Part shown: positions 1-64,000 of the stretch, piece by piece
How positions within the stretch are numbered: position 1 is the first letter of the stretch
How the letters are laid out: each line of letters begins with the position of its first letter
Assembly (NCBI GenBank): GCA_030324005.1
Contig: JARDVH010000059.1
Coordinates: forward strand, 61,396,053-61,460,052
Length of the DNA stretch: 64,000 nt
DNA from: Negaprion brevirostris
Taxonomy: Eukaryota
Direction of reading: 5' to 3'
Notes under the pieces: generated by a model
What the model was told of the DNA's origin: nothing
The model's database searches: none
What the model saw: only the letters and a program-made list of their open reading frames with translations
Program-made: the position numbers and the translations under genes

Positions 1-530
1 CATTTCCACATGACTTGTCTTTGCAGAATATTACACATCCGATGGCAAGACAAAGTACCAGACACTGAAGTTCTCTCTAGAGCAAGTCCACCATCAGTCC
101 ACACACTGCTGATGAGAACGCAGACCCGGTGGGCAGGTTGTGTCATCCGTATGTCAGACGAGCGCATACCCAAGCAGCTCCTTTTTGAGGAACTCTCTGC
201 TGGAAGACACTCGTATGGAGGGCAGAAGAAACGTTTCAAAGACACACTCAAGGCCTCCCTGAAGTCGCTTGACATTGACATGACCACATGGGAAACGCTG
301 GCACAAAACCACCCTACCTGATCTTGCCTCATCCACAAAGGCTGTCAAGCTTACGAAGCAAAGTGTATTGCTGAAACACAACTTAAGCGCGAGCTGCGCA
401 AGTCCAGAGCCACCAGTGCAACAACTACAGTGCCTACACAAGTCTGTCCACCATGTGCCAGGACATTCCGTGCCCGAATTGGCCTGATCAGTCATCTTTG
501 GACACATCGCACCCAGCCTCAAAATGACTA
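1..530 (+). mobile_element. RTE-clade LINE, 3' end of ORF (pseudogenised)
   Basis: Translation LCRILHIRWQDKVPDTEVL..RWAGCVIRMSDERIPKQLLF..GGQKKRFKDTLKASLK is typical of the RTE C-terminus. After TGA at 319-321 the same frame continues to CPPCARTFRARIGLISHLWTH and ends at TAA 528-530. Confidence 0.9.
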
Positions 531-591
531 ATGGTGTTGAGGTCCACATCGATGACGGTGTTGTCTATTCCAGGTACTCCTCTCTTCTGCT

Positions 592-795
592 CTAGATGCT
601 GCTGTCTGTTCTATGTTCTCCTCTCTCCCACTCTTTTAGGTGTTGTTGTCTGTCTCTGGTTTCCTTTCTCCTGCTCTTTTAGGTGCTGATGAGTGTTGCC
701 ATGTTTTCCTCTTTTCGCTTATTAGGTGCTGTTGTCTCTCTCTGGATCCTCCTCTCTCCCACTCTTTTAGATGCTGCTGTCAGCCTCTCGTCCTG
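592..795. repeat. Degenerate 43-45 bp CT-rich minisatellite, about 4.5 units
   Basis: Units begin TAGRTGYTG and end CTCTTT/CGCTTAT, recurring at 43-45 bp spacing. Confidence 0.7.
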
Positions 796-1215
796 ATCCA
801 TTGCCCTTAGCCTATGACCCTTGGTCTCTTCACCTGAACTGGAAATTGTCTTCCCTTGCAGTTGAAATTCTGCACTTTATCTCTTTGCTCTATTACACTT
901 ATCCATGTAGGTCTGATGAAACATCTCACTGCAGGGTGGTCTTCTAGTTTAAATTGGTAAACCTTCTGCAACAAGACACCAACAGCTGATCACTATGAGT
1001 GTTTTCTGCCTGTCCATTTGAGAATTACAAAGAATATCAGGCATGGGAAATCCTACTATCTATCTCTAAGAGTATACTGGGAGCATTGAAATATCATTTA
1101 TAAACAATTGAAGTATTCTCAACACATTAAGGATTTGAATGTCCCTTCTGCTTTTTCCATTGATCCATGATTGACTTATTCTGGGATGGATTTGCAAACA
1201 GCTCTGATGCTTAGT

Positions 1216-1560
1216 AGCAGCAGTGTGTGCTATCTACAAGATGCACTGCAGCAATTTACCAAAGATCCTTAGACAGCACCATCCAAACCCATGACCACTT
1301 CCATCTAGAAGGACAAAAGCAGCAGATACATGGTAACACCAGCACCTGCAAGTTCCCCTCCAATCCACTCACAATTCTGATTTGGAAACATATGGCCATT
1401 CCTTCACTATCGCTGGGTCAAAATCCTGGAATTCCCTCCCTAACCACATTGTGGGTCAATCCACAGCTCGTGGATGGCAACGTTTCAAGAAGGCAGCTCA
1501 CCACCACCTTCTCAAGGGCAACTAGGGATGGGCAATAAATGCTGGCCAGCCAGCGACACC
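1216..1560 (+). mobile_element. L2/CR1-group LINE 3' end
   Basis: Decayed translation AVCAIYKMHCS..SFTIAGSKSWNSLP..RFKKAAHHHLLKGN*, then the 3' UTR TAGGGATGGGCAATAAATGCTGGCC; ends at an N gap. Confidence 0.8.
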
Positions 1561-1904
1561 NNNNNNNNNNNNNNNNNNNNNNNNNNNNNNNNNNNNNNNN
1601 NNNNNNNNNNNNNNNNNNNNNNNNNNNNNNNNNNNNNNNNNNNNNNNNNNNNNNNNNNNNGTAAAAAAATCGACTCTGTTTCTTCTCATGTGTTTCATTC
1701 TTGGTGATGTAAATGCCTGCTTCAGCAACAACTTTTGCTGGGATCTAGTCTCTCAGGATTGGACCCTGTACATGTCCAATTTGTCCTCTTGAGAAAGGAA
1801 AGGATGGAGATGTTGACTATTTTTTTACCCATGCATCAGTGAACTGTTATCATAATTCCTCATAGTCATTTGTGCTTGACAAAGCTGTCTTCTACTTCAC
1901 AGGA

Positions 1905-2440
1905 TCATAGAATTGTTACAGTGCAGAAGGGGGCCTTTTGATCCATCATGTCTGCAATGGCTCTCCAAATGAGCATCATGGCTTAATGCCATTCCCTTAC
2001 CTTTTCCCTGTGCCCTTGCACATTGTTTCTATTCAAGTAATCAGCTATTGCTGCCTTGAGTGTCTCCACTGAACCTGCATTCACCATATTCGTCTGGACA
2101 ATGCATTCCAGACCTGAACTAATCGTGGTGTGAAAATGTTTTTTCGCATATCACATTTGCTTCTTTTGCAAATCATTTAAATCTATCATCTCATTCTTGA
2201 TCCTTTTACAGATGGGAACAACTCCTCCCTATCTACCCTGTCCGGCCTTCTCATGATTTTGAACATCTCTATCAAAACTCTTCTTGGCCTTCTTCACTGC
2301 AAGGAGAGCAGTCCCACTCCCTCTGATATATCCTCATAACTGCAGTTTCTCATTCCTGGAACTATTCTTGCAAACCTCTTCTGCCAGTTCTCTCCAATGT
2401 CATATCCTCACTATAGTGTGGAACTCAAAACTGTACGCAA
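1905..2440 (-). mobile_element. CR1/HER1-like LINE 3' fragment
   Basis: Starts with the reversed tail ATCATAGAA, followed by reversed CR1 3' motifs (GCATTCCAGACC, TCTACCCTGTC, CCAAGGAGA-like). Confidence 0.75.
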
Positions 2441-2679
2441 TCGCTTCCTGTCACTGAGTTCCTCTGCAGGTGATTTTGTGCCTTGAGAGGTGATGTTTGG
2501 AGTGACAAAAGGCAAGCTTTGGGTTTTCATTTGTCTCTTAGCTTGTCATGAAATTTCTCTTAATTATCTGAACGTGCTATTCAATAAAACTGTGTCCACT
2601 TCATTAATGTAGTGATTGGTTGATATTGAAACCATACTGTTCAGCAAATCCTTAACGTTTCTTAAGGATACAACGACCA

Positions 2680-4522
2680 GCAAAGGGCCACAAGAGCTAT
2701 TAAAAGGGATTATGAAAGGGGACTTGCAAGTGACATCAAAATCAGTAAGAAGACATTTTATAGTTACATAAAGGGAAAGAGGATGATCAGGAGCAGTGTT
2801 GGCCCACTAAAGACTGATAATATCACACTTTCAATGACTATGGGGAAATGGCAAACCAGTTGAAGAACTATTTTGCTTCAGTATTTACAATAGAAAAGGA
2901 GGATAGCTTGCCAGAAGTCCCAATGAAATTAATAATGGATCGGAGACAGGGATCAAATACAGTTTGCATGAATAAAACATTGATAATGAGGAAATTAATG
3001 CAATTAAAGACTAGCAAATCCCCAGGAACTGACAGTTTCCATCTAAGGATGTTAAAGGAAGTAAAAGAGCACATTGTCAATACCCTAACTATAATCTTTC
3101 AGATTTCCCTAGATTCAGGAGTCACCCCTCTAGATTGGAAAATTGCTCATGTCACTCCACTTTTTAAGAAGGGTGAAAGGGAAAAAAATAGGGAATTACA
3201 AACCTGTTAGCTTAACGTCTGTGGTGGGGAAATTGTTGGAATCTATAATCAAGGACAGGGTAACTGAACACCTCAAAATTTTTTAGTTAACCAGAGAACA
3301 CCAGCATGGATTCATGACAGGTAGGTCATGCCTACCAACATTTATTGACTTCTTTCAAGATGTTACTAAGGTTGTGGACAGGGGAAGGTCAATTAATGTT
3401 GTTTATATGGGCTTCCAAAAGTGGGATAAAGTCCCACTCAAGGGATTGTTTAGTAATTGAAGCCCACGGAGGTAAAGGCAAAGTACTGCAGATGCTGGAA
3501 TCTGAAACAAAAACAGAAAATCCTGGGAAAAGACAGCAGATCTGACAGCATCAGCAGAGAGAGAATAGAGCCACAGTTTTGAGATAGGATGACCCTTTGT
3601 CAGATGACAAGCTCTGATGAAGGGTCATCCTGCCTCAAAATTTTGGCTTTATTCTCTCCCCATAGATGCTGTCAGACCTGCTGAGTTTCTCCAGCATTTT
3701 CTGTTTTTGTGTAGAAGTCCACAGAATTGAGGACAAATTGCTGACATGGTTAGAAATTTGGTTGACTGGCAGGTGACAGGAAGTAGGGATAGTGTGTAGG
3801 TATTCAAGTTGATGGGATGTGATTAGTGGTCTCCCACAAGGATCTGTGTTGAGGCCTGAGTTATTAACATTATTTATTAAAGAGTTAGATAATGGCACAG
3901 AAAGTCACATGTCCAAATCTGCTGATGACACAGTTAGGCAGCATTGTTGACAGTAGATGGTAGTATAAAATTACACAGGGATATTGATAGATGAGGTGAA
4001 TGGGCAAAACTGTGGCAGACAGATTTTAATTAAGCAAGTGTGAGGTTATCAATTTTGGACAGAAAAAAAAATCAGAGTACTTTCTAGATGGTATGTTGTT
4101 AAATATAATGGATGTCCAAAGTGACTTGAGAATTCAAATGTATTGATCTTTAAAATACCACAAGCAGGTACAGAAAATGATCAAGACAGCTAATGGAATG
4201 CTGGTCTTTTTATCTAGAGGACTGGAGTATCAAGCTGTAAATCTAGTTAGAAGTTACGCTGGAGCTATACAAAATCCTGGTTCGTTTTCACTTGGAGTTA
4301 CTGTGAGCAGATCTGGGCACAGCACCTTAGGAAAGATATATTGCCCTTAGAGGGAGTGCGGTGCAGGTTTACAAGAATGATACCTGGACTTCAGCTGCTA
4401 ATTTTTGATCTGAGATAGATACTTTTTTAAGGAAGAATATTGAGGGATATGTGCCAAAGGCAGGTATATGGAGTTAGACTACAGATCAGCCATGATCTCA
4501 TTGAACGGTGGAGCAGGCTTGA
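2680..4522 (+). mobile_element. CR1/HER1-like LINE ORF2 (RT) relic with 3' UTR, interrupted by a PLE insertion
   Basis: [51 protein letters not shown] and ADDT motifs with many stops/frameshifts; CR1 3' UTR GATCAGCCATGATCTCATTGAA. Confidence 0.92.
3471..3713. mobile_element. Fold-back Penelope-like terminal (pLTR) mini-element, family A, with decayed hammerhead cores
   Basis: Arms ~3505-3604 and ~3613-3710 are reverse complements. CTGATGA-AGGGTC core at ~3614. Flanked by GAAGCCCACGGA (3459-3470) and GAAGTCCACAGA (3714-3725) within CR1 coding sequence. Confidence 0.7.
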
Positions 4523-4817
4523 TGTGCACCAATTCTCTGACAAGCCCTCTTCCCCACCCTATTCCTATAACTCCACACATTGACCATGGCTAATCCATCT
4601 AATTTATATATCTTGGACACTAATGGGGAATTTGTCATGGCCAATCCACCTAATCTGCATATCTTTGGACAGTGGGAGGAAACTGGAGCACCCAAGAAAA
4701 CCCACACAGAGACAGGGAGAACATGCAGACTCCACACAAGTCTCTCAAGGCCAGGATTAAACCTGGGTCCCTGGAGCTGTGAAGCAGCTGTGTTAACTGT
4801 GTGCCATACAGCTGCCC
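4523..4817 (-). mobile_element. HE1-type tRNA-derived SINE
   Basis: Reverse complement of the HE1/V-SINE body (GGAGGAAACTGGAGCACCC, ACTCCACACA) and tRNA head (CCTGGGTCCCTGGAGCTGTGAAGCAGC). Confidence 0.88.
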
Positions 4818-7800
4818 TATGTTCCTATGGCTGCAGGAGGGAAAGATGGGTGCAGCCAGGATGGCATAATTCACTGGTTTTTGAACACCAATGTCATTCC
4901 TAAGCCAAGCATGCCTCCAAATTTCTCACACTGCTCCTGTTATTCTGGTCTTCCTGTTGGGTTGTGCGGGTTTGTACAATGTCTGCTACCTCAGAGAAAG
5001 AGGATCGATTTTATGATATTGCATGGCACTGTCAGCAGGTGGCACTATTTCACTGTTAAGAGCCAGAAAATGTGCATCACTCAATTTCCTGTGGTATTTA
5101 TTCAGAATGCTTATGCATCTATGACTAATGCTTTATCTTAAAAATATCAAATCGAGGAGACAGTAATTTGTTGGGATTGATGTGTAACAGCAGTTTATGA
5201 TATATTTAACTCTGAAAACCAATTTCATCTAATCTGTGAAACTGAATTGTCAGGCCTGGTATCTCACACAGGAGTGATTAGTTATGTACATTATGCATAC
5301 TAAGTGAACGGGCATGGAAGTAGCATAAGCTGGCACTGAGTTGCATTGACAGTATACAGGGCCATGGAGAGGGGATGGGGCTAACGAGTTGGTGTGAAGA
5401 GTATAATGGGTTATTGGGAGTGGATGAGGAGTAAGATTGGCATTGACTTGGCATGAAGGCATGGGGGCATGGGTAAGATATTTTGAACTTATCTTTCAAA
5501 AGCTTCCCAAATGCCGACTATGATCAACTCCATATAGAATACTAACAGAAAGATGTCTACCCCAAAATGAAGTTAGCAAAATTGGGAATGCACGGTGTGG
5601 TCTCGTAAGTCCCATTCCTACCCTCACCAGTGAAAATTTGGGACAACAGTAAAAGGGGCAGCGATCTTGGAGTCCAATCCCAGACATCATTTTCAAATGG
5701 TTCTGAAGTAATTTCAGAGTATTGGTACTATTCATCAGTACTTATCCTTATAACACTCAGACCTGTTCATAAGCAGATAGATACTCACTCTGCTTTTTGA
5801 AAAATAATGTTAATTTGCAAAGGATTAATGTTTAGCTGCAACTCTATTCTATAGTCACTTTGCTCTGAGACATGCTAACAATCCTTCTCATTTCCAGCTT
5901 GGCTTGAGGTTTGTTAGTTTTGAATTCATATCTCTGATTTCTGTACTCAAAGACCAAGTTAAATGACCTGCTTTCAGCTAAATTATCTATTCCTCTAAGC
6001 GTGTTTAAAATATGCTCCATGTCACCTTACCTTTTCCAGTGAAAATAAGTTACTTCGTGAAAAAATCTCTGGGTATGTATGGGAGAGGAATTAAAGAATT
6101 AAGAACAAAAAGCTAACTACAAATCATCAATTTCACGACAAAATTAAGTTTTTGTTGTGTACGTATATCTCCCTTGCTGTTATGAAATTTTACTGGGTCA
6201 GAACATCTTTATATCCTCTAAAGGTTTTGTGAGAGTTAAGCAGATTGCAGTCAATTTGTCCTTATGTATGTTTAATATTTATAAAGATAGAAGATCACTT
6301 ATAATGATTAACTGAACAGTGCCAAGTAACATAATTGAAATCAATGTTAACTATTTATATAAAATATAAATATTATATAAATTATATCAGGGTGCCAACT
6401 AGTTTGAACAAATTTAGCAAATGGATTTTGAAATGGGTGCAGGGCTCTCATCTTAATATTGAACTGAGACCTGTGTTCATTTCAGACAGACAGAGAACCA
6501 CCTAAAACAAGGCCATCATTAACTTAGCAGCAGTTAACACAAAATGTTCCTACACATCAAATATGAGCTGTCAATGTGCTAAATCTATAATTGCTGTGCT
6601 TGTATTATGCCTATAAAACAGGTCCAACAACGTTGAGTTTATAGCTCATTGGAGTTTGAAGTGTTGATGCTGTTGTGCTTGATGTGAATATTCTTCAAGC
6701 AAGGTGGCCTGCAGATCTGAAGCCACACCCTCCAAGAAAAATGCCCCATTGAATCATGATCGATATTAAAATTGGTCATATTGTAAATCAGGATACAAGC
6801 TTCCTGATTTAGTTGCTTTGTCAAAAGTGTGAACAATGAAAGATACGACGTTCTTTATGCTGTTTCTGTTTCATACAACATTGGCTTGGTTCAACATTTT
6901 CTTCATAATTAAACTCTTGTTAAAACAGCAAATTCGCTCCCATTGCTGTGCAACATGAAATTTCTTCAGTACAACTATGGTGCCTGGATTTGTTTGAACT
7001 GTATTTTTCACCACAGAGCAGAATTTCTGGTAAAAAGAATTTTGTTTACAGTTTTAACAACTTATAGCTAATTCTACTAACACACATATTTCAAACAACC
7101 AGTTCCCTCAGGGTTCAATTAAAGGTAAACCCAATTTAAATTTAAATGTCAACACGAGCAATGAGAAGAGACCGTTTACAATAGTATATGTTTCTTTACA
7201 CTTGATTTAGGTTTCCTGATTACTCTCTGTATTTTGCTTGCTTACATTGTGATTTTATTAAATATGATGATGATTACACAAGGGCTATTGTTAATCATAG
7301 AATATACCTACTTCTCAGCGCAACCATGCTGGACAGGATGCCAAACTGAATTACAGAGATTTTTTTTGAACATATAGCTGAATAATAAGCAGCTGAAAGT
7401 AGGTCAGGATTGTAAATGATGGACTAGATCCCCTCCCCCAAACATAGAGTAGGAATATGTCTGCAGCCTCAGAATGGAATTCATCTTTTTGTTATACTCC
7501 TTATATGGACTCTTTCTATTCTTCCAACTGTTTCTGGAAAAAAATACACAATTTGGCAAACTGCTATTCCTTCAAGTAAGGAAAATTATACTGCAATTTT
7601 TAATCCATCGAAGATACCAGACACAGTATAATTTCTTTGTTTATGTGTTCAGAAGATCTATTGTTTTATATGGTGTTAGAGCCGACACAGTCATTGCCAT
7701 TTTAACTGCATTTTGAAAGTGCAGTTGTACTGATAATTTGATAACACAGGAAGGGAAGCTTGTTGTATTACTGTAAAGAAGATAAAGATCAGTATCTAGG

Positions 7801-8629
7801 TAAATGGAAAAATATTTGGTTTCCTTCTGTCATAACTCTTCAATATTACATTTTGTAGTTATTAAAAGAAAAGTAGCTTAAGCTTCAATTATTATAGATC
7901 ATGTCGCAACTAATATACTGCTGCAGTAAGAAATTAAATAGAATGTGAGTTAATCAATAAACAATTTTGGGAGCATCAACTTTACACTAGAACATTGGCA
8001 CAAATACTACAATTTAATTCAGCTTTGTGGCAAATTTAAGTTTCTATCTGGTGGCCTAAAATATTTCTATGGCAACTTAACGCAAGCATAAAGGCAGCAC
8101 AGATTGTTGCAATGGACATTTATACGTTGTTCTTAAATTTGAAAATTTCAATGATTAGAAAATATTAACTTGATGAAGCAGAGAAAACTACAAATATAAT
8201 TGATGTGAAAATACATTGCAGTAGAGACTGATTTGATTGAAATCAACTATTGTAAAGCTTTGACTTGTCAAACTCTAACCACAAAATTAAAATAACTCAT
8301 CATTCCTGAAATAATTCATACTGCTTAAGGGCATACATAGTTCAGATTTGACAGTTCTCTGAATAATACTTACGACTGGTTGTTTGTGTCTGATTGCTTT
8401 ATTTTTTTCATGACTTTAAAAACATTGTCAATTTTATTGTATACTTCTCTTGCAATTGCTTACTGATATCAGCCATCATTTGCTTGGAATTCATGGGAAA
8501 TGCAGAAAATCCTGCAGGCAGTCACTGACCCACAATGGGGCTTATCAGATTTAACTCGTTTGCTCTTGCCTTCTGAAGTCAGCAAGCCAATTTTTCCTAT
8601 TGCTTATACACATCCTGTTTAATGACAAT

Positions 8630-8935
8630 TAGGGTACATACTGCCTTTCACAACCTTAGGGAGTCTGAAATCACTTTACATCCAATGAAGTATTTCTTAA
8701 TGTGTACAGTGCAGCAGCCAATTTTCACACAGGGAGCTCATACAAACAGCAATGTGACAATCACCAGACAATCTATTTTTACTGATGGCGACTGGAGAAT
8801 AAATATTGACTCGGACAGAGGGATAGTGTCATGGGATCTTTTACATTCATCTCAGGTTGCAGTTGTCATTGTCTAAACTCTTGTCTGAAAGATGGTACTC
8901 ACAGTAGTGAAGCACTCTTTCAGTGCTGCCCCTGG
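8630..8935 (-). mobile_element. Ancient Deu-domain-type SINE (SacSINE1/AmnSINE1-like)
   Basis: Recalled motifs TGCCTTTCACAACC, CACTTTACA, AATATTGAC, GTGTCATGGGATCTTTTAC, TCTGAAAGATGG; highly decayed. Confidence 0.6.
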
Positions 8936-9764
8936 ACATTGAAAAAAAGGCCCAAATAGAAATATATTAATTTCCAGGGTGTGTACTGTGCAGTCACCAG
9001 CATGAGGCTGGAAAAATGTTGACATATGTTAAAAGATTAGTCATGAGCAAGACATTGTATAAATGTGACTTGTCAATGTTTAGCAAGCATATACAAAAGC
9101 ACTGATGCATCACAGAAGTCAAATTTCTATTTTCTCTGTTATTGTGTCACAAAAATAATAATTCTCTAATACAGTCTTTCAGATGAACACATTGAATTGA
9201 TTAATGTGCTACAGTGCCAAAGTCGAACAGCTGAAATTTTATAAAAGCCCACATCTAATTCTAGAGGGAAATTATGTTTTAAATATTTATTCAACAGTCA
9301 ATCTATAATGGCCTGTGTTTAGTGTCATCTTTCAGAAATAATTTGATTCTAGCTTCATAAATATGTTTTACATTGTAACAACCACACAAAAGAAACTCAG
9401 GAATGTACGAAGAAATACTCTCTTTGCATTGAAGTAAATCTTAAATTAGCCTTAATATTCACCAGTGCTTGGCATGCAGAGAGGTAAAACATTTTTTAAA
9501 TTTATTATTTTTACTTACATTATCAGAGATACAGTAATTTCATAACCAGCTCTCAGTTACACTCAAATATAATTTTTATAATTTGCATTATATATTTCAA
9601 GTATTTGGCTGCTGATAAATCACAACGCATTAAAACTTTTAAATTCCAATAAATACGTCTAAAAAGCTTTCAAAATGTTAGAGAAATGTATGACTCCTGA
9701 ATATTTTGAAAATTACGCTTTGTATTAAGCCTACTGAATAATTTGAGACACTATACAAAATTCT

Positions 9765-10343
9765 TCCAACCCCCTACCAGCAAGATCAATGGCAGGTGGA
9801 GGTGGGTGGGAGAGGAGTGGGGGTGGTGGTTTGGTGGAAAACTTGGTGGGAGGTCCAAAGATTAGTTTCATGCCGGCAGAATCTTCTCCCTGCAACCGAT
9901 TCTCCATTACACCAACGGGAAATCATGCCGGTCCAGAATACATCTGGAGCAACATGATATGCAAATATTGGACTTACCTGAAGGCATGGGCTGCCTTCAG
10001 AATTCAGGATGGAGGCCGTCAGCGATCCTGGAATCCCACAACAGTGGGTTGGGGGGAGCATCCATCAGGTGGATCTTCTAGCTTCAGTGTCTTTGAGGGG
10101 GTCCATTTTCTGGAGATCCCTTTTCTTTCTACAATGGTGGGTCAGTGATGTCAGGCACCTTTTCAATCTGGCATCCAGGTATGTTGGCAGGATGTACACC
10201 ATCAAGTTTGCTCCAACACAGAAGAAGGCGCAAAAACCCCTGGATGTGTAATTAATTGGCGATGGAAGCTATGATTGGGTTTCCCGATGGTCTCTGCTCT
10301 GTCCCCGCCACAGGACATAGTCTCAGATGGGAGAATTCTGCCC
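9765..10343. mobile_element. Non-autonomous PIF/Harbinger-like MITE
   Basis: GC-rich island ending in the terminal motif GGGAGAATTCTGCCC, shared with other MITE ends in the window. Confidence 0.55.
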
Positions 10344-11384
10344 ACTATTATACTCTATTACAATATATTACAGGATTACTCTTTAATCATTTCTCAATAA
10401 TGTACTTTTCATTGCTTTTTCAATGATGTTCCCTGATTTTTCTCATTTCTTGCTTTGGTTGTTTTTAAGTGTAAAATATCCCCCCGGAGACATTTGAACT
10501 TTGGCCATTGTCAATGCTACATTTTATGCCTTCGAGGACATAAACCAAAAGGCATGTGCTACACATTGCAACTATTTTATGTAATGCTTCTCTTAGCTGC
10601 ATATATGAAAACTGATAAAACCAAACTTTGCCAGGCAAGGCAACCTGATTCTGGCTGAAAGAATGATATTTCTGCCAGGTTCTTTACATATATCCCTCGT
10701 ACTGAAAGTAGAGTTTCACTCATAAATGGCTTGATTTGAGTTTACAGATATGAGAAACAGACCGATTCAACCAGAAAGGGGAAAAAAGAAAAATGTGGAA
10801 GAGATAGAAGGCTTTTGGAAGACGGCTGCTCTCTCCAAGATGATCATAACTCAGAGGTATTGGAAGCTTAGAGGAGAATCTTAAGAACCAATGCAAAAAT
10901 ATTAAATGCAACTGATGAAGATAATTGAGGCACAGCATATATATTCAGCATATAAATGCTGAAATTTCAATTAAACCTAACTTGTATTTTTTCCTCTTGA
11001 CAGGATGCAGTAATCATGATAAGTATAATAAGGAATGTGAATTCTATATGATTTGTTTCAATTTTTTGTACTGTACAGGATAAGGAGTAATCTGTCTCAG
11101 GTTTAATGCACATGTCAACCTTGGGGAAATGTACTGGCAAGGCTGAATCCAGAACGATACTGTAAGACAGCTACATCTACATGGTGAGATAAAAGATAAT
11201 CATTCAGTCAAACAGTTGTAATGACAACATGAATTGTAAATGCTTAGCTCAAGCAGTTTATGAGCACTGACAAAAACCAAGAGGTACAATTATTCCCATG
11301 CAGCTCCAATCCAAATGTATGCATTCGGCAAAGTTCTCATGCAACTGATTATTTCTAAGTATTACAATTTATTATTTCATTTTC

Positions 11385-11968
11385 CACAAACATTGCCAGC
11401 ATTGGACCACTTCCCCAGCTTCCCAACTGCCTTTGCCAGCATCTTCACAGCTCCCACATCTGCTCCCACCCACACCACAAATAAATGAGTCACCCCCAAC
11501 ATCCCTGAAGGTTCCCACTAGAATCCACCCCAAGCATTGCTCCCTGGCATAGGTTGGCAATGTTACATTGGCATGGTGCCAATTTTGCAGTGCCAATCTC
11601 ATAGTGCCAACCTGCATCAGGGACGTGAAGGTGAGTATAGCTCCTTGGGGGCATCCTCATGACAGATTCACATCTGGGTAAACTATTGTAAACCTCACCG
11701 ACCTGAAGCCATGTCAGCAAGGTTTGAAAATACTGTTAGAAGTTGATATATATCAGGAAGGGTGGTTAATGATATTTAAATTTATTTAAAGATATTAAAA
11801 TGAGGTTCTCACCCTTTGTAGGTGTGAACCTGATTATGATGTGAGGTGAGGCAAGGTGCGCAGAAAATCGGAAATTGCTATCTTGCTGGCAAGATTCACA
11901 AAGTCTGGGTTCTGCCAGATCTTGAGCCATTCCCATGCACAGAGACAGCATGGGCTCAAGATCAGCTC
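11385..11968. mobile_element. Non-autonomous PIF/Harbinger-like MITE fragment
   Basis: TTGGCA/TGCCAA clusters and a terminal AAGATCAGCTCC-type end, as in 39124-40000 and 42580-43621. Confidence 0.45.
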
Positions 11969-12596
11969 CATAGATAACGTTTTAGACTGTGGATTTGTGT
12001 GTATTTCAATTGCATTTTATATTATGACAATAAAAATGTTCAAGTCATGGAGATAAAAAGAAAATAAGGCAAGGTTTGGTCATCTAAACTAAAGACAAAA
12101 CAGTTTGGAAGCATGCAGGAGTTTTTCAGCATCTGAAGGAGAAAGCTCCATTGATGTTTTAAATGTGACTCATCATCAGTAATAAATTAGAGCAGCAGTT
12201 CAAATTCAATTTACAAAATAATGTACCATAACTGGATGGCATTAATTACAAAATGCAAAAGAAAATAATTCTCATGAGCATTTTCATCAAGGATATTTAA
12301 AAAATCAATGGAATTATATTCTGTGTACCTTGAAAATTAGGATCAGTAATCTTGCAAAGAATTTAAGCAATGGCTTAATGTTGGATTTAGGAGTCTTGCA
12401 ACATGTGCAGTTCCTTGCATAGTGCTGCTGTCAAGAAATTCACAGGAGGTGACAACTACAGAAGCAGGGACTTTCTCAGTATCAGCTCAGAAACAGGTGA
12501 GAAAACGTGATAGAAATGTGAGAAATAAGACAAGAAAGAGTGCAGAACATAGGATTTGCAGGAACATCCACAGCACTACAACCAAGTGCTGGTATA

Positions 12597-12807
12597 TGTT
12601 GTAATTTGGAGAACTGACCCTTGGAAGCATGGCGGGTTAAAAATAATGGAGCTTTATTTACAAGATGTGTTCACTACATGGCTACTTCTTCACTCTGGCA
12701 GTTTCTTATTATAGTGACCTGTGACATCACCACCAGTTAATATATGAATACATTAATAATACACAGCACTTAGTGCAGCTACAAAGAATCAATATTAGTA
12801 CATAACA
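12597..12807 (-). repeat. 3' LTR of Gypsy element
   Basis: TG...CA bounded, abuts the PPT, aligns to 16379-16590. Confidence 0.88.
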
Positions 12808-15800
12808 TTCCACCCTCTTTAAATTAAATGTCCCCAATAAATTCAAACAAGTGCAAAATGAACAATAATCCACAAACAGTAATCACTACATCAGATAGTC
12901 CAGAAGTCATCACTCTTGGAATAGTTGACAGTGAACCTTTGGCGTCTTCTTCTTTGTGCTGGTTATAACCTCTGGCATTTTTGTTGTTGTATGAATGTCT
13001 TCAGTGGTTGGTTTAACCGGCATTGACATTGTAACTAGGGGTTCCAAGTGTGCTTCCTCACTTTTCCAGAAGTGACTGGTGTACCATTTACCTGTTAAAA
13101 ATGGAAGATACTTCTGCTTGACTAGTTTGACAGTGGTAATCTTGATAGTCCATCTGCATTACAATGTAGACTTGATTGTCATTACTTGATGGTATAAGTA
13201 TGTGCAGACAATAGCAATGCATCTTACTTGCTGTCAGAGACTGAATTCCCTGTGAAGTCCAATGATAGTACTTAACGGATGATAATCTGTCAACAATGTG
13301 ACCTTTCTTTCATTCAGAAATTGATGGACTTCTTTACTCCAAAGATAATTCCTGATGCTTCCCTTTCAATTTGTGTGTTGTTATTTTCAGCCTTGCTCAA
13401 TGTTCAAGATGCAAAAGCAGTGGGTCTTTCTTCACCCGACTGCAGGATGTGGGATACCATTGCTCCATTGCTCCAATACCATAAGGGGATGTATCACACT
13501 CTAACTCTAGGGATATGGTAGGATCAATATGCATAAGAACTCCAGATTTAAGTAAACCTTCTTTGGCTTGCATGAAAGCATTATTGCATTGATCCCGCCC
13601 ACTTCCACTTGAAGTTCTGGCACAAGAAGTTATGCAATGGTTTTAAAATGGTTGCTAAATTTGAAAGAAATCTTTCACAGTAGTTCAACAACCCTAGAAA
13701 TGATTGCAACTGGCCAATATTCTGAAATACTGGCACCCCTGTGATTGCCTTGATCATTGAAGAGGATTCATGAAGGCCAGTGGCATCAATCATATGTCTC
13801 AAATACTCAGATGAGGACTGGAAGAACTCACTTGTTCTTGTGGACATTCAGTCCATAGTCTTCCAATCTCTGAACAGTGGCATTCAAATTCTGAAGATGC
13901 TCCTCTTCATCTCTTCCAGATGTCACTGGATAACACTGGATTCTGCTCAGTCTACTCAGGATTGTTCTTTGAAACAATGCAGGAGTAGACGCGATACCAA
14001 CTGACAATCTTCAATGCTAGATCAAGCCTTTATGTACCATGATTGTCAGAAGTTCCTTTGACATCTGGTCTACACTCATCTATAGGTAAGCGTGGCTTAG
14101 GTTAATTTTGCTAAAATGTTGCCCTCTTGCCAATCCTGCAAACAGGTCACTGATGTGAGTTAACAGGTATGGTTCCGCACATGATATTGAATTTAGGGTG
14201 ACTTTGAAGTCTCCACAAATCTTCACAAGTCCATCCTTCTTGATGGCTAGTACTATTGGCGTGGCCCATTAACTAATGCTGACACCTTCCAAGATTCCCG
14301 TCTTCATTCCAAGTCAGTCTCCACTTTCGGCTTGATAGCATAGGGTACCAACCTTGCTTTCAATCATAATGCTTGGCTTTCATTTTTAATCATCAATTTA
14401 ACCGTGAAGTCTTTCATACTTCCCAGTTCTCCATCAAACACAACCGTGTGTTTCGTTAGAATTCTTGTGAGGCTTGATTCTCCATTGGTCATCAGGTTGA
14501 CTTTGGCCCAGTTCAGTTAAATCTTCTCTAACCACATTCAACCCACTAATGCTGGATAATGGCACGATACTACATGTAGAGACAAATCTGTTATGATGTA
14601 GAGCTGCTTCAATGTGGTCCTTCAGTGGAATCATTTCACCTGTGTATGTCTTCGACGCTAATCTTGAAGCTCCCAAGGGAATGTGCCTGAGTTTTTCCTT
14701 TATCACATTCTCTGGCACCAGCAAGATAGCTGTCCAGTTTCGACTTCCACCCTTACTGACTGTCCATCCAGCAATGGGGTGACCCAGTATCTATTCACAG
14801 GACTAGCAAGGCTGGCACTTTCAGTGATAATTTGGCCATTAGACTGTGAGTTGCTTTTTTCTCACGATCCTTTTGAGCAGCATGAACACTTCTTTTATTT
14901 TGTTTACATGCTGTTTTGGTTTGTTCTGGCTCCTTACTATTTTTACTCATAGCTTGCTTTTCCTTCCAGCAGGCACACTCCCTATGTCCTTTTTTTCTAT
15001 AACTTTTGCATTCAACGTCTTCATACCAGCATTCCACAGCTAAATGTCCTGGCTTCACCCACTGGCAACATGTATGAGTTTCAAAACATTTAGTTGGCGA
15101 TTCAGCTGACATTTTGTGTATTTGAGTACACAAACTCAGTTGCTGAGCTTCTTTTGCAGCTGGCTCCATCAAAACAGCAACCCCCATGGCCTTTTTCAGA
15201 ATAAGGCTACTCTCTGTTTGCAAACACATTACTTCACTTCACAGACCACAGACAAATCTATCCCAGATTGTGTCATTCAGTACATCACTTAACTCACAAA
15301 ATTCTTCAAGTCCTTTTATGCAGCCATGTATTTCACAAATGAACACCCCCTTCTTGAATTTCTTTGTGGAATCTGAAGTGCTCTGCAATCACCAAGTCTT
15401 TGGCGAAAAATGTGTTGGTAAAATACCTACAATTTGTTAATATGTTTTAGTACCTGGCTTCCCTGGTTGCACTAAATTTCTGAGAAGATTAAGTATGTCC
15501 TCTGTCCCCCATCATACTCAGGAACATGGGCACCCTAATATCTTCCGCTACTTTGTTTGCCTGTGCAAAATAGTCAAAACACTTTGTATAAAAGCTCCAT
15601 TGCTCCACATTTTCACTTAAGGGTCCCAAGATGCCAGAAACTCCCACCATTTTCTTACAAATCGTAAGCAGTTCTCTATATACACACTTTGTAAGGCATT
15701 TCCAACAGCTACCATGATTTTTTTTCTCTTTTAAACAAGGCAACAACCTGAGCTTTAGCCTCTTTTTAGACACACTCAGCTCCCTAATTGCTCCGCAGAA

Positions 15801-15846
15801 GATCATTACTCAAGTCCACTTCATCTGTTCTGTCCAGAGCACATGC

Positions 15847-16295
15847 ATAGAAAAATAGAAGAAAGGAACAGGAGGAGGCCATTTGGCTCTTGGAGCCTGC
15901 CTGCTCCACCCCACCATTCATTACGATCATGCTGATTATCCAGCTCAATAGCCTAATCCCGCTCTTTCCCCCATAACCTTTTGATCCCATTCACCCCAAG
16001 TGCTATATCCAGCTGCCTCTTCAATTTTTTTCACATTCACTACTTCCTGTGGTAATGAATTCCACAGGCTCACCACTCTTTGGGTAAAGAAATGTCTCCT
16101 CACCTCCGTCCTAAATGGTCTACCTGGAATCCTCAGAATGTGACCCCTGGGTTCTGGACTCCCCACCATTGGGAATATCCTCCCTGCATCTATCCTGAAT
16201 GGTCCTGTTAGAATTTTATAACTCTCTATAAGAACTTCTCTCATTTGTCTGAAATCCAGTGATAACAATCCTAACTTAAAGATTTTCTCTTTTAA
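15847..16295 (-). mobile_element. CR1/HER1-like LINE 3' fragment nested in the Gypsy leader
   Basis: KLGLLSLDFRQMREVLIESYKIL..RHFFTQRVVSLWNSLPQEVV is the CR1 C-terminus; 3' UTR and tail present. Confidence 0.92.
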
Positions 16296-16378
16296 GACTT
16301 CTGTTCCCAAGTTTTTCAGTAATTTCCCTCCTGTTTGGTGGCTGGCAAGTGCTGTTTGAAGTCCCTATCACCAGTTTT

Positions 16379-16590
16379 TATCTTGGACTTTGGAGAAGTG
16401 ACATTAGGAAGCACTGCAGGTTAAAAAGAATGGAGCTTTATTTAGAGGGTGGTGTCCACTACATGGCTGCTTCTTCATTCTGGCAGTTTCTTGCACCAGC
16501 GCTTGTGACATTACTTCCAGTGAGTATATGAATATATTAATATACAGAGCTTAGTGCAGCTACCAAGTATCAATATTAATACATAATACA
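16379..16590 (-). repeat. 5' LTR of Gypsy element
   Basis: Shares AATGGAGCTTTATTTA, CACTACATGGCT, CTGGCAGTTTCTT, CTTAGTGCAGCTAC with 12597-12807; abuts the PBS. Confidence 0.88.
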
Positions 16591-17084
16591 ACTCCTTGGA
16601 AGAAGTACAGCCTAACCCACTGGCTCTCTCAGGATCTTAAGGCTAGGACGTCCATTCTCCTGCTGATAATCTGTTACCTGAATCCCAATCCTAGTGCCAA
16701 TGGAGTAGATGATTGAGACATTCCACCAGCTTCTTGTAGAAACCTTTGTTTTTGCAGAACCAAGATGCCCATATAATCATGACAAAAATTAATTCACCCT
16801 GTGTCCATTCCAGACAGAAGTATTGCCTCAATTCCAGGAAACTTGGATAATTTGATTCTGCCAAAATCTCAAACCCAAAGCCCTGAGGGAGCACAAAGAA
16901 AGTGATAGAATTGGGATGATGGAGCTCAAGTAGTTATAAATAGTATGAACAGTGGATAAATTGAATGTGTTTTAAAGATATTTTCGATATAAAAATTGTT
17001 AGGTATTTTGTGCCTTTTATGATAGTAGGGAACGTACTGATGTTGAGGCTCAAAATTATGATTTACAAAGTCCAAAAAGCTTGG

Positions 17085-17392
17085 TGGCAGCTGTTCCCCT
17101 TGTTTGACGGGCCAGTCTGGACGGGCACAGTCTTAGAGTGATAGCAGGAGACTGAGAAAAATGTTTTCACTCAGAGGGTGGTGGGAACCTGGAATGCATT
17201 GCCTGGGAAGGTAGTGGAGACAGGAAAACTTATAACCTTTAAAAAATATTTTGATGAGCGCCTGAAGTATTATAATATTCAAAGAAATGGGACAAGCGCA
17301 GGAAAATGGGATTAGCACGTATTTACTGGTAGTTGTTGTCAATGCTGACTTGATGGGCCAAAAGCTCTTTTCTGTGCTGTATGCTTCTGTGA
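17085..17392 (+). mobile_element. CR1/HER1-like LINE 3' fragment
   Basis: TTCACTCAGAGGGTGGTGGGAACCTGGAATGCATTGCCTGGG (FTQRVVGTWNALP) and 3' UTR GATGGGCCAAAAG..CTGTGCTGTA. Confidence 0.88.
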
Positions 17393-17499
17393 CGAGGAGA
17401 CAGATCTTTGATGAAGTTTCCTGCAAACACTGATTTATGCATCTGTATAGATGTCGCTACTGAGCTTGACTCACCAATGCATCTGCTTCTTGTTCTTCA

Positions 17500-17850
17500 T
17501 TAACCTAATCTTTAGTGTCAGCAGTATCATCAGGGATCTGCAACATTAATCTTTTGTGTACCAAAATGATAAACATGTAAAACACTGCCAGATTTTGTGA
17601 GACACTGCTGGACACATACTGCAAGGCACCACTGGATTTATTTAGGCACCAGAATCTCCTTTTCAGCATGCCAGTGACATGCTTAGCTCTTATCCTTAGC
17701 TTCACATATACTTAATTTTTGGACTTTCCCACAATGGTCACCTTCTGAGATGGCAGGTGAGGCACACAAAATGCAGGTATTCCCTGACACCCAGCACCTA
17801 TTCTGCCTCTTGCCCTGCTATCAAAAATGAGTTCATTCTGGACAACTCCC
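17500..17850 (-). pseudogene. PIF/Harbinger DDE transposase (HARBI1-like) relic
   Basis: GMLKRRFWCLNKSSGALQY matches the Harbinger motif G.LK.RFRCLD.SGG.LQY. Confidence 0.75.
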
Positions 17851-17851
17851 A

Positions 17852-18685
17852 TGTTACAATCATGAGGTTTACAAGGTTACTATACTTTGGAATTATAGCT
17901 TTAAATTTAGGGGTACATGTTACCTGTTCTGAAATATGCCTAATGGGTGACTTGGTTGTTAGAGATCAAAGGAAGGCTAACTGTTTTGCTGAGAAGAGGG
18001 TGCAAAATATTGATACTCGGAGACAATGGCAACAGTCTCTAAATTTACAATGAATAGACTATGAATCTCCAAAATCCCTAAAGTGTTATAGGCAGTTATA
18101 TTCTGAACTATCCACTTATTTTTAAGATGAAAGGTAATTGGGAATTTTAAAAAGAGCCAAGTAGCATTTCTACCCAAATACACGGTGAAAAGGCTTCTTG
18201 ACTTTGCAAGCTGCCACAGCTGGACATGGGAATGTAGCCTCCCAAGGATCTTTGGAATTTGTTCTGGCATAGCTTAGAGAAGAAGAATAATTGGAAGAGA
18301 TTTTCCTGCTGCAGTTGATTTTAAAAACTCCAAAAACTGAGGAAAGCGCCTAGAGATGGTTTATTGAAGTTATTACACAGTGAAGCTGAGCTTTGGGAAC
18401 ACATTGTAGACTGGGACCAAATGTGGACTTCCTGCTAAAAGGACTGTAATTCCATGGAGATTGTGATGTATGATCAATATTAAAGGGTAATGTTCCTCTC
18501 TGTAGTTTAAAGTATAAGTCGTCTATAAAAACAAAATAGTGTTAGGTCAACGATGTTTTTAGACATTTGTTACAATAAAGGTTTTGCAACATGATATCTT
18601 GACATGTCATTCTTTCAACCAGTTACTGGAGGTTTAAGTTTAAATGTCTTTTTAAAAGATATCAGCCTCGATGGAGATTGTAATA
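17852..18685 (+). mobile_element. Probable solo LTR
   Basis: Begins TGTTACA, has AATAAA at ~18574, ends GATTGTAATA (decayed TGTAACA) and truncates the Harbinger relic; no clean TSD. Confidence 0.4.
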
Positions 18686-20474
18686 CTGGCACATTGTAAA
18701 TTTCCATTAATAGATGAGGCTTATGATTTGTAAATGAGTTGCACATTATGGAATGGAAGACTTTGTAATATACATAATTATGGGATTTCACATTCTGGGC
18801 TTGTAATAACACACGGCTGCAAAATAAGGCCTTTTGGGGCCATGGGAATCAGGAAATTCTAAAACATGATATGATCCCCTCAGTTTTCTATGTGGGAGCA
18901 CTGTTGAATGCTGTGGTACAATGATAGATCAACTGCCCCATAATTCTTAATATTTGTTTTCCTTTCATTTTCTTTCTCCTTTTTAATCCTCCCGAAATCA
19001 CCATGCTTCTTTTCACAATTGATTTTTCCACATATCCTGACCTCGTGCATGTTAATTCCCAAGGGATCATGTTTCCTTCCTCTATACAACTGGTGGTAAA
19101 AAAAAGACACGTTAGTCTTTAAATTCAAGCCTGCTGGGTTTTATTTAGATAGGAGGGATCCAAAAACATACATACACTGGGAAATGAGGACACATGGCAA
19201 CAAAAATCCGAATATGTCTGGTACTTTTGTGTATCAGATTTTCAATAATTTCAACATTTATTTTTGAACGTTAAGTAAGATAGACAGAGAAATATACAAA
19301 ATATTGTCCTGACTGACAATGTGAATTCAACAGCTAATTTTAAATGCGCTTTGCAGCGGGCAGCCGATATGCATTCCTGCCCACTCCAGGGAAACAATCT
19401 TGGGGCTAGAAAGGTTATGTCCAGAGTTCTTTTTTTGTTTTTGGTGCAGTTGGCAATTCTAACACAAATTACACCCATTTTGAAAGGTGATTTTCTTTTC
19501 TCCTCTTGGGTATTTCCAAATCATAGAACACAAATTCTACCAACATCTTAAAAAGTAATCATTAGAAAAGATATATTCAAAACATATCCCCTTGATATAT
19601 TTAAAAGTGGTAACATGGTGGAGTTTGATTAACATAGCTGAACATGGATTTAGCTCAGAAAATAAGCATTTTATACAGTTCCAATCTACTGCCCATTCGT
19701 AATTTGATGTTATATTGCTGAAAATGACTTCTCAAAGATATGCAAAACTACTATCTAGAATGGATTGGCGTAAAGTAATCAGTTCCTCGGTGAATTAAAA
19801 ATACGGTTCAGTCAAAACCTTTCAAAGTGTGTCTATCATTGTCCTCACAGTCAAAAGATTCATAGTAATGCTTACAGCCTCCTCAAAGGCTTACAGATGA
19901 TCAAAATTAGCGACAATCCCAAAGACGATGAATTCATCCTGGAGATGAGATCAGTTTGGTGAGCCAGGTCTACATCTAGTTTAAAGTTTTTAAAACAGTC
20001 ACAGAAGTTTGTATAAACTTAATTTTCTCTGAATGCAATTTGTACTTAAAATTCTGTGACATTTCTTGCCAGCTATACTAATATTGGACAAATTGTGCCC
20101 AATAATAGGACAGGCAAATAGAAACTGACATTTGATATTTTAATACATATGTACATGACTTGGGGGAGCTGTTAACTTCTGAACTAGAACTTTAACTTCA
20201 GGATGCTTTCATATTTTGAAATCATTCATCCGGTTATTTTCAACCTGTTCGGATCCATAGACCATATTGATGGCAGCCTTAAAGCACACAGAGTGAATGC
20301 CTGCTCATCAGAAGTTTTACAAAATTGTTAAGGACTGTCAATCCACAAGCAATATTGGCTTGATATCAACCATTTTCATTTTGGAACATAGTAATCTAGC
20401 TAATGCCATCTCTGAATGGCTGAACACTCATCGAGCAGCAGGAAGGATCTTCACCACTACTGCTATATTTAAAG

Positions 20475-20604
20475 TGTCTTTATCTGACCTGTTTGTGAAC
20501 AGAACTCCCACTTACCTAACAAAGGAGCAGTGCTCCAAAAGCTAGTAGCTTTTGCTACTAAATAAACCTGTTGGACTTTAACCTAGTGTTGTGAGACTTC
20601 TTAC
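20475..20604 (+). mobile_element. Penelope-like pLTR fragment, family B, with 11-bp TSD and decayed hammerhead
   Basis: TATATTTAAAG at 20464-20474 and 20605-20615; CTAACAA-A-GGAGC-AGT-GCTCC-AAAAGCTA core; ends CTTCTTAC. Confidence 0.8.
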
Positions 20605-20934
20605 TATATTTAAAGGGACCATCAACTATTTACTGGCTGTTGCTGCAATTCTACAAGTTTCTAATGCTTTCTCTCATAGTTTAAAGTTGCAGAGATCTAC
20701 AGGCAATGATTTGGGAGGGACTGTGAAAGACCTTTTCTTTAAAGCCTCTGCCCAACACAATTTCTCCCAGACATGAATGTATGACTATCTGTTCCAGTGC
20801 ACTCACTTCCACGATCTGCCACGCTTCTGTCTCTGCCAGGTAAGAATCAGATGTAGAGCGATTTCCATCATCTGATCCAGCCACAACAACCTCTCTTTTA
20901 AGAGCTGGAGACTGTGCAGTGCAGGCTGGTTTTA

Positions 20935-22020
20935 AATAGTGCAAAAGCTTTGGCAAAATAGGTTTTAAAGAATGACTTAAAGGAGGAAAGTTAGGTTGAA
21001 AAGCAAAGAGGCTCAGGACTGCAGTCCAGAGCTTGGGGCCTAGACAACTGAAGGCAAGGCCACCAATGATCGAGCAATAAAGGGTGCTCCAGAAGCCAGA
21101 ATTAGATCAGCAAGATATCTCAGAAGGTTATGTTTGAGAAGTGGAAATAGACTGTCTTAGTGGTAGGGTAAATAGTTTTAGTCTATTCATACGTGTCACA
21201 AGTTGGCTTACATTAACACTGCAATGAAGTAACTATGAAAATGTCCTAGTTGCCACACTCCCACACCTGTTTAGGTACACCGAGGGAGAATTAAACATGG
21301 ACAATGCACCTAACCGGCACATCTTTCTGACTATGGGAGGAAACTGGACCACCCAGAGGAAACCCACACAGACACAGGGAAAATGTGCAAACTCCACACA
21401 GACCGTGACTTAAGCCGAGAATCGAACCTAGGTCCCTGTGCTGTGAGGCAGCAGCGCTAACCATGGTGCCACCGTNNNNNNNNNNNNNNNNNNNNNNNNN
21501 NNNNNNNNNNNNNNNNNNNNNNNNNNNNNNNNNNNNNNNNNNNNNNNNNNNNNNNNNNNNNNNNNNNNNNNNNNNTGGACCACCCAGAGGAAACCCACAC
21601 AGACACAGGGAAAATGTGCAAACTCCACACAGACAGTGACTTAAGCCGAGAATCGAACCTAGGTCCCTGTGCTGTGAGGCAGCAGCGCTAACCATGGTGC
21701 CACCGTGCATGAGGCCGGAAGTGATCTCAGGATCAAATGTGACATCAAGGTTGCAAATAGAATGTCATAATCGTGGAGTGCTGCCAGGGAGAAGCTAGAG
21801 TCGGCAGCTAGGGAATGGAGTTTAGAGTGAGGAGTGGCTTCAGTGTTCCCAGTATTCAACTGGAGGAGATTTCTGTTCATTCAGTACAGGGTGTGAGATA
21901 ATTTATTCTGATAATATAGCAACAGTGGAGAAGTGAAGAGAGATGGTAGTGAGATAGAAATGTGGGTCACTGGCGTACATGTGCCTTTGGCTGATGTTGC
22001 CAAAAGTCAGCATGTAGTTA
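20935..22020 (-). mobile_element. L2-like LINE relic interrupted by an HE1-type SINE
   Basis: Reversed L2 3' motifs (TTAAAGGAGGAAAG, CCAGAGCTTGGGGCCTAGACAACTGAAGGC) and continuation after 21710. Confidence 0.65.
21188..21706 (-). mobile_element. HE1-type SINE; head duplicated across an N gap
   Basis: Typical body and tail (ACATTAACACTGCAATGAAG); ~21345-21475 is repeated almost exactly at 21576-21706. Confidence 0.88.
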
Positions 22021-22053
22021 AGAAATATATTGTAAAATCTACCTTTATCATAG

Positions 22054-22322
22054 ATGGTAGAACGGTGGTTAGCACTGCTGCTTCACAGCGCCAGGGACCT
22101 GTGGTTGATTCCCAGCTTGGGTCATTGCTTGTGTGGAGTTTGCATGTTCTCTCTGTGTCTGCGTGGGTTTCCTCCGGGTGCTCTGATTTACTCCCACATT
22201 TTGAAAGATGTGCTGGTTAGGTAAATTGACCCAAACAGGCAATGGACTGTGGCGACTCGGAGAATTTCACAGTAACTTTATTGCAGTATTAATCCTTACT
22301 TGTGACTAATAAATTAACTTTA
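22054..22322 (+). mobile_element. HE1-type SINE
   Basis: A-box-like GGTGGTTAGCAC, B-box-like GGTTGATTCCC, body TGTGTGGAGTTTGCATGTTCTC, tail ACTAATAAATTAACTTT. Confidence 0.9.
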
Positions 22323-23229
22323 ATAGACTCTGTACCACATAATTAATAAGCAAAAGAGAAGTTCTCCATAATTTCTCCTTATATTTCAAGGCCAAACAAG
22401 CAAAACTTCAGAATGTCTTTTCACAACGTTCATAGCACTTATTTCCTTGTTCAGTCATCTATAAATACGTTGTAAAGTATTCCTGCATTCCAGTACTGCA
22501 TTGTTTGCAATGTATGATAACATGAGTGAAAGGAGCTATTTCCCTACAACCAATGCAGTAGCAAAACTCCCTTATCCACTGAGGAATTTCCTAACACTTG
22601 AAAGCAAAGCAAAATGTTCTCTTCACTCTTTGAGTGACAACAGGCAGTTCCTTCAAAAATTCAGAAAAAAAATGTTTCCTACTGATTCTCCATTACGTTC
22701 CTGGTCAAGTCAGTATCTGGTATTCAATCAATCAAATACTGTGAAAAATTCAATTTTATTCAATCTGACAGAAACTGAAATTTTGTCCTGGTACAATATT
22801 TTGTGTAACCTTGCATCATCATTAGAATTTAAAGTTAAAATTAAAACAGTTGTTATGCGTTCTGTAACATCACAGATGACTCAAGTCAACCTATAATAGA
22901 AGGTAATTTTATCCTTAATCTCCTTTCTAATTGGCAAGATAAAGTATGACCTTAAGCAAAGCCAGAAAGACAATGGTTGGGCATGATTAACTGGGAGCTA
23001 CTGCAGCTGAACAAACAGAGGACTCTGTTAGAGTTCCATTCAGCACTGGATATTGTACATTGAACCTGGTACTTTAAACTTCCCATGTCTTTCAGTATCC
23101 TTCATAAAATTTCATTTAACTTTGGAATCACGCCATGAATTTAAATTGTATTCTTTCCAACTGAAGTTTGGAGTAAACTTTGGTAAGGTCCAAATATGGC
23201 ATGGGGACCATGCACAAGTGTGACAAGGA

Positions 23230-23510
23230 GGCTCAAAATCATAAGAAGGGGAGTGAGCCCATGTTCAGGCCAGTCTGCCCGACCTAAAGCTAACCTGCAA
23301 CTCTTAAAGGGAATGTGCACTTTGGCAGCAGCAGGGACTGCAACTCTGGCCTGGATTTCGTGTCGGTTCTGCCTTGTCCAAGCTGCACATGTGACCCATG
23401 GATGACTTTACCTAGGATTTTTGTCTTTTCAAACAGGCATCAGTGCATTTTTTGTGCCACTGCGAGGTGTGCAAGGATTGTGGATATGGAGGGAGGACAA
23501 CTGGAAGGTC
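23230..23510 (+). pseudogene. Possible Harbinger transposase N-terminal relic
   Basis: GGTGTGCAAGGATTGTGGAT resembles the GVQG.ID motif with a frameshift; heavily decayed. Confidence 0.3.
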
Positions 23511-23831
23511 CGCTGCAGTTCTTCAACACAGCAAACTAGCTCTCAGCATTACTTAAGGGCCCTCTAAACCTTATCCCCCACCCCGTCACTCTCTGCCATC
23601 CCATGTCACCTCAGATCACTCATGCTACCTCAAACCTCTTCACAAACCCCATGTTATCCCACATCCCTTCAGAATCCCCATGCCATCTCCATGCTCCCTA
23701 TATATTTTCCATAGCCATTTCGACTATTTACAGTCCTCAGGAACATAATAATAATCTAATAAAAGCCTGAATTGAAAAACTAATATTGATACTGTAAAGA
23801 GAAAAATGACACCTTCCCAAAAAAATTGTAA

Positions 23832-23955
23832 TACAGAATTTTATGGCTCCATCATGGCAGGTGGGGGCCATAAAATGAACAAGCCATTTAAAAATGCATT
23901 GGCTTTGGCAGGAATGGAAAATCCCCCCAACATGAGGGATTGTGAAATTCTGCCC
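23832..23955. mobile_element. Short MITE
   Basis: Imperfect TIRs CAGAATTTTA / TGAAATTCTGCCC. Confidence 0.55.
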
Positions 23956-25799
23956 TAAGTGTTTGTAAACAAATAAGACGTCACATCAATGGCATAATCT
24001 GCCATTAGAGTCTCTTTACACATTACCATCATCTTGGATCAACGGGTCACCCACTGTGCTGAAGCTATTTTTATCTTTTGAAAGCCAGCCAAACATTCAT
24101 AATGATTATACTTGTCATAACAAAAGCTTCTAGCTTGAAATTGACAGAACAGATGGACCTGAATCTTCATACACATAGATAGGCTCTCCCTATTTGCAAA
24201 AGTGGATTTGAAGGCCCAAATTAATTAGTCCTGTGACTAAACCCAGACCCCACCATTTTCATAGGGGAGGAAATTAATTGGGGAGGGTTGAACTCTGTAC
24301 ATCAGTGGTTCATACATGCAGCTGCACCTGATCAGATTTTTGCAAAGTTTGAATGGGAAAGAAGAGGTATGCACATTAGACCAAGGTGTGGTTAGGAGAA
24401 GGTCTGAACTTATTGGAGTTCTTTGGAGGATAAGGTACCCTTTTGGATATAGTCTGGTGGTAAAGAAAGGTGCCCTTTGAAAGAAGTCAAGTGCTATTTG
24501 AGGTTGTAAAAATTAGACATGAACATGCACAAAAGCTGGATAAACCCTGGAATTGCCACAGTCATTGGAACTGTCAAAGGGAACCGTCAAACTGTCCAGG
24601 CATTTAAATCTCCTTACTACTGGGTATTTGAAAAAATGGTCTGTGATGTAAAACAAGAACAATGCATGCTTTTTCATTGGCATAAGTGTGAGGGCTACAA
24701 TTACAGGAGTAGCACAGATTGGAGGGTCTGAGGACTAGAGGATGGGTGGGAGAAATGAGGTGGCATGTGTTGCAATGGATAGATCATGGGGAATATATGG
24801 ACTGTGAGGGGATGTGAGGAGAGAGGACTGGAGGGCTGCTTTTGATTTAATCCTTTTTTTTCACAATGACTGACTTCCAAAGCAAGCCTTTTTTCCCAGT
24901 CCACTCTGCACCTGTCAGCCCATATGATAGCACAGAACGTTTCCAGGGACCAAGGATCTGACTCCCATTTCACCACATTTCCTGGAATGCAAACCTGTCC
25001 ATCTATGGCCACACTTCTTCCCAGGTCAGATTTGGAGAGTCAGGGATTAGCTCAACTCCGTACTCCCCACTAGGGAGTCAGGATTCAGCAAATGGTGTCC
25101 TATTTCTAGTTTGAAGCTGAATTCTGTCAATAAATGGAAGGGAGCATGATCAGATTTTTTCAACTTTCAGAATCAGGGTTTCTTTTTAAAGGTATCAATC
25201 AATTTAAACCATAGCACAAAACATGCCAGCAGAGGCTAACAAGACATTTCTTTTTGTTTTCTAATGCAGCATGACACTTTATCCAATGGAAAAAGCTACT
25301 ATAATACATCACAACACTGAGCAAATGATGGTCAATGTATAGTTCAAATTAGCATTGCAGGACAGATCCCTATGATGGTACATTGCATTAAAAACACATT
25401 TGCATGGCCATACAGCATCTAATACTTGAATGTGTCAAAATACATTGCACCTATCTTTCATAGTGTTCCTGACTACACGGAGGCCTCTCACAATCTGCAT
25501 ACATTCTCCAAAGAAGAGTGTTTTTTAATCCTCCCAAGACACACCAATATATGGAAATAGCGTGTGGGAGGAAATATAATTCTCCAGTAGTATTCACATG
25601 AAGACTCACCCTCAGAAGATATGAGTGTGTTTTAGACCCAGACGTGTGAATGAACTATACAAAAAATGGTGTAGGGTCAGAAATGTAAAGGAAAATTAAT
25701 ATTCTAGCAAACAGAAACTAAGTTCAGTGCTTCCTGACCCAAGTTGCACCTCCACTAGGAAATGGAAACTGGCCCTATGAGTCAATTTGACCTCGCATA

Positions 25800-26030
25800 A
25801 CATGGCAGGGAGCAGACTCCAAGGTTCTCTGATGCAGCACTACAGGCTTTGTTGTGAAGCAGGACAGGAGGGAAGTCCTCTATCCACAGGAGGCTGTCCG
25901 GGCAACCTCTTGAGAAGACATTGGAAGTGGACAATTGTGCAAAACAATTCCAACTTTGTAGATCTGAAGGCTTCGGTGCAATGCCAATAGAAATTAAATG
26001 ACGATATATGAGAGGTCAAGGTCAATTAAT
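25800..26030 (+). pseudogene. Harbinger Myb/SANT-like accessory gene, first exon relic
   Basis: EQTPRFSDAALQALL..RREVLYP matches the Myb/SANT start PRFS..L..L..RR.VL; ends at GTCAAG|GTCAAT. Lies in a larger decayed element (~25620-27620). Confidence 0.65.
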
Positions 26031-27271
26031 GCATTTTAAAATGCCACATTCCACCAAATGCACCACTAACTTTACACAATTAATCTACACATCCCCATCA
26101 CTCAGTTACCAACCATATCTATCAATCACGACTCCTACCTTAAATTCATAATTTCACCTCACCTGCACAAATGTGGCACTCCTATAAACCTCACACCCAC
26201 AATTCACAGCTTGCACATACTGTTGCTATTCAAGCATGACAAGCAAACCACTCAGATACATTGCATCATACTTGTGCACAGGAGTCATGAGTCAAATGGT
26301 CAGCAGGTAGCCCTACTACCAGTAACTACTCTTACATGGTAGCTCAACTGCTGATGCTACAGTGAACTGGTGAAGAATAAAGGCATAATGACAGCTGTCA
26401 ATATACCTTACTAACCGGCATGATACATGGAGCACAGTAGATTGCAGATTGAAGGAATGGAACCCTCTGCATTTAGATGAAATTAGATCAGTGTCTGCAA
26501 AATAACATGAATGTAATCAATGCTTGCACCTTGAGGAAGCTTACAATAATGAAGACACTATGTATATGTTCCCTCTGGAGACAGAGAGAGAAGACAATGT
26601 GTTTACACACAGCACATCAGTCACCTCCTTTACAACAGTGGACCACAAATTGCAAGATGCTATGACCCTACTCCAGCCAGGAATGAGCTTGACACAAAAA
26701 GTTCATGGTCATGGCTTCCTTCACAGCTGTTGACAATGATATCCCTCACCCTGCTATCAGGCTGCAGGTCAGCCTGCAATATACGATAAGGTTCAGCAAA
26801 CAGAAGGGTCTAACTCATTGCTCCTCACAAAGGTTCGATTTACGCAGTGAATGTCCTTGGCAGATAACCCTCCTGCTGACAGCCCTTCTCCCTCTTCTCC
26901 CCTGTCTTCTTGAAACAACTTGCCCTCCTCTGTATTGCCGCTGCTCATTCCCTCTGACATTGTGCAGGCTATGGGGAATAGAAACTACAGCACCTAAGAT
27001 CGGGTCAATGAGCAGAACTCTTGAAGTTATTACCAAGATCTTTATCACTCCCTATAGACATCACCAACTTTACATGACATTGCAAACCACAAAATGCTTC
27101 TCCTAAATCAACAGCAGTCAGTAGAAATCAATCAGCAATTAACCTAACAGTAGCTGATGATCCCTTTAAATGGCACAGGTGGAAGGCCTTCCTACTGCTG
27201 AAGTTATGTTTAGCTGTGTGTGATTTAGAGAGGATATTAGTTGGAACACTGCAATCAAAAATAGCATCAAT

Positions 27272-27410
27272 AGGTGCATTGGCCATGCTAAATTCTCCCT
27301 CAGTGTACCCAAACAGGTGCTGGAGTGAGAGGCTAGAGGATTTTCACAGTAACTTTATTTCATTGTTAAGGTAAACCTACTTGTGACTAATAAATAAACT
27401 TTAAACTTTA
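27272..27410 (+). mobile_element. HE1-type SINE 3' half
   Basis: GGTGCATTGGCCATGCTAAATTCTCCCTCAGTGTACCC..AATAAATAAACTTTAAACTTT. Confidence 0.85.
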
Positions 27411-28897
27411 GTGTTGAATCAGTGTGACATGTTGACTCACTTCATGATTTGCCTACTCTGCATTTTTTTTTGTGCGCATCTGGTACCAGGATGACCAACC
27501 TATCAAAAATGATACCCAGCGGAGCTCAAACAAGAAGTCTGTGAACGTGTCATGGATGGCATTTTAATGCAAAATAACCCACATAATGCCAAAAGTGTGG
27601 GCACTACAGAGCCAAATTTCCTTGCCTTTGTGTTTAGTTTATTTGTTGTAGGGAGACTATTAAAGACTTACTGTTTAGACCTAAATGGAGGAAAGCTTTC
27701 CTTAAAAAATCTGAAACTGGAAAATGGAGCAAATATTTTTAGAACCATAAAAGACTAATTGCCAGTCATTCTCATGGCATACAATTTGAAAAAAGCAAAT
27801 GTTAATACAGATCAGTATGGGATTCTGAAGAATGCAGTAAGGCATATATCGCTAGCCAATGTTAAGTTTAATGTTGCACTTTTGTTCAATTTTATCTACA
27901 TATATCAACAATTTTGGCTTCTACAACAGCAGACTGGTTACTTACTTTGTGATTTTAAGAATACAATCAATTTTAATGCAGTTGGGCTAATTGTTATATT
28001 CAGGCCACAAGAATTGAACTCCTACAGGGCACTTTATGATCATGGGGAGGACGATTTATCTTGGCAAGCACTCTCCAATTATTGGAACTGAAGATAGATG
28101 TTAAAAGCCTAAATGGTTGCAAACTAGACAATGCAGGTTGCATATCCTTTTTATGAGGTTATCTCTTATTGGTTCCTGTAATTTGAGACATTTATTTCTT
28201 ACTTATAATAACCTGTGTGATATGGAGTGTTGTAACATTTACAATGGATAAAAGAGGCACAACACTTGTACACACACTTGTTTCATTTATCTATTTTAAT
28301 TGAATTTGAAATTATGCCTTTTAAAATAATTACTACTCCCAAAAAAGTTTTTAACTTTACCCCATCAATATTTTGAATAAGCTTTAGATTAGGTACTTTT
28401 ATACTTAAGTTTTCAAACCTTGCTCTATAAGGTACTTGCAGTATCAGGTATATTTCCTCCAAGCCACAACATAAAGCCCTTTAAATTGTACTGTCTTGGT
28501 GATTTAGTTTGAAAGAAATGCTGTATAAAACTCCATAAGTAGTAGGCAAATACTGAAGTATGAGTGCACTTCATTACAAGTCAACTAGTGCTTCATCTAT
28601 TTATTGAAAATGTATAACTACGACTTCTCATGCACAATCTTGGAAATACCAGTAATTTATGTAATGTAACACATATGGTGAGAAGAAGAAATGGCATAAA
28701 TTTTGAAAATGGAAACAGCTGGCAGTAAACAAGCCATAAACTGAATGATATGCAATGATCTCTCCCAAAATTGAATTTGCATAGTTTACAAAAAGTAATA
28801 TCACAGCCAACATCATTAATCTATTATAGCAATGCAGACGATGCAGCAAATACAACAGTTCTGCCCGAGTAGCCACCCATACAAAATAACAACTTAC

Positions 28898-28909
28898 AAT
28901 TTTTCTCAA
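28898..28909 (-). other. Candidate 12-nt microexon TTGAGAAAAATT
   Basis: Minus strand reads ggttttctttccag|TTGAGAAAAATT|gtaagt; frame-preserving; TE-free surroundings. Confidence 0.4.
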
Positions 28910-29208
28910 CTGGAAAGAAAACCATAATGAATTTTAATATAAACAGTGTCTGACTGGCATCTTATATCTTTCTTGCAGTTATTTGCAACTAAGGATCAAT
29001 TTGTTGTAGATTGTAAAATTTTACCTTAGTTTTTTTTCTGCCTCAAAGGTTCATTTTACTCACATTGTTATGCATTGATGTTTCGATACTTTGTAAGCCA
29101 TTGACTTTATATTTGTTTCTTATTTTTCTTAGCTGCAAAACGTTTAAACAGTAAAGGTACAATTCTGACTGTCACCTTATTTGTAAACTAATCATATTCT
29201 ACACTTAC

Positions 29209-29217
29209 CCATGATTT
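29209..29217 (-). other. Candidate 9-nt microexon AAATCATGG with non-canonical TG acceptor
   Basis: Minus strand reads ttttgtttctctttgtgtctttttttg|AAATCATGG|gtaagt. Confidence 0.3.
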
Positions 29218-29995
29218 CAAAAAAAGACACAAAGAGAAACAAAAGTATTGACTTAGAAAACTGTTACCTAAGTTTTAAACTACAGCAAAGCAAATGCTAG
29301 AGGTGCTAAATTACATAATTTGAATACATTTCTATCTTTAAATGAACCTATGATATAAACAGAATTAAGTAATTTTAATAAACATTTCCAGTGACGCAAT
29401 GCTTAGTAATTATAAATGAATGTGTCACATCAACAGAGCAAGCAATGAATGACATTAACCGGCCCACTTGTATTTTTCCCTTACATGACAGTGCTGTTGT
29501 GCACTCGGCTCAGTTTCTGTCTCTTCAATAAAAGACTGTCCAGTTGCTCAGAAATAAGCTTCAGTGAGCTTGAATACATGAATAGTAATTCTATTTATAT
29601 GCAATCTCTCAGTGTTTGTGCCTTTTATTATGCTAACGGCTAAATACTCAAATGGCGGGGCAGGGTGGGGGGGGGGGGCGGTAGAAAACATTTCTTTGCA
29701 AAGAACAAAAGTTGAAAGTTAGGCTGCAGTTCCACCACCACTTTTGGCATGGAAGTTTCCAGCTTACACACTGATCTGAAAGTGGCAGGATAACCGGGGT
29801 CCTGAATCCTGATCAGATTGGAAGTAATTGGTCTGGCATCTCATACGGGAGCCATCCCACATCGAACTGAGTTCTTGTTTGTCCCACGTGTAGGGACCGT
29901 GATTGGACTTAATTAGAATTTTTTAAAATTAGAATTAAAGTATGGAAAGGTATCAAAAAAAGGTTGTTCTCCCAGGATGAGGAAGCCAATGATTT

Positions 29996-30292
29996 CTAAA
30001 GTTAAAGTTTATTTATTAGTGTCACAAATAGGCTTACATTAGCACTGCAATGAAGTTACTGAGAAAATCCCCTAGTCACCACACCCTGGCACCTGTTTGG
30101 GTACACTAAGGGAGAATTTAGCATGGCCAATGCATCTAACCAGCATGTCTTTCGGAAAGTGAAGCATCCGGAGGAAACCCATGCAGACACGTGGACAACA
30201 TACAGACTCCACAAAGACAGTGACCCAAGCTGGGAATCGAACCCGGGTGCCTGAAGCTGTGAAGCAGCAGTGCTAACCACTGCTCCACCCCG
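29996..30292 (-). mobile_element. HE1-type SINE
   Basis: Full reversed tail, body and tRNA head (GGGAATCGAACCCGGG is the reversed B box). Confidence 0.92.
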
Positions 30293-30318
30293 AGGCTTAA
30301 TCTGATACAATTTTTAAA

Positions 30319-30520
30319 GCCGTCTCAGCCATTTGGCTAAAATTAAGCATTAGATCAAGCCTGGGAAGGGGTGCAATGCTTCATCATGTTAGCTTCGATC
30401 TTGTTTGATTGAGCTCAAGATGGGATGCAATGTCTTGGCTTGTCAGCTTGGGTCTGGCTTGTCCCTCATGTGGGACCATGATTGAACTTAATTTAAATAC
30501 CCTTTTGGATTAGAATTAAA
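30319..30520 (+). mobile_element. U2 snRNA 5'-headed chimeric element
   Basis: 30323-30347 matches U2 TCTCGGCCTTTTGGCTAAGATCAAG at 21/25, then non-U2 sequence whose 3' part recurs at ~29870-29940. Confidence 0.55.
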
Positions 30521-31187
30521 ACCCCAAAGGAATGAAGCTTGCACAGTTTACAGTATAATTCCAGTTCCGTGCATAATCGTGTTTTCAATGTCCCTAGACA
30601 GAATTTTAGACTGCCCCGTTGCTGCAACTGGGAACTTTTTAAAACTTTGAATGGAGTTTTTTTTGCTATCAGAAAATTGAATGGATGACTGCTCTTTGAA
30701 CATTATAAATCAGCTGCCTACCGGGTGGAGCCCCTTTGTGGCTGACCTTAATATGACCTGGGAGATATGAAGTTCCGCTCTATTAGCAGTGCATCACACT
30801 GTAGTATTACCGCAATCTTATTTCTGCACTACTTCTATTTTGAAAGAGATCTCAAAAAGAGTCTCAGTGTGATAGGGGCTTCCTCTAAAGTTTCAGTGTG
30901 TTTGAAGAAGCTCAGTCATTATTTTAGGAAACAGGCTTAAGGAAAGCGCAATGCAGGAGTATTTACATCAATCCACCAGTCTCCAGATTGCAGTCTCACT
31001 GAGTGATAGTTTTTTTGCTGAATTCCAAATGTAGATTATATGAAAAATTACATTTCTTGCAGTACATTGCATAACAGGTCCCCTGTTTCATCAGTTGGCC
31101 ATTACCAGCGCGCTAGAGATGGAGAGCATGGCAAAGTGTGCACAAGGTAAAGGTAGCCCATGGAATGTTGCAATGGCATGAGATAGT

Positions 31188-32005
31188 AATCATAGAATCA
31201 TACAGTGCAGAAGAGGCCCTTTAGTCCATCAAGTCTGCACCAACACATTAGGAACACTTGAATTCCCACCCAATCCCATCTGCAAGCACTTGGCCCATAG
31301 CCTTGAATGTTATGATGTGCCAAGTGCTCATCCAGATACTTCTTAAAGAATGTGAGGCAACTTGCCTCTACCACCTTCCCAGGTAGTGCATCCCAGATAG
31401 TCACCACACTCTGGATAAAAAAGTTTTCACATCCTTCCTAAACCTCCTACCCTTCACTTTGAACCTATGTCCCCTCGTGACTGACCCTTCGATGAAGGGG
31501 AACAGCTGCTCCTTATCCACTCTGTCCATGTCCCTCAATGAAAGGCATGAAGACTGTCTCTCTATGCTCTGTTTCCTATTAGTCAATCAATCCTCTGTCT
31601 ATGCTAATATGTTTGCCCCTACATCATGAACCATTATTTTGTGCAGTAACATTTGATGTGGCAACTTATCAAATATCTTTTCAAAATCTGAGTACACCAT
31701 ACTCACAGGTTCCCCTGTATCCACCTTGATTGTTACTTCCTCAAAGAATTCTAATAAATTCTTCAAATGTGATTTCCCTTTCACAAAGTCATGTTGGCTT
31801 TGTCTAATTGTATTATGACTTTCTAAATACCCTGCTATTAGCTCCTCAATACGGAACACTTTCCCTGTGATAAATTTCAGGCTAACAGCATTTAGCTTCA
31901 AGCTTTCTTTCTCCCTTATTTCTTGAAAAAAGTTCTTCTATTTTCTCTTCCCAATCTGCTGGGATGTTACCAGAATCTAGGAAATTTCACAGCATAACCA
32001 ATGAA
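31188..32005 (-). mobile_element. CR1/HER1-like LINE fragments
   Basis: IRQSQHDFVKGKSHLKNLLEFFEEV..VYSDFEKIFDKLPH; TRGHRFKVKG; WDALPGKVVEA; tail ATCATAGAATCAT. Confidence 0.92.
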
Positions 32006-33959
32006 TGATTTTCCTCAGTGGATGAAATATGATCAATATTTTCTTTTGCCATTCCTCTCTTGAAAGTCAGGTTTTGCAGAAGCATAGTACACCACAATGA
32101 TATGTGAGATCCTTTATAGGGTGCATTGCAGGACTCCTCCAAATCTATTCCAGCTTCTGAAACTCAATTTCAAAAGGCCTGGTCAGTGTAATGCTATACC
32201 TTGTAGTCACATGGCAATAGATATGACTTTCCTCTGTCTCTGTGTTGAAGTTCCACATAGAGGTACACAGTAATGTCTTTAGGTATCTTGCTGTNNNNNN
32301 NNNNGGAGCCTTGATGGCTTCATGCATGCAATCAATTACCTAACAAAGTCTGCATGGCCCTGCATCCAATTGCCCTACCTGCCTGACTGGACTGAACAAT
32401 AATTGGTGCATTTTCCTGTCCTCAACCCCTGCCCAGATGCAATCCTCAGAGACACTGGCACCTCCTTGGGACTCAGCCTCTGTCCATCAACCCTGTCAGG
32501 TTAGTAGCATCTTCTGCCAACACTAGTTTGCATTACTGGTTCCATGCATGCTCTTCATCTGTGACCCTAACAACCTCACGAGGCTGGTGCTTCTCAAGCT
32601 GTTGCAGCCCCTCTCCATGTGGCTGAATGCATCTCTTCACCCCATTATCCTCCTCACTGGAGGACTCAAGTTCTGAGTGCAGAGCACCCAATGTGATTCA
32701 GAGCCTTCGCAGCTCAATGACTCTAAATCCCCGTCTACTGCCTGCACTAGCTGATATGCATTTCATTACAACACAGTGCATCTATTTTAAGTATACCCTT
32801 CCAAGACACTCTTCCAGTATGTGCCCCCTGATATAAGCTCACATTGTACTGTCCTGCAACTTTTCAATCCTTTGTTTAGCTGTAACTCAGCCTTTTGTGT
32901 TTGACAACTTGGCTCTATCCGGTGGCTGCCACTTCCAACCAACACATCATCTGCTGCTGCTGAACTCACAATTCCTCTGAGCATGGGGAGCTACTGACAC
33001 TCTGTGGAAACTCAGGAAAAATTAAAAATCTACTTTAGAGCCATTGTCAATCCCCTGCTGAACTCCTGTGCCTGCTTGCTGCCATCCTGTGCCTTGCCAA
33101 TCCTACTGCCCAACCATTCTGTGGAAATTTCCACAGAAGGTTCCACTCAGACACGTTCCCCTATCTCCAAGCATGTCACCATGGCACCAGTGAAACTTTG
33201 CCAAATTAATGTCTCAAGCTTGAAGGATGATGAAATAAACTTTTGTTAAAAGCACTTTGAAACTGAGTGTAAATCTAGCAGAGAAGCTTTCTGTTGTTAA
33301 AAAATGCATTTTTAAAGTTTTAATAGCTCTACAATTTCAAGTAATGAGATTACTTTTGACAGTTTAATGACTTTTAATATACATGCCTGATTTGCATATG
33401 TCACCTCAATGGTTTCAGTGAGTTTTCTGTTTTGAGTCAGTCAACACACTTTAAATAACAGTTAATTATTTTGCTGATATTGATACAGGGTATTTGCAAA
33501 GTCAAACCCATTACTTTACACCATCATTTACTGTGAGGAAACTGGAAAGTCACTCCTTCATTTTCAATCTTCACTTATCTTGAAGGTGCTGGGAAAAGAT
33601 CACCCGGGTGAGATCGCCTAGCTCACTACAACGTAGAGATTAAACCTGAGATGTTTATGAGCTGAATTGCTGAGTTATTACCTCACTAAAGCTGCAGGGG
33701 AATTCCAATTTAGTCCAAGCAATGAAATTATTATTGAATCTCTATCCAAAATGCTATTCTGTTTTCTGATGGTGCTGGATTCGTGACCTTCCCGATTTAC
33801 AGACTTGATTACATTTTTAAATTAGTTTGCTGATAGAAAAAATGAGGCAACAACAATATTGGCTGAACCTTAAATGGAAAAATGATGACGTACACGCTGT
33901 TCTATTTCCTAATAAAGGAAAATACAATTACAAGCAAATTGGCAGAGTGTAGAATCACA

Positions 33960-34563
33960 AGCAGAATTCAATACCCACCCTCATGATGAGTTTGATGATG
34001 TGCAAATAGTACTTAATCAGGTAGGAGGGTAACAATTGGGCAATCCGCTCCCTCCGTGTCTCCATCCTGAATCAGTTCATGATAGGAAGGCCTATGGATA
34101 GCCTTCCCACCTTGCAGCCAATTGGGCGGAGGGGCACCTAATTGCCTGATTGAAGGACCCAGCATCAGGAACTGGGAGGGGGTTTGCTGCTGAGAGCAGG
34201 CACCCTGCCCTTGTTGCTGACTTACCTCCCCACCTGCCCTGTAATCCCCACCTTGCTAAACTTCTCCCACCTACACCTCTGTCTTGGGATGCAGCAGGGA
34301 TTCTCGACCTTTGGTAATGCTATACTGTCTCAGAGGGGCGCTGCTGTTCAATAGAGGTGCCAGCCTCTGATTGGCTAGCAACTCTAGGCAGGCCAGACTG
34401 CTGCCCCTAAGAGTCCTTGACCTGAGGGAAGGTTGCCATTGTCCAGTTCAGTGACTGAGGGGCACTTAACACAACAGGGCTTTCTCTAGAGATGGCTGCA
34501 TGGGTTTTCGCCAGCTCTCCAGCCAATGGGCAAGACCCCAGTCACATCCATTTAATACTGCCC
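33960..34563. mobile_element. Harbinger-like MITE
   Basis: Ends GCAGAATTCAAT / TTTAATACTGCCC; body related to 48235-49278. Confidence 0.6.
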
Positions 34564-36652
34564 TATGTGTCTTGAATGAAATGTAATAAACATCTACCTA
34601 CATATAAGTAAAGATACATTGCTGGAAAGGGAGTACTTCTTCTTAATCATAACTTTTTGCTTAATTTTATACTGGAAATCATTGGGCACTAAAGAAAAGA
34701 AACTGGTTACTCATCCTTCATACATCGTATGATGAAATTTTATATGACTTCAGATATTCATAGCATTGGTAACCACCCAAGAACAGTGCCCTTCCTGGGT
34801 CTTCTTGGTAAAACCAAATTAATCTTCACCATAACAATCAAATTTGATTAAAATGTGAACTCTTTCCAATATAGCTGTTGTACATGCATCTACATTGAAC
34901 TACTTGGAACTAGTAGGTATAAATTCCTGTTGAATCACTTTGTCAGGATATCATTCTCTTCAAACATACAGCATTGCAAGATAAAGCCTTCTAGCCAATG
35001 GTTAATTATTTGTTTAGCAACAGCAATAACTACGATTTAGCACAATGGGATGTAAAAAAATCAAGGCAGATATAGTTGTGTCCCCTTAGCGCAAACAATT
35101 TGGCCATCAATATGCTGCAACTTAATTTTCATCTTGGATTTATTTTTGGCAAGTTTAAAAGAAAACTAAATTCTTATTTCTTGTTCAAGCTAAAACTCAT
35201 ATCTTTAGCAGTCATTTTATATTGTGGATTAGGCTCTAGAGCAACCCACTCACTCGCCCGATTAGAAATCAGCGACATTTTTCAAGAAAAATGTTTCCAA
35301 CCAGCAGTTACTACCATTTCAAAAGGAGGCTGCAGTATTGAAATTAAACGGTGCTATCAATTTGCAGGGTTTGAACCTTTTAGGTTGCTTTTGTACACGT
35401 GGACACAGGCAGTTGCCTTTTCAGTGAATCATCTCAAGACAGCCAAGGAAGTGAAAAGCTCATGTTGAAGGAACATTTACTCTATTGGATCTAATAACAC
35501 TGAGCTACATTTCTTCATCAAAAATACATTACACTTGCTCAATTATGAAAATCATCAAATGCTTTTTAAGCTGTACCTATCATTAACATCACAAACCAAA
35601 TCTTCCTTTGCTTTGATAGTTGGCTGTTCATTTTTGCAGATTGTTAGTCTGAATTGGTTTTATTTAGGTTAGACAAACTTTGCTGAAAAAAGAATAATTT
35701 GATGACTGTGCTGATGAGACCAATGTGAGAGGCAAAAATCTGTGCCAGTTTGGTCTAACTGCATTCAGTAGGCTGCTGTGATTTTTTCCCGTTGGTACTT
35801 CATCAAGAGATCGTACCAGTTGACACCGACATGTATCACGCTGCTCACAAGCTTGTCGGATCAGCTGCAAGATTTATTCAGTGTCTTTACAGTCCTCTTT
35901 GCTTCATTGATCCATCTGGCTTACTGCATGAGGACTTCCCTTCATTTTGGACAATGTACGCTAACCAAAGTTGCACTCTTAAAATGACAGCTTGAATGCT
36001 GAGATCTTGGTATGCTCACCACTCAAGCCTTAGATTTTGGGCGGCACAGTTAACATTGGTTTGTTGCTTTCCATACTTAACCATCATTCATAGTTAACCA
36101 TACTTCATGCAACTTGCCAGGTGTAGGAGCTACTGGAATGCACAGACAACAAATTGCATTTTCCTCTCTATTTGTGGCATCTATTGACAGAAAGAATGAG
36201 TGGCCTAGACTACAAATTTATAATACAGAGAGCTGTCAAACTATGTTGAGCTTTTACTTACATTTTGTTGTGTGGGCTTACATTGAGGGTCTGGCTTAAA
36301 AAAGCTTTAATGAAAATCAAGGTCAGAGATAGGATAACCATTATGTTCTTCCTGAGACTTTGCCTACTTTTCAAAGTCTTAACTAGAAGCTACTGCCTTG
36401 CAGAGTGCTTAGAAAAATAAGGTGCCAGGTAGTGAGTTTGATTTTCTTTTCAGGTTCTACTATGGTCAGAGTGGAAATAAAAAGAAAGAAGCCATAAGTT
36501 TCTATTAGTGTCCCAGTTGGGATTACCAGTGCATTATTGAAGGATTTTAGGAGAGTGCATGCCTCCCTTTATTGGAAAAGGCTTTTTTTAAAACTCTAGT
36601 TCAAGTTCTTTTACTTTGAAGTCTTGGCAATGGCCAACATGGGCTTTATAAT

Positions 36653-36952
36653 CTTTAAGTTTATTTATTGGTGTCACAAGTAAGGCTTACATTAACACTG
36701 CAATGAAATTACTGTGAAAACCCTCTTGTCTCCTCATTCCAGTGCCTGTTTGGGTACACTGAGGGAGAAGTTAGTGTGGCCAATGCACCTAACCTTAGTC
36801 TTTTGACTGTGGGAGGAGACTGGAACACCCGGAGGAAAGCCACACAGACATGGGCAGAAACTGCAAACTCCACGCTGTGACCCAAGCCCAGAATCAAACA
36901 CTGATCCCTGGAACTGTGAGGCAGCAGTGCTAACCACTGTGCCATCACGCCA
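36653..36952 (-). mobile_element. HE1-type SINE
   Basis: Same reversed tail, body and head as 29996-30292. Confidence 0.9.
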
Positions 36953-37496
36953 TCCCACTAATCTAAAAACAACTTTTGTGTTACCTAGAGCCTTCAGGCC
37001 TATGATGAAAAGGCTTTTCTGCACTCACATTTGGGAAGAGACCAAGGCCTCAATTATCCCAAATGAAGTCTAACAGCTGCAACGAGCAAAAAAAAATTGG
37101 TCCATTTCCTGTTAGCATTGGCAATACTACTGAGATTGGATTCAACAACGTTAAAAGTGAAAAAACTGTCTCTGCCTGAATCCCGTCGGGCCAAACAAGT
37201 GTGTGAAGTCCCGAATCAGTGATCAGCTATTCAGTTGACTTTCAAGAACAGTTCCATCTCTTCCTTCTTTGAAAATAACTGAAGGAAGAATAATACAGTG
37301 GAGCAAGCATTTGATCTTAGACCTTTTACAAAACCAATCTTTGTGATTTATAACTGTGGATTACTTCTAACAGTCTCAACTGCAACAGTATCCCAGAAAA
37401 AAAATCATTGAAACCAGTCACTGAATTGTTCCCCAAAAACTTAGTTCATTGCAAAACTAAGTAAGCATCACACACAATGTCAATTTAAAATATGTG

Positions 37497-37800
37497 ACAT
37501 AGAACCGTAGAATCCCCACAGTACAGAAGGAGGCTATTTGGCCAATTGAGCCTGCACTGACCACAATCCCACACAGGCTCTATCCTCATAACCGCATGTA
37601 GTTACCCTGCTAATCTCCCTGACACAAAGTGGTAATTTAGCATGGCCAATCCATCTAACCCACACATCTTTGGAGTGTGGGAGGAAACTGGAGCACCTGG
37701 AGAAACTCCACGGGGAGAATGAGCAAACACCACACAGTCACCTAAGTCCGGAATTGATCCCGGGTCCCTGGCACTATGGGGCAGCAGTGCTAACCATTGT
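37497..37800 (-). mobile_element. HE1 SINE with HER1/CR1-derived tail
   Basis: Reversed CR1-like tail ATAGAACCGTAGAATCCCCACAGTACAGAAGGAGGC plus body and head. Confidence 0.9.
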
Positions 37801-37921
37801 ATCAACAATGGACTGTTTAATCTGTGCTGGAGCTGTTAGTCAGAAAAGTCTCAGCAGCTCATGGACCATCAATTCCTTGTGTACAATTCCTTCTTGGATC
37901 TGCCCTGGAGCTGTCAATCAA

Positions 37922-38066
37922 GATGCCGGCGTTGGACTGTGGTAAACACAGTAAGAAGTCTCAAAACACCAGATTAAAGTCCAACAGGTTTATTTTTCCA
38001 AAAGCTAGTGACGTTGGCTACAAATAAACCTGTTGGACTTTAACTTGGTGCTGTGAGACTTCTTAC
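37922..38066. mobile_element. Fold-back Penelope-like pLTR mini-element, family B, perfect 12-bp TSD
   Basis: GCTGTCAATCAA at 37910-37921 and 38067-38078; inverted arms GTAAGAAGTCTCA..AGGTTTATTT / AAATAAACCT..TGAGACTTCTTAC. Confidence 0.85.
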
Positions 38067-39123
38067 GCTGTCAATCAAAACAGTTCTGAGAGCTTTCAGT
38101 GCTAGAAAGGAGAATCTCCTGAGTGAAATTGAATGCTCCTATCCATCAAAGTATTTCAAAGACGTTTCAGAGCAGCTCGGCCTTATGAGAGAAAGCAAGG
38201 GGATATCTCTGGAGAAACTGATAGATCCTGTCACTCAAAGCACTTCAAAGAGGTTTGTAACACCTGAAGCTTCTAAAATCAACCAAAGGCAATCCCTACT
38301 ATAGAATGCTGCNNNNNNNNNNTTCAAAGGTTTTACGGACAACAATAAAGATCTTTAGCAGAAAGGTGCCTGAAATATCCATCCTAACAATGTTTTCCAG
38401 GCAACAGGAAGTCCAGCCATGAGAGCCCCATCCTTTGGGAAAGGCCTGAAGTCCACCGTTCACCTTAACCTGAGCCCCATCCCAACCCCCCCAACAACGT
38501 GGTCTCGACAGTTTCCCCCTCTGCAGCCTGGCAGCGGCAGAGAAGCCCATGGACACAGTGCAGGCAGTACTCACCTCCTTACCCCCTCCACCACCCTCCC
38601 CGCCTTCAGAGTCCATGGCGCCTGGTCCCCGATTGTCAGGACCAGGAGACATTGGCACCATGGGACCATACTGGGTGGCTGGACCAAATGTCATTGTCCA
38701 TAATGACATTCACATTTAAATCAGTTATGATCAGGTTCTCACCCGCTCTGGGTGAGAACCTGACTGGGGCCAGGCACAATGGCTGGGAGAATCACAATGG
38801 GTGCGACGTCCACCAAGAATCCTGACCTGGCCCTCTCGCCTGACTCAATGGGTCACACATATTGCAGTTGGCACTAGCAACCTTGGAGAATCCACCCCTA
38901 ACCCCCAACTAACACCCCCCCCACCGTCCCCCCAAAATCCAATTGATATTAATGACAAGGAAAAAAGGACTAAAGACAGGCACATGGGTCACTCTTAGAT
39001 GTTAAATAATATTATAAGATCAGTTGAATCTAGCCATTAGCACCTCTTAGTTGGATATTTGTCTCCCTGTGGTGTAACAGTCAAATTACTATACAAATAG
39101 TGTATGACTTAATTAAAAACAGA

Positions 39124-40000
39124 GGGGGCGATCTTAGCAAAAAAATTCTAAGTGCCGAACAAGTGTGAAAACGGGAGAGTTTCAGATCCATTTTTTTGAC
39201 AAGGCCACAAATAAAATCTTACGGCATTTAATGCAAAAAAGATACACAATCTGATTTCTGCCAGTAGGTGGATGTGGCTAAGCTCACCTGAAAGCTGGCT
39301 GCTCATACAAGAGGGCACAATCATGTATGTGCTGGACTCTCTATGCAACAGCGTCTGGATTTCGCCCGCCTACCCCCGCTCATGATCACTGGCCTCCCCA
39401 GCCGACTGGTCCCCATATACCCTGGATATTGCACCCCCACCACTCCTGGTCATTCGTTGCCTCCCCGGCCCAGCTGATCACCTCCCCCCAACTTGGCCCG
39501 GTCAACTACCTCCCACCTGACCCGGTCGATCGCCCCATCCCAGTCCAGCCTGGCCGATCACCCTCCCCCAGCACTGCCAAGGTGCCAAGCTGGCAATNNN
39601 NNNNNNNNNNNNNNNNNNNNNNNNNNNNNNNNNNNNNNNNNNNNNNNNNNNNNNNNNNNNNNNNNNNNNNNNNNNNNNNNNNNNNNNNNNNNNNNNNGTC
39701 GATCGCCCCATCCCCGTCCCGCCTGGCCGATCACCCTCCCCCAGCACGGCCAAGGTGCCAAGCTGGCAATATCAGGCAGGCACTGCCCTAGGAGCACTGC
39801 CCTTGACCACCAGAGGGGGCCTCATTGGCCTGCGGTCCTACCAGCAAAGTCATCATGCCAAGTCACGGGGGATCATACGTGTACCTCACCAGTGAGGACA
39901 TTCACAGGCAAGGCCACTAAGGCAAGTGAGCCCAGACGATTGCATCCTGAGCTCACTAATAATATTGAAATCAACATTTAAATCGATTTAAATACTATAA
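39124..40000. mobile_element. Harbinger-like MITE (left part)
   Basis: Left end GGGGGCGATCTTAGCAAAAAAATTCTAAGTGCCGAA is homologous to the left ends at 42580 and 52114. Confidence 0.65.
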
Positions 40001-40056
40001 TCAGCCTGTCCCAATGTAAAACTGTCGTTTCTCTTGACATTGATACTCTTGTGATT

Positions 40057-40090
40057 GTCCTGGTGTGTGCAAGTTGAAAAGCTTCATATC
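40057..40090 (+). ncRNA. Decayed minimal hammerhead relic (PLE family C)
   Basis: GTC-CTGGTGT-GTGCAAGTT-GAAAAGCTTC is homologous to 50969-51004. Confidence 0.45.
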
Positions 40091-40225
40091 TTTTTGTTCA
40101 GAGACACTCAAGTTCTGTAAACAATAAAACCAGAGCAATTAAGATTATTTGATTGGAAACAAGTCAATAAAGAGAGCAACATCATCGATTTGAACTGTTT
40201 CCTGATCCACCGGATTACATGTAAG

Positions 40226-40575
40226 ACAATAAGAAATAGGAACAGGATAGGCTGTTCGGCTCTTCAAGCCTGTTCCACCATTCAATAAGATCATGGCTGA
40301 TCCAACATTCCTCATGTCCACTTTCCTGTCCTTTCCTCATAACCCTTGATTGCCTTAGTGATCAAAAATCTATCTCACCCTTAAATATACACAAAGAGGG
40401 GAATTTTACCATCCTACCCACCATGGCAGTGGGGCGAGGGAGGTGGACCATGCAAAGGTCTGTTGACCTTGGGTGGGATTTTCTGGTTTTGAGGCGAGAA
40501 CATCTGGAAAATCCTGTCTAAAGACTCTGCCCCCATAGCTCTTTGTGACAAGAAGTTCCTAAGACTCAGAGCCCT
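40226..40575 (-). mobile_element. CR1 3' end interrupted by a short MITE (~40397-40520)
   Basis: Reversed CR1 3' UTR; AAAGA on both sides of an insert with GGGAATTTTACC / GGAAAATCCTG ends. Confidence 0.75.
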
Positions 40576-42579
40576 TAAGTATTAAAATTGCTTTAAACTG
40601 AGTTGCTTTGCAAGCTTGCCAATGACAGAGTAGTTAGTGATAACTCATACTCAATTAATAAATCCCAATTAACTACAACAACTTGCTTTTCCTTATTGCT
40701 CCTCATCCAATTTAACAAAGCAATTTAAGCAGAAAAAATTAAATGGCAAAAGTAGAAGAGAGAGGAGGGAGGGTTATGATGAGGCTGAACCTTAGGTTAA
40801 ACATGGTCCAAAAGAAGAAGGTTGTGGAGGTCTCTGAAAGCAGCAGTGGAAATGGTGACCAAAGAGAACACGACAGAGGAAAGAGGTGGATGAATGAACA
40901 GCCACTAATAATTGAGCGCTGAGTTCAAGGACAGAAAAAAACCTGGTGTTCAAAAATGGAGTTTGTGTATGGGAATACAAGTCTGAAGGAGATCTTTGGA
41001 GGAAAGCCTGGGGTGAGGCTATAGAGGGATTTAAGTTCTTGCAAAATGTTGTATTTTATGAGCGATCCTTTAAGTTACATTGCAAAACAAAGCGCAATAA
41101 TTATTTCACCATTTAAAATTTTCAGCCAAATGTACAAAGGGAAAAATATTTACAGAAACAGTCAGCAGGTGTTGCTTCCTAAAAGGATTACGTTTTGTAA
41201 AATGTGGTTNNNNNNNNNNNNNNNNNNNTTTGTGTATAATGAAAGACAGACAACAAAGAGGTAGGGCCTCAAGGTTCTAAGTGGAATCCAGCCAACAGGA
41301 AAAGAAAAGGCTGGTATTTCAGCCATTGTATTCACTCCTAAAGCACATTGCCAATTCATCTTCCAGCCCATTATATGAAATTTAATTTAACCTGCCATGC
41401 AATTAATTCAGATGTTCAGCTTATTTTTCTCATGGCAGAATCCCTCACACAATGCCTTATTTAAATATTAATCAGTCCTCTTTCAATTAGGACTAATTTG
41501 CTTCACAGGGTTTCTCTCATTTTATGATTGCAGGAAAATGGAGGTAACTTGCAGCATTTGAGCATAATTAACATGGTATTTTTATAATACTGATACATCA
41601 AATGGGACCCTAATGAACCCTGCTGATTTCATTTAGTAAAGCCTGCCTCAAAGTTATAATTAAGACCAAAGCAGCCACCATTTCCTTGGATTGCTACAGA
41701 AGAAAGTTGAAAATAGAATTTATGTATACCACATAACTCCCTTTCTTCAGGAACTTTACCAATTTATTCAGGGGTCCCAGAAGAACATTAGTCAAACACA
41801 GCCTCACAGCCTCCAGCATCAATCCGTTCCATTTATCTTCCTTTTGCAGCCATTCTAAATCAGGGCCATTTGTGGACAGAAAGCAGCGAATGATGGGGGA
41901 CAAAGACATTTCAAATGCAGTTCCATGCACTTAGATGTAAGTAAGACCCTATAGTACCTTATGAAGACCCACAAAAAAGGTGATCTCTGGAGCTATCAGC
42001 CCTTTGTACTATAAAGCAGGGAATCTCCAAAGTGCCTTGGAGGTGTCAGTATCATGTCTCTTACTGGCAATGATCCTGCAGTGTAAACATGCCATTAATG
42101 TTCTATACAAGTTTCCTGAATATTGATACTTATATAAATATTACTATATTATGCCAAACTATCTTCAAACATCATTTGGCATAGCAAAGGCAAAAATAAA
42201 TTGGTGATCATTTGCAAACTAATTTTTTCAGACTATGTTCCTCTGCTGGAGCACTATGCAAGTCAAAATTTATGACCTTCTGTCTAGAATCTGCCTTGTG
42301 TGCTTCCTAGGTAACCAATAACAGTCATGTGACTCCAGCAGTACAAGGTTCACGGAATAAAATGTCTAAAATAACCAGTAGCTGTCTAAACTAAAATAAG
42401 TTGAAAGAAACAACCAGCCTTTTCTCACAGAATAAGGGATATGCTTTTCCTGATGTATCTGATTAAAAAGAACTGGAATTATTTTTGCTGCCTCTGCTTT
42501 GGGCAATGTTACCAATACAAAAATAACAGGCTACTCTTTGCAACATGATGAATCTTCATGGAACTAATCTAGTTCAGAT

Positions 42580-43621
42580 AGATTCTCCCCAAAAAATCCA
42601 AGTGTTGAATTCACGTAAAAACTGGAGAAAATCCCACTGGTGTTTTCAGCAGCAGTTTCGAAATGAATCTCCTACACTCTATGCACTGAAGAGGGCACTA
42701 GTGTAAATCAGTCCAAAAAATCAGTGGACAGGGCCTATCCCCGCTGGAGAGGTTGGCAGCATAGTGCTGAGTGGGCCACTATGAATGTGCGATCTGTCAG
42801 TGCTGAGACTGGCGCATGCGCAGTACCCGGCGCTTCCAGCTTCCTGACTGCTGGCTAGCTCAATCGCTGTCTGGGCCAGGCTCCCCTACCCTGCCCCCAG
42901 TCCACCTCGATCTCCCCTGCCCTCCCCAGCCCCAATCGCCCCCACTGGCAGCCCCAATCACATCCCGCTCCACAATCTTGATCCTTACCCGCACTGTAGC
43001 CCCAATTCCGCAGCAAGCTGACCCCCCCACCCCGATAGCCAGCCTCCCACCCTTTGTCACTCAGCCCGAATGCAGAGTGGCAGCGTGATCCCCCATCCCC
43101 ACTGATCAGCCCCCAGAGGTCCGCCCCATTAGGCACTGCGCTATTAGGCCCAATGCTCAGATGGCAGTGCCAAGGTGCCCCTAGGCATTGGGGACTCTGT
43201 CCCTTGGGCAATGCCAGGGGGCCCAGGCTGGCAATGTAAGGGGCACCCCCCCAGTGCCCAACCCTCTGGGGGGGCCTTGATTGCGCCCCCCCCTCCTCAC
43301 TCTGGCCGGGTTAGACCACCAGCTCCCCATTAGTGGGGAGCTATTGTAAACCCCGCTGGAGTGAAACACTCCTGTCCGGTTGCAGGGGTGAGGGGAGATG
43401 CTAGTGGGCCCGGAGATTGCAGTCCTGGGCTCGCTAATAATATTTAAAATATATGGTAATAAACATTACCATAACTTATGCAGTTCCGCACCAATTTCTG
43501 GGCAGAGCTGAGGGCACTGGAAATCCAGCTGCTGGAGACTCAGGGAGGCCATGGTGCCCAGAGGGGAGCCTGCGAATCGGCCTCTGCTAGAGTCTCCTTG
43601 CCTGCTGCGTGACAAAAGCAG
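42580..43621. mobile_element. Harbinger-like MITE, left part (right end displaced to 47840-47877)
   Basis: Left end GATTCTCCCCAAAAAATCCAAGTG; strong similarity to 52114-52480; breaks at GTGACAAAAGCAG. Confidence 0.75.
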
Positions 43622-44633
43622 TCATGATGTGGAGATGCCGGCGTTGGACGGGGGTAAACACAGTAAAAAGTCTGACAACACCAGGTTTCAGTCCAACCGA
43701 TTTATTTGATAGTAAATTCAAATTGAATTTACTATCAAATTCAAATTGAATTTACTATCAAATAAATCAGTTGGACTGAAACCTGGTGTTGTCAGACTTT
43801 TTACATCATTAACATTCCCAGTGAAGACATTTGTAATGTATGGGAGCACACATTGGGAATTTGAGTCCAGGAATTTCCTCCTGAATTTCCAGTATCCAGT
43901 CCAGGCATGGGAAGTTCTGCACCTATTGAAATACCCAGCAGTGTTTTAAAGCAGTTGTGCTGCCAATGCATATTTCTAGTGTCTGAGTTACCAAATTTAA
44001 ATATGATGCTTCAGAAGAGAACACAGATCCTGTACATAGTTGCAATGTTGCAACTGGACCAATTGTGGGAGCTGTGATTGTAGCTTTCTACCCTAATTTC
44101 CTGGTAGTATGATATGTAAATACTAAAGGTTACTTATGATCTTGTAGCTGAGCTTGAATGAACTCAGAGGCAGAATCATAGGTTTGTTACAGTGCGGAAG
44201 GAAGGCTTATTCTGTATGCACCTTCTCTATAAATGAGACACCGGTCATTGAAATGCTGCATTAAACGTAATTATTAATAGTAATGATCAAGTTATTGATT
44301 TGCAAGTGCAAAATAGAAAGATTATTTTTGCTTTTAAGTTCTTCTTCACGCTTCTCTTAATTCATTGTAACACCTGCACTACTCCATCAATAAGACAAGC
44401 AAACAGTGAAACAGCACGTAGCTTCGGTGGAGAGTGGGATTGGCAGGCTGTTTCACCATGGGAGCCACCACATTACAAGTCCAGTTCTCTTTTCAGTCAT
44501 CATTCATGCACTATCTTTCCTAGCAGAAGGTACTGAGTAGCACTGATTCCTTTCTGTTCTTTAGTCTAGGAATGCTAAAGCCAAATGCAATAGATCGTTA
44601 ACTGTTGTAACAGATACATTGTTTTGCATTCAT

Positions 44634-45300
44634 TAAAGTAAAGTTTATTTATTAGTCACAAGTAAGCTTACATTCACACTGCAATGAAGTGACTGTNNNN
44701 NNNNNNNNNNNNNNNNNNNNNNNNNNNNNNNNNNNNNNNNNNNNNNNNNNNNNNNNNNNNNNNNNNNNNNNNNNNNNNNNNNNNNNNNNNNNNNNNCCTC
44801 TTCCACCATCCATCAGCTGAAACATCACCATCCATCATCTTAAACTTCTACCGCCTGTTTACTCTCTTATGCACCTAGTCTCAATCGCCCAATATGTCTG
44901 TACCCTCTGACCTGCACTACATTGGCTCATAAGTAGGCAACATGCACATTTTGAAATTCTCATCCTTGTTTTCAATCACCCCATGGTGACAGAGTCTTCT
45001 CAATCCCTGTCATCTGCTCTGTCTCACAGTCTCCCTGCATTCCTCCAATTCTGGTCTTGTGCCTCTCCAATTTTAATTACTCACAATTGATGGCTGTGTT
45101 TGCAACTGCCATAGGCCTTAAACCCCTCAGCTTCACTTTCCCCTTTTTCAGACATTCCTTAAATTCTGCATCCTTGATCAAGCTGTTGGTCATCTGACCT
45201 AAAATCTCCTTGGGCAGCTTAGTGTCAGCATCAACATCAACGTCAATGTCAAATTTTGTTTGATAAAACTCCTGTGAGGCACTTGACATGATTTTGCAGT
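44634..45300. mobile_element. SINE tail (minus), N gap, then L2 3' relic (plus)
   Basis: AAAGTTTATTTATTAGTCACAAG tail; L2 motifs ACATTGGCTC, TTTTGAAATTCTCATCCTTG, GGCCTTAAAC, CTCCTGTGAGGCACTT. Confidence 0.7.
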
Positions 45301-46167
45301 CATTAAAGGTGTTTATATTCATGCAGGTTTGTGCTGTACAAACAAGACTACATCTTGCATCTCTTAAACATGTTCAAGACACAGTGAGAGAAAGAGACTC
45401 AAACAGCTATGGCAGATTGTTAATGCTAAATGGTAGCAGCATATTCCACAAAGGAGTCGGTATCAGGTTCTAGGCTAGGCTGTTCAAAATCGAAAGGACC
45501 GCCTTGCTATACATGCTGTATTAGACAGCCCATCAGACTAAAAGACTCAACATGCGCTTTTAATGAGCACATATGCATTCATGTGAGACACTTGGGGTAT
45601 AGCTTACAAACCTTTTTCAATCAATATGTCATGTCAGGGACACCGATAGATCCATGTTAGTGAAATGGAAAATTCTTACTGCAGTGAACCCTTAACCCTT
45701 TTACAATGTTTGTGTAGTTTTATGCCTCTTATTATTATGTAACCATGGCTTCTTTGTCACAAAATCACTTCAGACTTTGACACAGATTGTACAGATGGTG
45801 AGGCTGAATGTAAATAGCCTGTCTTTAAATTATGACATTCAATCTTGAGGCCAATATGTCCATTTAGCAGCAAATGTTACTGCACTTTAAATGCAAACAG
45901 TATTTTTGACTATCTTACAATTATGTTGGCAATAATATCCCTGAAGTACTGAGTTGTCTCTTGTTATTTGTTTCCTCAGAGGTTGATTTGATTTGTTTCT
46001 TTTTAAGGGTAGTCATTGAACAGCCCGTTTCTTTTTCTTCTTCTTCTTCAATACACCGCCCAAAAGCAGATTGAACCAAAAGCATCATGACTGCCACCAC
46101 AGATAGGGCAAGGAGGCAGATCCTGAATCCACCCCACCCAAAGTGTTTGCAAGGGTTTATTGCCACA

Positions 46168-46322
46168 GTCTGAAAGACGTGTTGGTTCAGTGCATTGACC
46201 GTGCTAAATTTTCCCTCAGTGTACCCAAACAGGTGCCGGAATGTGGCCATGAGGGGATTTTCACAGTAACTTCATTGCAGTGTTAATGTAACCCTACTTG
46301 TGGTTAATAAATAAACTTTATA
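46168..46322 (+). mobile_element. HE1-type SINE 3' half
   Basis: TCTGAAAGACGTG..CAGTGTACCCAAACAGG..AATAAATAAACTTT. Confidence 0.85.
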
Positions 46323-46552
46323 AACAAAGCAGGGATTAAGTCCTGTTTTGTTGGCACCAGTCTGATCTGCACTGGCCATCCAGCCAAGTGGCTCTCCAGG
46401 CAGTCCATGTTGTTGTGGCAACATGCATTTTACATGCATGTTGTAGTCCAGAACCATGGATTGTGATGGTAAAGGCTTTAATTTTCTTTCCTTCACAAGG
46501 CCGGACAGGACTCCCTCACATTCTTACTACTTGCTATTGACACATGTTTAAA

Positions 46553-46682
46553 AGATTTACAGGTTGACACTCGGTCTGATTGACCGTGTTACGAACACAC
46601 CTTCCTTGACCATCAAGGCCTGAGTGGGACTCGAAACCTGGCTCAGAGGCAGGGACACTAACCATTGGGCCGCAAAATCTCC
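46553..46682 (-). mobile_element. Short tRNA-derived SINE (non-HE1)
   Basis: Minus strand reads GCGGCCCAATGGTTAG (A-box-like) .. GGTTTCGAGTCCC (B box). Confidence 0.65.
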
Positions 46683-47335
46683 AATAACCGTTACGTTGTG
46701 AGGTAAATCATTGCTGTAAAAATAGTCAAGCTAACCTTGTCCTTTTGTGTAAATTTGTTTTGACAATGTGATACCTCACACTGATTAAAACTTCCAACCT
46801 CATGGAGGAATGATTTTTTTTAAGAAAGGCAAAACTTCATTGACTCTAATGAATGTTTTTCTTCTCTTCTCGTCAGGTCAATCATTAACATGAACATTTT
46901 GTTGACTGCTACCAAACAAACTGACTTTTTTCCCTAGATTCGTAATTGGTCCAATATTATAAATAGCCTGACATTGTGCCAAGACGGAATGCACTTGTTC
47001 GTTAGTGTGGAGCAGCAATCAAAACCTTGTAGGACGCACTGCGAGATTCAGTCACGATTCCGCCTTCTTGTGCTTCAGTCAGATGGAAAGAAATTTGGCA
47101 GCGAGCTAAAAGTTCACCTTGCCTTGTCAGCATTTACCACATGAAAGCTACAGCTCAGGAAAAAAAAGGAACAGAGAATGACCAGCTGTGCCTCCCTGTC
47201 ATATCTGAGCACTGAGCTCATCATTCACTGGGCAATCGTTGGCTTTCTGCCTAAGTGCAGCCAAACATTATTAACCTTCACACTGAGGTAAGGTAATAAC
47301 AATATTTCTCCCTCCTTTTACTTGATGTGGGGCGT

Positions 47336-47364
47336 ACACACACACACACACATACACACACACA
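47336..47364. repeat. (CA)n microsatellite, interrupted
   Basis: Directly visible. Confidence 0.9.
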
Positions 47365-47839
47365 TGAGTGCTTCTTTATAATGCCTGGACTCACATCTAT
47401 GGCTCTACTGAAACCTTATCAACGGAAGAAGTATTCTTTAAAATTGAATGATTGCAGCTGCGCAAGGCAAATGCTCGTGCAGCTGACAGTTAAATAGGGG
47501 ATGATTTACAGCCAACGTGGCCTGAATAGATCTTATGTGGACTTAAGGCAAACTTACATTGTCTGACCCACCTTCGGGCATCATGGTGGACTGGGGAGGT
47601 GGGGGGGTGGGGAGGGGAAGTGGGGGGGACAGGTGAGGAAGGGCAAGGGGTCACAAGTTGCGTCTTTCGTTGCATAATCATTTCTTGGAGGATAAGTGAT
47701 AGCACATGTCAAGGTTCCAAAATCAGCTATGTGCAAATCCCAGACACTTCAACATCATTAGGGGCTAACCCGAAAACTAGTGAGTTTACTATCAAATAAA
47801 TCGGTTGGACTGAAACCTGGTTTTGTCAGACTTTTTACT

Positions 47840-47877
47840 GTGACAAAAGCAGCACAGTGGGATGTTAGAATCGCCCC
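47840..47877. mobile_element. Right terminus of the split MITE
   Basis: Ends AGAATCGCCCC, the reverse complement of the GGGGCGAT(T)CT left TIR seen at 39125. Confidence 0.7.
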
Positions 47878-48234
47878 AACATTTATTAAAAGTTTCCAGT
47901 TTTAAATTGAAAAAATGCATTTTTCTTCTGTAGTCAGATAATCTTCCTGCTCTACACATAAAATGAGAGAAAAAACAATGGGAAAAGTCAATTTTCCCTT
48001 CACTATATTAGCTTCCTACACAGCAAAGTAATGTCCTTTGAATCGCCCCACTGTTTCTACCTTTATAAAGTTATAAAGTTATAAAGAAAGTTTCTACCTT
48101 TATTATTCAAATGGTACATTTTTTTTCTTTTATGGGATTTGAGTGTCGCTGGCAAGCCCACCATTTGTTGTCCATTCCTAATGGCCTTTAAAGTCGGTGG
48201 CTTGCTATTTTAGAAAGCAGTTGAAAATCAACCA

Positions 48235-49278
48235 TGGGCAGAATCTTGTGCTATTGCTGGTGGCGAGTTTGGAGGTGGGTAGGACAGATGCTTAGGCAGA
48301 ATGGTGTCATATGCCACATTCCCACCTCTGTCCACATTAGGTTCTGGATGGGAAAGGTGCAGAGCTGACCTTTTCACCCCACCACTGATTGAGGCCCTTA
48401 AGTAGCCATTTAATGACCACCTGAGGGCCTCAACCCACAGTGGCTAGAATTTACACAGCTGCCGGGAGGCCTCTCACCATGCAATATGAATGAAGGCTGC
48501 TGCCCTGAGTACAGGATCCCACCGCTGGGCTGGAGTGGGGAGGCTGTCTCCACCAGAGACTGTCTGTGCCTCTCTGAGCAACTTAACATCTTGAATTTTA
48601 CTACCCCATCTGCCATGGAATCAGAGCAGGAGAGGGGAAGACAACAGAAATGTCCATTAACCCCAGGACAGATTTTACAGTTTCGGGATGAGCGAGGCCG
48701 TAGAATCCCACCCAACAATGGGAAAGGGGGCCCGCCAAGGGCCAACCCCTACCCTTGCTTCTGAACCCTCCACAACCTTCCCCGTAAGAGCTGCCCACCT
48801 TCTCTCCATCCCTCCATCACTTATATTTGTCCTGGGTCGCTCCACGATCCTGAGAGACCAGAAGACAGTCTCTGGACAGCTGCCACTTCTGAACCCTCTA
48901 CAACCCTCCCTGCAAGAGCTTCCCTCCTCCGTCCCTCCATCACTTACCTTTGTCCTGGGTCACCTCACGATCGTGGGAGAGCAGAGGGCATTTTCTGGAC
49001 AGCAGCCATGGTCTCTTTCCATAATGCTGCTGCTGAGCACAAAAGCTGGTGATCTGATTGGCTGGCAGCTCTCGCTAGGTGAGAATCCATCCCCATTCCA
49101 TCCCCCACCCACCCCCTTTCCCCTCAGGGTCCTGATTCCAGAGGGCCCACTGCTAGGCCTTACCACTGTTTGTTTGGCTTGTAGCTCAGGAAAACTTCTG
49201 GAAAAGAGGCAGTGTAAGTCTCTCGCCAGCTCTCCAGCCAGCAGGTGAGACCCCCGATGTCGTCACCTCTTACTAGCC
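48235..49278. mobile_element. Harbinger-like MITE with internal ~125-bp tandem duplication
   Basis: Left end GGGCAGAATCTT; units 48758-48885 and 48886-49008. Confidence 0.65.
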
Positions 49279-50565
49279 CAGTGATTTTAACACTACGCCT
49301 CTGCCTCTCCTCATTCTAATTATATTATAAAGAACATGTGTTACTTACTGGCACAGAATCTTCTACAAAAGTACGTAGTCGTTTAACAGTTCAATCATTA
49401 CTCTCCGTGGAGGACAAAGAGACATGACCAAGTAATTAAATGATTGGCAAAATCAGAATCTTGTAGATACATGAGCTAAAAAGCAGTGAGATTTATGGAC
49501 ATAAAAATTACTCTATTAATTTTATAAATTAAACAAAATATGGAGACATTTGGAAATGCTTTCTAATCTACAGGGTTTCAAGGGCTATGAGAACCAGGCA
49601 GGAGTGTGGAGTTGGGACTACAATCAGATCAGCAATGATCTTATCAAAATCAAATGACCTATTCTTGTTCCTATTTCTTATCTTCTTTTAAGAAACTATG
49701 ACCATCTACTTAATTCCAGTGGCACAACATATTATATATTCAAGCTGAGTGATCACATTAAAACGGATATAATTATATTAAAATTACACCTTCAGGTAGG
49801 AATGTATTCATTTAAATATATCAAGTTTGTAATTGAGTAAAAGCACCTCAAGTAAAGGCCTTGAGTTACTAGAAATAAACAACTAGTCTACAAATCAGTT
49901 CACAAATTTAGAAGTGAGGATGCTGTATCTGAAAGGAATTCAAATGGACAACACAAGATAGTTGCTAGAAAATTATTGACTAACAATATTCATTTCAATT
50001 TTTACAGTAATGTTTGCTGAGATGGGGGAAAATCAGTGCAAAGCCTTGCACAAAAATGAATTAAAATAAAACTTCGACCTACAAATCTATCAAGATCTCA
50101 AATCTTCTTTGATAGATCCTTAATTTGCACACTCCCCATGAAAGAATACATCAATTATAAATATTTTCATAATTCAAAACAGCATTTGTAAAGGAATGTA
50201 ACTATTTATTGAAGAGAGATATTGTTATATAACATATTTAATCTCTACTAGGAATGTATTTTGTTATTGAGATACCCCACTAATGATTCACACAGGAACT
50301 AAATCAAATAGTGACCCAAAGCATAGCCATACTCTAGTCTATGATAGACTAAAATGTTTTATTCTAACATTTAGACTTTGCAATATATTTTTTATCACCC
50401 ACACCCACAATGCATGCAATTTGTAAAATAAATACCAATTTTGTAACATAGCTTGCAGGAAATCTAACCATCATATAAACAGTTCAACAAAGAAATTGAT
50501 TTTGTAATTTGAAATGTCACACCTCAGTCAAAGCATGCCCTGAACAATCCACTCCGAACGATAAT

Positions 50566-51030
50566 CTGCTATTGATGCCACCATGCAAATGAATAATGTG
50601 GGATATGAATTTCAGTTCCAGTGCAATGCCAGGTACATAGGCTGTATATCCCAATGACTGCTGGATCATATCGACAGCAAGTCCCTTTGGCTGCTTGAAA
50701 TAGGCAGAGTACTAACCGTAACCAAACAGTCCAAGCTTGCAAAACTCAGAACATAAGGTGGGATTTTTCATGCGCCCCTGTCTTGTGGTGGTGGAAGCAG
50801 CCCACCATATTGTGACTAGAGAATCCCATCGGTGACAACGGCCAGAGGTTTCTGCTGAATTCTCCATGGCAACAACATGACAAATTGACATTGACTTGCC
50901 AGCCTATCAGCACTCTTTCTTTATGTAGCATGAGTTGTTGTTCCCTTTGAAATTTGGTATTCTTGCACCTGTTCTGGTGAGTGCGAGATGAAAAGCTTCA
51001 ACAGCATTTCTCTTTCTCAGCAACATTACT
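50566..51030 (+). mobile_element. Penelope-like element 3' relic: GIY-YIG endonuclease fragment plus pLTR
   Basis: From 50583 MQMNNVGYEFQFQCNARYIGCISQ*LLDHI fits the PLE motif NVVY.F.C.C...YIG.T...L..RI; hammerhead downstream. Confidence 0.8.
50969..51004 (+). ncRNA. Minimal type I hammerhead ribozyme (A6G variant)
   Basis: CTGTT-CTGGTGA-GT-GCGAG-AT-GAA-AAGCTT-C-AACAG: stem I CTGTT/AACAG, 2-bp stem II, palindromic stem III, UUC cleavage triplet. Confidence 0.75.
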
Positions 51031-52113
51031 TTATCATTTTATTCCAATTAACTACTATACTTTATCATTCACTTTAACAAAGGAATAGATAATAATGCTA
51101 AAGGCATTCAGTGCTTGGATTAATCAGTCCATTTTACTCAATTGTCAATACAGAGTCAATATGGTTATAAATTACTGTGGTAAACAAAGTAACAATGTGA
51201 CTTTAATGTTCTTGGTCAAACTTAAGGCCTTGCAATAGAAATTGGATCTCTTGCTCCTGTTTTATGAATGTAAAACATTTCAGGTCTCAAAATAGGCCTA
51301 AAGCAACTTCCACTCTCTGTGTTTCTCGCAGTGGCCAATCTCAGCATATTAACAGAAGACAAATTTCTAGAGGAAAAATATGGAACACCATTTGTAACTT
51401 GAAACATGTAAGCACATGGTGAAGCAAATGTTAATTCAAAGGTACTCTGTATAGGAGCACACTCATACTGCTACTTGTCAATTTAAAATTGTTAAAATAT
51501 AGCCACAGCTGTTGAATATCACATCATACGATTCTAAATTCATCATGGTTTGCCCATATTTTCTTTTATTAATTATCTTCTTCAGGAATCATTGCTTCAC
51601 GATATAATGCATGCTACAGTCTGAACTAATTGGATTTGGAAGTGCTATTTCTGCATTTTTAACCTGAACCCAAGCAAAACAATTTCCTGTTAACACAGCT
51701 TACACACTTAAAATTTCTCATTCATTTTTGTGAATATTAAACTATGTTATATTGTTTCTGCCTGCACTAAGCTGTCGCATGTAAACTAAAATTAAATAGT
51801 TCAAATACATTTTAAAGTAATTCCGAAATCTGATATTTCATTAAATGATCCTCATGGTCACATCAGTGATGCTGGAAGCATCTCTCTGACTGCACTGCAT
51901 CCGGCGTAAATCCCGCTATGTCGGGAAAATACTGGAATTGCCTTGGAATGGGATTTGCGCTGGGTGCAAGCGCCAGCGCAGTTTGCAATGTTCTCGGGCT
52001 GCCCATTCAGATGTAATCAAGTTCACGCCCAACATTAACTGATTTGGAGTCACAAGGAAGTAGGACCAAACCAGTTAAGGATTTCCTTCCTGAATTGATA
52101 TTAGTAAAACAGA

Positions 52114-52730
52114 TGGGCAGGATTCTCCCAAAAAAAGTGCCAAATTCATGTGAAAACTGGAGTAACTCCTAATGATTTTCTCAGCGGTATTTTCAGAATG
52201 AATCTCCCACACTCTGTGCCCTAGCGGATGACCTTTAAATCAGGAGGTGGGGCCTGTTCCCACCCAAGAGGCCGGCAGCATAGTGCTGAGTAGGCCACTG
52301 CGCATGCGCCAATCTGTCAGAGCAGAGATCGGCGCATACGCAGTGACCCTGCACTGCAGGCCTCCTGATCGTTAGCCAGACCTGCAACTCCACAGCGCTG
52401 CCCCTCTGAATCCCCCCTCCCCACTCCCCAGTTGCTGGCCTCCTAGACCTCTCCGGGCAAGCCCCGATGCCCACCCCCCACCCCTGCAGGGGTTTGTGCA
52501 GAGGTTTGGAGCCCATCCTTCCCAGCATGGAAGTGGTGACCAACTGCAGCAGCACTTTTGTGGATCCAACCAATAATACATCCAATGGCCAATGTCTCAA
52601 CTTTATTCCAGTACAAGTAAAGGGGACCTCTCCAGTCCTGCTGCTGTGATTGGAGATTTGACTGACCACCAAATTCTCCATTGTCACTGGCAGCATTAGT
52701 GGGGCATGCGAGGCCGGAGAATTCCGGCCT
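52114..52730. mobile_element. Harbinger-like MITE with captured 128-bp patch
   Basis: TIR-like GGGCAGGATTCTCC / GGAGAATTCCGGCC; 52488-52615 duplicates 54572-54699. Confidence 0.75.
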
Positions 52731-53329
52731 ATATTCCAGCTTTATTAACTGATTTCCAATTCTATCAGCTGCCATAGTGAGATTTAAAGAGCACTAGCCT
52801 TTGTCTCATGATCATTAAACCAGTGATATTACCACTATGCCATGATCTCCCCCAGAAAATAATCAAGACATTGTATGGCTAATTCATTGTCGGTAAATTT
52901 GAAAGTAATTTTTAGGTGGTAACAGTCATTCTCTCTTCATAACAAATATTAACAGCGCGTTTGGGAGGAATCAAGTGTCTCGTGAACCTCCTAATAATGC
53001 AGGCAGCTGTTCCTTATTGTACATTTAGGCAATAATGCACATTAACTAATGTGAACAAATATAAAATGCAAATTTTGTACTCGAATGCAGTGAGATGTGT
53101 GTCCTTTTAGATTACAATGACTTCCTGCAGCTATGCCACTCAAGTAAACAGTTTAATGTTGATCAAACTCATATTTTCTCTTCTATGTTAACATTTTTTT
53201 CCTCTGGTTACAGGCAACAGGTGCATCACATTGGCACATGTTCCTAAAGAGGAGAAGTCACATTGTATTTAAAATAAAAATGATGCACGATAAGAAAGTT
53301 TACATTTGAATTCAACACTATTTTGGAGG

Positions 53330-53670
53330 GAATGGTCCAGCTGTACAAGGTGCTGATGAGACCACAGCTGGAGTAGTGTGTACAGTTTTGGTCTCCTTAC
53401 TTGAGAAAGGATANNNNNNNNNNNNNNNNNNNNNNNNNNNNNNNNNNNNNNNNNNNNNNNNNNNNNNNNNNNNNNNNNNNNNNNNNNNNNNNNNNNNNNN
53501 NNNNNNNNNNNNNGATACATTTTTGAACAGTAAAGGAATTAAGGGTTATGGTGAGCGGGCAGGTAAGTGGAGCTGAGTCCACAAAAAGATCCACCATGAT
53601 CTTACTGAATGGCGGAGCAGGATTGAGGGGCCAGATGGCCTACTTCTGCTCCTAGTTCTTATGTTATGTT
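53330..53670 (+). mobile_element. CR1/HER1-like LINE 3' fragment across an N gap
   Basis: LYKVLMRPQLE*CVQFWSPYL motif; 3' UTR and tail TTCTTATGTTATG. Confidence 0.9.
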
Positions 53671-53929
53671 TATATGACAAGTTCACCACTTAGCAGGATA
53701 GTTAACCTTAAATGTCTTGTGGTTTAAATTGATTGCTGCAGAAATGTGTATGGGGATTGAGGTGCACAATTAACCCTCACCCATTGTTTGGAACGGACAC
53801 AGCTCATCAAGTTTGTGCTGCCTGTTTACTTCAGCAGTTTCAGGATCCAGTCAACCTATTGGCTACATCAGCAGGGGAACCAATATCATGAGTGGCCAAC
53901 ACCACTGAAACCGAGTTTGCACTGCTTAA

Positions 53930-55453
53930 ACCTCTTAGAGTGGAGGTGTGTAATGACTGGAGAAGGTGCTGGCAGTCTCGCAGGAAGTGAGTTTGAATGG
54001 AACCAGGTAGCCTGAAAGATTAATGCCAGGATCTGGAAGAAATATTAAAGGAAGTTCAATGGCCTTACATGAGTAGTCAAGATTAGTTAATGTATCTTCA
54101 AACACTAGCTTCAACCAACTGCACCACTAGCCTCAACTACTGCTCCATTAACCAAAGGCACATCATGCACCTACCAACACTGTCTATCATTCAGAACTCG
54201 TGTCTAACATGTACCTACTACACTGCACTGTCACACACTGACCATTGCTACAAACCTCATACCGACATTTCACAACTTGCACACACTGCCAGCTCGTCAA
54301 CCAGGACAATCACTTGATCTCACACTCACAGCCATCTGCATAATTTAGAGGAATGCATAGAAGTACGATCTGTGTCTGTTAAGAGACTGGCCAGCCTGTG
54401 CAGCTAGGGAAAAATGAGGGCACACATGAGTTCTGCAGCAGGGAACTCAAATGTATACTTTGATGGGATCACCTGCAGAAGAAGGTTGATGGGTATGTTA
54501 ACAAACCCATGATGCACTGGGAAGCAAGCCAGAAATAAATGTCAAGGAGTGCAAAGAAATTGACAAACAATAGGGGTTTGTGCAGAGGTTTGGAGCCCAT
54601 CCTTCCCAGCATGGGAGCAGTGACTAACTGCAGCAACGCTCTTGTAGATCCAATCAATAATATGTCCAATGGCCAATGTCTCAACTTCCATTCAGTACAG
54701 CCAAAAGGCAGCCAATGTCTGGAAATTGCAATGGAGCCTCAGATTCTTGTTACTCAGGCTCAGGCTGCTGTTACTCAGGCTCAGATTCCTGTTACTCGGG
54801 CTCAGGCTGCTGTTACTCAGGCTCAGGCTGCTGTTACTCAGGTTCAGACTGCTGTTACTCAGGTTCTGACTGTTACTCAGGCTCAGACTATTGTTACTCA
54901 GGCTCAGGCTGCAGTTACTCGGGCTCAGGCTGCTGTTACTCAGGCTCAGGCTGCTGTTACTCAGGTTCAGACTTCTGTTACTCAGGTTCCAACTGTTACT
55001 CAGGCTCAGNNNNNNNNNNNNNNNNNNNNNNNNNNNNNNNNNNNNNNNNNNNNNNNNNNNNNNNNNNNNNNNNNNNNNNNNNNNNNNNNNNNNNNNNNNN
55101 NNNNNNNNNCTGCTGTTACTCAGGCTCATGCTGCTGTTACTCAGGCTCAGGCTTCTGTTACTCAGGCTCAGGCTGCAGTTACTCAGGCTCAGGCTGCTTT
55201 TACTCAGGCTCAGGTTGCTGCTACTCAGGCTCAGGCTGCTGTTACTCAGGCTCAGACTACTGTTAATCAGGTTTAGACTCCTTGTTACTCAGGCTCACAC
55301 TGCAGTTACTTAGGTTCAGATGGCTGTTACTCAGGCTGCAGTTACTCAGGCTCAGACTGCTGTTACTCAGGCTCAGGCTGCTGTTATTCCAGCTCCGACT
55401 GCTGCCATCATGATTATGGATGACAGTGTGAAAAAAGACTTGCAGGATACTGT
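53930..55453 (+). pseudogene. Harbinger Myb/SANT accessory gene relic
   Basis: EWNQVA*KINARIW..RKFNGL..VVK resembles the Myb/SANT end W..VA..IN..W..C.KKFNDL, followed by C/A-rich intron-like sequence and a coiled-coil-like tail (APTAAIM..VKKDLQ). Confidence 0.6.
54738..55386. repeat. 21-bp minisatellite (GCTCAGGCTGCTGTTACTCAG)n
   Basis: Over 20 visible units, some 18 or 15 bp, with an internal N gap. Confidence 0.95.
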
Positions 55454-58217
55454 NNNNNNNNNNTAACCTGAGTACAAACAGCACTCGACACTATGCATAA
55501 TCCAATGCAAGGTCTTTAATGACTTGTCCACAAGGAGAACCAGCACCTTGCAGTTGTCCTGGACAATGTTTCTGGAGTTACAGAAGAAACAACTTAGCAA
55601 TTATAGTCAATTACAACAAATCAGGAGCAAACAATTTTTCTAATCCTTTATTTGCATATAAATTCACCCAATAAAGCCTGGCTTTGTGCCTTTTCTCATT
55701 TGATGCAAAACTGACTTCTGCTAATCCTTCACTTGCATAGCATATCCCCATATCTCGCCTTTGGTATTAGTTATGGAAAAATCTGGTCTTGCTCACCCTG
55801 TGGTGAAGGCTGAAAAGCAGAATGTTATGGGGCCTATGCAGATGATGATTAGCCTGTTCATGCTGAAATAGCAGACACTGACTTCTTTGATGATCTGCGA
55901 GCTGATAAACATTTTAAAAACTGTACAGATAAGGCATGAAACTTTAATTGGAACATTTTAGCTTCTGCGCAATTTAGCTTCCAAACTTTGAAACTTCAAT
56001 CTCAGCATCTTAACTTCCGCAGTATAGCAGCAGTCCAGCAATCCGTCCTCCAGCAGGTGAATCAGATACTGAAGCGCCATGCTGAGAGAGTGGCAGTAAC
56101 TCTATGGAGCAATAATTTACTGTCCTCTCTCTGGAAGAATGAATTTTCCTCCCATCCTGCCACTTATTTGCACTCTTAGTGTTTTGTCAGCCAGCCAATG
56201 TTGGGTCAAAGCAACAGCAAGAAGACAAGCAGAAAGTAACCTGTGAAGAACCGATGTTCAGTCTCTTTTAACACCACTGGTGGTTGTTTGTGACAGGGAG
56301 GTATAACTCCTGCTTCTGAACACAAAAGGGTTCAGGAAGGATGTCAGCTGGAGTGCTGAACTTCAAAACAATGCTGTTTGCATCAAATTCATGCTGCAAG
56401 CTGACTGATGATCTATCTGCTTTTCACACTTCTGATAGCCACTAACTAACTGCATGATAATACCCTTATAAATGGAGGCAATTTAGTGCCCACATTCGCC
56501 ATGAGAATAAATGATGATGTAGGCATAAAAACCCACAATGTTTGTTGGGGGGAGGGGAAATGGGAGGGAGAGCCCCTTATATCTTTATAGTGGTGGGGGC
56601 AGGAGTGACTCTGATGCAAGTGGGACGTGGAGGGGGGGACCGTGTCCGTGGGCAGGAGGGGAACGGAGTGGAGAGAGTTTATCTTCAGTCCTAATCAGGA
56701 GGTTATCTTTAAAGGTTGGTGGAAAAATATGTTTGGTGGTAAGTGTACCATGTTTGGGAGGAACTGTTCCCAAAGCTGTCAACCATTGGAGTGGTTGCTG
56801 TGATCAGTCAACAACTCTATTATTATTTTGTATCATCTAACTGCCAGGATAGCAGACAGCAAACTAGATGAACCATGTTTTCTTTCTATCACAATTATTA
56901 TATTCATAAAGCAGTAATTGACAAACTAAATACATTGGAAGTGATTCTCTGAGATTCTGGGGGTGAAGTTCAGGCTCAGCAGATCTCCAGCTATAACGCC
57001 ATACCTGACAACTTCTGTTCTGAATGGGATTTGGTGCAGGAAGCTCTCACTGAAAACAACCACCAGCCTTATTCAAACTTAAATCAATGCAAATGAAATC
57101 AGATTCAATTTTCATTGATTTTTTTTAATCAGGAATTCAATCTGTCCAAGTGAAACTGTTGTTCCAATTTGCTAAGCAGAATGACTGGAAGTCAGCATTT
57201 AAAGAGGAATGGACATTAGTAGTTAGCAAAGCAAGAATATTGTAGGTGCCTCTGTAAGTGAGTAGGTGTGTTAGACCTGCTTTCATTCTCCTTTGGTCCA
57301 ACATTCCAGGGAATTGCTCTGCTGTCTGTCCAAAGTGTAAACTGGAATCCCATGTAGCCACTCGTTGGAGAAGACACTAAACTCCAGTGCGGTAATGGTT
57401 TGAATAGTTGAAACAGACAGGCAGAGTTTACGACAGCAGAGAATCTTCCTGAAAAAAGATCAAAATGGCACCCTACTTCTGCAGTTGAAGAAGCCTTATA
57501 CCCACAACTGGCAAAAGAGGCAAGTTATGAATTTTACTGTTTTCCTTTCTACCTCTGGATATTTTATGTTTTCTGGAATCTCTCTGTGCAGGTATGTCTT
57601 ATATTACAGAAGCAAAATACTGCAGTCAGGCATATAGAAAACAAAATGGGCAGAATTCTCAGGTGAACACAGGCATGTGTCCAGCTGCCACCCAGATTTC
57701 TGCTAGTCTTAAGAATGGGATGTAGAAGGTTTGTGGCTCGCTGGTTTACCATGAGAATTTAACGGGCTTGTAACTTGGCATAACCAGATTTAACTCAAAT
57801 TTATGCCCCTCCTCTCATAGGTGATCTGCCAAGACATAACAAATTCAGTGCCCTAGTGTTTTTGCCCTGCCATTTTCTGCTGAAATTTACATTTAAACCA
57901 TGGATATTCCTAACAGAATATCTTTCTACTTCTGTCATCAGAAGGAAGTACAGAAGGAAACAGAGGGATGGCAGGTTGGCAACATTACCAAATGGTATCA
58001 TATGTCAGTCTCTAATAGAAAAGATTTTCACCTTAATGCCCAACTGAACATTTCAGTTGTCTCTCTATGTCTTCACTAAATCCATGTTCACTGACATAAA
58101 CTTTAGCTGCCAGCAAGCTATCATGGATATTATTCACATCCCTAGCTAATACATTTTTCAACAACAAGTCAAGAACACTCAGTAAATCTTCAGTGCAACC
58201 ATTATTTTGTAAATTGA

Positions 58218-58482
58218 GTTTGTGTCTTTATATGCCCTGTTTGTGAACAGAACTCCCACTTACTTGATGAAGGAGCAGCACTCCAAAAGCTAGTGGCTTT
58301 TGCTACCAAATAAACCTGATGGACTTTAACCTGGTGTTGAGAGACCTCTTACTGTGTTTACCCCAGTCCAATGCCGGCATCTCTACATCTATTCTCTCTG
58401 CACGGATGCCATCAGACCTGTTGAGATTTTCCAGCATTTTTTATTTTTGTTTCAAATTCCAGCATCCGCAGTATTTTGCCTT
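58218..58482 (+). mobile_element. Penelope-like pLTR family B (decayed hammerhead) adjoining a family A terminus
   Basis: TTGATGA-A-GGAGC-AGC-ACTCC-AAAAGCTA at 58264-58292; continues to GCCGGCATCTCTACATC, then sequence homologous to 3650-3710. Confidence 0.8.
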
Positions 58483-59074
58483 TATCTCTGCTGCATTCAA
58501 TCCTCTCCCCTCGACCCCAAGCATAAAAGCACCCACCGCCATTCCATAACATCTTGCTTCCTCACCTCAAGTGGGTATTCTTCCCAGGTCATCCCAGACA
58601 GTGGGTGCCTCGCCCAGTTTACAATGACATAACTGCCCAACTTCATCCTGTCCTCTCTGCTACTCATGCCCATTACCAGAGAGTGTCATTTGGCAGTAAA
58701 CCTGGCAGTATTTCCACCCGCCCCTGCATTACTGACTCTCATTTCAACAAACACAATCCACAAAACAAGGGTTGCCACCTCATTGCTTGACCAATAAGAA
58801 TGATAGTAGATATCCATCACTGGGAAACAAGCAAACCAATGCCTCAAGGACAAAAAGGACCTTCAAGCAATTGCCTCATAAACAAAGCTAGCGCTCAAGC
58901 TCATCAATCTGAAATGTTAGTTCTGTTTCTTCTCCATATGTGCCGAGCATTTTTGTTAGTGGCTTGACTGTGAAAGACATGGTCAGCCCCTAACATTCCA
59001 CTCCTGCACTCACAACAACTGAATCCTGTATTTCTAGAGATGGAGTCACATTTACGGGCTGGCCACTACCAACA

Positions 59075-59129
59075 GTAAGAAGTCTCACAAATTCTTAGTG
59101 TGTTTACTCCACTCCAACGCCAGCATCAT
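59075..59129 (-). mobile_element. 55-bp fold-back pLTR stub with 11-bp TSD
   Basis: CACTACCAACA (59064-59074) / CACTCCCAACA (59130-59140); starts GTAAGAAGTCTCACAA. Confidence 0.7.
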
Positions 59130-60054
59130 CACTCCCAACAGTGCAGACAATTTCTACCTTGGTCACTGTGGTATATATGCGCAGACATGCAATCGGCACT
59201 CATTGGAAATCAAAGAAGAAGAAATCCCACTGTCCCCACTGTGAAAATCTAGCAAGATATTCTTGTTTCTCGAGGCAACAATAGGTTTATGGATCAGTAA
59301 CACTGACATGTCCTCAAGTGAGCTACCTTTAAATGGAAATTAGACTTGGTATGCGTAGACAGGGAAGAAAGGAGGAAAAGATAAAAATCATTCGTCTTTT
59401 GAAACTTCAAGAATTTAAACTATTGAAATACTGCTTCAATACTCACAGGTGGTGAAGTCAGACACCCAGTTTTCAGATGAGACATTCCAACATCCAGCGA
59501 AAGACAGTGAGAGAAAGGAAGCCACTTAATAAGGTTCAGAATCAGGAAGAGCATTTGAGGCGACGTACACATGGACAGACAGGGTCACAATACAAATCCA
59601 AGCAATACCATTGCAGCCTTTTTGTTTTAGATTATGACTGTTTCTTAAAGAGAGCAATTAAAGGTTGAAATAAACATAGAACAACAGCAAGGTTGTTTGC
59701 AAAGATCGCATCTTAAAAGCCTCAAAATCCCCACTCTACACCTTGCTTGCAATAAGCTCTTGCCCTCCACCCAACCGGCCTCTGTCACTGCACGTGCTTC
59801 CTTTCACTGTGCATGCCACTGATGAACATTGCTAGACAATCCTTAAGGCACAGAGCAGTCTGATGCCAGCCCCTCAGCAAAATGAGACATGACTGACCCC
59901 TCCCACCCTCCCCTGGGCCTGTTGCAGTTTGAGTTATGTGGAAAGGTGCAGATANNNNNNNNNNNNNNNNNNNNNNNNNNNNNNNNNNNNNNNNNNNNNN
60001 NNNNNNNNNNNNNNNNNNNNNNNNNNNNNNNNNNNNNNNNNNNNNNNNNNNNNN

Positions 60055-60180
60055 TTAGTGCCAGGGGACTAGCTAGGGTAAATGCATGGGGTTATGGGGA
60101 TAGGACCTGGGTAGGATTGTGGTTGGTGCAGACTTGATGGGCCAAATGGCCTCCTTCTGCACTGTAGGATTCTACGATTT
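60055..60180 (+). mobile_element. HE1 SINE 3' part
   Basis: GGTGCAGACTTGATGGGCCAAATGGCCTCCTTCTGCACTGTAGGATTCTA tail. Confidence 0.85.
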
Positions 60181-60754
60181 CTCACAGGCCTCCCCACAGG
60201 AAACACTCCCTGATATTGCCCTCACCACAGGACTTAGTCCCAGATATGAGACTGCCCTCAATCTCCTAGCCTCCCTCCTCCCCTCACTCTTTCTCCTTTT
60301 CTCCACTGCAATGAGGTTTAGTTTTGCAAGTATTTACCACAACTCAGAATCATTCTATGACACTTGTCCGAATCCTCTCTAATGCATCAACGCCTTTGTT
60401 AAAGCAAAGTAGCCAAAAAGAACACAATAGTCTGCATGGTGCACTGGAGGCATTCAAGGACATAAGGGGGAGGGAGCAGGACTGGACAGTTTTCCCTCGG
60501 TTTCAGTCAAACCATGCTGAGAGTCATTATTCAGAACGAGGTTCACGTAGCTGATAGTATGCAAATCAGGGGGACCCAGGTGAGTTTGAGTTTGAGAATG
60601 AGAACTCATAAAATCCAGTTCTTATTCAACAGGAACAACATACTTGCTACCTGTGTGCATCAGGATAAAGACTGTCAGAAGGACAGCCAGAACACAAACC
60701 GCGGCGTATTGGAGCAGGAAGTTATTCAAAGATGGAAGAAGGAAGACTAGGGGC

Positions 60755-61955
60755 AGTGTAATGTAGTAGTTCTAGAGGATTCAATTATTTGGGATGGAGC
60801 AGATGGCATCTTTGGTTAGGGGGACAGAGTATCCCTCATGGTGTGAGCCCATCTCGTGACTTGGTGAGGGACACTTAAAATCTGCTTGAAAAAATACGAG
60901 AAAGGAAAGAGGAGTATCCATCACTGTGACCCATGCTGGGACCAATAACACAGGGAAGAGTAGACAAGTGATCCTGTTTGGCAAGCACCAAGAACTAGAA
61001 GATAAATTAAAGAATAGGAGATCAAGGACTTTAACTGCTGAATTACTTTCCATTTCACATGCAAATTGGTGTTGAGATAAGAAGAAAATGTGCTTGAAGG
61101 AATGATTTGGGAAGAAAGGTTCCATTTTGTAGGACACTGGCACCATAAGCAAGGGCAGAAAAAAACGGCACCATTGGAAAGGCCTTCAGGTGAACAAGAC
61201 TGGTACAGCTGGGAAGATAAATAGGTCAGTCACAACAATTTAATATAGTAAACAGAGGCCAAGATGGAAAAATATCACATTAATAATCTTTCAAAAACAA
61301 ACAAAGGATAAGAGAGCAGAGTAACAGTCAGAAATTGTACTTCGGGCACTACAAATAAAGAGAAAATTAAAATGCTTAAACCAGGGGAGAGAAATAATAA
61401 ATATGCCATAGGCCATTTGGCCCACTGAGTTCATGTTTTGTGACTAAAACATTAAAGCAGAAGAACAGATGAGGGTGTATGACCCAATCTTAAATAAAAG
61501 TCCTTGCAGAAATCCATGGAGCATACAGATAAATTGAATGAATTACAAGGGCCAATGCAACAATGATATGGTAGCCATCACTGAGATGATTACAAGGCAG
61601 TCAGGTCAGGAAACTAAATAAATCAAGTTTTGAGAACTACAGTGACAACAGGAAAAATGGTAGAGAGGCAGATTATACTTGGTGCTTGAGGGTAAGAACC
61701 ATTTAAATGATAACTATAACTAGAGGTTGGTAGACAATGAGCTCTCTAGAAATAGACTAAGGTGAGAGTTCTGTATCTTCCCTTTTGTGGCAGCTGTAAA
61801 GTGGTAGTTTGTATAAATGCAGAGACTAGACAAGTATGAAGCAACAGGACAGTGGTTGTCACAGGGAATTTTAACTCCTTACTAAGGAGAGTCAAAACAT
61901 TGGAAAGATCGTGAATTTTTCTTAATGTGTCTGAGAAAGTATTACACAACAATGG
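60755..61955 (+). mobile_element. Old CR1 5' region: SGNH/GDSL esterase ORF1 and APE endonuclease relics
   Basis: VVVLEDSII (GDS block) and THAGTNNTG (GTND block); downstream DMVAITE and VVTGNFN match APE motifs. Confidence 0.65.
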
Positions 61956-63861
61956 GAGATATCTAATGGAGATGGCAGGATCTCAGCTGCCAGTTACAGA
62001 GCTGACCACAGTCCCACATTCACATTCATTGGACAGCAAGAGTCCTCCCCCGGGATTAAGGACTCGAGGAGTGGAAGTTTCGCCCACTGAGGGCTGCTGG
62101 TTAATTAGAAGCCAGAGGCTCTATGGAACGGCAATGTCATGGGGGAGCTGATAGCTACTGCCAGTAGGACAACCATCTGAGGCCTAGTGTCATCATTGGA
62201 TCCCGGACCCCTCAAATGAATGAGGATGGAAAGGGGTCGTGATGTGGCGGTCACAGAGGAGAAGGGGAGGGAGGGTTGGTGGCTTTCGGTGGACACTCGC
62301 CCCCACCTTCTCAATTGGAGACAGGTGACTGCAAGCTATTCCTCATAATTCACCAAAAAAGAGTGCAACCATTTCTAAGATGGCCAAAGGAGCGGAGATG
62401 TGTATTTTAAATGTCAACCAGAGAAACTAATCATGTGGTCTTTGTTACAGTATCACTGAAATCAGAAAGAAGATTTTTAAAAACTGAGAAGTGCAATTGT
62501 TAAGTGATGTGAACCTTGAATCTGACTGTGTTTTCAATACCTTTCCACAATTCAAATATTTCTAAAAATATAAACATATATCGATGTCCAAACTCATTTA
62601 TCATAAAGAAAATGAAGTCCATCGTAACAATTCAGCCCAAGCTTACTGATAAAATGAGGCAGATTTAGTTAAAAGCCGAATGATAGTCATCATGCTGTAA
62701 TAGAGTTGAAAGGGAGAAATGTGAAACTACTACTTAGATTCTAGATTTAGGTAAGATTGACTTCAATGCAATGAGTCAGAAACTATCCACTGTAAACCAG
62801 GAACATTTGCTAGTGGATAAGAGGACAGAAGAACAGTGGAAAATTTCCAACACAGAGGATTGACAAAAGGGAAGGTCAGGGAGCAGGGGGTCAGAAACAA
62901 ATAATCGAGAGGGTTATCAAGAGGAAGCGTTGGAAAAGTGGAAGTTCAGCAGCGACCAGAAAGGTCAGCAGGAAGAAAGAATGCTGATCAGGCCACGCGA
63001 TTCTACATTATACCTGTACAGAATTACATTAAAATAAAACTCCCAATGCTAAAAGTGAATATGGGCCCTACTAACCAAATGGCATTAAAACGGAATGACT
63101 TTAAACAAGACAACTTAAAACTGGGACTTACTGAATCATATTTGGGCCTCCATATATGCATGTAGCCTATCAACAGCACATTTAGCATTGGTCAGGCACA
63201 GAGATCATGTGAATAAGCGGACTGTATGAAGGTGCAATTTTGTTTAAATTATATTAAAAGGGCATTGATTCATCGTCTGTCACAGTCTCTATGCCTGCTC
63301 TCAGGGACTATCCAATTTAGCATCGACAGATCCCCAACTAACAAATAGTTTCTCTCTACCGATCCTGACAGTCCCCCTTGATATCTTTCAAATGCAATGT
63401 CAGAAGAGATTACAAATATAGCATAAGCAATATAAATCATAATACAGTAAAATAACAAAACATTTAGCCCTGTTTTTATATAATGGTACCTTTTGAACCA
63501 TTATAAAAAAAAAATTTTATTCACCAACATTAACTCCACATTATACATACTGCACCTCGGCTTAGTATGTTGAGAGAATTTGAAGCTTTTGTATTTATTT
63601 TGTATGGTGAAGTAACCATATGACAGTTCTGATTCAGTTTGGACTAGAACCATAATAATTGGGGTTGGGGGAGGCAGGGGGTTCAAAAATCCATCATGGC
63701 ATTTTCTGCCATGCCAGCTGCGGCAATATATATTTTCTATTTTTTGAAGTTGAATCCTGAATATGGCACCAATAATGGTAAAAAAAAAACTATAAACTGT
63801 AGAGTATTTGGAATTCAGTAAAAGCTACCAAGAATCAATAGATAAGGGTCAGAAAGAAAAG

Positions 63862-64000
63862 GTCAAAGACTTGGGTGTTTTTTTTACTGGAGCAGAAAAG
63901 TTAAGAGTGGGATCTAATAGAGTTTTCGAGAGGATCAATGGTGAAAGATTGTCTCCACTGGTTGACAAATCAGTAACAAAGAGATCTAACCTCAGTATTA
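63862..64000 (+). mobile_element. CR1 3' fragment
   Basis: LEQKS..DLIE-like CR1 C-terminal motif; truncated by the window end. Confidence 0.6.

Follow-up and report, generated by a model that had tools for sequence, protein, structure and literature searches.

Host DNA between Penelope-like termini in a Negaprion brevirostris MITE-like element: a possible exchange between two target sites

How does a block of seemingly ordinary host DNA come to lie between the termini of Penelope-like elements (PLEs), inside a different mobile element? In the stretch of the Negaprion brevirostris genome analysed here (the window, 64 kb of contig JARDVH010000059.1), this question is raised by the 13-bp sequence GTGACAAAAGCAG, which is present exactly twice, at 43609-43621 and 47840-47852 (plus strand), each copy adjoining a pLTR arm. 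The two copies of this outer target duplication (T1) are identical at 13 of 13 positions, a length to be compared with 3980 random anchor pairs none of which reached even 7 nt, and they enclose three near-identical pLTR arms together with ~3.9 kb of non-coding DNA that includes a 100-N assembly gap (44697-44796); the insert length of 4218 bp counts this placeholder, and the true length may differ. The left end consists of an inverted arm (a) and a direct arm (b), and the right end of another direct arm (d). The initial annotation had described the 13-bp duplication, the fold-back left pLTR and the direct right pLTR, all of which hold. Its extension of the duplication to 14 bp, with a C/T change at a CpG, does not: neither the additional base nor the change is needed, given that the pLTR supplies the template for the T at 47839, with arm a reading ...TTACTGTG. 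The GTG of T1 doubles as microhomology with the arm. Segments 43618-43629 and 46083-46094 match in inverted orientation over 12 nt, roughly what chance would yield in 5.6 kb.

The target of the insertion appears to be a non-coding element, which we take to be a MITE, split into a left part of ~1.04 kb (42577-43621, plus strand) and a distal 25 bp (47853-47877, plus strand) that comprise the second hairpin arm and the terminus. The 5' end of the left part is similar to the reverse complement of 47867-47877, and the hairpin arms are identical at 6 of 10 positions, all four mismatches being transitions at would-be CpG positions. The left part also resembles 52121-52379 (70% over 280 nt) and 39922-39970 (84% over 50 nt). 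That removal of the insert would rejoin this MITE, as originally proposed, is plausible, with no intact copy in the window against which the rejoined element could be compared.

Arm a (43622-43721, minus strand) bears a tail of ~40 nt (43622-43662) and is linked to arm b (43747-43804, plus strand) by a fold-back junction (43704-43763) that combines a perfect 37-bp palindrome, centred at 43722, with a 23-bp tandem duplication. Because this palindrome separates the two arms, arm b might have originated as a snap-back copy of arm a, as opposed to an independently primed cDNA. Arm b is tail-less, and its end falls at the same template position as that of the control arm at 37997-38066 and within 2 nt of that of the arm at 20474-20612; in other words, it stops at a recurrent internal insertion end and does not continue through the tail or an ORF. 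Arm d (47761-47842, plus strand), also tail-less, has its final 3 nt in common with T1 and is 5'-truncated at the hammerhead-like helix II (47762-47771), followed by GAAA; the hairpin and GAAA place its start at about 47761 and not, as initially annotated, at 47781. Over the 54-nt core, arm a differs from b and from d at one position each, and b and d differ at two; the identity of arm a to the four other arms compared ranges from 37/45 to 44/54. Among the variants previously considered private to the three arms, GGACTGAAA and GTCAGACTTTTTAC are indeed confined to them within the window; TACTATCAAAT is found four times, the additional copy stemming from the local 23-bp duplication.

Since no RT or endonuclease is present, the arms are assigned to PLEs, as a best estimate, by their terminal structure: the locus combines direct and inverted pLTRs, 5'-truncation and a palindrome at the inverted junction. 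Only terminal stubs were found, in that Pfam searches detected RT or GIY-YIG domains neither in the cargo nor in the 101 other window ORFs of at least 80 aa. A single one of these 101 ORFs has a Pfam match, an RT/RNase H relic at 13400-13642, and with this as the sole match, a host gene around the locus that might serve to order its pieces was discarded as a candidate. When one arm frame served as a protein query, two of eight candidates matched, both being unnamed translations of the same repeat with no link to RT. Besides the query, the window holds seven arm-sized matches to this pLTR family, and arm ends recur at two positions, one near ...TTAC (b, d, 20612, 38066 and the left arm at 59072) and the other up to ~41 nt further (a, 37921, 58389 and 59127). 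TSDs of 11-13 bp flank three of the four other family loci tested, and none was found at 58215-58389; ordinary TSDs of 11-13 bp and the same two kinds of end are thus seen in these three controls and in one copy of a second family. Rfam yielded no match in the window, and for one pLTR copy none even with the E value relaxed to 10. A relaxed scan picked up decayed core-helix II layouts at 58264 (the arm family) and 3614 (the second family) along with two other matches, and helix II folds in all three copies tried, with overall z-scores that are not significant.

What, then, is the cargo? Its first part (43805-44696) is unique DNA except for a SINE-like fragment on the minus strand at its right end (44631-44696); the second part (44797-47760), beyond the gap, contains a presumably LINE2-like relic (~44797-45335), a SINE-like copy (46155-46320), an (AC)n stretch (47336-47364) and unique DNA. 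The cargo SINEs are older, at 79-90% to other copies. No Pfam family reaches the curated cut-off in any of the 63 cargo ORFs (one sub-threshold DUF match, E 0.0066) or in any of 12 read-through frames, which bears out the earlier statement that the interior lacks recognisable RT or GIY-YIG coding and, at that cut-off, rules out a hidden PLE or host ORF. The 64-kb window contains no second copy of the cargo, no donor and no further copy of the whole unit, and GC, skew and CpG provide no usable contrast between cargo and flanks. The locus, with no recognisable gene, is probably neutral. The TSD, the identity of the arms and the greater age of the SINEs in the cargo support the view that the three arms, T1 and the cargo are the outcome of a single PLE-linked event, which would have placed older host DNA inside the MITE.

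An outer architecture of this kind, with two direct pLTRs, one inverted pLTR, a TSD and a ~4-kb cargo, is already published for Adineta vaga, where Pen3a is reported to have mobilised NRPS and where solo pLTRs enclose captured non-coding DNA (Arkhipova et al. 2013, PMC3846280), so the present locus is less surprising than it was initially rated. Non-PLE DNA between two direct pLTRs and the supply of the enzyme in trans are common to both cases, and the inverted junction carries a near-perfect 38-bp palindrome in the rotifer, compared with 37 bp here. The differences are that the rotifer insertion was confirmed by an allelic empty site and carries a gene, whereas the cargo in the present, vertebrate host, whose repeat families look shark-like, is non-coding, and that the portions of the report available to us mention neither an inner duplication nor a permuted cargo, whereas here the inner borders share a 9-mer.

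So could this 9-mer help understand how the cargo arrived? The sequence ACATCATTA, overlooked in the first reading, forms a direct repeat (T2) at both inner pLTR borders: the left copy (43803-43811, plus strand) has its first 2 nt in common with arm b, and the right copy (47752-47760, plus strand) sits where the pLTR hammerhead core would be. The 7 nt of T2 that arm b does not template are identical at the two borders. With random anchor pairs, a 7-nt match at the exact edges arose in 0 of 3980, a 9-nt match within ±2 in 2 of 3971, and in 6 of 2968 when the left word was fixed; the chance probability ranges from 0.0004 (3 allowed end positions) to 0.003 (21), values that are after the fact, T2 having been found by inspection. 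A separate criterion, the hammerhead geometry of bulged base, helix II and GAAA, fixes the border of arm d, following the min-HHR layout as given in the accessible part of PMC4209133. The sequence upstream of arm d is not clearly pLTR: its anchored score against one copy is 6 (at least equalled by 13 of 300 random anchors; positive control, 66) and the other three comparisons are non-significant, making the right 9-mer a weak candidate for a part of arm d. The 7-9 bp span of T2 is shorter than the 11-13 bp of the control TSDs. Furthermore, T2 differs at a single position from the final 9 nt of the pLTR tail (8 of 9 identical), a match that both strands of the window offer at only 29 sites, and the left copy could be what a 32-nt deletion spared of the tail. 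The idea that the cargo end is an old, decayed pLTR tail was rejected, given that nothing extends past the 9-mer and 65 of 400 random sites are as good. Because T2 occurs at both inner pLTR borders, each pLTR bridge appears, on statistical grounds short of proof, to join two different target sites, T1 and T2 on the left and T2 and T1 on the right. The two ends of the cargo would then formerly have been adjacent and the cargo circularly permuted, with T2 as the sole basis; the window contains no sequence repeat spanning the rejoined ends that would prove the old adjacency.

A scenario to which we give an even chance of being correct is a one-off reciprocal exchange, at the DNA level, between two target sites of one young PLE subfamily, whereby circular or circularly permuted host DNA (at least 3.9 kb) was integrated into the MITE. 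The MITE site T1 carries the normal two-ended PLE signature: its left arm is inverted and bears the tail, its right arm is direct and tail-less, and its duplication is 13 bp. The second site, T2, is on statistical grounds duplicated over 7-9 bp, one copy following the 3' end of arm b and the other preceding the 5'-truncated start of arm d, like the sides of an ordinary PLE insertion. The donor order before the event would have been cargo-2 end, T2, cargo-1 start, and the four ends would have been joined crosswise as nascent cDNAs were exchanged between two target-primed reverse transcriptions running at the same time; a later crossover between two near-identical pLTR stubs of ~60 bp is a less likely route. 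Provided that the gap is a true join, cargo 1 runs into cargo 2, so the donor would have been a circle; RT and endonuclease would have been supplied in trans, with only ~260 bp of pLTR being reverse-transcribed, and the cargo would have travelled as DNA, perhaps in circular form, and not as RNA. The product would be non-replicating. There is no support for a replicating unit or for the initial description of a cargo-carrying non-autonomous unit, the cargo having no second copy in the window and arm b not running through the tail as the 5' pLTR of an element would. The broader proposal of PLE-mediated capture of host DNA stands with respect to a single PLE-linked event; T2 points to a two-site exchange over simple capture.

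Duplication through extrachromosomal circular DNA (PMC7188851; PMC7450558) was reportedly described by Durkin in 2012. In such duplications, part of the genome forms a circle that opens at another site and goes back in with its order permuted; they were recognised by comparison with the donor, whereas T2 by itself is what suggests the permutation here, and the accessible text names neither a retroelement bridge nor a TSD (PMC7188851). Swapped TSDs, or 'heteroduplication' of target sites, are the mark of reciprocal exchanges between two L1 target sites that produce translocations and inversions (bioRxiv 10.1101/2024.08.27.596794; 10.1101/2024.12.14.628481; PMC13526784). As far as these accounts are available, they share with the present locus two retroelement bridges, each between single copies of two different TSDs, and chimeric or split bridges; unlike the L1 exchanges, which are somatic, human, poly(A)-primed and usually far apart or on two chromosomes, the present locus is PLE-like, apparently germline and old, with its junctions in direct order 4 kb apart. 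The green anole Poseidon PLE, PAc, supplies a biochemical parallel: its pLTR has a hammerhead motif, and its protein favours ATT, acts on both strands by cutting and extending them, and begins reverse transcription at two internal sites between which lies a tail of 30-40 nt (PMC11167929, in the part accessible); T2 contains ATT, which is absent from T1. The PAc reactions were performed in vitro, carried no cargo and initiated without target homology, whereas most junctions here carry 1-4 nt of microhomology. Cargo is not mentioned in the available text of PMC9977147 and bioRxiv 2026.07.22.740005.

The best-surviving alternative, which we consider unlikely, is RNA-level capture in trans as in Adineta vaga, where an antisense or unspliced RNA template is invoked for the capture of unspliced host DNA (PMC3846280, accessible part). 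A pLTR-to-pLTR read-through transcript, or a template switch onto host RNA, would have been reverse-transcribed from T1, the inverted arm arising by second-strand priming or snap-back, the cargo keeping the linear order of its donor and microhomology or chance accounting for the inner 9-mer. The 8/9 resemblance of the left 9-mer to the tail end is compatible with such a capture, which would nevertheless require a 32-nt deletion whose end falls precisely where RT recurrently starts in arm b, a point past which no continuation into tail or ORF is seen, and additionally an identical right-border 9-mer arising by chance, both copies showing the same difference from the tail.

Ranked below it, and likewise unlikely, is a two-site exchange on linear chromosomes, in which no DNA was inserted: the bridges would be the reciprocal junctions of an inversion or translocation that either scaffolding across the 100-N gap or later re-inversion brought side by side. 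Two breaks would suffice, with no circle, and L1 exchanges, so far as the available text goes, usually result in inversions or translocations. With 11 gaps in 64 kb, contig ends are expected within 1-3 kb of any junction, and the two flanks of the gap at 44697-44796 share no linking feature; for the SINE at 44696, no gap flank in the window offers a testable continuation. Against this stands the observation that 100-N gaps are often local, since three of the six others show identical sequence on both sides. The neighbouring gaps at 39598 and 55010 are locally continuous, and that at 53414 has what we take to be LINE-like sequence on both sides, so no small flipped contig block is evident; both contigs cross T1 unbroken, and the scaffolder would have required links from an unrearranged haplotype or reference.

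It is improbable that the donor was a tandem segmental duplication, its unit already bearing a short PLE insertion at T2 and copied into T1 by homology-directed repair or via RNA: this would produce the same permuted order and nested duplications with no free circle, but one further, earlier event is needed, the terminal sequence of arm d comes from the template and not from T2, and a cargo paralogue is absent from the window. Unrelated pLTR insertions flanking native DNA by chance, or an assembly artefact, are the least probable of all, the abundance of the family here being outweighed by the exact 13-bp TSD adjoining both outer arms, the split MITE terminus and the private arm variants.

If the crosswise exchange involving a circle is indeed what occurred here, could it apply more widely? 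It is conceivable, albeit doubtful, that PLE 'gene capture' in general is not retrotransposition of a cargo, and that a two-ended integration complex opens a chromosomal site and a circle and links them crosswise through short stretches of cDNA, so that the TSDs end up nested and the cargo permuted. Looking for a second TSD where the pLTRs border the cargo would provide a cheap and sharp test of this DNA-level alternative for kilobase capture by PLEs, applicable to any genome rich in pLTR stubs, including the rotifer NRPS locus. Should nested duplication prove general, it would offer a testable explanation for the movement of host genes with introns by PLEs. If true, crosswise joining would cast PLEs as germline integrases for extrachromosomal circles and as drivers of reciprocal rearrangements in vertebrates, and would extend the two-site exchange of L1, which the accounts available have so far described from tumours and cell lines, to another enzyme class and to inherited genome structure.

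Two copies of the 13-mer GTGACAAAAGCAG, and no more, exist in the window (43609-43621 and 47840-47852), separated by 4218 positions, including 100 N. Each copy of this outer target duplication (T1) adjoins one arm of a repeat that is short and dispersed. The 14-bp duplication with a change at a CpG proposed in the initial annotation can be dispensed with: the 14th base is not needed, and the T at 47839, like bases 1-3 of the right copy, is also template sequence of the terminal repeat (pLTR). On the left side are arm a (43622-43721, minus strand) and arm b (43747-43804), joined at a fold-back with a 23-bp duplication and 37 bp of perfect palindrome about a centre at 43722; on the right side lies arm d (47761-47842). 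Over the common 54-nt core, arms a and b differ at one site, a and d at one, and b and d at two, whereas the identity of arm a to four other arms in the window is only 43/54, 44/54, 37/45 and 41/49. Three diagnostic motifs had been considered private to these arms, which holds for two; a local duplication contains an additional copy of the third.

The structure of the arms supports their derivation from Penelope-like elements (PLEs); the locus itself contains no RT or GIY-YIG, and when one arm frame was used as a protein query, nothing but two unnamed translations of this repeat came back. The other copies of the arm repeat are single arms or fold-backs, with target-site duplications (TSDs) of 11-13 bp at three of the four loci tested (20474, 37921 and 59072) and none at 58215. 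Among the pLTR copies are a compact fold-back insertion of a commoner subfamily, which serves as a control (37910-38078; exact 12-bp TSD), a single arm devoid of the optional tail (20464-20615; 11-12 bp TSD), a tiny fold-back of ~55 bp in which the inverted arm is the tail-less one (59064-59142; 13-bp TSD, one mismatch), and, from a second pLTR-like family, a fold-back whose hammerhead-like core is at 3614 (3456-3725; 12-bp TSD, two mismatches). At 58196-58501, a tail-bearing arm of the first family is fused straight to a second-family arm (58388-58501); no TSD was found at this fusion, which could reflect nested insertion, a template switch or another swapped junction. In the copy at 58264, a decayed minimal hammerhead layout (as given in PMC4209133) is situated upstream; the Rfam search yielded nothing, and the folding z-scores of the pLTR copies are not significant. 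The arm ends fall at one of two places ~40 nt apart. The anole Poseidon element offers a match: its tail is delimited by two internal RT start sites, and its protein cuts and extends both strands, with a preference for ATT (PMC11167929). For PLEs in general, complex tandem and inverted ends are described (PMC8557442).

The initial annotation missed an inner direct repeat (T2): ACATCATTA is found at 43803-43811, at the end of arm b, and at 47752-47760, at the start of arm d, with one further occurrence in the window. Arm b ends at the same template position as the control arm 37997-38066, and the start of arm d is set by a small helix with GAAA after it (47762-47775). Just before arm d, where a ribozyme core would be expected, stand the seven bases found directly after arm b. 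Beyond them, upstream, resemblance to a pLTR is weak at best (13/300 random anchors were as good, for the best of four comparisons). T2 matches the end of the pLTR tail at 8/9 positions, as do only 29 places on both strands of the window, and this resemblance may be the reason the site primed. The left copy may instead be a tail remnant, which would leave the identical right copy unexplained. T2 is also shorter than the control TSDs; its length and its likeness to the tail end both count against reading it as a TSD.

If T2 is nevertheless taken as a second TSD, the order of the locus would be A-T1-a/b-T2-cargo1-gap-cargo2-T2-d-T1-B, where A and B are the MITE-like halves flanking the insert and cargo1 (43805-44696) and cargo2 (44797-47760) are the non-PLE DNA on the two sides of the gap. 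Each pLTR bridge would then connect two different target sites, and it follows that the donor order before the event would have been cargo2-T2-cargo1. Bridges of this kind amount to the target-site heteroduplication described where L1 mediates reciprocal translocations and inversions (bioRxiv 10.1101/2024.08.27.596794; 10.1101/2024.12.14.628481), with reporter support (PMC13526784), and the feature works like an L1 two-site exchange. A two-site exchange, whatever its topology, is in our view probable. Could it have involved two breaks among linear chromatids? We infer that such an exchange cannot yield direct-order junctions with cargo1 leading into cargo2, so that either a circle, or a tandem duplicate, or a false join at the gap is needed. 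Circular-intermediate duplications are known (PMC7188851), and the donor circle proposed here is of that kind; we give integration of a circle an even chance. The cross-joining could have proceeded by simultaneous cDNA swapping or by a later crossover between stubs, with identical resulting sequence; swapping is favoured because the arms have private variants in common and the homology is short. The a/b palindrome suggests that self-priming took part.

Capture of host DNA between PLE termini, the headline of the initial annotation, is already known: the locus works like the captures between pLTRs in the rotifer Adineta vaga (PMC3846280), in a comparison that covers the outer arrangement of the rotifer insertion. 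As the route by which the locus arose, capture at the RNA level is rather doubtful. Scaffolding might have brought together inversion or translocation junctions at the gap (44697-44796), which is flanked by a SINE end on the left and unrelated DNA on the right. Six other 100-N gaps comprise three whose two flanks match in sequence, one with DNA on both sides that we take to be LINE-like, and two that are uninformative; because several carry matching flanks, local joins are favoured, and the scaffolding explanation appears unlikely. Sequence is doubled across 100-N gaps at 21345-21706 and 39525-39770 (unmerged contig overlaps of 131 bp at 99% and 73 bp at 96%), and a 21-bp tandem array crosses a gap at 54735-55404. 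A tandem duplicate as donor, one of the ways to obtain the junction order, is very improbable. That the whole arrangement came about by chance is very improbable too. For T2, in calculations made after the fact, 7 nt matched at the exact edges in 0/3980 random anchor pairs and 9 nt within two bases in 2/3971 (6/2968 with the left word fixed), and P is 0.003 with 21 end positions allowed.

The cargo is older than the arms, since its SINE-like copies show only 79-90% identity to others in the window; the labels MITE, SINE and LINE2 are presumed family assignments, and the repeat families likewise suggest a shark-like host. As had been claimed, the interior has no recognisable RT or GIY-YIG: no Pfam family reached the cut-off in any of 63 ORFs (at least 33 aa) or 12 read-through frames. 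A unique stretch at 46930-47140, with no coding match, looks CpG-richer than its surroundings; CpG o/e is 0.38 at 46330-47751 vs 0.15-0.35 elsewhere. The insert lies in a non-coding element of ~1.07 kb that has a relative at 52121-52379; immediately to the right of the insert, 25 bp contribute one hairpin arm and a terminus resembling that at 39124. The suggested rejoining of the MITE halves upon removal of the insert is plausible and not proven, because the window holds no intact copy of the element. A 128-bp segment (88%) is common to 52488-52615, within the MITE-like element starting at 52121, and 54572-54699. Other repeats include an LTR-retroelement-like relic (13400-13642, minus strand; Pfam RT_RNaseH_2, E 1.4e-08) between 82% direct repeats (12595-12805 and 16379-16586), and two tandem copies of ~123 bp (48758-49008).

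Nothing at the locus shows the cargo-carrying replicating unit that had been envisaged, and we conclude that the locus is a real feature, produced by one old, probably neutral event. Among the matches listed in a full-text search that covered few subscription papers, none described nested TSDs or a permuted cargo in a PLE, or such an event in a shark. Through the inner duplication, the means by which PLEs transport unspliced host DNA become amenable to a simple genome-wide test.

Follow-up and report, generated by a model that had tools for sequence, protein, structure and literature searches.

Inversion-type exchange between element copies and the integration of a circle are both known mechanisms, represented by the Galileo-generated inversions of Drosophila buzzatii (Delprat 2009, PMC2775673) and by the SVA recombination-mediated integration of an lcr16a circle (Damert 2022, PMC9132208, Fig. 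4). The shark locus described here resembles the SVA-lcr16a case in its swapped TSDs (one inside, another outside), in a cassette between two retrotransposon copies and in two ages. In the available portion of that source the SVA event has clear reciprocal chimeras, both pre-integration sites known, a permutation that is shown and a donor that persists, whereas the shark locus has 54 nt of homology, a single-copy cargo, an inner empty site that is not found in the outgroup X8, and an assembly gap at the would-be junction. The resemblance to Galileo inversions, as far as the accessible text describes them, lies in exchanged TSDs without gain or loss of DNA and in two copies of one TE family; there, the copies are long DNA transposons whose opposite orientation is directly shown, while at the shark locus we infer the orientation and the second breakpoint. 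Exchanged TSDs together with chimeric copies are a published mark of TE-driven inversions (PMC2775673, same portion), and swapped TSDs are not specific to a circle but equally the mark of an inversion.

Host DNA framed by Penelope pLTRs has been described in Adineta vaga (Arkhipova 2013, PMC3846280), where it is a copied gene-family member and, in the passages covered, has no inner repeat; the shark locus is without a donor copy, and its inner junctions probably predate the outer TSD. Poseidon-type Penelope integration (Frangieh 2024, PMC11167929) is alike in its two copy ends, one tail-bearing and one tail-less, whose spacing of about 35–39 nt would follow from two RT start sites, and in its AT-rich, ATT-containing targets; the accessible part of that study describes neither host DNA capture nor cross-joining of two targets. 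The work on circular intermediates in human segmental duplications (Chicote 2020, PMC7450558) likewise uses circular permutation as the diagnostic of a circle, and in the part available to us its cases are duplications whose junctions carry microhomology, not TE crossovers; no permutation is visible at the shark locus. In the literature searched, whose coverage mostly excluded subscription papers, we found no Penelope case with swapped TSDs.

Repeats and pLTR copies at the locus

The window is the whole 64 kb stretch of DNA analyzed, and the features of the locus within it are collected in Table 1.

Table 1. Coordinates of the repeats, pLTR copies and cargo segments (positions of the window).
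Feature	Position	Strand	Remark
Outer repeat TSD1 GTGACAAAAGCAG, left copy, 13 nt	43609..43621	+	Single copy at the empty site of X8 record 24
Tail-bearing Penelope-type pLTR 3' copy	43624..43720	-	Own-strand end CCACATCAT; A at diagnostic site
Hairpin centre, exact 23-nt tandem duplication (43717-43739 and 43740-43762)	43717..43762	.	Inverted repeats, DNA fold
Tail-less inverted pLTR copy	43747..43804	+	End TTTTTAC; A variant like tail-bearing copy
Inner repeat ACATCATTA, left copy	43803..43811	+	Its CATCATTA part is host sequence
Segment 1, single-copy host DNA	43812..44696	.	3' end of presumed SINE (44639-44696, minus) at its end
100-N gap, size unknown	44697..44796	.	Sole discontinuity relative to outgroups
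Segment 2, single-copy host DNA	44797..47751	.	With presumed SINE piece and CA run
Inner repeat ACATCATTA, right copy	47752..47760	+	X8 record 30
5'-truncated tail-less pLTR copy	47760..47842	+	AGGGGC to TTTTTACTGTG; G variant; without CTGACGA core
Outer repeat TSD1 GTGACAAAAGCAG, right copy, 13 nt	47840..47852	+	Right flank single-copy

The initial annotation had proposed the layout TSD1-pLTR-TSD2-cargo-TSD2-pLTR-TSD1, and it is clear that this swapped arrangement and its inner direct repeat are real, as is the assignment of ATGATGT at 43624-43630 to the end of the pLTR tail. The inner repeat is exactly 9 nt long with no extension possible; its left copy shares AC (43803-43804) with the left pLTR end and its right copy shares A (47760) with the right pLTR start, while GTG is common to the right TSD1 copy and the right pLTR end. 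ACATCATTA occurs 3 times in the window, every time on the plus strand. When exact repeats at two random junctions were drawn 100,000 times, 9 nt were reached in 9 draws with a slack of ±2 nt and in 49 with ±4 nt (46 and 187 draws, respectively, for at least 8 nt), and therefore the inner repeat exceeds chance. TSD1 is a true TSD, since an X8 contig (record 24, one contig) gives a direct reading of the empty site with a single copy. CATCATTA is a modestly preferred pLTR target, with 3 other pLTR junctions among 1,591 vs. 0.38 expected; ATCAT alone at tail-less ends is not enriched (5, this locus counted, vs. 3.6 expected).

The pLTR with an optional 30–40 nt tail and an inverted tail-less copy, as in Penelope-like elements, and the short TSD with a single-copy empty site, as in their insertions, are the structural grounds on which we take this to be a Penelope family; no ORF for RT plus GIY-YIG was found at this locus. 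At least 9 of 29 other loci of the family have the layout TSD, tail copy, tail-less copy, TSD, and TSDs of 8–15 nt (read by eye) are present at 14 of the 29. Young copies are sparse in the surroundings (5 other sites at ≥92% in 1.06 Mb), and the best other copies are 97–99% alike to the tail-bearing one. Fuller pLTR copies display a CTGACGA...GAAA core, presumably a minimal hammerhead, for which Rfam hammerhead models gave no match in 7 loci (sub-threshold hairpin matches only); the complete motif is absent from both inner pLTR pieces, as the right copy is without CTGACGA and the left one begins after the core. The 23-nt duplication in the hairpin centre is either real slippage or an assembly loop.

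At the diagnostic site, the A variant of the tail-bearing and left tail-less copies is found in 15 of 66 copies; the right copy carries G. Of 9 intact pLTR pairs, 8 agree at this site. The first two copies and the right copy may thus represent two source elements. Chimerism of both pLTR copies is compatible with this single diagnostic site (A, A, G), too few sites to carry the point. Because the X8 alignment at the right inner junction (record 30) runs on to 47763, the AGGG found there is probably a microhomology between host and pLTR.

Cargo, gap and relatives

The comparison with other runs draws on X7, X8, X14 and X15; the small-share runs X9-X13, and runs X1-X6 and X16-X18, do not count as evidence here. 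In the closer relative X15, record 10 carries the junction of pLTR and segment 1 from 43783 (the left tail-less junction with the cargo start, also found in X14 record 1), and record 15 carries the junction of segment 2 and pLTR up to 47789. A right-flank contig of X15 (record 16) aligns exactly from 47840, with 88 preceding bases not placed on the pLTR, and the TSD1 site appears to be empty in X15, as judged from this one contig whose 88 upstream bases are unseen. Since X15 has both inner junctions while its outer site appears empty, the inner junctions are probably older than the outer insertion.

In X8, the start and end of the cargo lie on separate contigs (records 25 and 30), which continue for 848 and 84 bases of unrelated sequence. 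CATCATTA belongs to the host at each cargo end, and no contiguous pre-insertion site with a single inner repeat is found there. The cargo ends had been read initially as once contiguous across a single ACATCATTA, a reading that was to fall if unrelated sequence lay beyond each of them, and this is what X8 contains. X7 is ambiguous on contiguity across ACATCATTA. Alignment begins at 43804, without a pLTR, in X7 record 18 as in X8 record 25; record 18 has 437 bases before 43804, near the 382 + about 35 bases that lead back to the CA run, and the X7 depth of 0.68 at 47355-47511 equals 14 bases at record 18 depth. These X7 figures hint, weakly, at contiguity of the cargo ends.

The cargo ends, the start of segment 2 and the right flank have one match each, likewise in the 1.06 Mb around, and a sequence search of the incomplete assembly found no second cargo copy. 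The X14 depth of the cargo in single-copy bins (5.6–8.5) equals that of the right flank (7.9). The cargo is not duplicated, and there is no gain of DNA. It contains old repeats and a CA run, without poly(A), and has 27 ORFs of at least 55 aa. We take the element at 44639-44696 to be a SINE, and the old repeat within which segment 2 begins to be LINE-2-like.

The sole break in collinearity relative to the outgroups falls in the 100-N gap, where any permutation junction would lie. Upstream of 44797, X15 (record 11) and X7 (record 20) have 790 and 833 further bases, neither of which lies on segment 1, and because of these extra bases the gap would either conceal at least 790 bases or be a false join. 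Other 100-N gaps correspond to overlapping ends in some cases and conceal up to about 718 bases in others, and are therefore no proof of adjacency. The presence of a gap inside the cargo was left unweighed in the earlier circle interpretation.

Probable crossover between two pLTR insertions

The swapped TSDs likely arose by crossover of an older pLTR with a younger insertion, as supported by the two ages, the two source elements, the lack of duplication and the lack of a donor scar. Of the forms this could take, we consider the likeliest to be an inversion-type exchange after which the scaffolder joined the two breakpoint contigs (probability of roughly 0.4). In this exchange, an older 79-nt tail-less pLTR would have stood at a different locus, with segment 2 before it, segment 1 after it and (A)CATCATTA on either side; both junctions are present in X15, where they would be joined through one pLTR. 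A new insertion in the family's usual form (TSD1-tail-bearing-tail-less-TSD1) would then have entered this lineage at 43609, the site that is empty in X8. The tail-less copies would have crossed over within their common 54 nt to give left flank-pLTR-segment 1 and segment 2-pLTR-right flank, and the scaffolder, guided by long flanks that adjoin each other in relatives, would have put both contigs in order and inserted 100 N. Such a glued join is supported by the fact that the sole break relative to outgroups lies in an assembly gap. On this view the 3.9 kb cargo would consist of the flanks of two breakpoints and would not be a mobile unit, making a circle unnecessary.

Several observations weigh against the exchange. 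It does not account for the contig break at 44797, a position that X15 and X7 cross without interruption, and a homology of 54 nt is short for ectopic recombination. The reference-guided scaffolding that it presumes is suggested only by gap patterns. In X8 both CATCATTA copies lack a pLTR and run into other sequence, so that the older insertion would require one of two rare events: loss or rearrangement of 0.9 kb or more separating two 8-mers that were already there, or, in X8 alone, an insertion at this very site. Finally, a search of ±500 kb did not reveal the partner locus: 0 of 660 gap-facing ends there continue the old repeat of segment 2, and two candidates failed.

Six pattern searches of the incomplete assembly (15, 0, 10, 0, 1, and 0 matches) found no pLTR donor scar, and neither did the further scar-context matches (6 + 6) for two-pLTR models; every donor-scar match traced to this locus, to an ordinary insertion, to an older subfamily, or to unrelated sequence. 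There are 3 gaps of 4.0–5.5 kb in 1.06 Mb. A 4,240-N gap about 75 kb upstream has the size expected for the partner locus, and was rejected since its flanks do not continue the repeat of segment 2 (ranks 21 and 78 of 146; scores of 25 and 14.5 vs. 67–114 for family copies, themselves training sequences). A repeat fragment ending by a gap 203 kb upstream is self-contained, and CATCATTAGGG 95 kb upstream is at chance level with the wrong preceding base. SINE TSDs, sought as a handle on the missing flank, were not clear in any of 3 copies.

It is possible, though we hold it tentatively, that a freshly integrating Penelope with pLTR cDNA ends captured a 4–5 kb host circle via only about 54 nt of homology to an older pLTR on that circle, relocating single-copy germ-line DNA of the shark. 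Here, an eccDNA bearing the older pLTR (segment 2-ACATCATTA-pLTR-ACATCATTA-segment 1, closure point in the gap) would have integrated by crossover with the new TSD1 insertion, at similarly tentative odds that place it second after the inversion-type exchange. The same evidence of two ages and two variants speaks for these two steps, along with the spacing in X7 record 18 and the depth at 47355-47511, the exact precedent in the available portion of PMC9132208 (Fig. 4), and the at least 790 bases upstream of 44797 that relatives have and this locus is missing, as a closure point would give. However, with neither a second copy nor doubled depth the donor must also have been lost, the closure point must by chance fall in a small gap region, and X8 is not contiguous across ACATCATTA. 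The swapped layout survives from the circle interpretation, and recombination of a pLTR-bearing circle is still a candidate, but the contiguous site it predicted is not found in X8. A one-step event, in which a circle or circular RNA was opened at one ACATCATTA site and cross-joined during TSD1 insertion, would fit the layout itself and the ambiguous X7, and the Anolis enzyme, which prefers ATT, can both cut the two strands and extend them (PMC11167929, accessible part). Nevertheless, both versions of it put forward in the initial annotation, crosswise eccDNA joining and retrozyme-like copying of circular RNA, are disfavoured because the inner junctions appear to predate the outer insertion, as X15 indicates. 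X8 is moreover not contiguous, the two pLTR pieces stem from different variants, neither end has a complete hammerhead, and the cargo contains old repeats and a CA run but no poly(A); we regard such an event as very unlikely.

In another reading the cargo was collinear, bounded by two older pLTRs that had inserted independently at two CATCATTA sites, and moved only later as a unit, by Penelope trans-mobilisation as in Adineta vaga or as a circle from inter-pLTR recombination. This reading directly fits X8, where each end has host CATCATTA and the flanks are unrelated, and draws on the modest target preference. It is doubtful nonetheless, given the sparse young copies, the lack of a partner junction, scar or donor copy in our searches, and the about 800–1,070 hidden bases it requires in the gap. 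Contig-level misassembly, in which the assembler cross-joined two ordinary insertions at their pLTRs with no swap in the genome, is invited by the short-read type of the assembly (330 gaps in 1.06 Mb), by the hairpin with its odd 23-nt duplication, and by the outer junctions, neither of which is spanned among the 8 X14 pieces listed. We think it improbable, as the private differences of the right copy at 47776 and 47821, with just 44 bases between them, keep the path unique for assembly words of at least 46, and a reciprocal misjoin among more than 1,500 copies is unlikely. The caveat that microhomology or template jumping brought ACATCAT from the pLTR tail to the junctions rests on a 7-nt identity to the tail end and is scarcely credible: X7 and X8 carry CATCATTA at 43804 without a pLTR, which refutes it at the left junction, and at two other loci (L125 and L130) the same junction letters begin an ordinary 13-nt TSD.

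The inversion-type exchange carries the caution that an inversion can mimic mobile cargo in gap-rich assemblies. Were circle capture true, any old pLTR would be a handle by which Penelope integration could relocate host DNA. If the rearrangement is real, it was probably coupled to a new integration, exchanged TSDs would provide a genome-wide search handle for such events, and in shark genomes, which evolve slowly, very short Penelope remnants would be able to mediate germ-line rearrangement by inversion or by the capture of a circle.

Structure of the locus and its gap

Both direct repeats described in the initial annotation were confirmed in the window sequence, at the positions collected in the table below; in a chance control, 0.05–0.19% of draws produced a shared repeat of 8 nt or longer when two junctions were picked at random. 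Because a 100-N gap lies inside the host DNA (the cargo), the latter consists of two pieces. The genome is presumably that of a shark and the pLTRs presumably Penelope, and SINE and LINE-2 are likewise labels that we assume at this locus.

Features of the locus (window coordinates)
Feature	Position	Strand	Remark
TSD1, left copy	43609–43621		followed by TC
Tail-bearing pLTR copy	43624–43720	minus	
Hairpin centre	between tail-bearing and left tail-less copies		
Left tail-less pLTR copy	43747–43804	plus	followed by ACATCATTA
Inner repeat, left copy	43803–43811		includes CATCATTA
Host DNA (cargo)			3.9 kb, ACATCATTA at each end
Segment 1	43812–44696		
100-N gap	44697–44796		inside cargo
Segment 2	44797–47751		
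Inner repeat, right copy	47752–47760		includes CATCATTA
Second tail-less pLTR copy	47760–47842		followed by TSD1
TSD1, right copy	47840–47852		

Among 187 gaps with clean flanks, those of 100 N represent overlaps, small gaps, about 345–549 bases or, in one estimate, about 718 bases, so that 100 N denotes an unknown size and segments 1 and 2 need not be neighbours. A 70-N gap came within about 5 bases of its repeat; for several other sized gaps the few estimates disagreed with the stated size. Reference-guided ordering could have produced this pattern. Upstream of 44797, 790 bases in record 11 of the closer relative X15 and 833 in record 20 of the outgroup X7 make no contact with segment 1. Outside the gap the listed outgroup pieces cover the cargo in order except at a CA run, which none of them bridges. 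Directly past the gap, an old repeat holds a 22-nt tandem duplication (86%, 44804–44847); a tandem pair, its units each about 125 nt long and 80% similar to one another, lies at 48758–49008, and tandem arrays with internal 100-N gaps at 54539–55450 and 39480–39900 result in long repetitive open frames.

The outer site and inner junctions in relatives

Four of the 18 runs that contain the stretch were aligned to 43430–48130 at 85% likeness, and the comparison applies among the pieces listed (8 per run), joint counts being incomplete for X14, X15 and X8. Their word share was 0.86 for X14, 0.30 for X15 (82% of the run read) and 0.13 for the outgroups X7 and X8 (96% of X8 read). In X8, record 24 joins 43445–43609 directly to 47841–48052, so the TSD1 site is empty there and TSD1 is a genuine target site duplication. 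The initial annotation had proposed that the cargo was once circular and opened at one inner-repeat site, predicting a contiguous site in outgroups. No such site is present in X8, where record 25 (alignment start at 43804, preceded by 848 further bases) and record 30 (aligned to 47763, with 84 further bases beyond) are separate and carry other bases past each end; CATCATTA is host sequence at both cargo ends. The 848 bases are not the cargo's other end, since the X8 depth of 8.25 at 47355–47511 is accounted for by record 30 alone and X8 contigs break at the CA run. At locus L133:1500–1560, a SINE starting GGGC directly follows TCAACATCATTA, a 12-mer identical to the cargo end; the 84 bases past record 30's alignment likewise come after GGG and might represent the beginning of a SINE. 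In X7, record 18 begins at 43804 with 437 bases upstream, and cover at 47355–47511 is almost nil (0.68), which speaks against contiguity; this argument is weakened in that 437 bases would reach back about as far as the CA run, and a value of 0.68 amounts to 14 bases at record 18's depth.

Both inner junctions are present in X15 (record 10 begins at 43783 and record 15 ends at 47789). X15 record 16 begins exactly at 47840, preceded by 88 bases that do not align to the locus as an adjacent pLTR would, so the TSD1 site is very likely empty there, and the inner junctions are therefore probably older than the TSD1 insertion. Among the pieces listed for X14, only the left inner junction is confirmed.

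A probable crossover between two insertions, and its alternatives

One diagnostic site reads A in the tail-bearing and left copies (a variant found in 15 of 66 copies) and G in the right copy; inverted pairs at other loci agree at this site in 8 of 9 cases. On this single site, the 5' part of the left copy would stem from the TSD1 event, and that of the right copy would be older. The interpretation in the initial annotation is partly supported. Common to the inversion and circle models below is that an older pLTR with (A)CATCATTA on its flanks crossed over with a younger insertion at TSD1, to which we give a probability of about 0.65. Published work offers parallels, with a crossover between SVA elements involving a circle yielding swapped inner and outer TSDs (PMC9132208), inversions showing exchanged TSDs (PMC2775673), host DNA framed by pLTRs (PMC3846280) and retrozymes among Penelope derivatives (bioRxiv 10.64898/2026.07.22.740005).

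If the older pLTR was chromosomal and oppositely oriented, which we tentatively favor, the crossover would be an inversion giving exactly the two junction contigs, with copy number unchanged and no scar, and a scaffolder ordering contigs by their long flanks would glue both across a gap. Both cargo ends, the start of segment 2 and the right flank each have a single match in the own assembly (G000), and X14 depth is equal in cargo and flank. Pattern searches for partner junctions matched only the studied locus, ordinary insertions or unrelated sequence; such absence is moderate evidence because the assembly is incomplete. Counting against an inversion, none of 660 gap-facing ends across 1.06 Mb revealed a partner locus. 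Two candidate partner loci were tested and rejected. An inversion also leaves the contig break at 44797 without account, and explaining why X8 has two host CATCATTA copies would take a rare event, be it a deletion, a rearrangement or another insertion. Were the older pLTR instead on a circle, for which permutation is the test in PMC7450558, the crossover would be a real insertion of the cargo; this is rather unlikely and requires both loss of the donor and a closure point concealed by the 100-N gap. X8 is best matched by two older pLTRs bracketing one collinear unit, a model that is more doubtful still, with scars and donor missing. A contig misjoin is unlikely given that the right copy's private differences lie 44 bases apart, and a circle integrating in one step is very improbable.

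The pLTR family

Own-genome family searches scored 40 of 1,862 initial candidates and 40 of 1,171. A TSD of 8–15 nt was read by eye in 14 of 29 other tail-bearing loci, and at least 9 of the 29 consist of a TSD, a tail copy, an inverted copy that lacks the tail and stops near TTTTTAC(TGTG), and the TSD again. The tail-less copy is repeatedly cut short at the same point, AGGGGC (L025, L030, L031, L097), directly past a hammerhead-like core. The family's two end points agree with two reverse transcriptase start sites flanking the tail in PMC11167929. The TTTTTAC end precedes a non-T base in 1,591 own-genome copies, and (C)ATCATTA follows it in 3 of these besides the studied locus, against 0.38 expected; ATCAT alone after such ends is not enriched (5 vs. 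3.6 expected). The same letters also open ordinary TSDs in L049, L085, L125 and L130. In all, (C)ATCATTA is thus a modestly favored host target.

In 6 of 10 matches (L085–L094), CATCATTA precedes the tail junction at a constant distance (27-nt match), and a number of TSDs begin with or near ATT, consistent with an endonuclease preference. At L122:1500–1750, a tail copy plus a tail-less copy lack matching TSDs on their two sides, possibly a second exchange or a target deletion. The window itself holds an insertion of an older subfamily in the usual inverted form at 37909–38080, with a 12-nt TSD (GCTGTCAATCAA), and another old copy at 58248–58389. The young subfamily is nearly missing in X7, with a depth of 25 vs. 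257,000–474,000 in X8, X14 and X15 (bin 47669–47825), and this near-absence may serve as a marker for dating the subfamily.
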